Assembly: GCF_037042905.1 (NCBI RefSeq)
Contig: NC_087250.1
Coordinates: 26,414,001 to 26,478,000, forward strand
Source: Lytechinus pictus
Taxonomy: Eukaryota
Reading direction: 5' to 3'
DNA: 64,000 nucleotides
Position 1 is the first letter of the stretch, and each line of letters starts with the position of its first letter. Positions 1-64,000 of this stretch are shown in pieces. The notes beneath the pieces are model-generated. The model had not been told where the DNA came from. It saw nothing but the letters and a program-made list of their open reading frames with translations, and did not search any database. The position numbers were made by a program, and so were the translations under genes.

Positions 1-758
1 TATTTTCAAACCAGATAAAAAAAGTTTACTACTAATTGCCACCATATTGATATATGTTTAGATCTAGTACATTGAAATAAACTTAGCTTTGTGAAATCAT
101 GAAATCTTAGCTAAATACCAATAATTCTGATGATCACGAACACAAAAATGCATATGTGGGACAGTGTATTATTAATATTTTTGTTTAGATTGTTCTTTGG
201 GCCTGATGTTTCCATCATAAAATGATTAAAAGTGGCACATGACCGCCACGTAAAAAAAACATGATATAATTAAAAGTACAAGCTTTGATATCAAGCTAAT
301 TAAAAATGAATTAACACCTAAATATTTATATGTTGGTAGCTAAATGGTATGTGTTAGAGGGAGTGACTTCCACAGCCGAGCCGTCATTGGAATATATGAA
401 GATTGATGAAGAGAAGTATTTGACTTTGGGACAATGACTCTGTAGGGGTGGGCAGCTTGGAAAATACCCGACATTTTATGGAATTCCGTGCCTTTTATTT
501 CTGGGCAATTACATTTATTCTTACAATTAAACACTTCGGTAGTCATTTTATTGGATTCTGTTTGAAGTCATTTTGAGATCGTTACCACAATTTCCATTTA
601 TCTTTAACTGATGAAAACAAATATGAATATCCCATTTGCAATGCGGAATATAAATGTAAATATACATGTATACATATATACATATGTATTTGTATACATA
701 TATAATATCCTCTTTTAGAGTAGTGCATTATGGGAAATGACAATCGTATGTACTCTAC

Positions 759-871
759 CTAATATCTTGGCTACTCTGGCGTAGTTTCGCTCACTAATAT
801 TCGGCCATATTGCTTTCACGCCATCTTCTGCCGTGATAGCTGCTAGTGCATTTACTCCAGACGATAGCGTG
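759..871 (-). CDS. Copy A coding exon 9 (STLSSGVNALAAITAED...)
   Basis: 113 nt, Na2-site S/T motif. Confidence 0.9.
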
Positions 872-3800
872 CTGCAGAAAGGGATAAGATCGAAATATTA
901 AATGATTCATCTATGATTCATCTTTCTTCAATATTTATTTTTTGTCTTCAAAATTCTGATTTTTGTTATTCCCTTGTTATCATCCTTCTACGGATAACGG
1001 GAGTAAAACAAGAACAATCTGAAATTAGACTATTCATTTTTGAAATATAGTTCCATTTTTTGTATACACAAGAAAATGTTTCAACTGGCGCAATTAATGG
1101 TCTCCGAAATAGCGCATTTTTTTTCGTGAGACGAAATGGTTGTCAGGTTGCTTCTCCCCTAACCCTCAATCACTAATTGCCCGAGGGTTACAGGACATGG
1201 TATTATGAATAACCGTCAAAGAATACCGGTGCTATGAATTTCAAGAGTTTTTAATTTATCATTTCATTCATCTTTTTGCTTTTTCTTTTCCTTTTTTTCC
1301 TTTAACTTGTTTTCTTTTCCCTTTTTTACGTTGAATGTAAAGTGCAAAATATCCTTGTCCTTTTATATACTTGTCCATTTTTATGCAAATAAAGAGAATT
1401 GAATTGTGTATCAGTTAGCCTACCTCAGAGATGCACTGACAACTGATGCTAGAAATACACCAGGCAATCCGGGAATTTCGGCAAACATCTCCATCACAAA
1501 GAGAGGCATTATCTAAAAAAAAAAAATATATATATAACGAAATTCGATTCCGGAAAGTAGTTTATGGGGAAAATGAAATTTCAATATAAGAGGTGGCAAT
1601 GAACCGAGATGCAGATCAGCTCTAAATGATAGGAACTGAACTTAGACCTACGGATAAAGATGTAAACAAGTGTATCCAGCGGGCATTTTATGTAACGATT
1701 TTTGTAAGTGTTAAGGAGATCTTACAGCTTTTTCACCAAAGAGAACCTATCTACCCGATAGTTTATATTAAGCATTATATACCTGGTCACGTGACGAGAC
1801 GACCTTCGATTTCCATGGGTCGCAGTTTACGTAGTAGGCGTACATAACCAATCCAGAGAAGATGCATAGGGAAAGTATTATCCCCTTTAAGAGGACCGCG
1901 AGGAACAAGGCCCTACAGACATGAAAAGAAAATTAAAATTATTTCGAAACAAGAAAACAGATGTTGTTTTGTATGTTAACTATTTACTGTTTTGAGCTTA
2001 TGCCTGGAAATAATTTCAACAATTTGTTTTTCTATTCGGCATTTATATTGCATAAGATTTTAATATACTCATAAAGCCAAATATTTTAGTAAACAATACA
2101 ATAATACATTGAGCAGTGATTTATTCTTTATTATGATTTTTATTTATTTGTTGCTGTCTTGTAATTTCATATCTTTTTTATTGATTTTTTATTTATCTAT
2201 CTTTATATTTATTCATTCATCTATTTTGGTGGGGATTTAAAACATTTCTATGCACGGCGTTGGAAGAAAAAAAAATGCGCTGGAAATACCACTACCTCAC
2301 ACTTACCGTGTTTACATGTGATCGGCTTTTGGTTCAGAACCGCGAGCCGATGCGAATCGGCTTTTGGGTTTATCTTGCACCGCGTTTACACGCTGCATCG
2401 GCTCGCGGTTCAGAATCGGCTCGCGTGTCAAAAACCTGAAATGATCCGCGCACCAACAGTATACGTCATAATAAAGACAACGCTGGATCCATGCGCTTAC
2501 AAGTACGTCATAATGGTAAAGTAAATGAAATGCGCTTGAATTGCCGAGGCAGAATCGGCTTTCTGTTTACACGTAGAAAAAAAGCCGAATATGCATCGGC
2601 TAGCGGTTCTGAACCTGCTACTTTGGTGGTGCAAAATTGCCGATTCTGCACCGAGAGCCGATGCAAGTTAATCGCGTTTACACGCAATGAAAAAGCCGAT
2701 TCTGCATCGGCTCGCAGTTCTGAACCGCGAGCCGATGTAGCGTGTAAATTGTTACCCATACGCCTTGTCTCACCTGCACAATGTTTGGAAGTTACTTACT
2801 GTATGGCCCTGGGCTTGGTTCCACAAGCAATAAGGCGTTGAACCTCTATTTGGTTTGGTCTTGCCTCGGTAATGGTACCTCCTATCAACATAGTCCACAG
2901 TGTATATAGGATCCTCGGATCGGGGTTCCCCCTAAACAACAGTTAAACGAAAATTTAGAACGGCAGCCTACAGTGCATATCCTATTTTTTAGCACAATGT
3001 TGGCTAAATAAATTAAAACGATCGTTACAATCGCTTGTTCTGGGGAACAAAAGAGACGGTTGCAATTAGAATAATAGACATTTGAAGTTAACCCATCCCA
3101 CTGCAACAATAATTGGATATATTTATTTTTATTTATTTATTTTATTGAAATATATTTTTTCAGGAAAAACACAAGATCAGTATAAAAACACTGTTTTACA
3201 TCAGATTCCTAAAGGGTTAAAAAGTTACATCAAAATTCAAAAGTCAAAACTGATATAAGAATACGACCAGCTGCATATAATAAGCTAAAAATATATGAAT
3301 GACAATGGCAGTTCGTAATAACGCAATTTATTAATATGAATAGATGGTTAATTCAATACAACATATATATTTGTTGCTGAACACTATACATAAATGATTA
3401 ATATTAAAAGAAATTCACTCAATAATGAATAAACCAAAAATAATGGTTGACAATGATAATGATAGCTATTAGATGATGATAATAGTAATAATGATGATAA
3501 TAATTATCAAAATAATATGTTTAATGGCAACAAATAATCATATCAAATTCATGAGAAAATATGTGATTAGATAAACCTATGGCAATAAATAATCGAATTT
3601 AAGGGTAAAAAAGGTGGTTGCTTGATTATATCAATTAATAAATGAACGCAATTAATGGATGTACTTACAGAGATAAATGAATGCAAATGATTAAATAAGT
3701 CGATCATGTAATAACACAAATTAATATGTTAATCATTTCAAATGGGGAGTTGGTAAATTTGGCCAAAAAAAATATTTACTCTAGAAACTGGATCCGATCG

Positions 3801-3949
3801 CCCTGTTCAGCAATTTGCCAAACTTTGTCGAGACCGCCGACCACCATGGTCCCTTTGATGATTAGGGCGACGACACCGACGATCATGATGATTCCTTGGA
3901 GGGTGTCTGTCCACACGACTGCCTTCAAACCACCCTGTACACATACAGA

Positions 3950-3990
<41 letters not shown>

Positions 3991-6900
3991 GAAAGAAATG
4001 GATGAAGAGAACAATGGTAGGCGTAGCTTAAATCAAGGTTCCCCGGAGCTATCTGCCCTTTTTTGGAAAAAAATTGGTAATGCCGAAAAAAATGTCTCTG
4101 CCGGGAATCAAACCCGGGCCCTGTTACACCCACACATGTAATAATCGCCCACAAATGTAATAACGCCCACAAATGTAATAACACTTTACCCATAAATGTA
4201 ATAATTTCACCCACAAATGTAATAATGCACTTAACCCACAAATGTAATAATTTTTGATCGCCCACAAACATGACAAATGTAATAATGACTTTACCCACAT
4301 TTTGAAGGGATTTTTGGCGAATCCGTTTTAAACTAACATCCGATAGTAATGCATTCATATAGCACAAAAGTGCAAAGTCTTTTTTTCCAGACCCGGTTAA
4401 TGCAAAGATTATAATATAAGTCCAAACTAAGATACGATAATGATATTCCAGTGGAATAAAAATAAGAATCGAGCTCAGTCTTTTCTCCAGACCCAATTAG
4501 AACTGGTGGAATAAATGTATTTGTTGTTGTTTTAACTTATACGGCGCGTATTGTGAATATATGCGCTAAGAGTAAATTGAGAATCAAGCGTAGTCTTTTC
4601 TCCAGACCCGGTTACTTAAAACTAAAAACTAAAACCCTTTACCCACAAATGTAATAATGCACTTTACCCACAAATGTAATAATTTTTGATCGCCCACAAA
4701 TCTAATAATGACTTTACCCACAAATGTTATAAACTTGAAGGGATTTTTGGCGAATCTGTTCTAAAGTAAAACACTATAGTAATGTGTTCATATAGCTCAA
4801 AGTCACAGTCTTTTTTCTCCAGACCCGGTTATGTAAAACATCGTAACAGTTTAGCGTAGTCTTTCCTCCAGACCCAAATATTTCAAATAACAAATAAAAA
4901 ATAATAAACAATAATAAAAAAAAGACCCCACGATCTTATTAATTTTGAACAAAATGTAAAAAGAACAAAAACAGACCCTGCAATCTTTTCAACACTGAAT
5001 AGCGTGTGTGTGTGTGTGTGTGTATTTGAGTTTTGTCAGACGTGTATCAATCAGATATGATTATTTACGTCTGGGACCGACCTTTAACGTCACCATCCGA
5101 AAGACGTGACCAGGATTCGAACATCTGCATCAATTTGTAACTTCCCCACGTAGCTTGGATAACAGGCGCACGCCGCAACGCCCAGCATCGAAATATGGTG
5201 TAGTCTTTGTTCCAGCCCCGGTTATTTCAAAATAGCAAATCATAAAGAACAATATCAACAAAGACCCCACAATCTCATTGATGTTGAATAACTTGAAAAT
5301 ATAGCGTAGACTTTCTTCAAGACCCAGTTTTTTTTAAATAACAAATCATAAAAAAGATATATAATAATAATAAAACAAAGGCCCCACAATATATTGATGT
5401 TGAATAACTGTTGTCGTTGTTGTTATCTTTGGTTTTGAGGCGCGTACCATTCAGATATGAATATTCACATGGAAATATAGCGTAGTCTTCCCTCCAGACC
5501 CACTTATTTCAAAATTACAAATAATTTTAAAGAGTCAACAAGTAACAAAGACCACCACTATCTTATTAATGTTAAATAACATGGAAATATAGCGTAGTCT
5601 TTCATCCAGACCCAGGTCTTCAAATAACAAATGATGAATAATAATAATAAATAAATAATAAGAAGAAAAACAAACAAAAGAACCGCGATCCTATTTATGT
5701 TGAATAACATGGAAATATAGCGTAGTCCTTCATCCAGACCCAGTTATAAAAATCATTAAAAACACAACAACAACAACAAAACAAAGACCCTGCAATGTTA
5801 TCAACATTGAATAACATGGAAATATGGTGTAATCTTTGCTCCAGACCCAGTTATTTCAAAATAGGAAATTATCAGAAACAATAAAAACAAAAAAAAAACA
5901 ATATTTACAAAGACCCCCCAATATCATTGATGTAGAATAACGTTGTTGTTGTTGTTATTTTGGGTTTTAAGGCGTGTATCATTCAGATATGAATATTTAC
6001 GCCTATGATTAATTTGTCGTTTGTGGTATGCGTTATCATAAGGTTTTTATAGTTTGGAAGATGCTGGGGTCTAAGTTTAAAGATTAAAGTTTCGCTCAAA
6101 TTGTATTTTTAAGAGAACTGGGTGTGGGGTAAAGACAACACTCTTAACCCAAGCATTTTAACTGGGTTTAATTTTGAAGATTGGTCTTAGCTTTCATTTT
6201 TTGTTCCATATTTATTTATCTTTTAAAAAACCGGGTCTAGACGAAAGACTAAGCATAATACTCGTGTTATTCCACAGGAATAAGAATTTGACAAAGTCTT
6301 ATGTTTTTAAGATTGTTTGAATTATTTTTCAAATGACTGGCTCTGGAATAATGACAACGCTCTAAACATATGCTTTTCTACATAGTCTCAATCTGGAGGA
6401 TTGTTGGTTCTTAGATTCGTTGTTGGGGGTTGGGTTTTATTGTTTTATTTATTCTTGAAATAAATGTGTCAGGAGGAAAGTCTACAATCGATCTTCATGT
6501 TATTCCACAGTAATTAGATTATTGGGTATTCGTTTTAGAATATTTGTAAAAACTATTTTATTTTTTTCAAATAATAACCAAGTCTGGATAAAGGATGTTT
6601 GCTTTACCCATGCATTATTACAATGTTTTGTAGGGGTCTTAGTATCATTGAAAAAAAAAACTGGGTGTGGGGTAAAGACATATTTTTTTACTGGGTGTAA
6701 CTTTTGAAGATTGGTCTTAGATTTGAAGTTTTTTAAATTCATTTTGTAAATAACCGGGTCTGGAGGAAAGAGTACGTTTTAAAACTCGTGTTATTCCACA
6801 AGAATTAGAATATGATAGGGTCTTACGTTAGAATATTTTTTTTCGTAAGTTTTTTTTTTATGATTAGGTCTGGAATAAAGACAACGCTCTGAACCTCTTT

Positions 6901-8685
6901 TTAAAACAGGTTCTTAGGTTGAAAGATTGTTTGGTCTTAGATTTGGAATTTTTTAAGTATTACTATTAGCGTTAAAAAAAAATGGGTTTGGCTGAAAGAC
7001 TATGCTATATGTCCATGTTATCCAGCATTAATACGATTATGGGGTCTTTGTTTTTTTTTTTTTTTTGTATTGTTATTTATAATTTTGGAATAACAGGGTT
7101 TGGAGGAAAGACTAAGCTCGATTTTCATTTTTATTCCACTGGAATATCGTTATGGTATCTTAGTTTGGACTTATATTATAATTTTTGAAACAACCGGGTT
7201 TGGAAAAAAGACTTTAGACTTATATTATAATTTTTGAAACAACTGGGTCTGGAAAAAAGATTTTGCAGTTTTGTACTATATGAACGCAATACTATAGGGT
7301 TTTAGTTTTTAGTTTTAAGTAACCGGGTCTGGAGAAAAGACTACGCTTGATTTTCAATTTACTCTTAGCGCATATATACACAGTACGCGCCGTATAAGTT
7401 AAAACAACAACAAAGACATTTATTCCACCAGTTTTAATTAACTGGGTCTGGAGACAAGACTAAGCTCGATTCTCATTTTTATTCCACTGGAATATCATTA
7501 TCGTATCTTACTTTAGACTTATATAATAATTTTTTAAACAACAGGGTCTGTAAAAAAGACTTTGGACTAATATTATAAGTTTTGAATTAACCGGGTCTGG
7601 AAAAAAGACTTTTCACTTTTGTGCTATATGAACGCATTACTTTAGGATTTTAGTTTAGAACGGATTCGCCAAAAATCCCTTCAAATTTATTAAATTTGTG
7701 GGTAAAGTCATTATTACATTTGTGGGTGAAATTATTACATTTATGGGTAAAGTGTTATTACATTTGTGGGCGTTATTACATTTGTGGGTAAAGTGTTATT
7801 ACATTTGTGGGCGTTATTACATTTGTGGGTGCAACAGGCCCCCAGCTTTGAACGCCGGTGCCTTAACCACTAGACCACAGAGACGGGTTAGTGGCTAGGG
7901 CGACCCCGATCCGACTGATCGTCAGATAAACAGATTTTCGACACTAATACCAATTATAATTTCCTTTGTCGGATGTAGGTGGGTTTTGAACAATGACAAG
8001 CCGCCATTGTTATCTTCATCCATTCCTTTCACAAAATATTTAAAGGACAAGTCCACCCCAAGAAAAAGTTTGAATAAAAATACAAAAATCCAACTAGCAT
8101 AACACTGAAAATTTCATCAAATTCGGATGTAATATAAGAAAGTTATGACATTTTAAAGTTTCGCTTAATTTCACAAAACAGTTCTATTCACATCCGGGCT
8201 GGTATGCAAATGAAGAAAATATGACGTCATCCACTCACTATTTCTTTTGTATTTCATTATACGAAATATGAAATATTCTAATTTTCTCTTCATTGTCAAG
8301 TGATGCAACGAATAATTCCTCCCTGAACATGTGGAATTAGATTGTTTAATACTATATGGTCCAGTCAAGTTGGTCCTTATTGTTAAATGTATACAAAATA
8401 AAATATTGTACCATTCAAACAATAAAAAACCAAATAAATAGTGAGTGACGGACATCATCGATTGAGTCACCTAGTTGTACATATCACTGTTTTGTGAAAA
8501 ATAAGCAAAACTTTAAAATGTCATAATTTTCTTATTTTACATCCGATTTTGATGAAATTTTCTGCACTATGCTAGTTTGATTTTTCTTTATTTATTCAAG
8601 TCAGCATTTTCCTGGGGTGGACTTGACCTTTAAATAAAAGAGTTGCCAAAGCTGTTATACATGTCTAATTTTACACATTTATATA

Positions 8686-8773
<88 letters not shown>

Positions 8774-11700
8774 TGGGAATCATTCTTTAAAGCGTAATAC
8801 CGATCTGTGTAATATAATAAATTTGGGGCGCCATAGTCTAGTTGCTACGATTTTCGTTTTTCAATCAGAGGGACGTGGGTTCGAATCCCAGCCATGGCGT
8901 GTTTTCCTTCAGCAAGAAATTGATCCACACTGTGTTGCACTCAACCCAGGTGAGGTGAATTGGTACCCGGCAGGATTAATTCCTTTAATGCATGCTAGAG
9001 CTAAACCCGGGGTAATAAAAATAACAGAGATTAAAATCCTATTTGATATAACATGTACCATGTGTTTGACCTTTACTTTTTCACACAACTTTCTCATTTC
9101 CCTCTTTTTCAAGAGCATTCAACACATCCTTTTCATGAGAAAAGTTCAGTTTTCATCATGATGATCATATTGATCTCAATAAACATGGTGATTGTATTCG
9201 TGAGCATGCAAATCTGAGGCAGATCACCTAATTCGTCCTCATGACGAATAAAAATTATAGTTAATATATATTTTTTTTTGCAACACTCCGCAAATTACTC
9301 TTATTTATTTGTGAAATACTCCTGGATGCTTACCACTGATGTATAAAATATACACACTATTCCAGTCGAAAGGATACATGTCCACAGATCAAATCCAGTA
9401 ACTATGGCAACCAAATGAAAAAATAAAATAAAAGGGAAATTAATGGAAATAACACGTTGGATTTTTTTTTTTGTGGGGGGGGGGTGGAGTCGTGATATGT
9501 GCAAACGCCGGGATATGTGCAAACAACGGTATATGTGCAAAATTTTGCCGGGATTTGTACAAACAACGGAATTTGTGCAAACGCCACGCCGGTAAATGTG
9601 CAAATCTGTCAAAATTTATCAACGGCATCTGTGCAAACGTGACGACGGGATATGTGCAAATGAACAATTTTCACGGGAAAATTGCAAACCTCCGGAATAT
9701 GTGCAAATCACTGCATTTATCCATATAAAGGCTATTTCTCATGAAATGTTTCAGTCATAAAAAAAAATTGTTAAAAATGAGAAACATGCCTGCATAAGGG
9801 AGAAGCTACAATGACATCGGCAATGAAACGCTTTTCAGAAAGGCGGCGGGGGGGGGGGGGGGCACCAACCTTAAATTGAAGACCCACTATCGTTTGGAAT
9901 AACATGGATGTAGAGTGTAGTCTTTTAATGCTCCAGACCCGGTCATTTAATCATTTGAAGATCCTTCTGAACTAAGATCCTGTACTAAAGCATGCATAAG
10001 GAGCATAGCCATTCAAAAATAATAAAAAAAACTGCAACACCTCACCGTCTACCAAATTAAGACCTTGTAGAAATGAATATAGAATGTATTCTTTACCCTA
10101 GACCTTGTTGTGTCAATAACAAAAAAAAATCAAATATAATACCTCACCGTCTAATTCCTATCGAATAAGTTGTTGTTGCTGTTGTTGTTTTAGCTTATAC
10201 GGCGCGCGTCATTCATTAGTGAATATTTGCGCCAAAAAAACCACATCCACCGAGCCGGATTCGAACCAGCGACATAAGGTTAATCATCAATCATCTACAG
10301 TCCTCCGCTCTACCAACTGAGCTATCGGTGGTTACTAGGTTTAAAGTGTAGTTTTTGCTCCAGACCGGGTGATTAAAAAAATTCTAAACTATTTAAGCCC
10401 CGCCATCTTCCACTACTAAGACTCTGTTATGAAGAACGTGTATATAACGTATTCTCAATTCTCCAGACCCGTTTATTTAAACAAATTTTCAAGACCCCAC
10501 AGTCTCATTCCTGTGAAAAAGATGGATATAAAGCGTTGTGTTTTCTCCAGACCTTTGATTAAAAAACCTTCAGAATTAAGACCCAAGACTAATGGGGCGT
10601 TGCAAGAAATTTACGTTGCAATTGATTGCAAATCGACTGCAACTTTGCAGCCGATTCCGATCGACTGCAACTAGCAATCAATCGCCAATTTGCGTTGCAA
10701 GAAAAAGGCTTGCGATTGAACGCAAGTTGCAGCTGATCTGCAGACGATTTGCAGCTGTAAACAGGGTCTGCAGCACAAGACTAGCCGAAAAAGCAAAATA
10801 ATGGCTTGCAACAATCCTGTTTGTGGAAGAGAGTAAGTAGAAAATATTCATTTTTCAGACAATTCTTTCTCCATTATGTATGTTTTTAGAGAATTTATAT
10901 ATTTTAGACCTATGCCAGTGAAAAAAATTATTTTGAAAAAAGTGAAACTGTATCTTTATCGCCGGTCGAAATTTCACCTTCAACAAATTTTCTACCGTAC
11001 AATTTCAATCCCAGTCCCACACTTGACTTTTTGTGTCGGTAATGCACGGTTGTATCAACAACACGGCAGGTCATTGCCGGTGCAGTGCTGTTAAAAATCA
11101 CCCAGAAGCAAGTAAATGTGTAGGCTCTAATTATGTATGAAACATCGAAAATGACCTTCAAAGATTATTTTTGTGCCTATTTGAAATGATTTTTTAAGTT
11201 ATATCGGTTTCAACGGAGAATAGCCATCCAGTAAATAGAAATTAAAGACTTCCATTACAATTTACAGTCTAGACATTTCCAAAAAAAAAAATTCCTCTCC
11301 ATTTGTCTCTCTTTTTTTATGAGTCTGTCTAACGTTACCTCGAGCGAAGTTCGTGCAGGCCCTACTCCACTTCACTACCGCTACACTACGCTCCACCTAC
11401 CCGAACTTCGAGACTGAACTCTATCTGATATTCCGAGTGACAAAGGTGGGATTTTATGGGGGGGGGGGGAAATATAAAATTCATGCAACATCACGATCTT
11501 TAAAAACAATTCAAACTAATATTCTTACTTTACACCAAGTTTCACTTTTTCATGCTTCTATCAGTCTCAAAATTGGTGATTTAGAGCCAACATGAAGTTC
11601 CTCACACAAATAAATAATTTGCTGCCGTATCGCGCGTGCATGCAATGTTTTGAAATCGGCAGTGAATTATTTATACGTGTGAGGAACTTCATGTTGGCTC

Positions 11701-14700
11701 TAAATCACCCATTTTTAGACTGATAGAAGCATGGAAAAGAAGTGAAACTTGGTGTAAAGTAAGAATATTAAATATTAGTATTAAGCGTAGTGTAGCGGTA
11801 GTGAAGTGGAGTGGAGTGGAGCCTGCACGAACTTCGCTCAAGGTAGTCTACCGTTAACCTCCCTTTTTATGACTTTCCTTGGCTGGCCTGGGATAAAGTG
11901 AAAATTTTGCTGTTTCGACTTTGGTCTTTGGAGGATTAAAAAAAAAAGTATTTATTATTATTATTTTTTTTTTATTTGGGGGGGGGGGGGGTTCTCCAGA
12001 CTTCGTATATCTCGCCAGACAAGAAAAAAAAAAACAAAGGTATAGGGGGTCTACATGTGTTGGGCTACTTTTCAGAATCTATTGGCCACATCTGCCACAT
12101 TCTTGGGAAAGTTTTAACATTGAATAGGATGTTGCCTGCCCAGGGCCCTTTTAAATTTCTTACGGGCAGATTGCACAAGAGGTTCTTTGCAAGGACAGTC
12201 TATTTGTGTCGTTGATTTGTAATGATGTGCCGTCACATTTTTAATATCCATCTCATATAAATATAAAAAGATATACATGTAAATACATTTTATTTTTTAG
12301 ATTCAATATGTAGATCTACTATGCCGGGGGGGAGGTACTTAGATTTGGTTTGGACAAAGGTGTGTGGCTGAAAGTTTGAAACCCGTACCCATATTTACAG
12401 GTCATTTTGGCTAAAAAGGTACCCATTATTAGGTATTCATTATAGGGGCGGATCCAGGATTTCGTAAAAGGGGGGGGGGCACATTTTCGCCTGGAAAAAC
12501 TTGACAAGCAAAAAAAAAAGAAAAAAAAGGTTATCACCCAAACTGTAAGGTCATTTTGTATTTGCACCTAAGACATTGGAGTAGAATATGGACCCATGTT
12601 TAAGGACATTATCTAAAAATTGGGCCATGCTTAGGGATTTTCCAGCATAAAACCATACGCCATGTTTAGGGATTTCTTCAAAAAAGGCGACCCATTCCTG
12701 CGGCATATCCCCATATGCCTTATCTCGTGAGTACCCCCCCCCCCCGGGCTACTATGTAGCTGACTCTTGATTTTTATGCAAGCACATGAGGTGCTAAATA
12801 GATGACATACTTTTTTTCACTTTAAATTGTTTAATAGATGATTACAATGCTCTTCCAGGTGCTTTCAGTTTAAGGGTGTCTCATATGGTGCATCAGTATT
12901 AATATTGTATGCATAATCATGATTTTTTACATCCTTTTACATCAAGCACAATACTCGGGGGGGGGGCATATGGTCCCCCTTGACATTTTTCAGAATAAAT
13001 CTGCCACTCAAAATTTTATTACCGCACCGCTGACTGACGTTTTACTTTCGAGTCTCACACAACTTTTGGTACTAAATTTGCCATTCCCAGGTACAGGGTC
13101 AGGAAATTTTGCAACATTATGTTTGTTTAAGTACATGTCAGACAAAAACATGATTACATGTAAAAAGTCAATATTCATAACTGGGTAATTTGTTTTTTAT
13201 TGACAATAGTAATTTAATGTCACTGATGAACTTTGTCTTGAAAATAACAATAAAAAGAAAAAATTAAGAAGTTAAGAAAAAAAAAAAAAAAAAACATGAA
13301 TTGAAAGGAATTTATTTTGATACCAGATTTTTTAAAGTAAAGTTGTTAGGATTGCTCTAGAAAGGAATATGTACACCAAAGTTTGGCATTCTATTACGAG
13401 CTTTTTTTAGTAAATTAAAGCAAAAGGTATGATTTCATAATTTTTCTAATTGCGCCGCCCATGGCTGAGGAACCATAGTGCCCCTCCCCAGGCCAGAAGT
13501 GACTTTAATCAAAACACCCTTGGACTACTATAATGATTAACACACTGGCAACTGAGCTTAACTTGTATATTAATTTCATGAATATGTTTTATCTCTTTGC
13601 TTTTTGCTTTTAATTGCTTACTACAGTTATGACAAAGAAGTCTGGAACCTCAGAACCACCATAACTGTGTCTGCTACAATGTGTGTTCTTGCAACCAGCT
13701 GATTGATTCATTTTATCAACTCTTGAATGGTATAGGTTACATGTAAACTGTATTATTATTAATAATTCACCATGATGCGGATGGGGGTGAAATATGTACA
13801 CATTGACCCAAGGATAATGCAAAATGAAAAAGGCTAACACAAATCTCTATCTTGACTGGACTTCTCAGCAATGGAGACATCCCATTGATGGGGGGGGGGA
13901 GGGGAGGGGGTGGCTGTGCTCATCCAAGGTGTACTGTATGAAAGTGTGTATTTTGCTTTCATTGATTTAATTTATTGCATATTTTAATTTCCATGATTCT
14001 TTTATTTGGGGAAAAACAATCAGTTCACACTTTTTTAGATTACATCATGGCAAATTGCCAATTACTATGGTCTCAGGAGTAAGCCACTATCCCTCTATCA
14101 TATCATCATTTGGGTGCAAACAACGCCCTTACCAGCAGACATAGGGGCATTTCTGCACCGATGGGTGCACAAAAATTGTTTGCTAAGGGCGTTCTTGCAC
14201 TGAAAGGACAAAATTTGAACTAACCCAAGCTATGTATAGTTATGGGCTTGCATTATTTCCCATATTATTTTTTTATGAACAGGTTGATTATCAGAACTGA
14301 ATTCAGAGCTGATCCTGTCTGTAGTAACATCATTATAAGAGTGGACTACAGAATGAGGGCGTTGCTTGTTTAAAAACTTCACTCCATGGAGCTCTCCAAA
14401 TTCATCGCAAATTAGACTGCTTCTGGAAACCAGATTTGTTCGTTCAAGCAGAGATGCTTGTGGCTTTCCTGACTGGACTTCCATGGATTCTTCATGCCAA
14501 CCTTAAGAACTGTGGTCTTCTGCATGATACACATCAATTTCAAACAAGACATTCTGTGGTGAAACACTTGATGCAGATGATATGAAATTTTATTACTGAA
14601 TCTCAGAAGTGATTCCTTGGGAGCAAGAAATAATGAAAAATAAAAATAAAAGGTCCATCAATAATGAATGTCTTGAGCAGTGTTCTTTTTTTGTGCACAG

Positions 14701-17700
14701 ATCAATGGATCTTTTCAACTCCAAGCAGGGATGTAGTCAATGCTGACCTCGAGGCAACATTTTGCTGACCTTGGTCCGAGTCACTGTACAGAATCTATGG
14801 GAAGTTCTCTCAAGCTGCCTCATGACTCCGGAAGAATCAGCCTCGACCTCATCCCTGTATGCAAGTGTGATATATATCTACGATGCAATCTCATGATTAA
14901 AGAGAGAGAAACAAGAGAGGTTCAGATTTTGAAGTGTAGCAATCTCCTGAAATGTATGTTTTATTTGAAAAACTTAATTGGGCATGTTATTCATTATGAT
15001 ATGTATGAATGAAAGCATTTAAGCAATTTAGTGCTCTTGCAAAACATATTCTGAGTTGTATTTACTGCAAACGCTCAGAAATATTGATAAGCATTTGCCA
15101 GTGCATGAAGTGTTTTAATAAAGAGTGGCTTTTGTGCCTATGGAGAGTTATTATTTCCTCAACATTTCTTCATACAAATAATTTCAGAAATCACAATTTG
15201 AATATTCCATGACCTCTGATAACAAGAGCAGAATATTTTTGGTGATTGACACACTTTAAAATGATATTAGGAGAGAATGTACTGAAATTGTGTGAAAATA
15301 ATGGCATAATTGCTGAAGAGGCCTATAAAGATTGAAAATAACATTATTTCAAGTTTTTCTTGAAAAAAACCCATGGAAAATTGAAAATGGCATAATTTAC
15401 ACAAGTTTTCAAAACAAAATACAAAAAAAAAAAAATTGCAGAATGTTTAGTACACAAGCCTATGGACAATCAATTGAACGTAAATCGAACGCAAATTTTG
15501 CGCATCCTCCAAAATCTTACATAAGTTACGTTCGATTTGCAATCAATTGCAAAGCTTGCGCTTGATCTAAGTTCAATAGATCAAACGCAACTTCTTCTTG
15601 CAACAGGATTGAACGTAACTTGCGTTCAATTGCAGATTTGCGTTTAATCGGAGGACTTACGCTCAATTTTGGGAGTTGCGTTCGATTTGCGTTCAATCGC
15701 AAGTTTCTTGCAACACCCCATAAGACTCCGTTATAAAGCAAGGGTACATATCGTAGTCTTTACTCCAGACCCGTTTAAAAAAATTATGTTATAATCTTAG
15801 AAAATAAGACCCTGTAAGAAAGCATGGATATAAGAGCACAGTCTTTACCCCAGACGCTGTTATTAAAAATATTAGGAGATCTTCAATTTGACGACCCCAC
15901 CGTCTCATATCTGTGGGAAAAAATGGATATAGAGTATAGTCTTTACTCCAAACCTGGTGATTAAAAAAAAACTTAAATAGTAAGACCCCATCATCTTCCA
16001 AACTAATAGTCTATAAGTATAACAAAGCACGGGTACCTATAGCATAGCCTTTACTCCATATCCATTTATTAAAAAAACTACACTGTACACCCACTGTATA
16101 ATTACGCTGTATACCCATGTGCTACATTACAGGTTCTTAGTATTGAAGATGACGGGATTGAAGTTTCGAAGATTCTTGATTTTTTTTTTCAAATGACTGG
16201 GTCTGGAGAAAATGATAACTCTATATCCATATGCTTGATGACATGGCAATGGTTTAGAAGATGGTGAGGTTTAAATTGTAAAGTTTATTTCTCTTTTTAA
16301 CCACCGGGTTTTGAGTAAAGACTAGGCTTAGCTAGTCCAGGTATAGCGTTAATCCTGTTGTTTGGAAGAATATATGGCCAAGACTGAGTATTATAGAGTA
16401 GACTAATAACCTTCATCTTGTAGGGTAAGGTCGCATTGGGTCTGGAAAAGGAGACTACCAGCATGGGTTGGCAGAGCAAAATTGATAGGGGAGGGGAGGG
16501 CACAGCGAAAAAGGGCACTTCCTCTTTTGAAAAGGGCACTTGAAACAAAAAAACTTTTTTAAAAACAAAATAGCATAATGTACCCAAGTAGGGTAATGAG
16601 TAAAATGATTGAGTGGGGCAAACATGGCGTGTGGGGCAAAAATTCTTTAAAGCTGCGAGCGAGCGAGCAAAATTTTGAAACTTTTAATGCAAAAAAAAAC
16701 ATTTTTGATAGATTTTGACATAGAGAACACTATCATATTTCACCACTTTTCTTTCCTTTTCTTCTTTTCTTTTTCTTGGTATTGAAAAATTTTGGGGTCC
16801 ATGGAACGAGGTCCATTTATTAAGGGGGCAAGTGCCCCCCCCCCCTCTCCCTCTGCTCAGATGCCCCTGCATAAAAGAAAGGACGCTAATTGCAAATACA
16901 TATACCTTATATTAGCAAATTGGACATTTGAACAAACCAGAAGAGAAGGGGCATTTATCAGAATATTCATATGGGGCACTTGATCAAAGGTGAAAATGTA
17001 CACACTACAAAAGAAGAATTTCACTCTAAAAAGGGGCAACTTAACCCTATCTAGGTCGGGGTATTTTTGGAATTCATATGGCCGGGGGAGGGGGGCCTCC
17101 CAGGCCCCCCCCCCCCCCCCCCCCCCCTTGAGATCTCGGCCGTCGACCGCGCAATCGCACCGAAAATTGGCACGCATGTTGTCTGGGATATAATCTACAA
17201 AATTGTATAGTAATTTCTTTCATGCAAATTGTTATTACGTAATTATGCTAATTTATGCGTAATTAGTATGCAAAATCATACTTTTTCCACTAACTCCGTA
17301 AATAAAGCTCAAAATGTTCTAATTTTTGGCATAGAAACCCTTTGTGATGTTCTTAGCAAGTGTACATGAAAAAATTGTGATATCAGATCAATTTCTTATG
17401 TATGATATTGTTTTTGCAATTTCTTATATGTATTTCTTTGTTTTTTGGACCTTTTGTTTTTCATTGTTTTTTCAATGAAATTCGTTGGGGACTCTTCTAA
17501 GATCATAAACAGCATAAAATACATACATTTAGGCGTGCAAAACTAAAAATAATCATACATTTATGATTTTTGGTTGAAAACACAATTTACATTGACTTTG
17601 TACACGAAATCACGTTTTTGAGCACTTACGTAACATTGCGTAACTTCGGAACCGCGTACCCGGGTGACGCAAAATCGGTCTCAAAAGGTGCGGAAGACTT

Positions 17701-20700
17701 GAAAGTAAAAAGTCAGCGAGCAGCGCGGTCAAAAAATTTTGCGCGACGAAAATATCGCGCGACTCTTTGAGGGGGGAGGGGGGCCTCCGAGCCCCCCCCC
17801 CCCCCCCGGCCTAGATAGGGTTAAAGGGGCGAGAGGAACATTTTTAAAGGATTTTTATTATTTAAATATGCACTTTTAGAAGAGATAAGAACACGAAATA
17901 AGGAAAACGGGCAATGACAGGGCATGAAAAGAGCGGTTTTAAGGAATGGAAACTTATCTGATACGAGATAGGGCACTTATATTTATAAAAAGATAAAGGG
18001 GCACACTTTAACACATAAAACAGGTCCTTCTAAGATGAAAGGGGCAAAGTTATTGGGTTATAGTTGTTGTAAAATCGAGGTGTATGAATTGCAACCTAAA
18101 AATATTTCATTTAGAGAGTAAAGTGCATCGCATTTGTGGGTATATAGTTCAAAATTAATGCCTCTTGTTGGTAAAGTGCGCTAGTATGACATGATTGTGT
18201 GGGAAAATATTTTTATATACGTTAGTGGGTACAGTTTTTTTACACATGTGGCTGATATTACACAAGCTTGCGTCACTTTGGGTGTGTTTAAAGAGATAGG
18301 AAACAATGTCTTGTTTGAATGTTCATAGATTCATAAAAAAGTAATATCAAATGGCATAGTAATCAAGACATTTTGGGTTTATAATTAAATTTTAAAGAAA
18401 TTCGACAACTTCTGATGAAATCTGGAAATGAAATCAACAGATAAAGTTCAATGTGTGTATCAGTGGAAATAATGCTTGCCTCTCCCACCCCCTTTAATAA
18501 TTGCCCCATGCAGTGTTCGAAACAGTACTAAATGTCCCTTTAAGGTGACACGACATATACTGCTGCGAAAATTGCGACAATTAATATCTCAGAAGGCATA
18601 GGATTAGTGTTAGGATTGTGATAGAGTTTTTGTTTCAGAATATTGTCATGATTACGATTAGGGTGTATTTAGTTTTTGAGGTTAGCTTTTATGTTTCGCT
18701 TAATGTTTAGAATTTCCATCGGAGCAATTGTCGCCAGAGCAAATGTCCACTAAGCCTGGTGCCCCCCCCCCCCCTCCACTGCCTCTCTAAAAAGCGTTTC
18801 ATTACCGATGACACTAGCTGTAGCTTCTCCCTTATGCAGGCATGTTTCTCATTTTAACAGTAATGTTATGAAACATTTCATGATAAATGGATAAAAACAG
18901 TAATTTGCACATACCCCGGAGGTTTGCACTTTTCCCGTGAAAATTGTTCATTTGCACATATCCCGTCGTCACGTTTGAACAGATGCCGTTGATAAATTTT
19001 GACAGATTTGCACATTTCCCGGCGTGGCGTTTGCACAAATTCCGTTGTTTGCACAAATCCCGGCAAAATTTTGCACATATACCGTCGTTTGCACATATCA
19101 CGGCGTTTGCACATATCACGGCTCCACAGGGGGCTAATTATTATTTGCTATATATTTTTCCCCTTTTTACATTGAAACTAAAATGTTTTGAGGGGGTAAT
19201 TATTTATTTAGCTAGATGTTTGGCAACATATACATTGCGCCATCCAAATAATTGCATTAGTAAATTGGGTCTTAATCACACGACTATACTACAAACATTA
19301 ATGCATTATGGGTAAGGCACCTGGCAAGTTTTCAGGAGTTGATTATTGTTTATTTTGAGTAGTGATGTACAAGGCCTTCAGTTGGAATTTGCTTTAAATT
19401 GAGAGGTGTGCAGTTTAAGACATAAGCCCACCAAGAAATGAAGAAGACATACCTGCATTCAACGCTATTGCAGGTGTGTAGACCACAGATCCCAAATAGA
19501 ACAGCTGTACCGTGACAAGTATGGTAAGGCGAAAATCAAAATGAGCGTATGATTACACAATAGTATTGATGATCTTACGAACAAAGTGAAATATAAAGAG
19601 GGAAATGGAAAAATAATAACTCTTCTACTACTACTACTACTACTACTAATAATAATAATAATAATAACGATAATAATAACAATAATAATAGCAAAAAAAA
19701 TATTATAATAATAATAATAATAGCAAAAATAATGATAGTAATGATAAAACAATAATAATTACAGTATAAACAATAATGATTATAATAGTAACAATAATGA
19801 AAATAATAATACTGACAGTAATATTAACAATGGTAATGATAATAGTGGCAAATTGTTGAGCGCACACTGATCGCCAGAGATCCCGATGAGTGCTAGTTCC
19901 AATGGCGTATGCTGGGGAAACGTGCCACCTCCCGCTGTGGCAGAGGAGTTCCGACACTAGCAAACACAACAAAAATTATACCCATTTTATTGTTTTCAAC
20001 AGCTGATTTTCCAAACTTTAGTTTCATCGCCTTAAGATGCCCCCCCCCCCCCATAATACTTAAGATACACCTCTGCATGGTGTGCACCTCTCCATGCTCA
20101 AACAAGCCTACGCCCTGGAACCCAGGAACGATGTTCTCTCGTTCACATACCTTCCGAAAACAATTAATGTGTAAAACATAAATATGTTACACTTTGTCAA
20201 CAAACCCAAGCAAAAGGCGAACTAAGAAAAAAAAAAAATAGCATAAAGCATTTCTTACCCTATTCTGCACTTTTCACATTTTTAAAGGCATGAACCTTGT
20301 ATTAATGTAGCTATTGCTTTCCAAATTATTGACCCATAATCATTGTTTCTATATGCTTTGCATATTCGATGATGTTGTAAATATTCATTGTAGCCTAAAT
20401 TAATTGTAAATATCATGTGTAAACTCATACACCTAGAGCTGGTCGATATAGAAGATAAAATTGTACGTTATCTTATCTCATAAACGAGCTTCAGATATAG
20501 AACAAAGTCATATAATTTTCAAAAATTGGGCTTGCAACGTTTACTCACGTCACGACGCGCTACCACGTTCGATTACCTTCATAAAAACGCGTCGTCTATT
20601 GCACAGGAGGAAGGGTCTACACTTTGATATTTTGCACGCCGGTTAATCACGAAATATATAGCTTGTTAGTAAAAGACTATCACGACGCCACTCACCAAAA

Positions 20701-22125
20701 TACACCCGCAGAAAGCTCGCAATGTATGTTGGCAACCAAACATGCAACTTTGGCCTATGTCATCATCCTTTAAATAAACTTTCATAATTTTATTCTTATT
20801 TCACATACTGGTAACCTATGAAGCAGTTCAATCTCAGATCATAATGTGCCTTGCATGTGTTGGTAACTGTTTATGGTTTACAGAATCGAATCCGAAAAGA
20901 ACCTGTGCAGGGCGGTCGGTCGGATACAGCGCCGAGGGTGTTGGACTGTTCTCAATGACAATAAACTTGTATTGTGCTAACGAAACGCGATGTTTACGTG
21001 AGGATGATGCATATCCTAACGCTTCGTAGATTAGAGGGATTTTAAAAAACAAATTTACGCAGCGAGCTGCGGCGTGATTACGTGAGTAAACGTTGAAAGC
21101 CTAACGTGTGAGGCTTGGGACGTGCGAACAATCTTCGCCGGGCTGATGCTATACCGTCTGTGCTACTCTACTGCCAATCAAGGTTAACTAAACTTTTATG
21201 AAGTGTACACATACCGTAAAAGATGAAAAAGCTATGTTTGTTATCAGTCGTAAGGCTTTGTTGAAACGCATTTCAAAAAACTGTGAGAAAGAAAGATATT
21301 AACATGAATAATTGTTTCTTTTACTACCTTTATTTTCTGAGGGAAATATAAAATAAACGTACAACCATAACACTGCATTTGTCTTGTCAATTAAGACAAT
21401 TTAGATTGAGAAGAACCTAAATTAAAACCATTTACAAAAAAAGTCTTTGAAAATACCAGTTTCTTAATTGTAAGCGCTCTATGAATAGGGACTGACGATA
21501 AAGTATTTTTTTCCTCTCATTTTCGTCTTTGTATCGGTATTATTTTAATTTTTTTTTTTTTGGGGGGTGGGTTCTTCACTTTTTTCTTCTTCGTCGTCGT
21601 TATCATCTTCTTCTTCTCCTCCTTTTTCATCATCTTTTTTTTTTTCTTCTTCTCCTCCTCCTCCTTTTTCTTCTTTCAATCTCCCCCCCCCTCCTCTCCG
21701 TCACTATACAATTTCAACACCATAAGAAAGATAACAATTTATCGATCGTGTCGATGGTTGCTCACCTCATAAATACTAATGACGTTTATTCTAAGGAAAG
21801 TAGGCAGGAAAAGGCGACAAAACAAGACATCTCCTAGGGCATCTGTCACCATTATCCAGGAAAACATAGTCCCGTATACATAGATCTCACCAGGCATTGA
21901 TATTACAGCTATTGCAGATATATAGCTCACCGCCAGGGACATCGCAACAGGGAAAATACCCATTTTTCGATTACCCACTAGGAATTCGTCGGCCGTCTTT
22001 TGCTTGCCGCCGGAGCAAGCGGAGTACACACCGATAGACGCGGACACAAGAAGCATCGCACCGAAGACGACGTAGTCCCACACACTGAAATAGCGGGGGC
22101 CTGAATCGAGTCCTTGTTGATCCAT
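759..22125 (-). CDS. SLC5A8-like: SLC5/SSS sodium:solute symporter, copy A, coding exons 1-9 (3' part outside window)
   Basis: Exons: 21766-22125, 21215-21280, 19453-19504, 9334-9401, 3780-3934, 2800-2931, 1783-1912, 1424-1512, 759-871. Same exon sizes as copy B, intact splice sites, no stops; 10 aa differences in ~388 aa by hand count. Confidence 0.92.
1424..1512 (-). CDS. Copy A coding exon 8 (IMPLFVMEMFAEIPGLPGVFLASVVSASL)
   Basis: 89 nt, PGLPG motif. Confidence 0.9.
1783..1912 (-). CDS. Copy A coding exon 7 (ALFLAVLLKG...YVNCDPW...RDQ)
   Basis: 130 nt, CDP motif. Confidence 0.9.
2306..2752. mobile_element. MITE with GAGCCGATGC subrepeats, shared by both copies (B ~48789-49172)
   Basis: Internal direct and inverted repeats; GTTTACA/TGTAAA ends. 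Confidence 0.65.
2800..2931 (-). CDS. Copy A coding exon 6 (GNPDPRILYTLWTMLIGGTITEARPNQIEVQRLIACGTKPRAI)
   Basis: 132 nt, tag acceptor and gtaagt donor. Confidence 0.9.
3780..3934 (-). CDS. Copy A coding exon 5 (GGLKAVVWTD...RIQFL)
   Basis: 155 nt, SSS signature motif. Confidence 0.92.
4122..7836. mobile_element. 3.7-kb non-coding foldback DNA transposon, TGT..ACA ends, 5-bp TSD GGCCC
   Basis: TSD at 4117-4121 and 7837-7841; empty site in copy B at 53293-53297. Outer CCCACAAATGTAATAA subrepeats; inner ~110-125-bp CCAGACCC units that invert near ~6050. Confidence 0.9.
5004..5186 (-). mobile_element. SINE with 7SL(SRP RNA Alu-domain)-like head, B-box, Deu-domain-like core and (CA)n tail
   Basis: Minus strand begins GCTGGGCGTTGCGGCGTGCGCCTGTTATCCAAGCTAC, then GTTCGAATCC and GTCTTTCGGATGGTGACGTTAAAGG. 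Confidence 0.7.
8044..8629. mobile_element. MITE with TTAA TSD and AGG..CCT ends (Kolobok-like), copy-A specific
   Basis: TIR AGGACAAGTCCACCCC/GGGGTGGACTTGACCT; single TTAA at the empty site in copy B (~55670). Confidence 0.85.
8825..9030 (+). mobile_element. tRNA-derived SINE (other copies at ~55794-55990 and ~32795-33270)
   Basis: A box, GGTTCGAATCCC B box, shared body CCTTCAGCAAGAAAT..CACTCAACCCAGG. Confidence 0.8.
9334..9401 (-). CDS. Copy A coding exon 4 (VTGFDLWTCILSTGIVCIFYTSV)
   Basis: 68 nt, tag acceptor and gtaagc donor. Confidence 0.9.
10246..10331 (-). tRNA. tRNA-Tyr(GTA) with 13-nt intron, probably a pseudogene or retrocopy
   Basis: CCACCGATAGCTCAGTTGGTAGAGCGGAGGACTGTAG-[atgattgatgatt]-AACCTTATGTCGCTGGTTCGAATCCGGCTCGGTGGA. 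Perfect 7-bp acceptor stem, A/B boxes, T7 run just downstream; one anticodon-stem mismatch. Confidence 0.8.
11336..11845. mobile_element. MITE with 9-bp TSD (Mutator-like) and an internal long palindrome
   Basis: TIR TACCTCGAGCGAAGTTCGTGCAGG; TSD GTCTAACGT/GTCTACCGT; hairpin ~11518-11769. Confidence 0.8.
12324..12748. mobile_element. MITE with 8-bp TSD CTACTATG (hAT-like)
   Basis: CCGGGG..GTACT and AGTAC..CCCGGG ends; TSD at 12316-12323 and 12749-12756. Confidence 0.75.
17045..17820. mobile_element. piggyBac-like MITE
   Basis: TTAA|CCCTATCTAGG ... CCTAGATAGGG|TTAA. Confidence 0.85.
19453..19504 (-). CDS. Copy A coding exon 3 (LFYLGSVVYTPAIALNA)
   Basis: 52 nt, AG/GT flanks. Confidence 0.9.
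19625..19850. repeat. (ACT)n/(AAT)n low-complexity tract, probably a retroposon tail; paralog at 56938-57165
   Basis: Directly visible. Confidence 0.85.
20529..21102. mobile_element. TIR element shared by both copies (B ~57822-58394)
   Basis: GGCTTGCAACGTTTACTCACGT is inverted as ACGTGAGTAAACGTTGAAAGCC. Confidence 0.6.
21215..21280 (-). CDS. Copy A coding exon 2 (FFEMRFNKALRLITNIAFSSFT)
   Basis: 66 nt, cag acceptor and gtatgt donor, YLELRF-like motif. Confidence 0.9.
21766..22125 (-). CDS. Copy A coding exon 1 (MDQQG...ISIYE)
   Basis: ATG at 22125, 360 nt, donor GAG|GTGAG. Confidence 0.93.
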
Positions 22126-23362
22126 GATGATGACTGTGGATGTAATGATTAAAATGAGCTATGGGAATGTTTATTTAAACAAAATTAGGCAGTTCTAAAC
22201 AGTAATAATAATACTATAAATTGCATGTCTGAATAAATTGTCACTGTTTTACCCTCCTTTGGATGACTGAGAGAAAAGGGGAAATATGGTTCAAAAGTGT
22301 GGCCAAATATGCGTGTAAAACGGGCCTTATTTTCTTGTTGGCATTCATGCCCAAAATATCATAAGCCATAAGTATGAAATTAAAGTATGAATATTAGTCA
22401 AGGGTTATAATGGTTAAGCTGTTCCATTGCGTTTCTGGTATACTTTCGACCATATTTGGACATGATAACTATAATATGTAAAGCTTCCATTGGCATAGTA
22501 GCATTACATTTACTTCAGAGTGTTTGATTCTTTTCTATTGAAAAAAAGTGTGGAAAAACTAGAAAAATGCTGTTAAAAATCACGCATTGAAAATAAACCT
22601 TTTTTTTTTGCAATATCCGCAGCATAATCACATATCATAATGAGTTACATCGGAATCAGAACAATATAATTGAGCCAACATTTAAGCCAAGACCCCCCCC
22701 CCCCCCCCAACTCTTGCCTCTGAGATAGTAAAAACGGCAGGAAAATATAGCAGGAGCAAATGTCTTGTCGCACCAGAAAGTCCAATACTGCACCTTTCTT
22801 TCGCTCTTTACACCCGAAATTACCCATTGCTGCTATGGTCGCATCCTCTTTTTCACGATCTTTGCTTTTCGTTAATGATGCAAATTTGTAATTCTCTTAA
22901 AAGATACAACGATGAATGCACCCAAAAATGGTGTAGTGAAGCTTTAGCTATGGATGAACAACGACCCCACTGTATAACAGTGGAAGGGTGTCAATCTAAC
23001 CTTTATTTATTTAATAGTACGCAGGCCCTTTTATATTTTAAGTCTAAACTGATATGGGTTAATTATGGCTAAAACACAATGAAACGCATTTCTAATTAGG
23101 TCTGTTGACCTGGATATCACAAGCATACTGAAAAAGAAACACAAAAAATAAGACCGAAGATGCATTTCTTTTTTCATTCTAAAACATGAAAATTAATGAT
23201 CCTCTTTCAGTTTAAAACAATGATTGAGACTAACCTGAAATTAGAGGGGAAATTCAAGAGAAAAAAAGATTAAAAATCATTATGTATTTTTCTCTGTAGG
23301 CGTATCCCGCCACAAGCCTAAGCTTTTAGGGTATACGCCTTCTTCTTTAAACCCAACATATA

Positions 23363-24172
23363 CAGTGCGTCCCACAAAAAACGAAACCGAGATTTATCGA
23401 TGATTTATTATAACTTAATCATAAATACAATAGACAAATGACCTACCATTTTAAAGCTCAGAATCTCTTCTTTCATTTGAAATTACTTATATTATTTCTC
23501 ATTCACGCATAAGTGAGTAAAAACAATTTGAAGAGGGGATACCAAAAAGTCATTTGGCGAGCTGTATCTGGGTTTCAAATAGAAAACCTCATTTTTTTAA
23601 AGTTCAATATCTGCTCTTTAATTTGATACCTCAATTACAGAAAATGGTCAAAAAATAACAAAGTTCTGGTTATTTGAAATAAGGCTTGAATTTCAATAAT
23701 TTCATAAAATGAAGAGGTTTTACAGGCTAGCGTTCAAACTCACTCGACGCTCCGTTTTGTTTACGATCAGCCATGCATTAAGTCTTTTGTTAACCATGCG
23801 ATAGCTTCTGTGGGAAACCGGTGAAAACACGTTATTTAATAAAATTGTGGAAATACAAGCATTGTTTCGAGGGACCATAACTTTTTTACTTCTTGACCAT
23901 TTTTTGTGATTAAGGTATCAAAGAAAAGAGCAGATATTGAACTTCTTAGGCATGTGATTTTCTTTTTGAAATTCAGATACCCCCCGCCAAATGAGGTTTT
24001 GGTATCCTTTCTTCAAATTGTTTTTGAATGAATGAGGAATAATCTTAGTGATATCAGCTTAAAGAGGAGATTCTGAGCTTTAAAATGGTAGGTCATTTGT
24101 CTATTGTATTTGTGATTAAGTTATGATAAATCATCGTTTAATCTCGGTTTCGTTTTTTTCTGGGACGCACTG
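23363..24172. mobile_element. Tc1/mariner-type MITE, long foldback TIRs, TA TSD
   Basis: TA|CAGTGCGTCCC...GGGACGCACTG|TA. Confidence 0.88.
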
Positions 24173-24439
24173 TATATATATATTTTTTTCATAACAAATT
24201 GATTTTTGTAGATTTTATTGATGCTTACGAAAAATTTAATGAAATGGAAGAAAATAAATGTTTATTTGAAATGAATTGAATTCAATATACATATATATAT
24301 ATATATATATATATCACAGCGCATTATGTCACTGTGGAAACGAATAGAAGATACGCAACAACGCAAATCAAATCGAATCTTCTTACTCTTTTATTAAAAC
24401 AACTGAAGATAAGTATTCTCAATTTGATGTTCTTCTTAC

Positions 24440-24570
24440 CTTATTGCGGTTGTCCTTGCATAGAGAGTGATTGATTTATTATGCATCCAAATCCACTGTG
24501 TCCAGGGTTTTTTTAAGGACTTATTCATGTTATTGTTATCATATACCACGTGACCGCTCACGTGATATGA
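24440..24570 (-). promoter_or_regulatory. Putative promoter and short 5' UTR exon of copy A
   Basis: AAG|GTAAG donor at 24440/24439, TATA-like segment ~24474-24482, tandem CACGTG at 24547-24552 and 24559-24564; all conserved in copy B. Confidence 0.5.
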
Positions 24571-26482
24571 TAACACGTTTGTCCCATATGTATCATAGCA
24601 TCTGCAAAGTGATCAGAAATTTGATATAAAAAATTATACTATGTATACATAAACTCAAGTTCAACCTTCTTATATTTACATTCATGGGGCGTGGATGATA
24701 TAAACATAACATAAAACGTGTTTATGATGTATTACTTTGTAATTTCGATACATACTTACAGTAGAGAGTTTTTGCAAATCCAACCGTAGCACGCAGCAAA
24801 TGCACTGACAATCTAAGTCAAATCACAATGAAAAGGTTGGAGGTCTTTGTCAAACATTGATGAATTGGAACAATTTCGTCCTACGTTTCCGAGCTGACAA
24901 AAAAACGCAATGCCGTTTGTCCAAAGTCACGGACGAACCCGTTGTATCAATTCACAAACCTTCGACAAAGACATCATTGTCATGAATCGCATTTGATATC
25001 ACATTCTCTATGTTTCAGAAAGTGTTCTGCGTAGTAGTTGCGATAATGTCCCAATGTATTATACTGTAGAAGCCTACGTTGCAAAGTCAGAACCCTGAGA
25101 ACCATTTTTTTTTTTACTGGGGGTGCTGATGTAATTTTGACAAGCAAAAAAAAGGAGGTTTTACTGCAAACTATAAGTCATTTTCCTTTCATTTATCCAA
25201 TTTGAACACCTGCCATATTTGAGTGGGTACTGCCAGTGGAGAATAATACCAAGGAAATCTTGGGGGGTGCTTCATCTCCCCAGCACCCCCGCTCCCCAGG
25301 GTCTTGCGCCAAGCCTTGGTCTGGCTTTACTGTATGGCAAACACAATTAACACGAGGAAGCAACGAGAGTGACAGATTGTCACGTGGAAAGTGACTTTTT
25401 AAAATTATTTACTTACTGCTGCTTGACACCAAATAAAGAATACGTAGAACTGATGAATACAGTTATTAAAAAGATTTAATCATATCTCTTCAATCTTTCT
25501 GATGTTCTCTTTTGATGGTTTTACAATAATTTGTACATGAAAATATACACAGATATAACAAAATACAACTTAACTTAACGGTAATCGTTGACTCTAGCCC
25601 CCATCATCTCATTTGGCCTGACATGCCCCACTCGGCCCTGGTGGTCGGTCCAGTTCCTGGCCTCCGCAGCTAGCGATGTCTCTTCCACTCGGCCTCGGCC
25701 TCCGCAGACTGTTGCCCCTCGATGAGTAGCCCCCAGATCAGAGAGATGTGGCTTTAACGAATTAGTGGACGAGATCGAGCCCCCAATGATGACATGAATT
25801 GTGTCGAATCATGTCGGTGGAGAACCGGTGGCAGCTGGGGTCGTTATCTCGTCACCGACGTAGTCCCTCAGTTTTAACTTAGACTGCCTGTACGAACATC
25901 TGTAGTCTATTCTAGCTTAGGTGGTTCTCCCTGAATTACTGAAATTAACCTCCTAATATACCCTACCGTTACTAGGAATAACTGTAAAGTTTCTATAACG
26001 TAATTCAAAGAATTTCAATAGCAGATGAGTGCATAAAGCAACACATTCTTAATAACAAAAAGACTTCCTGTGCATCTGTACATCTACATTCTTCAATGCT
26101 AAAGCACAGTATTAACTATTTATGACACCTGTATAAAAATGCTTATAGTATACCTAATACGAAATATGGCATCAACCTGGTACACTTGTATTCTAAAGGG
26201 GGGGGGGTATCAAACGTTTCCAACGCTTGCCTTTAAAATATTCAAAACGTATGTATATGTTTGTCTACAAGACAACCCTAACCTGGACAAGTATGTTGAA
26301 CACATGTTTAAACTGAAACATTTTATAATTAAATTTATTTCCTGACACAGATAATGACGAAATTCTTCCTCTGGTACCTGGTATGGTTAAATCTTATTTA
26401 CCGTATGAAAATTACAAAACAAAATGAAAGTGTACAAAAGTGGATGATTGCTACAAAATGTGAACATAATGCCTATTCTTAA

Positions 26483-26913
26483 AGCCCCCATCACACTTAT
26501 TCCGAATCAAGCAGAATTGGCCTGAATGAAAGGACTATTGTTTGACCACCAGTTGGTCATTTAAATCTACTTCGAACACCGTTCGAAAATATCCCTCGAA
26601 TGTTTTGATCGTGACCAAAACCTTCGGGACGGCCAAAAGAAATGACAAAAATATTTCGAATGCACTCAGAATGCAGTCAGGATATTTAGAATGCCCCTAG
26701 AATGTCCAAGAACTTAGCACGAATTATCAATCTGACTCCATTGCGGTTCATTTTGACTAGTGTATGATGATACACCAGGTCAATTTACTGAATTTCAACT
26801 CCAGTTTGGTGAATTCATAAGTTCCTCCCAAAAATTTCTAGATTTTTTGAATATTTTTTTATTTCCAGCTTCTTCTTAATTCCTGTTGATTCCGAATAAG
26901 TGTGATGGGGGCT
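26483..26913. mobile_element. Harbinger-like MITE
   Basis: TIR AGCCCCCATCACACTTATTC / GAATAAGTGTGATGGGGGCT. Confidence 0.75.
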
Positions 26914-29900
26914 AAAAAATACAATACTGAACGATGACGCTTCTCTTCGCCACTGATTTCATGGTTCTGTTCTTCCTATAGACGTTCTTTTCAATATAAC
27001 GGAATAAATAACATACGGATACAATAAACCTGTCAATGTTGCCGTGACCTGGAGACCTTGCTGTACAGTCCTATAGACGAAACCGACTCCAGAAAAAGGC
27101 CTTGGGAAGCAGGGTTACAGGGGGTGCTGAAGCACCAAAATTTCCTTTGGGATGCTGCGTGCATTATTTTCATAGGCAGCATCCCCGAGTATTTTGGAAG
27201 ATGTGTCGAATTTGGAAAGGGTAATCAAAATGAAGTTCACTTTGCAGTGAAACTTCTTTTTTTTTCTTTTTTTTTGGGGTGGGGGGGTTGATATTACTCT
27301 GAACCGATTTGACCTCAATTTTGTAGTGAGAACCCTTTTCCCCCAATTTCTTTATGAACCAATTTGAAATCCATGTAGTAGTAAGAAACCTTTTTTTTCC
27401 CTTTTTTTTTTCATCAGAGCCCTCACCTAAAACACGTTAGCGTCACAAATTTAGTCATTTTTTCAGATCCTCTTTTAACGGTTAGGAAAGCGTTTGGGAC
27501 GGATCTGAATTTTTAGTCAGTCATTTATCGTCAAGTGTATCAATGCATAACAACACATAAATGCGATAACTTAGCTGGCAATTTATTTTATTCAGTCGAA
27601 CTAGGCCCAATCTGCATTTAACACATGCAATCATACACCTCGATTTCCAACTCGTTTCCCCCTCTTGCATGTCTATATCTGTTTTTCTCACTTCCTTTAT
27701 TTGACCTCTCCGCCACCACCCCCCCCCCCCCTCTCTCTCTCTCTCTGTCTCTACAACCCAGTCACCCAATAGTATGAGAGACAATTACTTTAAGATTAGA
27801 CACTTGCCAAGAAATTCAACAGGTAAAGTAATAAATAAATATCTTAATATGAATGCTTGTTTACAAACGGATGGGAAAACATGTTTTGTATCTCTTGTCT
27901 AAAACGATATGTTCAATAATATTCGATATTTAAGACATATATTTCATCCTGATGGAACAAGAGTTTGAACTTTACAACGAGAGGAAAATACACTAGCTCG
28001 ATTACAATCGGATAATATTTTACAAACGTTTCCGCAACTTAGTAAAATCTGGAGTTACCCTTTTATGGGGTTCTCTGAAATAATTAGATAGACAGGTGGG
28101 GTGTTTTTATTGCTTGTTTATGTATTTATTTGAATTCTAAGAGCATGGAGCTGTGAAAGTATGATATCGATAACCCATGGTTTAAAAATATTAGTTCATT
28201 AAGAAAATAAATGTTTACCATGTTTACATGCATGCCATATGTATATTACTATTACAAAAAGGCATATGGATAATTGTGCAATTCCATCTAATATTACGAA
28301 CCATTTTACTTCAATTTGCCTGGAGCTAACAGGATAAGTGATGTTAAATCAGACATAAATTTTGGAATACCCAATTGTTTACACAAAATGTACAAAATGA
28401 TACATTCATATCTTTTGGACCAAATCTACCTTACAACAAAATTGGAGTCACATTCGAATACTATCACAATAATGCATAAACATTAGTCTAGATATAAATG
28501 ATACATCACGCCCCTCTATATACTAGAATATAGTGTTAAAGTGAAAACACTCAATGTGAATGGATAAGCATAGTTCTTTGTATTGTTGGTTGGTTTGTTG
28601 GCTTTAGAGATGATGGCGCTATTCCATCGACGTGATCGATATCTACATTGATATACGCCAGGCTACGTGATTTCACCCTCCCCTGTACAGCTCTCATCAT
28701 TCGATTCTGCTATTTAATTGCACTCTGTGTTATAGATAAATTCACCTGGAAAAGGCGTAGTGCAATACTTAAATGATTCACCGTTTTCTTGTGATAACAT
28801 TGGTTGTTAGTTTTGACAGGTAGTACTTGTATTTGACCTTTTCCCTTCATTGACCAGAGTGACAGTAATTTTGTTGTAATTATGTGCCTTTCGAATTCAA
28901 GCGCTCCTTACATAAATTATATTCTCCATATCTTCGATTGAACACCTGAGTAAAAAAGGCCAAAGTCTAAAAGAAGTCATTTCGAGAAAATCGGAAAAAA
29001 ATGATATTCTTTTTTTTTATTTGGGTAATTGAAGTATATGATTGGCCAAAATAAATCAGAGAACATCATTAAACAAATATAAGTGTATTTTCTATGAACA
29101 TTAATATTCACGTTACTTGTGGGCGGGGGCCTTTTGTCTGTTGGACTTGGGTCGTTTATAGAATCATATGGACTTGGGTCATTCTTATATTCATATACAT
29201 GGTAGACTTATGTAGTTAGTACAAGAAATGAGAGAGGGCGCTATGATATAAATGTAAGAAAAACCCAAGTCCTAGACTTGGGCTTTTCTTACACTCATAC
29301 CAGATATTCCTACTTTATTTAAGGCATTACTGAGATGATTTCAGATTTATCATTTAAACACAACATGAGTCATTGTATAAGGAACAATTTCCCATATTAA
29401 ACTCAATTTCGCAAAAAAAAAATGGACTTGGGCCGTTTTATATTCAAATACTCGATTAAAAAGAAGAAGGAAGTAAATCATGGTATTTGCAAGAATACCT
29501 CCATGGAATCTCCAGAAATATATTTGTTTTATTTACATAATTACATATCATACTACAAGGTATGTATATGCATTACTTGTCCAATATATAGCTAGGCCTG
29601 AAAATAAATTAATATGACTACAAATTAATGTAAGTAGCCAGCCGGAGGCAGTAGCGTCAATTTAATGTAACGCGTTGACCGGCGGAATCACGTAATTAGT
29701 TCTTCGCGCGTTGAAATCAACCAAGTATGTACGTTATTACACGCAAATCACATAACCCGTTGTTTATTTAGGGCGGCTATTGTCGGGTACGCCCAAAAGG
29801 CGGCAAACACTCTCTTCCTTTTTAGCATTGACGAACTTCAAGTGTTTATTCCAATCAAGTTTACTTTTTGGACCGGTGGCAGACAAACTCTTTAACCCCC

Positions 29901-30095
29901 CCCAAAAAAAAAAAAAAAATTCCCCAAGAATTGGGGGAAGGGAAACTCCCCCTTGAACATTGAGGCGGACACCCACCCCCCGTGATCGCCGCCTACGACA
30001 GGGCGTGTGATAACCAATGTGTTAAGACGTTTTTTTATAGGCGTGATACTTCTATGGTTGCTAAAATGATATCATTGAGCTATGTTTTCCCCTTC

Positions 30096-30236
30096 CTAGA
30101 TGGCATTCATGGCATCTGTGGTTGGTCCAGCATGTCCATTAATGGATTCGTTGTCTTGATCATCAACATGATCCAACTCATCTTTCTTGTTGTAGACCTC
30201 TCTCATTTCTTCCTGAACGACTGGTAATTTATCATC
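30096..30236 (-). CDS. Copy B terminal coding exon 15 (DDKLPVV...AMNAI*)
   Basis: cag acceptor, acidic hydrophilic tail, TAG at 30096-30098. Confidence 0.75.
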   Translation of the reverse strand, partial: DDKLPVVQEEMREVYNKKDELDHVDDQDNESINGHAGPTTDAMNAI

Positions 30237-32044
30237 CTGCGTATGGAAATAGAGATACCACATTCCTTTTAAATGGCAAAAGTGACAAAGAGCATTTGAC
30301 TTCGTTAAGAGGAAGGGGAGTCGCAGAAGTGACCATTTTATTCATGCAATTGCAGGATGTCGTCCCTAAGGTAACTTTATACAACACACACATATTATGT
30401 TAATATGGGTATCCTCAAAGGCGACCGCACACCTTACGATTGGTCTGCGACCCGATTTCAAAATAAAATGTAGTAGAATTTGATGTTAATATTGAGACTT
30501 GGAATATCTTACTGTGTAACGTTTTAAATCATTGTACGAATTTCTATGTTCAAATCTGTGACTATGCTATCATCCCTCTTTGAATAAAAGCGAGTTTAAC
30601 ATATAGTCGTAATGACGTCATAGCAGTCGTACGATTGGCTACGATTTGAAACTAATTTGGCCTTTACTCCAAAATGAAGGCTTGCAATCTTACGAAATGG
30701 TCATATTACACTCTTAAAAATGTTGGGCAACATACGGTCCACACAACAATTGGTTAAAACTTTATCCAATTCTGGGTAGTTTTCAACCAATACTGTGTAG
30801 TTTTCACCCAAAGCACACATTATTGGTGTAAAACTACCCAGAATTGGATAAAGTTTTAACCAATTGTTGTGTGGACCGTATGTTGCCCAACATTTTTAAG
30901 AGTGTAGTAGGCCCTATTCTTTCAATTAATTTAAACCTCAAATAAAATTATACGGTCCATTCACAAACGACCATTTCTGTATCAGGTACATCTAAACATG
31001 ACATTGAAACACAGCTTAATGAAGTAATGAAGCAAACACATGAATGGTTAATTCGAAACAAGCTTATTTTCAATGTCGATAAGACTAAGACAATGCTACT
31101 TGGTTCACGTCAAAAAGTTTGCACATTACAAGATAAAAACTTAGATAGTATTATAGACGGAAAATCCATAGCATGTGTAAATGAATATAAATGTCTTGGG
31201 GTCATTATTGACTCATATCTATACTTTAGAAGTCATACAAACAAAGTTGCAAAAGATGTTAAGCAAAAGTTGGGTATTTTGAGAAGACTGAGATCTACCT
31301 TCTCCGCTGAACAATTGTCACAGATTTACTGGGGGTATATAATGCCCCATATTCTCTATTGTTGTAATGTGTGGACAGGGAGAAGTGATGTCAATTACGA
31401 TATCCTTAATCGCCTACATAAAAGGGCAGCATACTTAATTTCACACTTAACTTGGGAAACCCCGTCCAATGAAGTATTTGATAAATTATCTTGGCCAACA
31501 TTGGACAAACTCTTTTGGAAATCTGCCTGCTGCACAATGTTTAAAATAATTCATGAACTTGCCCCACCTATACTTTCACGTAGAATTGTACTTCTAGACA
31601 CCGTACTAATGAGGAACTCTAGACGATCAAACAAACTGATTTTGAGACTCCCAAAATGCTCCACCTCTTTCTATCAAAATTCTTTCCTTTATTCAGGTGC
31701 CACAAAGTGGAACAACCTTCCGGACGCTACGCGACTAGAAAAGCGGCCAGCTTCCTTTAAATTACTCCTAAAATGATATCATGCAATCACAGATAAGAAT
31801 ATGACATCACTTCTCATACTTACAGCCCATGCTACATGTATTATGTTTTATTAGAAATGCATGATCACTTCCTCAATTTGGTTTTTATCCTATGCTATCT
31901 TATGTTGTTCATAAGAATATGCTTGACTGGTCAAATATTACATAATTTTCTTTGCTCCTGAACTCCCTTTCGCTCTCTCCCTCTCTCACATTTTTCTTCC
32001 CTCTCTCTCCACTTCTATGCCTCTCTCTCTGTTTGCCTCTGCCA

Positions 32045-32085
<41 letters not shown>

Positions 32086-35000
32086 TTCTCCCTGTCTTAC
32101 CATGTCCTTTTACTTTCTCATTCTGTATCTTATTTTGATGTGTATATATGTCTTCTTTACTTATGTTTTCTTTATGTTATGAATTATATGTTTTGGTATT
32201 AATGCAGAGCCCTGTGGAAGACCAGCGATTTTTTATGAACGTTTTAATTGTATATATTGTGTAATTTTACATATTTGTTTGTATAAAGCTGAACAGGCTA
32301 CTCTGGATAAAGATTTGAAATAAATAAATAAATAAATAAATAAAAATGCAATAGACAGACTCGATTTGAATAGTCAGCGATGCAGTAGATCCCAATCTCA
32401 ATGGCGATACATGCCCACACGCCAACGTGAATATGCAGCCACCACATACATAAATCCCCCCTAACCTTCAAATCCACACAAGATATCAGCCTGAAGTTAT
32501 ACCCTTGTGCAAAAATAGTGCAAATGTAAAAAAAAATGAAGAACTGAAGAAAAAATAAATCATACCTCTTCATAGTTGATCTCGTCAATACCACACCGCA
32601 TGCGCCGTTTGAGACTTCCGGGGAAACAACAGAAGAGGGCGTCTGTCAAGTGATTCTTCAGGCGATTATCAATCAATTCAGGATCTTGGAAACCTTCCGA
32701 CATGCCAAAGATTAAAATAAGGTTCATTCAGTAAAATATCTGAACATGTAGGTTTTGAGTAATCGGAAATTCATTTGCACGTGGTTTACCATGTGGGTGT
32801 CGTGGTCTAGTGGTTACGACTCTTGTCTTTAAATGTGTTGGACGTGGGTTCGATTCCCAACCACGGCGTGCGTTCTTCAGCAGGGGCCGTGGAAACTTTT
32901 TTCCACACCGTGTAAAAAAACGTAAAAATGACAATATGATTGTGATTTTTTTGCATGGTCAGCCACCCCCGCCCCCCCCCCCACACTTTGAAAACCGTTC
33001 CGCGGCACCTGTTCAGTAAGAAATTTATCCACATTGTGCTGCAGTCAACCCAGGCGAGCTGAATGAGTATCCGATAGGAAGAAATTCCTTGAACGCTTGA
33101 TCGCCTGTATGGCGGCTCTGCGACAGCCGTGGTAATCATGGTAATAATGATTATGATACCAAATGTAAAGCGCAGTTGCTTGATATAGTATCTGCGCTTA
33201 ATAAATGGTCCATATTATAATAAGTATCTTTATTCTTCTTATTATTATTGTCTTTATTATTATTATTATTTTTACCTGTTAGATAACTGACGATCATTGC
33301 TGTGATTATGCACACAATGCTTCCGATAAGTCCATAGTAAAGAAATGAAATATGATACAAGTTGGTAATTGCTGGCCTGGAAATAGAGAGAGATAGAGAG
33401 AGAGAGGGATTGTCGAAATAATTATTGTTTATTGAATATTACAAACGCAATGGACTTAAGCATGTACTCCGCCTAAGATAATACATTCATGGAGGGATGA
33501 GAGAAGACTTACTTTTAAAGAAAACAAAAGTCCCCAGTCAACATGCTTAAAAGATGCAAAAGGTGCTAAAGCGGGGAATTTCGTCGTTCATTGGACTAGG
33601 TTATAGTTTAACCCCCCCCCCCCCACGTATAAAGATGTGTACACACACACACACACAAACAGACAGTTCTCATACCGGAATTTACTAATGCATAACACAT
33701 ACAGTGACACCTGTCTTTAGTGACCACCAGAGGAAAACACAAAATGAGGCCTTTATAGCAAGGTGGCTGCTATAGACAGGTTCGTATACATACAATCTGC
33801 CTCCATGGAATCAGTTTTAGTGGTCACTATAGGCAGGTGGCCACTTACACAAGTTTGACTGTACATTAGTGAAAATTGCATTAAAAAACAAATGAGATGC
33901 ATTAGTCACAACTCCTTTGAAGACTTAAAAAAAAACAGGAGTTAAAACTCGCCGTACTTACAATTCCTCAGAAATTGGTTCCTTGGTAGAGCCTGGGAGT
34001 GTTGCCGTAGTCCATTCTGTGGTTGGGATGGTGTAGGTCGTGTATGTGCCATTGGGTACTGGACAACCTTCAATCGATAAAGGCAGTTGCCCCCTTGATG
34101 AGGGGTATATGATTGATCCTACCTTGATCCAGACCATGACAATGAAACTGGCTACGAACCCAGCAACAGCCCCCTGGAAATACGTAAAATAAGTAATGGT
34201 TCTTCTCTTAGTTCTTTTTAAACCTGGTTATCGGTGGAGCATAGGATCAGTCATAATGGTTATAGTCGCGTGCATTTGAGTGTCCGAAAGTCCACACACA
34301 CAGCTTCAACACAGGGAACAGTCGTTTTCATGAACGTAATATTGCAGATATCCGGTTATGTCTTTATAACTGATAATAATCTCACACCAGATTGATAATA
34401 GTGTGAAAATTTTTATCCAATTCCATTAATTTGATGTAAATATTATTACAATTAATTCACTTTTTACGTCTCGCTGTTCATTTGAAAGTGTCAATGTTCA
34501 CAGCTCTTGCTACGGCAAACGGTCTGAAATCACCCATATTTTCGAAACGCTGGCACCTTTGTTTTCCCACTGGAATATCCCTAAGGGTAAAAAAGGTCGA
34601 GATTGATTGTCATCTCAATGCTAAATATATTACCTACAGTTTGATGTTTAATACTTTATGACTGGTATAATGGTTACATCTCATTTTTCTCCCAAACTTT
34701 GAGATCGAGCAGCCAGAACATGGCATATTTATGTGTACAACGTCACGTGACTAACGTATGATAGTTTCCGTCCCTATATAGACCCTTTTCATTTGAAACA
34801 ATTAATACAGTCCAAATAAACTTAATTAACGCATTTAATGTTGAAAGTAACAATGTTATTGTACTAATAAGCTTTGCCTATTGATATCTATAATATAGCT
34901 ACAGTTTGAGGAAGCAAATATCAAGTCCGGAATTGATTTTGAGTTGCAATAGGGTCTGCGTGAGTACACTATATACTGAAATTGAAGCTGAAACTGAAAC

Positions 35001-38000
35001 TTTATTCTGTCGACCCCTTTCGGAGTATGAGAATATACACAGTTATACAAACATCAAACATTCATACATAGTATGCATACGTACATAAATACATACATAA
35101 CAAAACGTGAATAAAAATAAAAAGCTATAACAACATGGCAAAAAAAGATGAAGAAAGCCTTGAATGCAAAAGATAATACTGTTGAACACATGAATAACAA
35201 AAAGAGATAGAAAAATGATATAATAAGAGATTAATATACAGGTATATACATGTACATTTGGTACTTATCTACGAAACTGTGTCATAATAATATTAACAAA
35301 CTGGGCAAGCTTTGACAGTGTTTTGGGAATTTTAGGCTAGCATCGTCTGCTACGTAAACCAAATGAACGAACATGACCGAAACTAACCATTATGAAAAAA
35401 AAATACGTGGCCCCTAAAAAATTAAAGGGGGTCAAATAAGATTAAATAACAACTTTAATTACTCGTTCGATCAAAATAAAATGTCACTTGACATGCCCAC
35501 GACCTATGAACAGAGCCTGCTGACATCAGGGGGGGGGGTCATGAAAGGTGTCAGCAATGACAAGTTGTCTTTCTCCGACCATAGCGAAAAACAGAGCTTC
35601 TGAGCCAATCAAAACTGAGAATTTCACAAAAATTGTCAGCGATGACCTTTTAATCAGTGCTGAAAACTTTCGTTTTTGAAGTACCAGTCAGTTGTTCTCA
35701 GCACAACTCTATACACCTTGCAAGCTTTCGATTCTCATCGATCAATGTAAAAATAAACCAAAAAAAAAAATAGATCGGAGATGGTTGAAATGTTAAGGAG
35801 TTACTAACTCTGGAACCGACGACAAAAGCTCCCACCAAAAGTAACTTCACAGCGCATCCTAAAAAGAGTTGTCGCTTTAATTTTTTATCACTTTGTATTG
35901 GCTAAAACAAGGAAGGGGAATCCCAAGAAAATAGTTTATTGCAACAAAAAAATGTAGCTTATACGAACCTTTGAATTACAACGATGTACGAATACAGCTA
36001 AGATAAAGACACCTAGGAACCCGCCAGAGATCACCCCGACAACGCTGACGGTAAACTGAAAAAAAAAAACACAGACACAAACAAATTCCATGCTTATGGC
36101 GGGCGTACGACGGATGTAAATACCTGAATTCGAGAAATTTTATGCGGCGGCCGCAATGTCGACATACGGCGGATTCATTTTTTTTACAGGCCGTAGGGGT
36201 GGCAGAAAAATTATAACGCGGAGTTCTAACATTTCTTTTATATTTCTATGCTTGCCGTAGTAATTAGACCAGCCGTAGCCATGGCGTAGAACAGATCACG
36301 GTGGCAGTCCGTCGAGCGCACGGTGGCCATTCGGTTGCCCAGGGGAGTGTTTCATCAATATTAATTTTTGTCCGACAAGTCGTCAAATCTGACAAGTTTC
36401 CTTGATTCTGATTGGCTGTGAGGCAGTGTTACTATGGTAACTGTCGTATAAAATAAGATTTGTCGGATTAAACGTCTGACAAGTCCTTCATTAAACAGTC
36501 CCCTGGACTCGAACGGTGTACTACTTCCCTCCTTGTTTTTATCAATAATAATTCATGTATGAATCAGTGTGAATAGATTCGAATTACCCTAATCAAGTAA
36601 AATACATGAATATCATGTTTAGATATTCTCTAACCCATTTGTAGGTGACTGTAAAACAGTACATCCATTTATTTTGTGCATTATAACTCCCTATGAAATA
36701 TTTTACTACAATTTCATTAGAAAATGGGGTAAAATAAACATAAATATATCACTTCACTCTGAGTAGTCCACGTCCTGGACGATTTTTATTGATTGGGCAA
36801 ACCCTATCGGAAAGTACCCCGCGCGCACACATAACCAACACACACACGCCCTCCACTGATTATAATACCCCCAGTGATTTACCTAACCCAGTGATTCACC
36901 TTACCCACTGATTCACTTTCCCGACTATTCAGGGGGTGTGTGTATGCGTGTTATGGGGATGTAGTGTGTTATGTGTTTGGTAGTCGTATCGTACAAAATA
37001 ACAACAGTCCAGGAGGTGGACTTCTCTGAGAGGAGCTAGTGTGATTATGAAATTAGATTAGCTCTTTTGCATTTAGAGAGTATATCGTAAATTTAAAGGT
37101 GTGGTCTATTGTGTACGGTTTGCAGGTGCCAGGAGCCTAATTACATGTGGAGGGCTAAAGATATTCGTTCGACCCAATTCGATTTTTTTCAAATTTGATA
37201 TTGCTGATTGGCAAACGTGTATGAATGTGATTCAAAATCTAACACTGATTCTAGAAATGGTAACTACTGAACTTCCTTTGCCCAAATTGGGAAGATATAT
37301 CAATGATTTGGAACTATTTTTTTGACTGGCGGAAGAATTGGGGCTATTTTACTGTTTCAGTTGATGAATTTGATCCCATCAAAGTTATCTTCATAAATGG
37401 CGATTTATTTTTAAAATGAGCTGGCTACGATACCCTTCTCTGGTCAGATATGGAATGTCAGATATATATCCTATCCAAAGGTAGTAACCATTCGACCCTC
37501 TAATTTCACATTTATTTTTAAAGATTTTTTCTTAAGTGCCATTTTAACACACAAGTCTATGGGGAATGTTTTACGCGCGTGATACCTGCAGCGTTTATTT
37601 ACTTTACACGTCACGGTATGCTATTACGTTTTGTGCACATTCGTAACCCCCACCCTCTAATCAACGAAGTATTGGGTTATATGACCCAACTAATCGGTTG
37701 AATTCTACAAGCAAAATAAGAATCACAACCTAACGTTAACCAGATGAATGTAAATTGGCATTGAGAACAGACTAACACCTTCGCACGAGTCGGTATATTA
37801 GACATGTTAGATTAGATGACGCATTTTTGTACGAAAGTACTCAAAACGTGATAGCACATCATGATGTGAAAATGTGAGTAGGCCTAAACGTTGCAAGCCT
37901 ATTAGTACTTTCTCCAAACCTGTAAGATTCCGGACTGCATGAAACTAATACAAAATGAAAAGCCAATCGCCAACATGCCGTACACAAGAGCTGTAATACA

Positions 38001-41000
38001 AAAGAGAAAAATTATGTATTTTAAAACTTTGTATCTGGCTGTGCAAGAGTTATTTAGCAAATAATTATTTAATGTAAAAGTCTTTAAAATCAAGGTTTAA
38101 ATGCCAAAAGTTTCCCCCTCTAAACGAGGGATTTATTTTAAGGGCTGTTTAATTCCTGGTTAGAATAATATGCACAGTATATCACTAATAAAAAAAAATT
38201 GGCACGATATTCCTAAGGACAAGCAAATTTAATTTCTAATTGAGTTGGAAACTGCATTACCAGTGGTATTCCTTGTTTGCGCCTTTAATATATACCATCT
38301 TTATTCGCCAAATAATATGCATGTAACATATATGTGGCACTTCTATAAAAAAGAGAGAAAAAAAATTGTACACAATAAATCACAATTAATAAAGTATAGA
38401 GAGAGAAGATAGATTAAATTGAAGCTAAGAAATACATAGGAATTCAATCAACTAACCCACTTCTTCCCTTGTTAACGTGTTGCAGATACTTTCCTGGTCT
38501 CTTACTATCAGTTCTTTCAGAACATTCACATTCAGTTCTTTACAAGCCGGGACATCACAGTCCTTACTCGTATTACATTTACTGAGAAAATATTACACGT
38601 CATTTAAATTATCACAAAAAGTTGAAAAAAGGTACCTTTTGGCATATTTCAAATCCATTCTTATGAATCTCGTCCAAGTCTTCACAATTATGTTATTAAA
38701 CTTTTGAAATCTATATCTTAAAACATTCTCAAGAGGTTGACAATCAGACAGTAAAGCTACCAGATCACAATAAGTCATATTATTAATTCTCCAAAATTTT
38801 CTCAGAGCTTTCCTCTAACAGGTGCATATGTTTAATACAGCTTTACTTCTTAATTTCCACAAGCATGCTCCATAGAAACTACAACAATATTGTTTGAATT
38901 ATGAACACTGCACTGATTATTTAATATGACCAAAATCAGATCTGAGAATATTGAAACTTTTCCAGAATTTAGCAGTAGCTGATGAAACCAAGCTATTCTT
39001 GTCAATAGTTGAAATATGGTGACCTAAGTGAACCCCACTATTGATATTTGACACATTAGTATCATTAATAACAACATAATATTCCCTTGAATTGTTGTCG
39101 CCACCAGTTGGAAAGACAAGACATTTACTTTTAGATCCATTGATAGTAATATCAAAATCTGTGGCAAAGTTCTCACATATTTTTATCATGGTTTGTAAAC
39201 TTTTCTTTGTTGGTGACATAAGAGTGATATCATCAGCATATGCTAAGCATCCCGCAAAATAATTAACAATTCTACAACCAACTATTCCTTAAATTTGCCT
39301 TTTCTGTCTACAAAAATAAAGTTTACCTTTTCTGTTCATTACTTGTTTTCCTTTTCTTTCTTTGCGCCCCCTTTTCCCCTTTTGCGCCCCCATGAAACTG
39401 GCGGGGCACGTGCCCCCCTTGCCCCTCCCTAGATACGCCACTGCTCCTCACATAATATAAGTACTGTTTGTTCATATCACATTCAATAAAAGCGTGTACA
39501 ACGTTGTCTTTAACATGACAGTACGGACAATATTTTTCGTCAGCAATACCCCCCCCCCCATTTAAAAATATTACTTCTAACAGGTAATAAGTTGTATCAA
39601 AGTTTATTATTAAACTCTCGTAAGCGAAGCTCACCTATACATATCAACTTTCTTTTACACACAGAAAACCAGTAAATATCAGACTGCAATATATTTTCAA
39701 ATCAGATTAAAAAAAGTTTACAACTAATTGCCACTATATTGATATAGGTTTAGATCTGGTACATTTAAATAAACTTAGCTTTGTGAAATCATGAAGTCTT
39801 AGCTAAACACCGATAATTCTGATGATCACGAACACAAAAATGCATATGTGGGACAGTGTATTATTAATATTGTTTTTTTTAGATTGTTCTTTGTCCTGAT
39901 GTTGCCATCATAAAATGATGAAAAGTGGCACATGACCGCCACGTAAAAAAAAACATGATCAAATTAAAAGTACAAGGTTTGAGATCAAGCTAATTAAATT
40001 TAAATTAACACCTAAATCTGTATACAGTGCGTCCCAGACAAAACGAAACCGAGATTTATCGATGAGTTATCATAACTTAATCACAAATACAATAGACAAA
40101 TGACCTACCATTGTAAAGCTTAGAATCTCTTCTTTCATCTGAAATTACTTAGATTATTTCTCATTCACGCATGAGTGAGCTAAAACAATTTGAAGAGGGG
40201 ATACCAAAAAGTCATTTGGCGGGCTGTATCTGGGTTTCAAAAAGAAAACCACATTTTAAGAAAAATCAATATCTGCTCTTTAATTTGATACCTCAATTAC
40301 AGAAAATGGTCAAGAAATAACAAAGTTCTGGTTATTTGAAATAAGGCTTGAATTTCAATAATTTCATAAAATGAAGAGGAGGTTCTACAGGCTAGCGTTC
40401 AAACTCACTTGACACTCCGTTTTGTTGACGATCAGCCATGCATTAAGTCTTTTGTTAACCATGCGATAGCTTCTGTGGTAAACCGTCGAAAACACGTTTA
40501 TTTAACAAAATTATGGAAATACAAGCATTGTTTCCAGTGGCGTACCTAGGATTTTTCACAGGGGGGGGGGGGCAAAACCGTCCGCCAAAAATTTGACAAG
40601 CAAAAAAAAAAAAAGGTCTTCAATCACAAATGAAGGATTTCGTACCAGACCAAAATTTGAAGGAAAAAAAAGGTCTTCAAGCTCTTCAGGGGGGGGGGGG
40701 GGGGCAAAAAAGGTCTTTCAAGCTTGTCAGGGGGGGGGGCAGGGATACGTCCTTTGCATGGGTTTTGGTTCGTCAGGGGGGGGCAGGTACGCTAGTGATT
40801 GTTTCGAGGAAACATAACTTTTTTACTTTTTGGCCATTTTTTGTGATTAAGGTATCAAATAAAAGAGCAGATATTGAACTTTTTAGGCATGTGATTTTCT
40901 TTTTGAAATTCAGATACACCCCGCCAAATGAGTTTTTGGTATCCTTTCTTGAAGTTGTTTTTGCTCACTCATGCGTGAATGAAGAATAATCTACCTAATA

Positions 41001-44000
41001 TCAGATGAAAGAGGAGATTTGAAGCTTTAAATTGGTAGGTCATTTGTCTATTGTATTTGTGATTAAGTTATGATAAATCATCGCTTAATCTCGGTTTCGT
41101 TTTTTCTGGGACGCACTGTATGTTGGCAGCTAAATGGAATGTGTTAGAGGGAGTGACTTCCACAGCCGAGACGTCATTGGAATATATGAAGATTGATGAA
41201 GAGAAGTATTTGACTTTAGGACAATGACTCTGTAGGGGTGGGCATCTTGGAAAATACCCGACATTTTATGGAATTCCGTGCCTTTTATTTCTGAGCTATT
41301 ACATTTATTCTTACAGTGAAACAGTTCGGTGGTCATTTTATTGGATTCTGTTCGAAGTCATTTTGAGATCGTTACCACAATTTCCATTTATCTTTAACTG
41401 ATGAAAACAAATATGAATATCCAATTTGCAATGCAGAATATAAATGTATATATGTTTGATAAAAATCAATGAATCTATCTTGTCGTATGAAAATGAGCAG
41501 GTAAAGACTAGGTCTGAATTATCATTTTTAAAGGTCAAGTCCACCCCAACAAAGTGTTGAATTGAATCAATAGAGAAAAATCAGACAAGCACAATGCTGA
41601 AAATTTCATCAAAATCGGATGTAAAATAAGAAAGTTATGACATTTCAAAGTTTCGCTTATTTTTAACAAAATAGTTATATGAACGAGCCAGTTACATCCA
41701 AATTAGAGAGTCGATGATGTCACTCACTCACTATTTCTTTTGTTTTTTATTGTTTGAATTACACAATATTTCAATTTTTACGAATTTGACGATTAGGACC
41801 TCCTTGCCTGAACCACAAAATGTTAAAATAATGGAATTCCATGTATTCAGGGAGGAATGAAACTTCATTTCACATGACAATGACGAGAAAATCAAAATAT
41901 TTCATAATTCATATAATAAAATACAAAAGAAATAGTGAGTGATGTCATCAGTTCCCTCATTTGCATACCGACCGGGATGTGCAAATAACTCTTTTGTGAA
42001 ATGAAGCGAAACTTTAAAATGTCCTAACTTTCTTATTTTACATCCGATTTTGATGAAATTTTCAGTGTTATGCTTGTTGAATTTTTCTGTTTTTATTCGA
42101 ATCAAGTTTTTGTTGGGGTGGACTTGTCCTTTAAATACAGGAAGCTAGATGATACAACTATGGCCTTGGTTTTGTTATATTGCGAATGCACTATAGCTTT
42201 CTCCCTATCATGCTCTACTTATCATAGATACTTGAGAAGGCATGCTTGTATATGATTTTTAAATCTCTACTTTTTTCATACAAAATTGAGCAGATGAAAA
42301 TATTCAGTGGTTTATAGCATAGAAAACCGAATGGAAAATGAACTTTTTTGAGAAATTACTCATGAATAAGAGGAGAAAATGAAAGGTTCTTTTGATGAAC
42401 AGAATGATCTTGATAATATATGCAAAACAAGTCATATATTTCTTGCGTAATTGGAATTTCATATCACTTAATAACATTTGTTTGCTAAAAACAGGTTAAT
42501 AAAGTAACTAATTCATGTAATTTGAAACTTTGTTAAAAAGTAAACTGTTTAGGTTTATTTCACTGAAGAATTTATACACACTTAGTTTTCAGAAGCATAA
42601 CACGTTTTAATGTGTTTTTTGTTTCTTCATTATATTGCATTTTCCCTTTGCAGGTAGCTTTTTTAATAATCGGACACAGAAACGTATATCATTTTTTTTG
42701 TACGAAAAATAAAAAATGAAATAATCTGAAAATTGACACATTTATATTTAGATGTACATAATATCTTGGAGATATATTTTTTTATTTGCTCGCATCTTGA
42801 ATGAAACGAAATAAAAATCCTTGTTATTTTATCCTTGAAATATAAATGAATTATGCAAGATTTGCGTGATAGAATAAGAGTAAAATCATGTTTCTTCTGT
42901 ATGAAGAATGATAAAAGAAAAGAAGATCGAGAATAAAAAAAAAATTGCATTTTTTGCATTCAACATTTTTCAAATCTGCCTACGAATATGTTTTGCTTAT
43001 TTTATTTTATATTTTTTTCATTAAAAGATGCTTAAAATTGAAGAAAGATGATGTTTTGAAGATGTGTTGGATTGAAAAAAGGGATAGCTTAAAAGTTTTA
43101 TCCTTTAGCATATTTTTATGTATCCATCATCGTCCTATGTTATCTGAGTTATTTTCGTAATGCTCTTTTCTTTTTGCCTACGTACATTAAACAACCTGTA
43201 ATTATTATCGCTTGCATATAAATATGCCCAGTTTGTATATTGCGAGTTTTGTGACCTTTTTTCTGTACACCTTATTTAAAAAATAAAAAAAGCTTAGACC
43301 TTTTCTATCGAATCATTTTAATGGTGGCATGAAGAACACAATGGCAATGATACTGGCAAACAGTGATGTTTTATTCAACAGCTTTTTATTGTGTCTTTCA
43401 GCGACATTGCTTTACATGTTTGTATTTTACTTTTTGGTGGTAACTTTTGTCTTCAACTCTTACTTGTCTTTGTATATAGGAGCATATCATTCAGAATGCT
43501 TTAAACTTTGGTACATTATGCAGGAGCCGTGTAGACATTCCGTAACATGTAATAGGCCTAAATTTTCCAGATGTTCCTTTTGTTACAATGGATTCATATA
43601 TCGATATACGTCTGTTATTTTGATCAATTGCAATGTTCTACTAAAGATAACATTTACAGTCTCTGCTATGTACGCATTTACCTTTGCATTCTTCCGAATA
43701 TTTGTGCTATGCCGATGAGTATGGATGTTTTCCCAATGCATTCTTTAGATGAGAATAAATTTACTTCCTTGTTTAACAATTCACAACCCCAGTTTCTTCC
43801 TAGTCACGGAGATGGTGCAGATAACTTTGAAGAAAGTATTTCTGAACAGCTAAATCGTGAAATGCAATCTCTTTCCGTAACAATCGATCCTAACGACCTT
43901 TTATCACCAATATCTGAATCTACATACCTGACTGAAAATGAATTTGTTAAAGAATCTTCCGCGTTTAAAAAAAATATGTCTTTCTTCCAGTTTAATATTA

Positions 44001-47000
44001 GAAGCCTCTCAAGAAATCTGGACAATTTCAAATCATTTCTTGACAAATTATCTTTTGATTTCTCTGTTATTGGGTTATGCGAAACCTGGCTGACTGATGG
44101 AAATTATCCATTACATCTTTTCATGCTTTTAGATAGGTATACATATTTTGGGAATAATCGAAAAAACAAAACCGGTGGAGGTGTGGGATTGTACGTCTTA
44201 ATCCAGTTTCAAACGAAGTCTTTAGAGGAATTAAATCAAATGTCAAACGTTGCTGAAACTGTTTTTGTTGAAATTATTGTCCTAAGAGGGAAAAATATTG
44301 TAATTGGTGAAATTTATAAACCACCTCAAGCAAATCCTCTTGATTTTTTTGAATTACTTGAGGGCCTTTTATCTGCACCAACTCTAGAACATAAAGTATG
44401 CTTTATCATGGGAGATTTTAATTTAGATCTCTTGAAATGTAACTCGTGTAATGTATGTCAACAATTTTATGATATAATGCTTTCGAAATCGCTTTTACCT
44501 TTAATTAACAAACCCACTCGAATATCTTATGTATCTTCAACCCTTATAAATAACATTTTTACAAATGTTGATCAATGCTTAAGTTCCGGAATTATTATCA
44601 GTGATATGTCTGATCACTTCCCCGTATTTACTTTTTTCCCAACCCCCGACCATATCATAGACTGCTCCAGGTCTATGACCCGTAACTTTTCTGAAGACAA
44701 TTTATACAAATTTAGAGAATGTTTAGCACAAGCCGACTGGTCTCAGGTGTACACAAATTCCGACCCTAATGAAGCATATAATATTTTTGTTAACAGGCTT
44801 CTTAATTTGTATAATACCAACATTCCTTTGAAGTCTTCATCTCGGAACTAAAAAAAAAACTCCGAGATCTCCCAGGATCACTACGTCTCTTCTTCGTTGT
44901 ATTAACCGGAAAAATCGTCTCTTTTATAAGCACAAAAAAATTAAATCAGATCAAAGTAAACGTCGATACTCTTCATATCGTAATACCCTTACTACTTTAC
45001 TTCGGACCGCTAAAAAGAATTATTTTTCTAGACAATTTGAAGAAAACAAATATGATGTCTCAAGTACGTGGAAGGTGATAAACGATGTTCTAAATAAAAA
45101 ACAAAATCACCATATATTTCTACAATTATGATCAACAGCTCCGAAAATAGAAATCCAATGTTGATTGCTGAAACATTTAATGATTATTTCATAAATATTG
45201 GCCCAAATCTTGCCCGCGGCATTCCAACTTCCGATGTTGATTTTCGATCGTTTTTAAAAGAACCAAACGGTCAATCTATATTTCTTACTCCCATTACTTC
45301 TCGTGAAATTATGATCATTGTTAAAGATTTGAAAACTAAAAAAAGCTCTGGGTATGATAATATTACGAATTTTCTTTTGAAGAAGACTATAAATGAAAAA
45401 ATACAACCGCTAACTTATTTATTCAACTTATCTTTAATAACTGGGGTAGTACCAGAAAAAATGAAAATATCAAAGGTCATACCGATACATAAGAAAGGTA
45501 ATAAACATGATATTGGAAATTATCGTCCCATTTCGCTCTTAAGCTCTTTCCAAAATTCTTGAAAAAATAATATACTCCCGCAATGTTAATTTTCTATATA
45601 AATATAATATTTTATCGAAGGTTCAATTTGGTTTTAGAAAGAAACATTCAACTACCCATGCATTATTGATGTTTATAGATAAAATAGATACATCAATAGA
45701 CGCCTTTTCTCATACTGTTGGTTTATTTCTGGACTTCTCCAAGGCCTTTGATACAATTAATCATGACATTCTTATTTTCAAATTATCACATTATGGAATA
45801 CGTGGAAAGGCCTTGGAGTGGTTCAGAAGTTATCTATCTAACCGTCAGCAGTTTGTATGTATTAACAATCAAGAATATCATAAAAAAAACTTATTACATG
45901 CGGAGTGCCACAGGGGTCTTTACTAGGCCCTTTATTATTTCTCATTTACATTAATGACTTTCAAAATTGTTCTAATATTATTTCATTCCTTCTGTTTGCA
46001 GATGACTCCAATATATTTATCTCTCACAAAAATCCTCAAACTCTCTTACAAACACTAAATCATGAACTGATTTCTGTTCTTAACTGGATACATTCCAATA
46101 AATTGTCTCTAAATATCAATAAATCAAATTATATCTTATTCAGTAATACGATCGCTAATTTACCCGGACCTGTATTTTTAAACAAAACATCTTGTTAAGG
46201 TTGACATGACAAAATTTCTTGGCGTATATATCGACAGAAAATTAACTTGGAAAGCCCACATTAATCACATTAGTAAAATTATATCCAGAAATGCTGGTGT
46301 CATTTGCAAACTTAAGTCATCTTTTCCCACCCGTGTCTTGTTATGTTTATACTCCACTCTAATTTTGCCGTATTTAAATTACGGTATCCTTTCTTGGGGG
46401 AACAGTTCAAAACTTCATATAAATAAAATTTTACTTATCCAAAGAAGACTAATAAGAATTATTAATAATACAAGTTACCGGGCTCATTCTATGCCACTCT
46501 TTTATTCATGTAATGTTCTACAAATCCATGATCTTTATGCATTTAACCTTGGAATATTTATGTTTCAACTCTCAATAAAAGAATTACCTACTACCGTATC
46601 TTCTCTATTTAGAAAGAATGACGAGATTCATAGCTATCCTACTCGTCAAAGTCATTATTATCATCTTCCACGTACTCGTACAGCTTTTTCATTCTAAACA
46701 AATGTCTAAACGACAATTCATCGGCTCCCTAGTGTTCCTCTTAACTATTGTCAGTCCACCTCCCTTTGCTTTTTTTCCTTCTTTTTATCTCCTTCTTTCT
46801 CTCGTTTTTTTAGGAAATATATATATATTTTTTCTCTCTCTCTTACTCTTTCTTTTCTTGTAACATATTGATATTAAAACAAGTTGACAATTACTTATAA
46901 TTTTATTAATAGGGAAACTATAAATTACAAGCTCTGCTTTTTAAATAGTTTGCCCTTCATATTCTCATCTTATTGATATATCTGTCTCCAATCCAAACGT

Positions 47001-50000
47001 TCAATTGTATAACATTTGTCTGATTTATTATGAATTATGGTGATGTATTGTATTATTTTATTATCAATGATTTACTGTTTTTCGATGGACGTTACATTGT
47101 ATTTGATATTTTATGAGATATGAAAATAAACCAAACTGAACCAAACTGAAACTGAACTGAATATATATATATATATGTATTTGTATACATATATAATATC
47201 CTCTTTTAGAGTAGTGCATTATGGGAAATGACAATCGTATGTACTCTACCTAATATCTTGGCTACTCTGGCGTAGTTTCGCTCACTAATATTCGGCCATA
47301 TTGCTTTCACGCCATCTTCTGCCGTGATAGCTGCTAGTGCATTTACTCCAGACGATAGCGTGCTGCAGGAAGGGATAAATCGAAATATGAAATGATTCAT
47401 CAATGTTCGGTTTCTTCAATATCTATTTTTTTGTCTTCAAAATTCAGATTTTTTTTAATTCGCTTGGTATCATCCTTCTACGGATAACGAGATTAAAACA
47501 AGAACAATCTGAAATTAGACTATTCATTTTTGAAATATAGTTCCATTTTTGAATACACAAGAAAATGTTACAACTGGCGCAATTAATGGTCTCCGAAATA
47601 GTGCATTTTTTTCGTGAGACGAAATGGTTGTCAGGTTGCTTCTCCCCTAACCCTCAATCAATAATTGCCCGAGGGTTACAGGACATGGTATTATGAATAA
47701 CCGTCAAAGAATACCGGTGCTATGAATTTCAAGAGTTTTTAATTTATCATTTCATTCATCTACTTGCTTTTTCTTTTCCTTTTTTTCCTTTAACTTGTTT
47801 TCTTTTCCCTTTTTTACGTTGAATGTAAATTGCAAAATATCCTTGTCCTTTTATATACTTGTCAATTTGTATGCAAATATAGAGAATTGAATTGTATATC
47901 AGTTAGCCTACCTCAGAGATGCACTGACAACTGATGCTAGAAATACACCAGGCAATCCGGGAATTTCGGCAAACAACTCCATCACAAGGAGAGGCATTAT
48001 CTAAAAAAATATATATATATTTATAACGAAATTCGATTCCGGAAAGTAGTTTATGGGGAAAATGAAATTTCAATATAAGAGGTGGCAATGAACCGAGATG
48101 CAGATCAGCTCTAAATGAAAGGAACTGAACTTAGACCTACGGATAAAGATGTAAACAAGTGTATCCAGTGGGCATTTTATGTAACGATTTTTGTAAGTGT
48201 TAAGGAGATCTTACAGCTTTTTCACCAAAGAGAACCTATCTACCCGATAGTTTATATTAAGCAATATATACCTGGTCACGTGACGAGACGACCTTCGATT
48301 TCCATGGGTCGCAGTTTACGTAGTAGGCGTACATAACCAATCCAGAAAAGATGCATAGGGCAAATATTATCCCCTTTAAGAGGACCGCGAGGAACAAGGC
48401 CCTACAGACATGAAAAGAAAATTTAAATTATTTCGAAACAAGAAAACAGCTGTTGTTTTGTATGTTAACTATTTACTGTTTCGAGCTTATGCATGAACAA
48501 AATTTCAACAATTTTTTTCTATTCGGCATCTATATTGCACACGATTTTAATATAATCATAAAGCCAAATATTTTAGTAACCAATACAATAATACATTGAG
48601 CAGTGATTTACTTTTTATCATGATTTTTATTTATTGTTTCTGTCTTGTAATTTCACATTTTTTCATTGATTTGTTTATTTATCTATCTTTATATTTATTT
48701 ATTCATCTATTTTGGTGGGGATTTAAAACATTTCTATGCAGAGCGTTGGCAATAAAAAATGCGCTGGAAATACCATTACCTCACCCTTACCGTGTTTACA
48801 TGTGATCGGCTTTTGGTTCAGAGCCGCGAGCCGATGCAGAATCGGCTTTTGGGTTTATCTTGCACCGCGTTTACACGCTGCATCGGCTCGCGTGTCAAAA
48901 GCCTGAAACGATCCGCGCACCAACAATATACGTCATAATAAAGACAACGCTGGATCCATGCGCTTACATGGACGTCATAATGGTAAAGTAAATTAAATGC
49001 GCTTGAATTGCCGATGCAGAATCGGCTTTCTGTTAACACGCAGAAAAAAACCCGATTCTGCATCGGCACGCGGTTCTGAACCTACTACTTTGGTGGTGCA
49101 AAATTTCCGATTCTGCACCGAGAGCCGATGCAAGTTACACGCAATGAAAAAGCCGATGCAGCGTGTAAATTGTTGCCCATACGCCTTGTCTCACCTGCTC
49201 AATTTTTGGAAGTTACTTACTGTATGGCCCTGGGCTTGGTTCCACAAGCAATAAGGCGTTGAACCTCTATTTGGTTTGGTCTTGCCCCGTTAATGGTACC
49301 TCCTATCAACATAGTCCACAGTGTATATAGGATCCTCGGATCGGGGTTCCCCCTAAATAACAGTTAAATGAAAATTTAGAACGGCAGCCTACACTACATC
49401 TCTTATTTTTTTTAGCACAATGTTGGCTAAGAAATTAAAACGATCGTTGCAATCGCTGGTTCTGGGGAAGAAAGGAGACGATTGTAATTATAATAATAGA
49501 CATTTAAAGTAAACCCATCCCACTGCAACAATAATTTGATATATTTTTTCAATTTATTTATTTTATTGAAATATATTTATTCAGGAAAAACACAAGATTT
49601 GTATAAAATTTCTTTTTTACATCAGATTCCTTAAAGGTTAAAAAGTTACATCAAAATTCAAAAATCAAAACTGATATAAGAATACGGCCAGCTGCATATA
49701 ATATGCTAAAAAAATAAGAATGACAATGGCAGTTCGTATCAACGCAATTTATTTATTTGAATAGATGGTTAAATTAAATACATCATAGATATTTGTTGCT
49801 GAGCACTATACATAAATGATTAATAAAGAAATTCCTTCAATAATGAATAAACCAAAAATAATGGTTGACAATGATAATGATAGCTATTATGATAATGATG
49901 ATAATAATTATCAAAATAGTATTTTTAACGACAACAAATAATGATATCAAATTCATGAGATTATATGTGATTAGATAAACCTTTGACAATAAATAATCGA

Positions 50001-51765
50001 AATTAAAAGTTAAAAAGTGTGATTGCTTGATTATATCAATTAATAAATGAACGTATGTACATGTAATTACAGAGATAAATGAATGCAAATGATTAAATAA
50101 GTCGATCATGTAATCACACAAATTTGTATGTTAATCATCTCAAATGGGGAGTTGGTAAAATTGGCAAAAACAATCTTTACTCTAGAAACTGGATCCGATC
50201 GCCCTGTTCAGCAATTTGCCAAACTTTGTCGAGACCGCCGACCACCATGGTCCCTTTGATGATGAGGGCGATGACACCGACGATCATGATGATTCCTTGG
50301 AGGGTGTCTGTCCACACGACTGCCTTCAAACCACCCTGCACACATGCAATGTACAGTGCGTCCCAGAAAAAACGAAACCGAGATTTAGCGATGATTTATC
50401 ATAACTTAATCACAAATAAAATAGACAAATGACCTACCAATGTGAAGCTTAGAATCTCCTCTTTCATCTGATATTAATTAGATTATTCCTCATTCACGCA
50501 TGAGTGAGCAAAAAAAATTGAAGGAAGGATACCAAAAACTCTTTTGGCGGGGGGTATATGAATTTCAAAAAGAACATCACATGTCTTAAAAGTTCAATAT
50601 GTGTTCTTTAATTTGATACCTCAATTACAGAAAATGGTCAAGAAATAACAAAGTTCTGGTTATTTGAAATAAGGCTTGAATTTCCATAATTTCATTAAAT
50701 TTAATATCCAATCAAGTGTGACCGAGTTAGAACAATGGACTCTCAATAATAATATGAAACTGAATCCCAAGAAATGTTCAAGTATGACAGTAACGTTCAT
50801 GCGTAACCCTCCTCTGCCAATCATTTTATTAATTGAGGGTCAAGAAATTACTCAAACAGATTGTATAAAGTTACTAGGGGTTAATATACAGAGTGATCTT
50901 AAATGGTCTTCACATGTAAATGAAATGGTAAAGAAGGCAAACGTGAGACTGCACATGCTGCGAAATCTAATCAGGTTTCGACTGCCAATTGACGATTTGG
51001 TTAAAATCTATGTTTCTTACATTCGACCGGTGCTCGAATATTGCGCTCCCGTGTGGAGCTCGGGCTTAACTTCTACCCAAGTTGTTCAAATTGAACGTAT
51101 TCAGAAGCGCGCGTGTCGCATGATTCTAGGATTTCAGTACATTTCCTACGAGAATGCTCTCCAGCGGTGCCGTTTGCCCACTCTGAGTCACCGCAGGGAA
51201 TGCCTCTGTCTCAGCTTCGCGCAGAGACTCTTGGGTCCTAGCGCGAGGTTCAGACATTGGCTTCCCCATACACGCGGTGAATCACACTCTAAGAATCTCA
51301 GAAACAATAACAAATTCACCGAATTGCAATGTAAAACTGTTAGGCATAGAAATAGTCCTTTGCCATATCTAATCCGACTATTGAATGCTCACTGTAATTA
51401 ATATATTTTCAACCACATGTAGTGAATCAGCTTGCAGTGCATGCGTCTTTCTAATTCTCTCATCCTTTTTTTTTTTTTTTTTTTTTTTTTTATCCACTTA
51501 ATAAGTTTCCATCTTCTCTCTTAATTTGGTCTACATTTCTGTCTGTTCTTCGTTTTTTTTTCTTTCTTTTGGTTTCCTATTTCATTCTTTTCTTTTCCTC
51601 TCTTTTTCCAGTTTTCATTAACTTAATTCTTTTAATAATTACTAATGTTTTTTTTTTTCTACTCTGTTTTTTTTTTTTTCGTTTCTCTCTCCCCTCCATT
51701 TACTCATCTCTTTCTTTTTTTTTCTCTCTTTCTATCTCTCTTTCATTCTTTCCTTCTTAAGCTCC

Positions 51766-51799
<34 letters not shown>

Positions 51800-54700
51800 C
51801 TCTCTTCCTAGCTCCATTTCTTTCTTTTCCCTTCTCTTCCTAGCTCCATTTCTTTCTTTTCCCTTCTCTTCCATTTTATCCCTTCTACTTAGCCTTTTAT
51901 CTATCTATATCTATCTCTTCTTTCTATGCCTCTTTTTAACTTTTCTATATGACGCATTGCTAAGAATTCATATTTTAAGACTGTTTTACGTGCTTTTGTC
52001 TTGCCCTTGGTTACAGGATCCATTTCACAGGCCTCTGTAGCTGTACATTAGGTTCATTTACATGACTGGAGTTACGTTGTTTTGTAAATTCTCAAATTTT
52101 ATATAGGAAGTGCAATCAATTAATAACGTATCCATCTGTTGTACACTCGCAATCTCTCTTTATGACAATCTGTCTTTTTTTTACTATCTCAATTCACCTC
52201 GTTGCTTTTCTCCTTCCTCTCTCCCTTTTTCCCTTCATTTCTCTCTCTTTGATTTTCGCTCAATTTCCCTCTCTTTCTAATTCCTATTGTAATTCGCTCT
52301 GTCCTTTGCTTTGAGTAAACAACTTAAGATGATGAACCATATTATTTCATTATAACTTTTTTAATCAGGTTATCACGGGAAAGAAAAAAAACGAGTCTTG
52401 CCATTCAGATGTGAATTCTTAATTAATCTGTACGATTTTTTTTTTTTTTTTTTTTTTTTTACAACATTTTACAACAAATGCATGTACTATCAGTATCAAT
52501 TTATTATCTAATTTAATTTATATCGTGATATAAGTGTATTTAAGATGTAGAATTTGTGTAAATTCAGTTGTTCTTTGTTTGATATTGATTGTATTTTTTA
52601 TGTAAATGATTGTAAAGGGTAATGCAATTCGGCTTTTCGGCCGCTATAGACACCCTTGTTGAATTAAACCGTTTTAGATAAAAAAATAAAAAATAAAAAA
52701 TAAACTGTTTTCACCGGTTTCCCACAGAAGCTATCGCATGGTTAACAAAAGGCTTAATGCATGGCTGATCGTAAACAAAACTGAGTGTCGAGTGAGTTTG
52801 CACGCTAGCCTGTAAAACCTCTTCATTTTATGAAATTATTGAAATTCAAGCCTTATTTCAAATAACCAGAACTTTGTTATTTCTTGACCATTTTCTGTAA
52901 TTGAGGTATCAAATTAAAGAGCAGATATTGAACTTTTTTAAAATGTGGTTTTTCTTTTGAAAGCTAGATACAACCCGCCAAATGACTTTTTTGGTATCCC
53001 CTCTTCAAATTGTTTTTGCTCACTCATGTGTGAAGGAGAAATAATCTAATATTAGATGAAAGAGGAGATTCTAAGCTTTACATTGGTAGGTCATTTGTCT
53101 ATTTTATTTGTGATTAAGTTATGATAAATCATCGCTAAATCTCGGTTTCGTTTTTTCTGGGACGCACTGTATAGAGAAAGAGAGAGAACAATGGAATGCC
53201 TAGCTTAAATCAAGTTTCCCCAGAGCTATCTGCCCTTTTTTGGAAAAAAAATGGTAATGCCGAAAACATGTCTCTGCCGGGAATCGAACCCAGGCCCCCA
53301 GCTTTGAACACCGGTGCCTTAACCACTAGACCACAGAGACGGGTTAGTGGCGGTGCCGGGTAAAAATGGCAGAGGCAAAAATGGCAGAGGTAAAAATGGC
53401 AGAGGTAATAATGGCAGAGGTAAAAATGGAAGAGGTAAAAATGGCAGAGGTCATAATGGCAGAAGTAAAAATGACAGAGGTAAAAATGGCAGAGGTAATA
53501 ATGGCAGAGGCAAAAATGGCAGAGGTAAAAATGACAGAGGTAAAAATGGCAGATGTAATAATGGCAAAAGTAAAAATGACAGAGGTAAAAATGGCAGAGG
53601 TAATAATGGCAGAGGCAAAAATGGCAGAGGTAAAAATTACAGAGGTAAAAATGGCAGAGGTAATAATGGCAGAGGTAATAATGGCAGAGGTAATAATGGC
53701 AGAGGTAAACATGGCAGAGGTAATAATGGCAAAAGTAAAAATGGCAGAGGTAATAATGGCAGAGGCAAAAATGACAGAGGTAAAGATCATGACATGCTAG
53801 ATCAGCAAGGAAAAGATATAGCCTTTCATATTAATATCAGTAATAATTATTGACCTTGAATGGACTCCTATCGACAAAATGAGTATTATGAACTGATAAG
53901 ATATTATTTGGATTTTTTCATCATTTCAGGTCGATACTTTATTGTTGATATTACTAAACTTAAACACTTTCATGCCAAAATGATTTCAATTAGTGAGTGA
54001 TGAAAGGATTTATCTTTGCCAGTTCGTATAGTAGAACAGCACTTCATCACATACATATACCAAACGAACTGTAATGTAAACACCAATGTGCACTACCATT
54101 TAAGGCGACCGCACACCTTACGATTGGTCTGTGACCCGATTTCAGAAAAAAATGTAGTAGAATTCGATGCTAATATTGAGACTTGGAATATCTTACTGTG
54201 TAATGTTCTAAATCATACCTTTTTTCAAATCTGTAATTATGCTATCATTCTTCTTAGAATAAAATCGAATTAAATATCGTAATGACGTCACAGCAGTCGT
54301 ACGATTGGGCTACGATTTGAAACTAATTTGGCATTACTCCAAAATAAAGGCTTGCTATCTTTCAAAATGGTTATATTAGTATTCTTTCAATTAATTTTAA
54401 CCTCAAATAAAATGATATGTTCCATTTACATTTTCAGAAAATGAGCAAAATGCGATTTGTTCCAAAATCGGATCGCGAACAGTCGTAAAGTGTGCGGTGA
54501 CCTTAACACATTGAAATAGACGATTTCGGGATTTTTTGAACCACTTACATAACTTGGATAACACAAAAATAACAAAACGTTCTGCAATAAAAGTAATTTT
54601 TCATATTTCAACATCATGATATGGATCCGAATAGATATTGATATGATACGTATATAGTTAAATGTAAATTATATGATAGCAACTAGTGTTCATTTTTTCA

Positions 54701-56937
54701 GAGTAATACCTCATTGCAGCTAGTCCAAGTGGATATCAGGTTCTTTATTATGGTAACGGGTACCGCATGAATTTTGAAATGTGTAGCGAATCAGGGATTT
54801 TAATTCATAGGTGTTTCTTAGGTATCATTCTATCGACCAGTTTTGTAGGAGAAATTCACCCTGACGACTGGTTTACTGTAAAAATAGCAATGAAAGTATA
54901 TTGGTGAAGGTTTGCAGAAAACCCATCAAAGATTAAGAAAGTTATTAGAAGTTTGAGTTTTTGATCTGTGACATCATATACTAGTAAATACCTCGTATTT
55001 TATGCACCAAAATTTCTACTTTTCATTTGTTTTAATCAGTGGTTCATGATGGCTAAGAAAAAATCTTTCAGGAGCGGATGTGAAATTGTTTGTATGTTAA
55101 TATACTTAAGGTACAATTAAAATCATTTGCATTTTTTTAAAATGACATTTCATTGACATTTTGTTATTACACTATATATGGAGAAAGCTGCTCGCAAATT
55201 AAGTCCCCAAAATTTGAGTAGCTTTTTAAATCTTTGATGGATTCCCTAAAATCCTCACCAAAATCATTTAAATAAACCTTATGTCAATTTCCCCTGTAAT
55301 GAATTAAGTACAATATTTGGGATCCAAAGTGTTCTTCAAATTTTAATATTAGAAGAGCGATTTGACATGAGAAGGTCGTGCATGTAAGTCCAGGAAAAAA
55401 TACCAAGTCAAGTGTTATTATTTCTACCTCTGCCATTTTTACCACTGCTATTTTTACCTTTGCCATTCTTACCTCTGCCATTTTTACCTTTGCCATTTTT
55501 ACACCGAGCCTTAGTGGCTAGGGCGACCCCGATCCAACTGACCGACAGATAAACAGATTTTCGACACTATACCAATTATAGCTTCCTTTGTCGGATCACT
55601 CGGATGTAGGTGGATTTTGAACAATGACAAGCCGCCATTATTATCTTCATCCATTCCTTTCACAAAATATTTAAATAAAAGAGTTGCCAACGCTGTTGTA
55701 TATGTATAATTTCACACACACATATATATATATATATATGAGTGGGAATCATTCTTTAAAGCGAAATACCGATCTCTGTAATATAATACATTTGGGGCGC
55801 CATAGTCTAGTTGTTATGATTTTCGTTTTTTAATCAGAGGGACGTGGTACGAATCCCAGCCATGGCGTGTTTTCCTTCAGCAAGAAATTCATCCACACTG
55901 TGCTGCACTCAACCCAGGTGTGGTGAATTAGTACCCGGCAGGATTAATTCCTTTAATGCATGCTAGAGCTAAACCCGGGGTAATAATAAGAAAAGAGATT
56001 AAAATCCATTTTAATGTAACATGTAACATGTGTTTGACCTTCACCTTTTCACACAAATTTCTCATTTCCCTCTTTTTCAAGAGTATTCAACACATTCTTT
56101 TCATGAGAAAAGTTCAGTTTTCATCATGATGATCATATTGATCTCAATAAACATGGTAATTGTATTGGTAAGCATGCAAATCAGAGACATATCACCTAAT
56201 TCGTCCTCATGACGAATGAAAATTATAGTTATTATGTATCTTTTTTGCAACACTCCGCAAACTGCTCTTATTTATTTGTGAAATACTCCTGGATGCTTAC
56301 CACTGATGTATAAAATATACACACTATTCCAGTCGAAAGGATACATGTCCACATATCAAATCCAGTAACTATGGCAACCAAATGATAGAATAAAATAAAA
56401 GGAAAATTAATGGAAGTAACACGTTGGATTTTTTTTCTATTTTTTGAGGGGGGGGTAATGATTATTTGCTAGCTATTTTGCCCCTTTTTACATTGAAACT
56501 AAAATATTTTATGGGGATAATTATTCATTTAGCTAGATGATTGGCAACATAATCGCCATCCAAATACATGCATTGTTAATAGGGGTCTTAATCACACGAT
56601 TATACTACAAACAATAATGCATTATGGGTAAGGCTCTTGGCAAGTTTTCAGGAGTTGATTGTTGTTTATTTTGAGTAGTTACATATACAAGGCAGTCAGT
56701 TAAAATTTGCTTTAAATTGAGAGGTGTGCAGTTTAAAACATAAGCACACCAAGAAAATGAAGAAGACATACCTGCATTCAACGCTATCGCAGGCGTGTAG
56801 ACCACAGATCCCAAATAGAACAGCTGTACCGTGACAAGTATGGTAAGGCGAAAATCAAAATGAGCGTATGATTACATAATAGTATCTTACGAACAAAATG
56901 AAATATATAGAGGGAAATGGAAAAAGAATAACTCTTT

Positions 56938-56993
<56 letters not shown>

Positions 56994-59424
56994 ATAATAA
57001 TGATAATATCAAAGATAATTATAATATAAATAAGGATAATGATAACAAAAATAATGATAGTAATGATAAAACAATAATAATTACAGTATAAACAATAATA
57101 ATTATAATAGTAATAATAATGAAAATAATAATACTGACAGTAATATTAACAATGGTGATGATAATAGTGGCAAATTGTTGAGCGCACACTGTGGCAGAGG
57201 AGTTCCGACACTAGCAAACACAACAAAAATTTATACCCATTTTTTTGTTTTCAACAGCTGATTTTCCAAACTTTAGTTTCATCCCCCTATAAAGATGGGT
57301 CTCCCCTCACCATACTACTTTAGATACACCTCGGCATGATGTGCACCTCTCCATGCTCAAACAAGCCTACGCCCTTGAACCCAGGAACGATGTTCTCTCG
57401 TTCACATACCTTCCGAAAACAATTAATGTGTAAAACATAAATATGTTACACTTTGTCAACAAACCCAAGCGAAAGGCGAACTAAGACAAAAAAAAATGAT
57501 AATAAAAAATAGCATAGTAGCATTTGTTACCCTATACTGCACTTTCCACATGACATTGTTTAAAGGCATGAACCTTGTATTAATGTCGTTATTGCTATCC
57601 CAATTATTGACCCATAATCATTGTTTCTATATGCTTTACGTTCGATGATGTTGTAAATATTCATTGTAGCCTAAATTGTAAAGATTGATTGTAAATATCA
57701 TGTGTACTCTCATACCCCTAGAGCTGGTCGATATAGAAAATAAAATCGTACGTTATCTTATCTCATAAGCGAGCGTTAGACATGGAACAATGTCATATAA
57801 TTTTCTAAAATCCAATAATTTGGCTTGTAACGTTTACTCGCGTCACGACGCGCTGCCACGTTCGATTACCTTCATAAAAACGCGTCGTCTATTGCACAGG
57901 AGGAAGGGTCTACACTTTGATATTTTGCACGCCGGTTAATCACGAAATATATAGCTTGTTGGTAAAAGACTATCACGACGCCACTCACCAAAATACACCC
58001 GAAGAAAGCTCGCAATGTATTTTGGCAACCAAACATGCAACTTTGGCCTATGTCATCATCCTTTAAATAAACTTTCATAATTTTATTCTTATTTCACATA
58101 CTGGTAACCTATGAAGCAGTTCAATCTCAGATCATAATGAGCCTTGCATGTGTTGGTAACTGTTTATGGTTTACAGAATCGAATCCGAAAAGAACCTGTG
58201 CAGGGCGGTCGGTCGGATACAGCGCCGAGGGTGTTGGACTGTTCTCAATGACACTAAACTTGTATTGTGCTAACGCAACGTGATGTTTACGTGAGGATGA
58301 TGCATATCCTAACGCTTCGTAGATTAGAGGGATTTTAAAAAACAAATTTACGCAGCGAGCTGCGGCGTGATTACGTGGGTAAACGTTGAAAGCCTAACGT
58401 GTGAGGCTTGGGACGTGCGAACAATCTTCGCCGGGCTGATGCTATACCGTCTGTGCTACTCTACTGCCAATCAAGGTTAACTAAACTTTTATGAAGTGTA
58501 CACATACCGTAAAAGATGAAAAAGCTATGTTTGTTATCAGTCGTAAGGCTTTGTTGAAACGCATTTCAAAAAACTGTGAGAAAGAAAGATATTAACATGA
58601 ATAATTGTTTCTTTTACTACCTTTATTTTCTGAGGGAAATATAAAATAAACGTACAACCATAACACTGCATTTGTCTTGTCAATTAAGACAATTTAGATT
58701 GAGAAGAACCTAAATTAAAACCATTTACAAAAAAAGTATTTGAAAATACAAGTTTCTTAATTGTTAGCGCTCTATGAATAGGGACTGACGATAAAGTATT
58801 TTTCTCCTCTCATTTTCGTCTTTGTATCGGTATTATTTTCATTTTTTTTTTTTGGGGGGGGGTGGGTTCTTCACTTTCTTCTTCTTCGTCGTCGTTATCA
58901 TCTTCTTCTTCTCCTCCTTTTTCATCATCTTTTTTTTTTCTTCTTCTTCTCCTCCTCCTCCTTTTTCTTCTTTCAATCTCCCCCCCCCCCTCCTCTCCGT
59001 CACTATACAATTTCAACACCATAAGAAAGATAACAATTTATCGATCGTGTCGATGGTTGCTCACCTCATAAATACTAATGACGTTTATTCTAAGGAAAGT
59101 GGGTAGGAAAAGGCGACAAAACAAGACATCTCCTAGGGCTCCTGTCACCATTATCCAGGAAAACATAGTCCCATATACGTAGATCTCACCAGGCATTGAT
59201 ATTACACTTATTGCAGATATATAGCTCACCGCCAGGGACATCGCAACAGGGAAAATACCCATTTTTCGATTACCCACTAGGAATTCGTCGGCCGTCTTTT
59301 GCTTGCCGCCGGAGCAAGCGGAGTACACACCGATAGACGCGGACACAAGAAGCATCGCACCGAAGACGACGTAGTCCCACACACTGAAATAGCGGGGGCC
59401 TGAATCGAGTCCTTGTTGGTCCAT
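30096..59424 (-). CDS. SLC5A8-like: SLC5/SSS sodium:solute symporter (SMCT/NIS/SMVT-like), copy B, complete 15-exon CDS, 634 aa
   Basis: Exons: 59065-59424, 58508-58573, 56772-56823, 56301-56368, 50181-50335, 49221-49352, 48272-48401, 47912-48000, 47250-47362, 37920-37990, 35969-36055, 33962-34173, 33276-33376, 32566-32693, 30096-30236. All introns GT..AG with compatible phases; total 1905 nt ending in TAG. Family motifs: DYVVFGAML, EFLVGNRKM, GGLKAVVWTD, NQxxVQR, CDP, PGLPGVF, SLSTLSSGVNA. Exact orthologue not determinable. Confidence 0.93.
30709..30904. mobile_element. 196-bp near-perfect palindromic MITE, TA TSD
   Basis: TA|CACTCTTAAAAATGTTGGGC...GCCCAACATTTTTAAGAGTG|TA; absent from the related element at ~54378. 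Confidence 0.85.
30960..32345 (+). mobile_element. 5'-truncated LINE (CR1/L2 group) in copy B intron 14
   Basis: ORF 31027-31776 with NKLIFNVDKTK, KCLGVIID, YCCNVW, GATKWNNLP; (TAAA)n tail. Confidence 0.85.
32566..32693 (-). CDS. Copy B coding exon 14 (GFQDPELID...FCCFP...RCGID...)
   Basis: 128 nt in frame; weak AAG acceptor, gtatga donor. Confidence 0.8.
33276..33376 (-). CDS. Copy B coding exon 13 (PAITNLYHISFLYYG...VSYLT)
   Basis: 101 nt, last TM helix. Confidence 0.9.
33702..33861. mobile_element. Short Tc1/pogo-like MITE
   Basis: TA|CAGT...ACTG|TA with GACCAC/GTGGTC subrepeats. Confidence 0.55.
33962..34173 (-). CDS. Copy B coding exon 12 (GAVAGFVASF...LPLSIEGC...)
   Basis: 212 nt, cag acceptor and gtaagt donor, LPLSxxGC motif. 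Confidence 0.88.
35969..36055 (-). CDS. Copy B coding exon 11 (FTVSVVGVISGGFLGVFILAVFVHRCNSK)
   Basis: 87 nt, LGVF..NSK motif. Confidence 0.88.
36340..36505. mobile_element. Short Harbinger-like MITE
   Basis: CAGGGGAGTGTTTCAT ... TAAACAGTCCCCTG. Confidence 0.55.
37920..37990 (-). CDS. Copy B coding exon 10 (ALVYGMLAIGFSFCISFMQSGILQ)
   Basis: 71 nt, AG/GT flanks, TM segment. Confidence 0.88.
38295..39287 (-). mobile_element. Degenerate non-LTR RT fragment
   Basis: Minus strand reads GCLAYADDITLMSPT...HLGH...FWKSFN; broken frames follow. Confidence 0.8.
40025..41118. mobile_element. Same Tc1-type MITE, copy-B specific, with nested hAT-like MITE 40535-40797 (TSD ATTGTTTC)
   Basis: TIRs and TA TSD; empty site in copy A at ~328; 8-bp TSD at 40527-40534 and 40798-40805. 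Confidence 0.88.
41532..42130. mobile_element. Second copy of the TTAA-flanked MITE family
   Basis: Same TIRs, TTAA on both sides, internal similarity to 8044-8629. Confidence 0.85.
43571..47160 (+). mobile_element. Degenerate LINE (CR1/L2 group, Crack/Daphne-like) ORF2: AP endonuclease plus RT, frameshifted
   Basis: APE motifs NIRSL, GLCETW, GGGVGLY, MGDFN, SDHFP; RT motifs NYRPISLL, LDFSKAFDT, PQGSLLGPLLFLIYIND, FADD; AATAAA then (AACTG)-type tail. Part of a copy-B-specific insertion ~41455-47160. Confidence 0.93.
47250..47362 (-). CDS. Copy B coding exon 9
   Basis: 113 nt, STLSSGVNA. Confidence 0.9.
47912..48000 (-). CDS. Copy B coding exon 8
   Basis: 89 nt, IMPLLVMELFAEIPGLPG. Confidence 0.9.
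48272..48401 (-). CDS. Copy B coding exon 7
   Basis: 130 nt, CDP motif. Confidence 0.9.
49221..49352 (-). CDS. Copy B coding exon 6 (...GGTINGARPNQIEVQR...)
   Basis: 132 nt, AG/GT flanks. Confidence 0.9.
50181..50335 (-). CDS. Copy B coding exon 5
   Basis: 155 nt, GGLKAVVWTD. Confidence 0.92.
50354..53169. mobile_element. Same Tc1-type MITE, copy-B specific, interrupted by a LINE 3' fragment
   Basis: CAGTGCGTCCCAG TIRs with TA flanks. Confidence 0.85.
50700..52704 (+). mobile_element. 5'-truncated non-LTR retrotransposon (CR1/L2 group), RT C-terminus and 3' UTR
   Basis: ORF 50676-51401 with KLLGV, LKWSSHV, YIRPVLEYCAPVW, IERIQKRA; A-rich repeated tail ~52678-52704. Confidence 0.85.
53269..53340 (-). 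tRNA. tRNA-like cloverleaf (Glu-like body, loop GTTCAAA, nominal anticodon TCA), probably pseudo-tRNA inside a MITE
   Basis: 72 nt: GTCTCTG/CAGAGAC acceptor, GTCT/AGGC D stem, CCGGT/GCTGG anticodon stem, CTGGG/CCCGG T stem with TTCGATT loop. The copy A version is split at 4121/7837. Confidence 0.5.
53352..55510. mobile_element. 2.2-kb foldback element with 15-bp tandem-repeat TIRs and 8-bp TSD (TU-like architecture), copy-B specific
   Basis: Unit TAAAAATGGCAGAGG, ~29 copies left and ~6 inverted copies right; TSD TTAGTGGC at 53344-53351 and 55511-55518; empty site in copy A at 7888-7895. Confidence 0.9.
54103..54503. mobile_element. MITE (AGGCGACCGCACAC TIR); truncated second copy at ~30420-30960
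   Basis: Terminal inverted repeat and two dispersed copies. Confidence 0.75.
56301..56368 (-). CDS. Copy B coding exon 4
   Basis: 68 nt, VTGFDMW... Confidence 0.9.
56772..56823 (-). CDS. Copy B coding exon 3
   Basis: 52 nt, AG/GT flanks. Confidence 0.9.
58508..58573 (-). CDS. Copy B coding exon 2
   Basis: 66 nt, matches copy A exon 2. Confidence 0.9.
59065..59424 (-). CDS. Copy B coding exon 1
   Basis: 360 nt, ATG at 59424, GTGAG donor. Confidence 0.93.
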
Positions 59425-60039
59425 GATGATGACTGTGGATGTAATGATTAAAATGAGCTATGGGAATGTTTCTTTAAACAAAATTAATTATAATACTATA
59501 AATTGCATGTCAGAATAAATGTCGAAATAAATTTTCAGTGTCTTACCCTCCTTTTGATGACTGAGAGAAAAGGGGAAATATATGGTTTGAAAAGTGTGCC
59601 CAAAATGCGTGTAAAACGGGCCTTATATTCTTGTTTCGCATTCATGACCCAAATATCAAAAGCCATAGGTATGAACTTAAAGAATTAATATAAGTCAAGT
59701 GTTATAAAGGTTATGCCGTTCCATTGCGTTTCTGGTATACTTTCGACCATATCTTGACTTGATTTTGGTACAACTATACAATGCATAGCTTCCATCATGT
59801 CCATTGGCATGATTGGGTTATATTTACTTTAGAGTGCTTTATTATTTTTTTGATATAAAAAAATGTGTGAAAAAACTACAACAATTCTGTTAAAAATCAC
59901 GCATTGAAAAGAAATCAAATTGTGCCATAATCACATAACATAATGAGTTACATCGGAGACAGTGCAGTATGATTAAGTCAATATTTTAGCCAAGATCCCC
60001 CAAACCTTGCCATGTGTAGTATTATGCTTTTTTCCCTTC

Positions 60040-61508
60040 AAGAGTACCTAATGACATTTGTGCAAATAAAAGCACCTGGATACTACTGGCTGGTAAAAAA
60101 AACACACACAAATAGAGAGAAAAATATGAATTTTAGAGTACTTGTAACATGCTCGTGACTAATTAAGGCAATGACTTTCAAAAATGTGCAATTGATCTGA
60201 TCAACAACAGTCAGTAATTCCAACATCCACAATGCATTATTTGTTCAAAATATTATCTAGATGTGCAGAATGTGTTGAAATCTTTAGCATGTCTAGCGCA
60301 TTTGTGAAAAAATAGTGTGCTTTTTTCTGTTTACAAAGGAAACTGTGTAAATTTTCTGTACAAAACTGATGACATTTTGCATATATTTGAGGTTGAGTGG
60401 ATCAATCGTTACTCTTTGTAAGACAGGGCGTGGATTTAACTAATTGTAGAGACGTCTCCACGACACCTCCTCAGTCTGGTATCTCTGAGGAGTGGCAAGT
60501 TAATAAAATATATTTCGATTTTAATGACTTTTTGAAATATACACTTGGAAAAGCCCTTGGAAATAAAAAAATAAACAACATGTGAGTAATTTCTTCACAT
60601 ATAATCTTGGGTTTTATAGGTGTCATCTATCTAATGAAAGTAAAAGTTTTGACAGAATGTTACACTTGAATGAGCACTGTCCATTTTTGCAAAGCTCGCA
60701 TTAATATGTTTCTGCAGAAATTATCGTTTTCATGCTGGGTCAAGGGGAAAAGGCGAAATCAAACTTACCCTGCGAAACATTTCTCATACATTTTCCTTGC
60801 ACTTTGAGTCAATTAAAGTAAAACGGATACATGCAAGTATTTTGTAACAATTTTGCCACCAAAATTAAAATTTTGAACACCTAGTAAGCACATCCTTAAC
60901 ACTTGTTGTGCCAGCTGGATCTGAGGACATAACTGAATCTGAACAAAAGTTTATATCAGATATCTCTTACATTTTCTTCACTAAGTTTTTATCATTTAAA
61001 GAGGGCTTACATTTCATTTTTCATTTAATACTTGTTTCTTCAAATTTGTCCCAATCTTGACAATAATTAACGAAATGAAAATCAAGCCTAAGCCAAATCA
61101 TGAAAATCACAGCTCAGTGTAAAGCAAATATCATCATGATGGCCTCGGTGTGTGGGGGAGTGGGGTGGGGCGCAATGGCACTATTCGAAGTGTTTTGGGC
61201 AAGGAAACAGGTTAAAAAATGTAAAAGATATCTTCAAATCAATTTCACTAGCTAAATTTCATGTGTTCCTCGTGATTAAGGTCTACTTTTATTCGCATTA
61301 CTATTTCAAAGCTCTGCGCAAATCATTTTCACTAACTTTTCAAAAAAAGTGGTGCTCACTCAAGCGGAAATATTTTTCGACAGTTATATCGTCATTTGCC
61401 TAAATGGATCTGTACCAATGTTAAAATGTCGAAAAATCTTCAGGATACTACAAATGTATAATTTTACAGGACTTTTTCTAAGAGTAAATCTTTTTTTTTA
61501 TACGCACT
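60040..61508. mobile_element. One-ended Tc1-like non-autonomous element
   Basis: Ends TTTTATACGCACTG|TA; block absent from copy A; left end not found. Confidence 0.45.
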
Positions 61509-61561
61509 GTATAACAGTAGAAAGGTGGCAATCCAACCTTTTTTTTTTAATTAGTACGCAG

Positions 61562-62314
61562 GGGCCCGTTTCTCATCACCGTCATAAGTCTAACTTTTTT
61601 ACTAAATCGGAGATAGTGAGCTACTTGTCCGCTAACCTTTTTACGAAGCCCTCTTTACCAAGATCGGGTACAACAACCTCACTAAATATCTATGACACAT
61701 CCGAGCCTGTCATAACTTCTTTCTTAATGACGTAGTGGCATCACGTGGGTAGACTATGACATGCAAAAGTGCCTAGAAATTTTAAAATTATAATCTTACG
61801 TAATCAATCATATTGATCCCCAGGACAGTACACACGAATGTGTACGGTCCTGGGGATTTGTATAAATAGACTACGTTATCAGATAATTTTCGACACTTGA
61901 TAAAGAGTTGCAGCGGCATTCGAAAGCTCGTGAACTTGTAAGCTAGTGAACAATTTTTGCGAGAGTGATCACGAATTTCCTAGAAAGGTAGTGAACACTT
62001 TTTGCGAGAGTGATCACGAGTTTCCTTGTTTACCATAGTAGATTGCGAGACAAATGATACCCGCTAGCGATTATTTCAATCCGCAATAATGAACATATTT
62101 AGTATTTGCAATTTTGTCATAATTTTTCTTTTTGAAAATTATGCTATTTTGTGACTAAGGCTACGTCTCGTATGCTCTTTTTACCGATAGTATCGATATC
62201 AAGGTATTCTAGTGAGGAAGCCTTTCGAAAAACAGGTTTAGTAAGATTGGAAATAACTCCGTGGTTGGTGGATAAAGATATGACTAACTTGTCCATGTGT
62301 CGAGAAACGGGCCC
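61562..62314. mobile_element. Harbinger-like MITE with CAG TSD, copy-B specific
   Basis: GGGCCCGTTTCTC/GAGAAACGGGCCC TIR; empty site ACGCAGGCCC at ~23019 in copy A. Confidence 0.85.
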
Positions 62315-62573
62315 CAGGCCCTTTCATAATTTAAATCTAATCTGAGGTGGGTGAATCACGGCTAAACATAATGAAACGCATTTCTAATTAAGTCTCTTGA
62401 CCTGGATATTACAAGCATACTGAAAAAAATTTTTTTTAAATAAATGAAGACCGAAGATGCATTTTTTTTTTCCAAAACATGAAAATTAAACATTCCCTCT
62501 CTGTTTTAAAAGCATGATTGAGACTACTGTGAAAGTAGAGGGGGGACTCAAGAAAAAAAGAAGGTAAGAAATC

Positions 62574-62713
<140 letters not shown>

Positions 62714-62834
62714 TACAGCGCATTAAATCACTCTGAAAACGAGAAGAAGATACACATCAACGCAAATCAAATCGAATTTTTTTACTCTCTTCAATCAGTG
62801 AATATAGATATTCTCACTTTAATGTTCTTCTTAC

Positions 62835-62970
62835 CTTATTGCGGCTATTCTTGTTCCTTGCAGAGAGAGGGGTGGATTTAATATGCATCCAAATCCACTG
62901 GGTCCTGGATTTTAAGGACTTTATTCATGTTGTTGTTATCATATACCACGTGACCGCTCACGTGATATGA
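62835..62970 (-). promoter_or_regulatory. Putative promoter and short 5' UTR exon of copy B
   Basis: AAG|GTAAG donor at 62835/62834, tandem CACGTG at 62947-62952 and 62959-62964. Confidence 0.5.
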
Positions 62971-64000
62971 TAAAACGTTTGTCCCAGATGTATCATAGCA
63001 TCTGCAAAGTGATTAGAAATTTGATATAAAAAAATATACTATGTATACATAAACTTAAGTTCAAGTTCAACCTTCTTATATTTGCATTCATGGGGCGTGG
63101 ATAATAAAAACATAACATAAAACGTGTTTATGATGTATCAATTTGTAATTTCGATAAAGAATTTTCGCAAATTCAACCCAAGCACGCATCAACTGAAATG
63201 AAAATCTAAAACAAATCACAAGTACATTTTGTTCATTCGTCATCTTCTTCATATTTATCCAAGTTGTCACATTATCAGTGATGTTCGATGTGAGCTTCTC
63301 CGATTGGTCCTCCTTTTTTAATTGGAATAATCAGGACAATGGGTTCAACATAAAATACTTAATCGTTTAGAGTGCTCAGGAAAAAGGAGGACATTTGAAT
63401 AATTGAATAATTTCCTTATCAACGCAAATTACCATGACAGGCTCACAATCTTAATGTTTTGAAGGGATGCTCCGGGCAGTAAAATTTGAAGATAAAAATG
63501 CTAATTTTTTTAATCAAAATCAGAAACAAATAACGAAGTTATTGCATTTTAAAGATTTGCACTTTTCCGGTGAAACAGTTCTAGCATATATTCATGAATA
63601 TTCATTAGGTGGGCTGATGATGTCATATCCCCATTTGTTTTTTTGTACATGTATTTTATTATATGAATTTGGGTTTATTCAAAATGTATCTACCAAGAAA
63701 TAAAACAGTTCGATTGACAACTGATTAAGTGCATTAGATATTCATCGCTGCAATTTATTTCGTCATAATGGAGACACATCATTGACACATTTATGAAAAA
63801 ATGAAATAATTATGATTTCATGTAATAACATGAGAAAAAGGAAAGTAAGGATGTGACATCATCAGCCCATGTGATGAATATTCATGAAGGCATGCCTAAA
63901 ACTATTCAAACGGAATAATGCAAATATTTAGAATTCATTAACTTTGTTAATTGTTATTCGATTTTGATGAAATTTCCAGCATTTTGCTTAACGAATTTTT

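What the first reader, a model, noticed from the sequence alone, without database searches (positions are those of the whole stretch)
5004..5186. Candidate 7SL-RNA-derived SINE in an invertebrate genome
Seen: the minus strand starts GCTGGGCGTTGCGGCGTGCGCCTGTTATCCAAGCTAC. This matches the recalled 5' end of human 7SL (GCCGGGCGCGGTGGCGCGTGCCTGTAGTCCCAGCTAC) at 28/37 ungapped positions by hand count. A B-box (GTTCGAATCC), a Deu-domain-like segment (GTCTTTCGGATGGTGACGTTAAA) and a (CA)n tail follow. Knowledge: I know 7SL-derived SINEs from Euarchontoglires (Alu/B1) and hagfish. Inference: this may be an independent origin in an echinoderm-like genome.
Basis: partly seen in the sequence, partly recalled or inferred. 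Interest (0 to 1): 0.8.

Follow-up and report, generated by a model that had tools for sequence, protein, structure and literature searches.

The report
Sea urchin SINE with 7SL head
This is one copy of a multi-copy short jumping element in a sea urchin whose first 47 bases match the front end of signal-recognition-particle (7SL) RNA, an origin the papers searched report only for Alu-type elements of a few vertebrates; it likely arose by swapping the head of an older tRNA-type element and is predicted to use that piece to reach ribosomes.

Summary
Observation confirmed. Window 5186-5004 (minus) is a 183-nt element inserted into a tandem array whose other units lack it. Nt 1-47 match the 5' Alu domain of Rfam Metazoa_SRP (E 6e-5; no tRNA or 5S hit) and keep the U-turn triad, the loop-loop GGC/GCU and the closing stem. 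A tRNA-type B box, 28 nt like the start of the Deu domain, a 3' hairpin and (AC)10 follow. In public runs of two species labels, hundreds to thousands of contigs and reads match; many join head to body and stop at 5185 with unrelated flanks. Four metagenome relatives share the body (85-92 of 100) under other, tRNA-type heads, so the 7SL head is likely a swap. A neighbouring exon is 98% identical to a Lytechinus protein. Unlike Alu, B1, Urop and the hagfish SINE1, only the 5' domain is kept: the piece shown sufficient for Alu mobility. Not shown here: match to the host's own 7SL gene, copy number, partner LINE, Pol III transcription, SRP9/14 binding. No published report found; Repbase and Dfam not searchable. 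This scan noted the same family many times elsewhere in this genome.

The parts
5140..5186 (-). 7SL (SRP) RNA 5' Alu domain, element nt 1-47
   Evidence: Rfam Metazoa_SRP alignment; 12 of 14 model pairs are standard or G-U; family contigs end at 5185
5173..5182 (-). A-box-like stretch inside the 7SL head (nt 5-14)
   Evidence: Same position as box A of human and hagfish 7SL in PMC7245038; promoter function inferred
5122..5139 (-). Spacer between head and B box; likely junction with the tRNA-type parent at nt 47/48
   Evidence: 9 of 10 identity to L007 just past the junction, weak alone (81 of 1000 shuffles score as well)
5112..5121 (-). tRNA-type B box (nt 66-75)
   Evidence: Sequence; shared with L004-L007; same 10-mer in the window's tRNA-Tyr
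5083..5110 (-). Piece like the 5' start of the Deu domain
   Evidence: 23 of 28 columns identical to AmnSINE1 in Fig. S4 of PMC7245038 (by eye)
5037..5073 (-). 3' stem-loop, predicted recognition site for the partner LINE
   Evidence: -13 kcal/mol, z -4.08, 0 of 200 shuffles as good; mostly kept in L004-L007 without compensatory change
5004..5023 (-). (AC)10 tail
   Evidence: Sequence
5001..5003 (-). GCT, also found at 5186-5184: at most a 3-nt duplication, overlapping the element's own start
   Evidence: Filled versus empty array units
4900..6000 (-). Diverged tandem array (units about 110-130 bp) that is the insertion target; the unit at about 5872-5769 shows the empty site
   Evidence: Self-BLAST, alignment A2
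5959..6004 (-). Older tail-only relative of the same 3' end, with an AAC-type tail
   Evidence: 83% over 48 nt, E 6e-8
5428..5468 (-). Second tail-only piece, likely a duplicate of 6004-5959 made with the array block
   Evidence: 80% over 44 nt; block 5186-5468 matches 5708-6000
4122..7836 (.). 3.7-kb foldback element that holds the array and the SINE; 5-bp duplication; splits a tRNA-derived repeat
   Evidence: Inverted arms 4148-4641 and 7829-7293; ends and duplication

Best explanation
This is one copy of a multi-copy short retrotransposon (SINE) of a Lytechinus sea urchin whose first 47 bases match the 5' Alu domain of 7SL RNA and are joined to the body of a tRNA-type SINE family, likely by a head swap, and whose RNA is predicted to bind SRP9/14, dock on ribosomes and be copied by a LINE that recognises its 3' hairpin. 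Shown: head identity by Rfam, insertion into an array, many copies with a common 5' end, the same body under other heads, host genus. Inferred: a template switch or recombination replaced the tRNA 5' half up to just before the B box; RNA polymerase III uses the A box in the 7SL head with the inherited B box; the head folds as the Alu 5' pseudoknot and delivers the RNA to ribosomes making LINE reverse transcriptase; the 3' hairpin and microsatellite tail are used in target-primed reverse transcription with little or no target duplication. This copy differs from the family majority at 6 places and likely belongs to an older branch.
For: Head: Metazoa_SRP best match, E 6.1e-5, confident for nt 1-47 only; 30 of 37 columns equal the Rfam consensus and 25 of 30 equal the hagfish SINE1-1_EBu start (by eye). 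The majority letter in other copies at 5175 (74 of 90 reads in X22; 29 contigs in X2) and 5161 (124 of 129 reads; 66 contigs) restores the Rfam consensus letter. G4, U23, G24 and loop triplets GGC/GCU, named as needed for SRP9/14 binding in PMC12265939, are present; the closing stem has U3-A45 where the Rfam consensus has C-G. Family: 3362, 2369, 1842 and 315 records laid in four runs, of two species labels; 12 of the 24 listed pieces run from 5070 or lower to 5165 or higher; loose ends behind 5185 in 15 contigs of X2 (flank agreement 0.46), 6 of X8, 19 reads of X22, 1 contig of X18. Swap: 4 of 9 loci from pattern scans share B box to tail at 85-92 of 100 columns but only 15-20 of 43-44 head columns; head scores no better than shuffles (52 to 991 of 1000 reach them) and L006, L007 carry a tRNA-type A box. 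The junction falls at the end of the domain that PMC11760393 shows sufficient for SRP9/14 binding and retrotransposition (46 nt). Host: exon 98% to L. pictus, 96% to L. variegatus proteins.
Against: The host's own 7SL gene was not seen: no genome is held and no listed loose end continued as 7SL. Depth falls steeply toward the head (X2 summed word depth 1.1e6 on the body, 5.5e3 at 5166-5179; X21 about 1,600 against 85 reads), so most body copies may be truncated or carry other heads; seeding at this copy's private changes and the tool's human-like filter could also cause it. The head alone folds worse than shuffles (z +1.2; 187 of 200 as good) and the predicted minimum-energy fold has only the first hairpin right. 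The family majority has U, not C, at nt 37, and a 2-nt deletion there in 15 of 142 reads. RNA reads lie on both strands equally and show no common start. No LINE 3' end in the window matches the tail. The heads of L004-L007 are not called tRNA by Rfam or ARAGORN. The tail hairpin shows no compensatory change in 5 sequences.
Confidence: 0.65

Rival explanations
1. Same origin, different use: the 7SL piece was captured by a template switch and serves only as a source of an A box and a 5' end for polymerase III; SRP9/14 binding plays no part, and mobility rests wholly on the 3' hairpin that the tRNA-headed parents also use.
For: The same body spread under at least three other heads, so it needs no 7SL head. 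The head lacks the 3' half of the Alu domain that all published SINE1 keep. Majority U37 and a deletion variant in the second loop. A break at the end of a folded domain is also where a reverse transcriptase would stall.
Against: The kept piece equals the experimentally minimal SRP9/14-binding domain; triad, loop triplets and closing stem are intact; majority letters at nt 12 and 26 follow the SRP consensus.
Confidence: 0.28
2. The head is not from 7SL but from a decayed tRNA 5' half or another small RNA that resembles 7SL by chance.
For: Score 26.4 bits is far below the gathering score; host 7SL gene not compared; only 47 nt are involved.
Against: E 6.1e-5 over all Rfam families with the match starting at model position 1 and at the family's 5' end; no tRNA or 5S match; no likeness to the tRNA-type heads of relatives; 25 of 30 identity to the hagfish 7SL-derived start.
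Confidence: 0.05
3. A one-off chimeric retrocopy, an assembly error or vertebrate Alu contamination.
For: Only one full copy in the 64-kb window.
Against: Dozens of distinct contigs carry the head joined to the body, with different flanks, in runs of several studies and two species labels; the flanks are a sea-urchin array with an empty-site unit; the 3' part of Alu is absent.
Confidence: 0.01

Closest known systems
SINE1-1_EBu (Ebu1-1) of the hagfish Eptatretus burgeri (Kojima 2020, PMC7245038; main text parts 1-3 of 4 and all of supplement 1 read)
   Same: 7SL-derived head fused to parts of an older tRNA-headed SINE; microsatellite tail; proposed non-L1 partner; start 25 of 30 identical.
   Different: Hagfish head keeps 7SL 5' 96 nt plus the 3' end (140 nt, whole Alu domain, 7SL's own B box), has bipartite RTE tail, AAC repeats and ~17-bp duplications. 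Here 47 nt only, tRNA-type B box, Deu-like piece, hairpin and AC tail, duplication at most 3 nt, invertebrate host.
Alu, B1, Tu (Euarchontoglires) and Urop of the shrew mole (PMC13023118, passages)
   Same: Begin at 7SL nt 1 with the SRP9/14-binding 5' domain.
   Different: They are 7SL with a ~183-nt central deletion, poly(A) tail, moved by L1. Here no 7SL 3' part, no poly(A) tail.
Engineered minimal Alu domain SA46/AY46 (PMC11760393, passages)
   Same: The 46-nt 5' domain that binds SRP9/14 and supports retrotransposition in HeLa cells is the piece kept here.
   Different: A laboratory construct under a CMV promoter with L1 ORF2p; this is a natural family with its own B box and a structured tail.
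DeuSINE superfamily, e.g. AmnSINE1, EbuSINE1, sea urchin SINE2-3_SP (PMC4824008, passages; Fig. S4 of PMC7245038)
   Same: First ~28 nt of the Deu domain right after a B box.
   Different: Far shorter than the 70-330-bp domains described; head is 7SL, not tRNA or 5S. SINE2-3_SP itself was not available to compare.

Membership tests
SINE1 (7SL-headed SINE, Repbase class) | 5' head derived from 7SL RNA, starting at nt 1 | tested here: met
   Rfam Metazoa_SRP from model position 1, E 6.1e-5; family 5' end at 5185
SINE1 (7SL-headed SINE, Repbase class) | Head derived from the host lineage's own 7SL gene | not testable with these tools
   No genome held; no 7SL continuation among listed loose ends; earlier scan notes claim it, unchecked here
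SINE1 (7SL-headed SINE, Repbase class) | Dispersed multi-copy family with uniform chimeric structure, not a plain 7SL retrocopy | tested here: met
   12 of 24 listed pieces join head and body; unrelated 5' flanks; no copy number obtained
SINE (general) | Internal polymerase III promoter, A and B boxes | tested here: inconclusive
   Both motifs present, 51 nt apart; no common transcript start in RNA reads
SINE (general) | 3' end shared with a partner LINE | tested here: inconclusive
   Hairpin and microsatellite tail present; no matching LINE end in the window; genome not searchable
SINE (general) | Insertion signature (empty site, target duplication) | tested here: met
   Empty array units beside the filled one; duplication 0-3 nt
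Alu/B1/Urop/Ebu1-1 structural type | Keeps both 5' and 3' parts of the Alu domain after a central deletion | tested here: not met
   Rfam alignment beyond nt 47 has low confidence and broken pairs; that part is shared with tRNA-type relatives instead
Alu/B1/Urop/Ebu1-1 structural type | SRP9/14-binding features: U-turn triad and loop-loop complementarity | tested here: met
   G4, U23, G24 and GGC/GCU present in sequence; binding itself not tested
DeuSINE superfamily | Central Deu/Nin domain of 70 bp or more | tested here: not met
   Only about 28 nt match, 23 of 28; shortest described domain 70 bp
Catalogued repeat family (Repbase, Dfam, SINEBase) | Identity to a listed consensus | not testable with these tools
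   No such library available; Repbase curator's 2024 text limits SINE1 to primates, rodents and hagfishes

The most novel reading that the evidence does not exclude
The first invertebrate 7SL-derived SINE, a fourth independent origin, and a natural version of the minimal 46-nt Alu module: a portable ribosome-docking head grafted onto an existing tRNA-type SINE that raised its mobility with a hairpin-recognising, non-L1 LINE. Head-swapped sister families in one genome would let the benefit of SRP9/14 binding be measured directly.
Probability: 0.55. Interest if true: 0.85.

Novelty: new variant of a known kind. Interest (0 to 1): 0.72.

Why it matters
7SL-derived SINEs are described as extremely rare and confined to supraprimates, one shrew mole lineage and hagfish, all keeping the whole Alu domain through a central deletion. 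A sea urchin family with only the 5' domain would extend the class to invertebrates, show that the central-deletion route is not required, and give evolutionary support to the 46-nt minimal domain defined in cell culture. Because the same body exists under tRNA-type heads, the long-standing question whether SRP9/14 binding is what makes 7SL heads successful becomes testable with matched pairs, in a laboratory sea urchin genus.

Tried and rejected
Whole-genome copy count and host 7SL comparison: no genome held. Rfam at gathering threshold missed the element. Spacer pattern found nothing in metagenome or viral contigs; head and tail patterns nothing in viral contigs. Of 9 loci from the body pattern, 5 (L001-L003, L008, L009) match only 19-22 nt and were dropped as chance. 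No RNA holder was listed on record, and no listed run held half of the words (best 0.23); not used as evidence. Summed contig depths were not turned into a copy number, as the tool warns against it. Laying the head alone did not reveal the host 7SL among the listed loose ends (30 not shown; the tool drops human-like reads). An A>G difference at 5164 in RNA reads but nearly absent in DNA contigs was not read as editing: different individuals, and one strongly expressed copy could explain it. A long target duplication was looked for and not found. Free folding of the head gave no support. Look-ups of earlier findings by sequence and by relatives were blank. Paper searches for sea urchin or echinoderm 7SL SINEs, SINE1 in invertebrates, Lytechinus repeats and sea urchin SRP RNA gave no report of this family (listings only unless named as read). 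Supplement 2 of PMC7245038 and supplements of genome papers were not opened; repeat libraries there could hold the family unnamed.

Full report
Observation. A scan of 4800-5400 against all Rfam families gives Metazoa_SRP as the best of 7 matches, from model position 1 at 5186, 26.4 bits, E 6.1e-5; scaled to 64 kb that is about 6e-3. The score is below the gathering score of 70 (one search misses it) because only about the first 47 nt align with confidence. No tRNA or 5S model matches here. By eye, 30 of 37 columns equal the Rfam consensus, and 25 of the first 30 nt equal the start of hagfish SINE1-1_EBu as printed in the supplement of PMC7245038.

Anatomy. Nt 1-47 (5186-5140) fit the model's 5' Alu domain: 12 of 14 pairs are standard or G-U, and the closing stem has U3-A45 where the consensus has C-G. 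G4, U23, G24 and the loop triplets GGC and GCU, which PMC12265939 (passages) ties to SRP9/14 binding, are present. Free folding of the head gives no support: 187 of 200 shuffles fold as well. A B box lies at 5121-5112. 5110-5083 equals the start of the AmnSINE1 Deu domain at 23 of 28 columns (by eye), but no more of that domain is kept. 5073-5037 is a hairpin that 0 of 200 shuffles match, followed by (AC)10.

Insertion. The element interrupts one unit of a diverged tandem array; neighbouring units show the empty site. GCT stands at both ends, but the element itself starts with these letters, so the duplication is 0-3 nt. The array lies inside a 3.7-kb foldback element (4122-7836, 5-bp duplication) that in turn splits a tRNA-derived repeat.

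Host. An exon at 59424-59065 (Pfam SSF) is 98% identical to a Lytechinus pictus protein and 96% to L. variegatus, 64% to Diadema. The host is a Lytechinus sea urchin.

Family. No genome was held, so I used public runs (best share of words 0.23). On 4900-5290, 3362 and 2369 contigs of two DNA runs, 1842 RNA reads and 315 contigs of a run with a second species label were laid; 12 of the 24 listed pieces (6055 not shown) run from 5070 or lower to 5165 or higher. On the head alone, loose ends behind 5185 appear in 15 contigs of X2 with flank agreement 0.46, 6 of X8, 19 reads of X22 and 1 contig of X18: a shared 5' end at 7SL nt 1-2 with unrelated flanks. This copy differs from the majority at 5115, 5116, 5123, 5150, 5161 and 5175. 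At 5175 and 5161 the majority restores the Rfam consensus letter (74 of 90 and 124 of 129 reads in X22); at 5150 the majority departs from it. Depth drops steeply toward the head; truncation, other heads, seeding and the tool's human-like filter cannot be told apart. I give no copy number; earlier scan notes say about 1,000-1,900, unchecked here. RNA reads fall equally on both strands with no common start, so independent transcription is not shown.

Origin. A body pattern found 9 loci; 4 from metagenomes are true relatives. They match from the B box to the tail at 85-92 of 100 columns, but at only 15-20 of 43-44 head columns, no better than shuffles. L006 and L007 carry a tRNA-type A box; Rfam and ARAGORN do not call these heads tRNA, so 'tRNA-type' rests on the boxes. 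Their hosts are unknown. The simplest reading is that the body is older and that the 7SL piece replaced the tRNA 5' half. At 5116 and 5115 this copy agrees with all 4 relatives against its own family majority, which suggests an early branch.

Mechanism (inferred). Polymerase III would use the A box in the head and the inherited B box. The head would fold as the Alu 5' pseudoknot and bind SRP9/14, bringing the RNA to ribosomes that make LINE reverse transcriptase, as proposed for Alu; PMC11760393 (passages) shows that a 46-nt 5' domain binds SRP9/14 and supports retrotransposition in HeLa cells. The 3' hairpin and microsatellite tail would be read by a partner LINE; none matches in the window, and the hairpin shows no compensatory change in 5 sequences. 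The main rival keeps the origin but makes the head a mere A-box donor.

Comparison. It works like Alu in its head and like hagfish SINE1-1_EBu in being a chimera with an older SINE (PMC7245038, parts 1-3 of 4 and supplement 1 read). It meets the class definition of SINE1 as far as testable, but not the structural type of Alu, B1, Urop and Ebu1-1, which keep the 3' part of the Alu domain. It is not a full DeuSINE. PMC13023118 (2026, passages) and PMC10886601 (passages) list 7SL-derived SINEs only from supraprimates, shrew moles and hagfish. Searches listed no report from an invertebrate; Repbase, Dfam, SINEBase and most subscription journals were not searchable.

Earlier scan notes. The scan reported this family many times in the same genome (106 notes hold the words 7SL, head, SINE, invertebrate). 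I took from them the head-swap, minimal-domain and partner-hairpin readings and tested the first two here in part; their copy numbers, host-7SL match and partner LINE are not checked here and are not counted as evidence.

Verdict. Real, multi-copy, 7SL-headed SINE in a sea urchin; new variant of a known kind; interest 0.72.

Noticed in passing
window 4122-7836: 3.7-kb foldback element with long inverted arms, internal tandem arrays, TGTT...AACA ends and a 5-bp duplication, inserted in a tRNA-derived repeat (intact copy near 53183-53351). Ends resemble Ginger-type DNA transposons (label recalled).
   Followed up: partly
window 5959-6004, 5428-5468 and 5004: Older tail-only pieces with AAC tails and the full copy all end at the same position of the array unit; 8 RNA reads in X22 show a head with the same array as 5' flank but 5 different letters. 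Possible target preference, or an allele or duplicate of this locus; most other 5' flanks are unrelated.
   Followed up: partly
window 5116 and 5150 (other copies): Subfamily variants: a 7-nt duplication in the B box (115 of 941 reads in X21) and a 2-nt deletion in the second loop of the head (15 of 142 reads in X22).
   Followed up: no
L004 290-474, L005 290-500, L006 290-520, L007 170-390: The same body carries at least three different heads and different tails (CA, CCAA repeats) in metagenome contigs of unknown hosts; L006 has a 20-nt and L007 a 9-nt internal duplication.
   Followed up: partly
window 53269-53340: ARAGORN calls a tRNA-SeC here, but the stretch has further partial copies (4006-4121, 7835-7895) and is more likely the head of a tRNA-derived repeat.
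   Followed up: no
window 10246-10331: tRNA-Tyr gene with an intron-sized insert; the array motif also occurs just upstream (10380-10346).
   Followed up: no
window 19129-22698 and 56450-60001; 667-3954 and 47158-50353: Local segmental duplications (88% and 92%), the first holding an exon of a sodium-coupled monocarboxylate transporter-like gene.
   Followed up: partly
window 43562-47150: Broken LINE with endonuclease and reverse transcriptase domains; its 3' end does not match the SINE tail.
   Followed up: partly
window 53359-53784 and 55420-55502: 15-bp minisatellite (28 copies) open in several frames.
   Followed up: no
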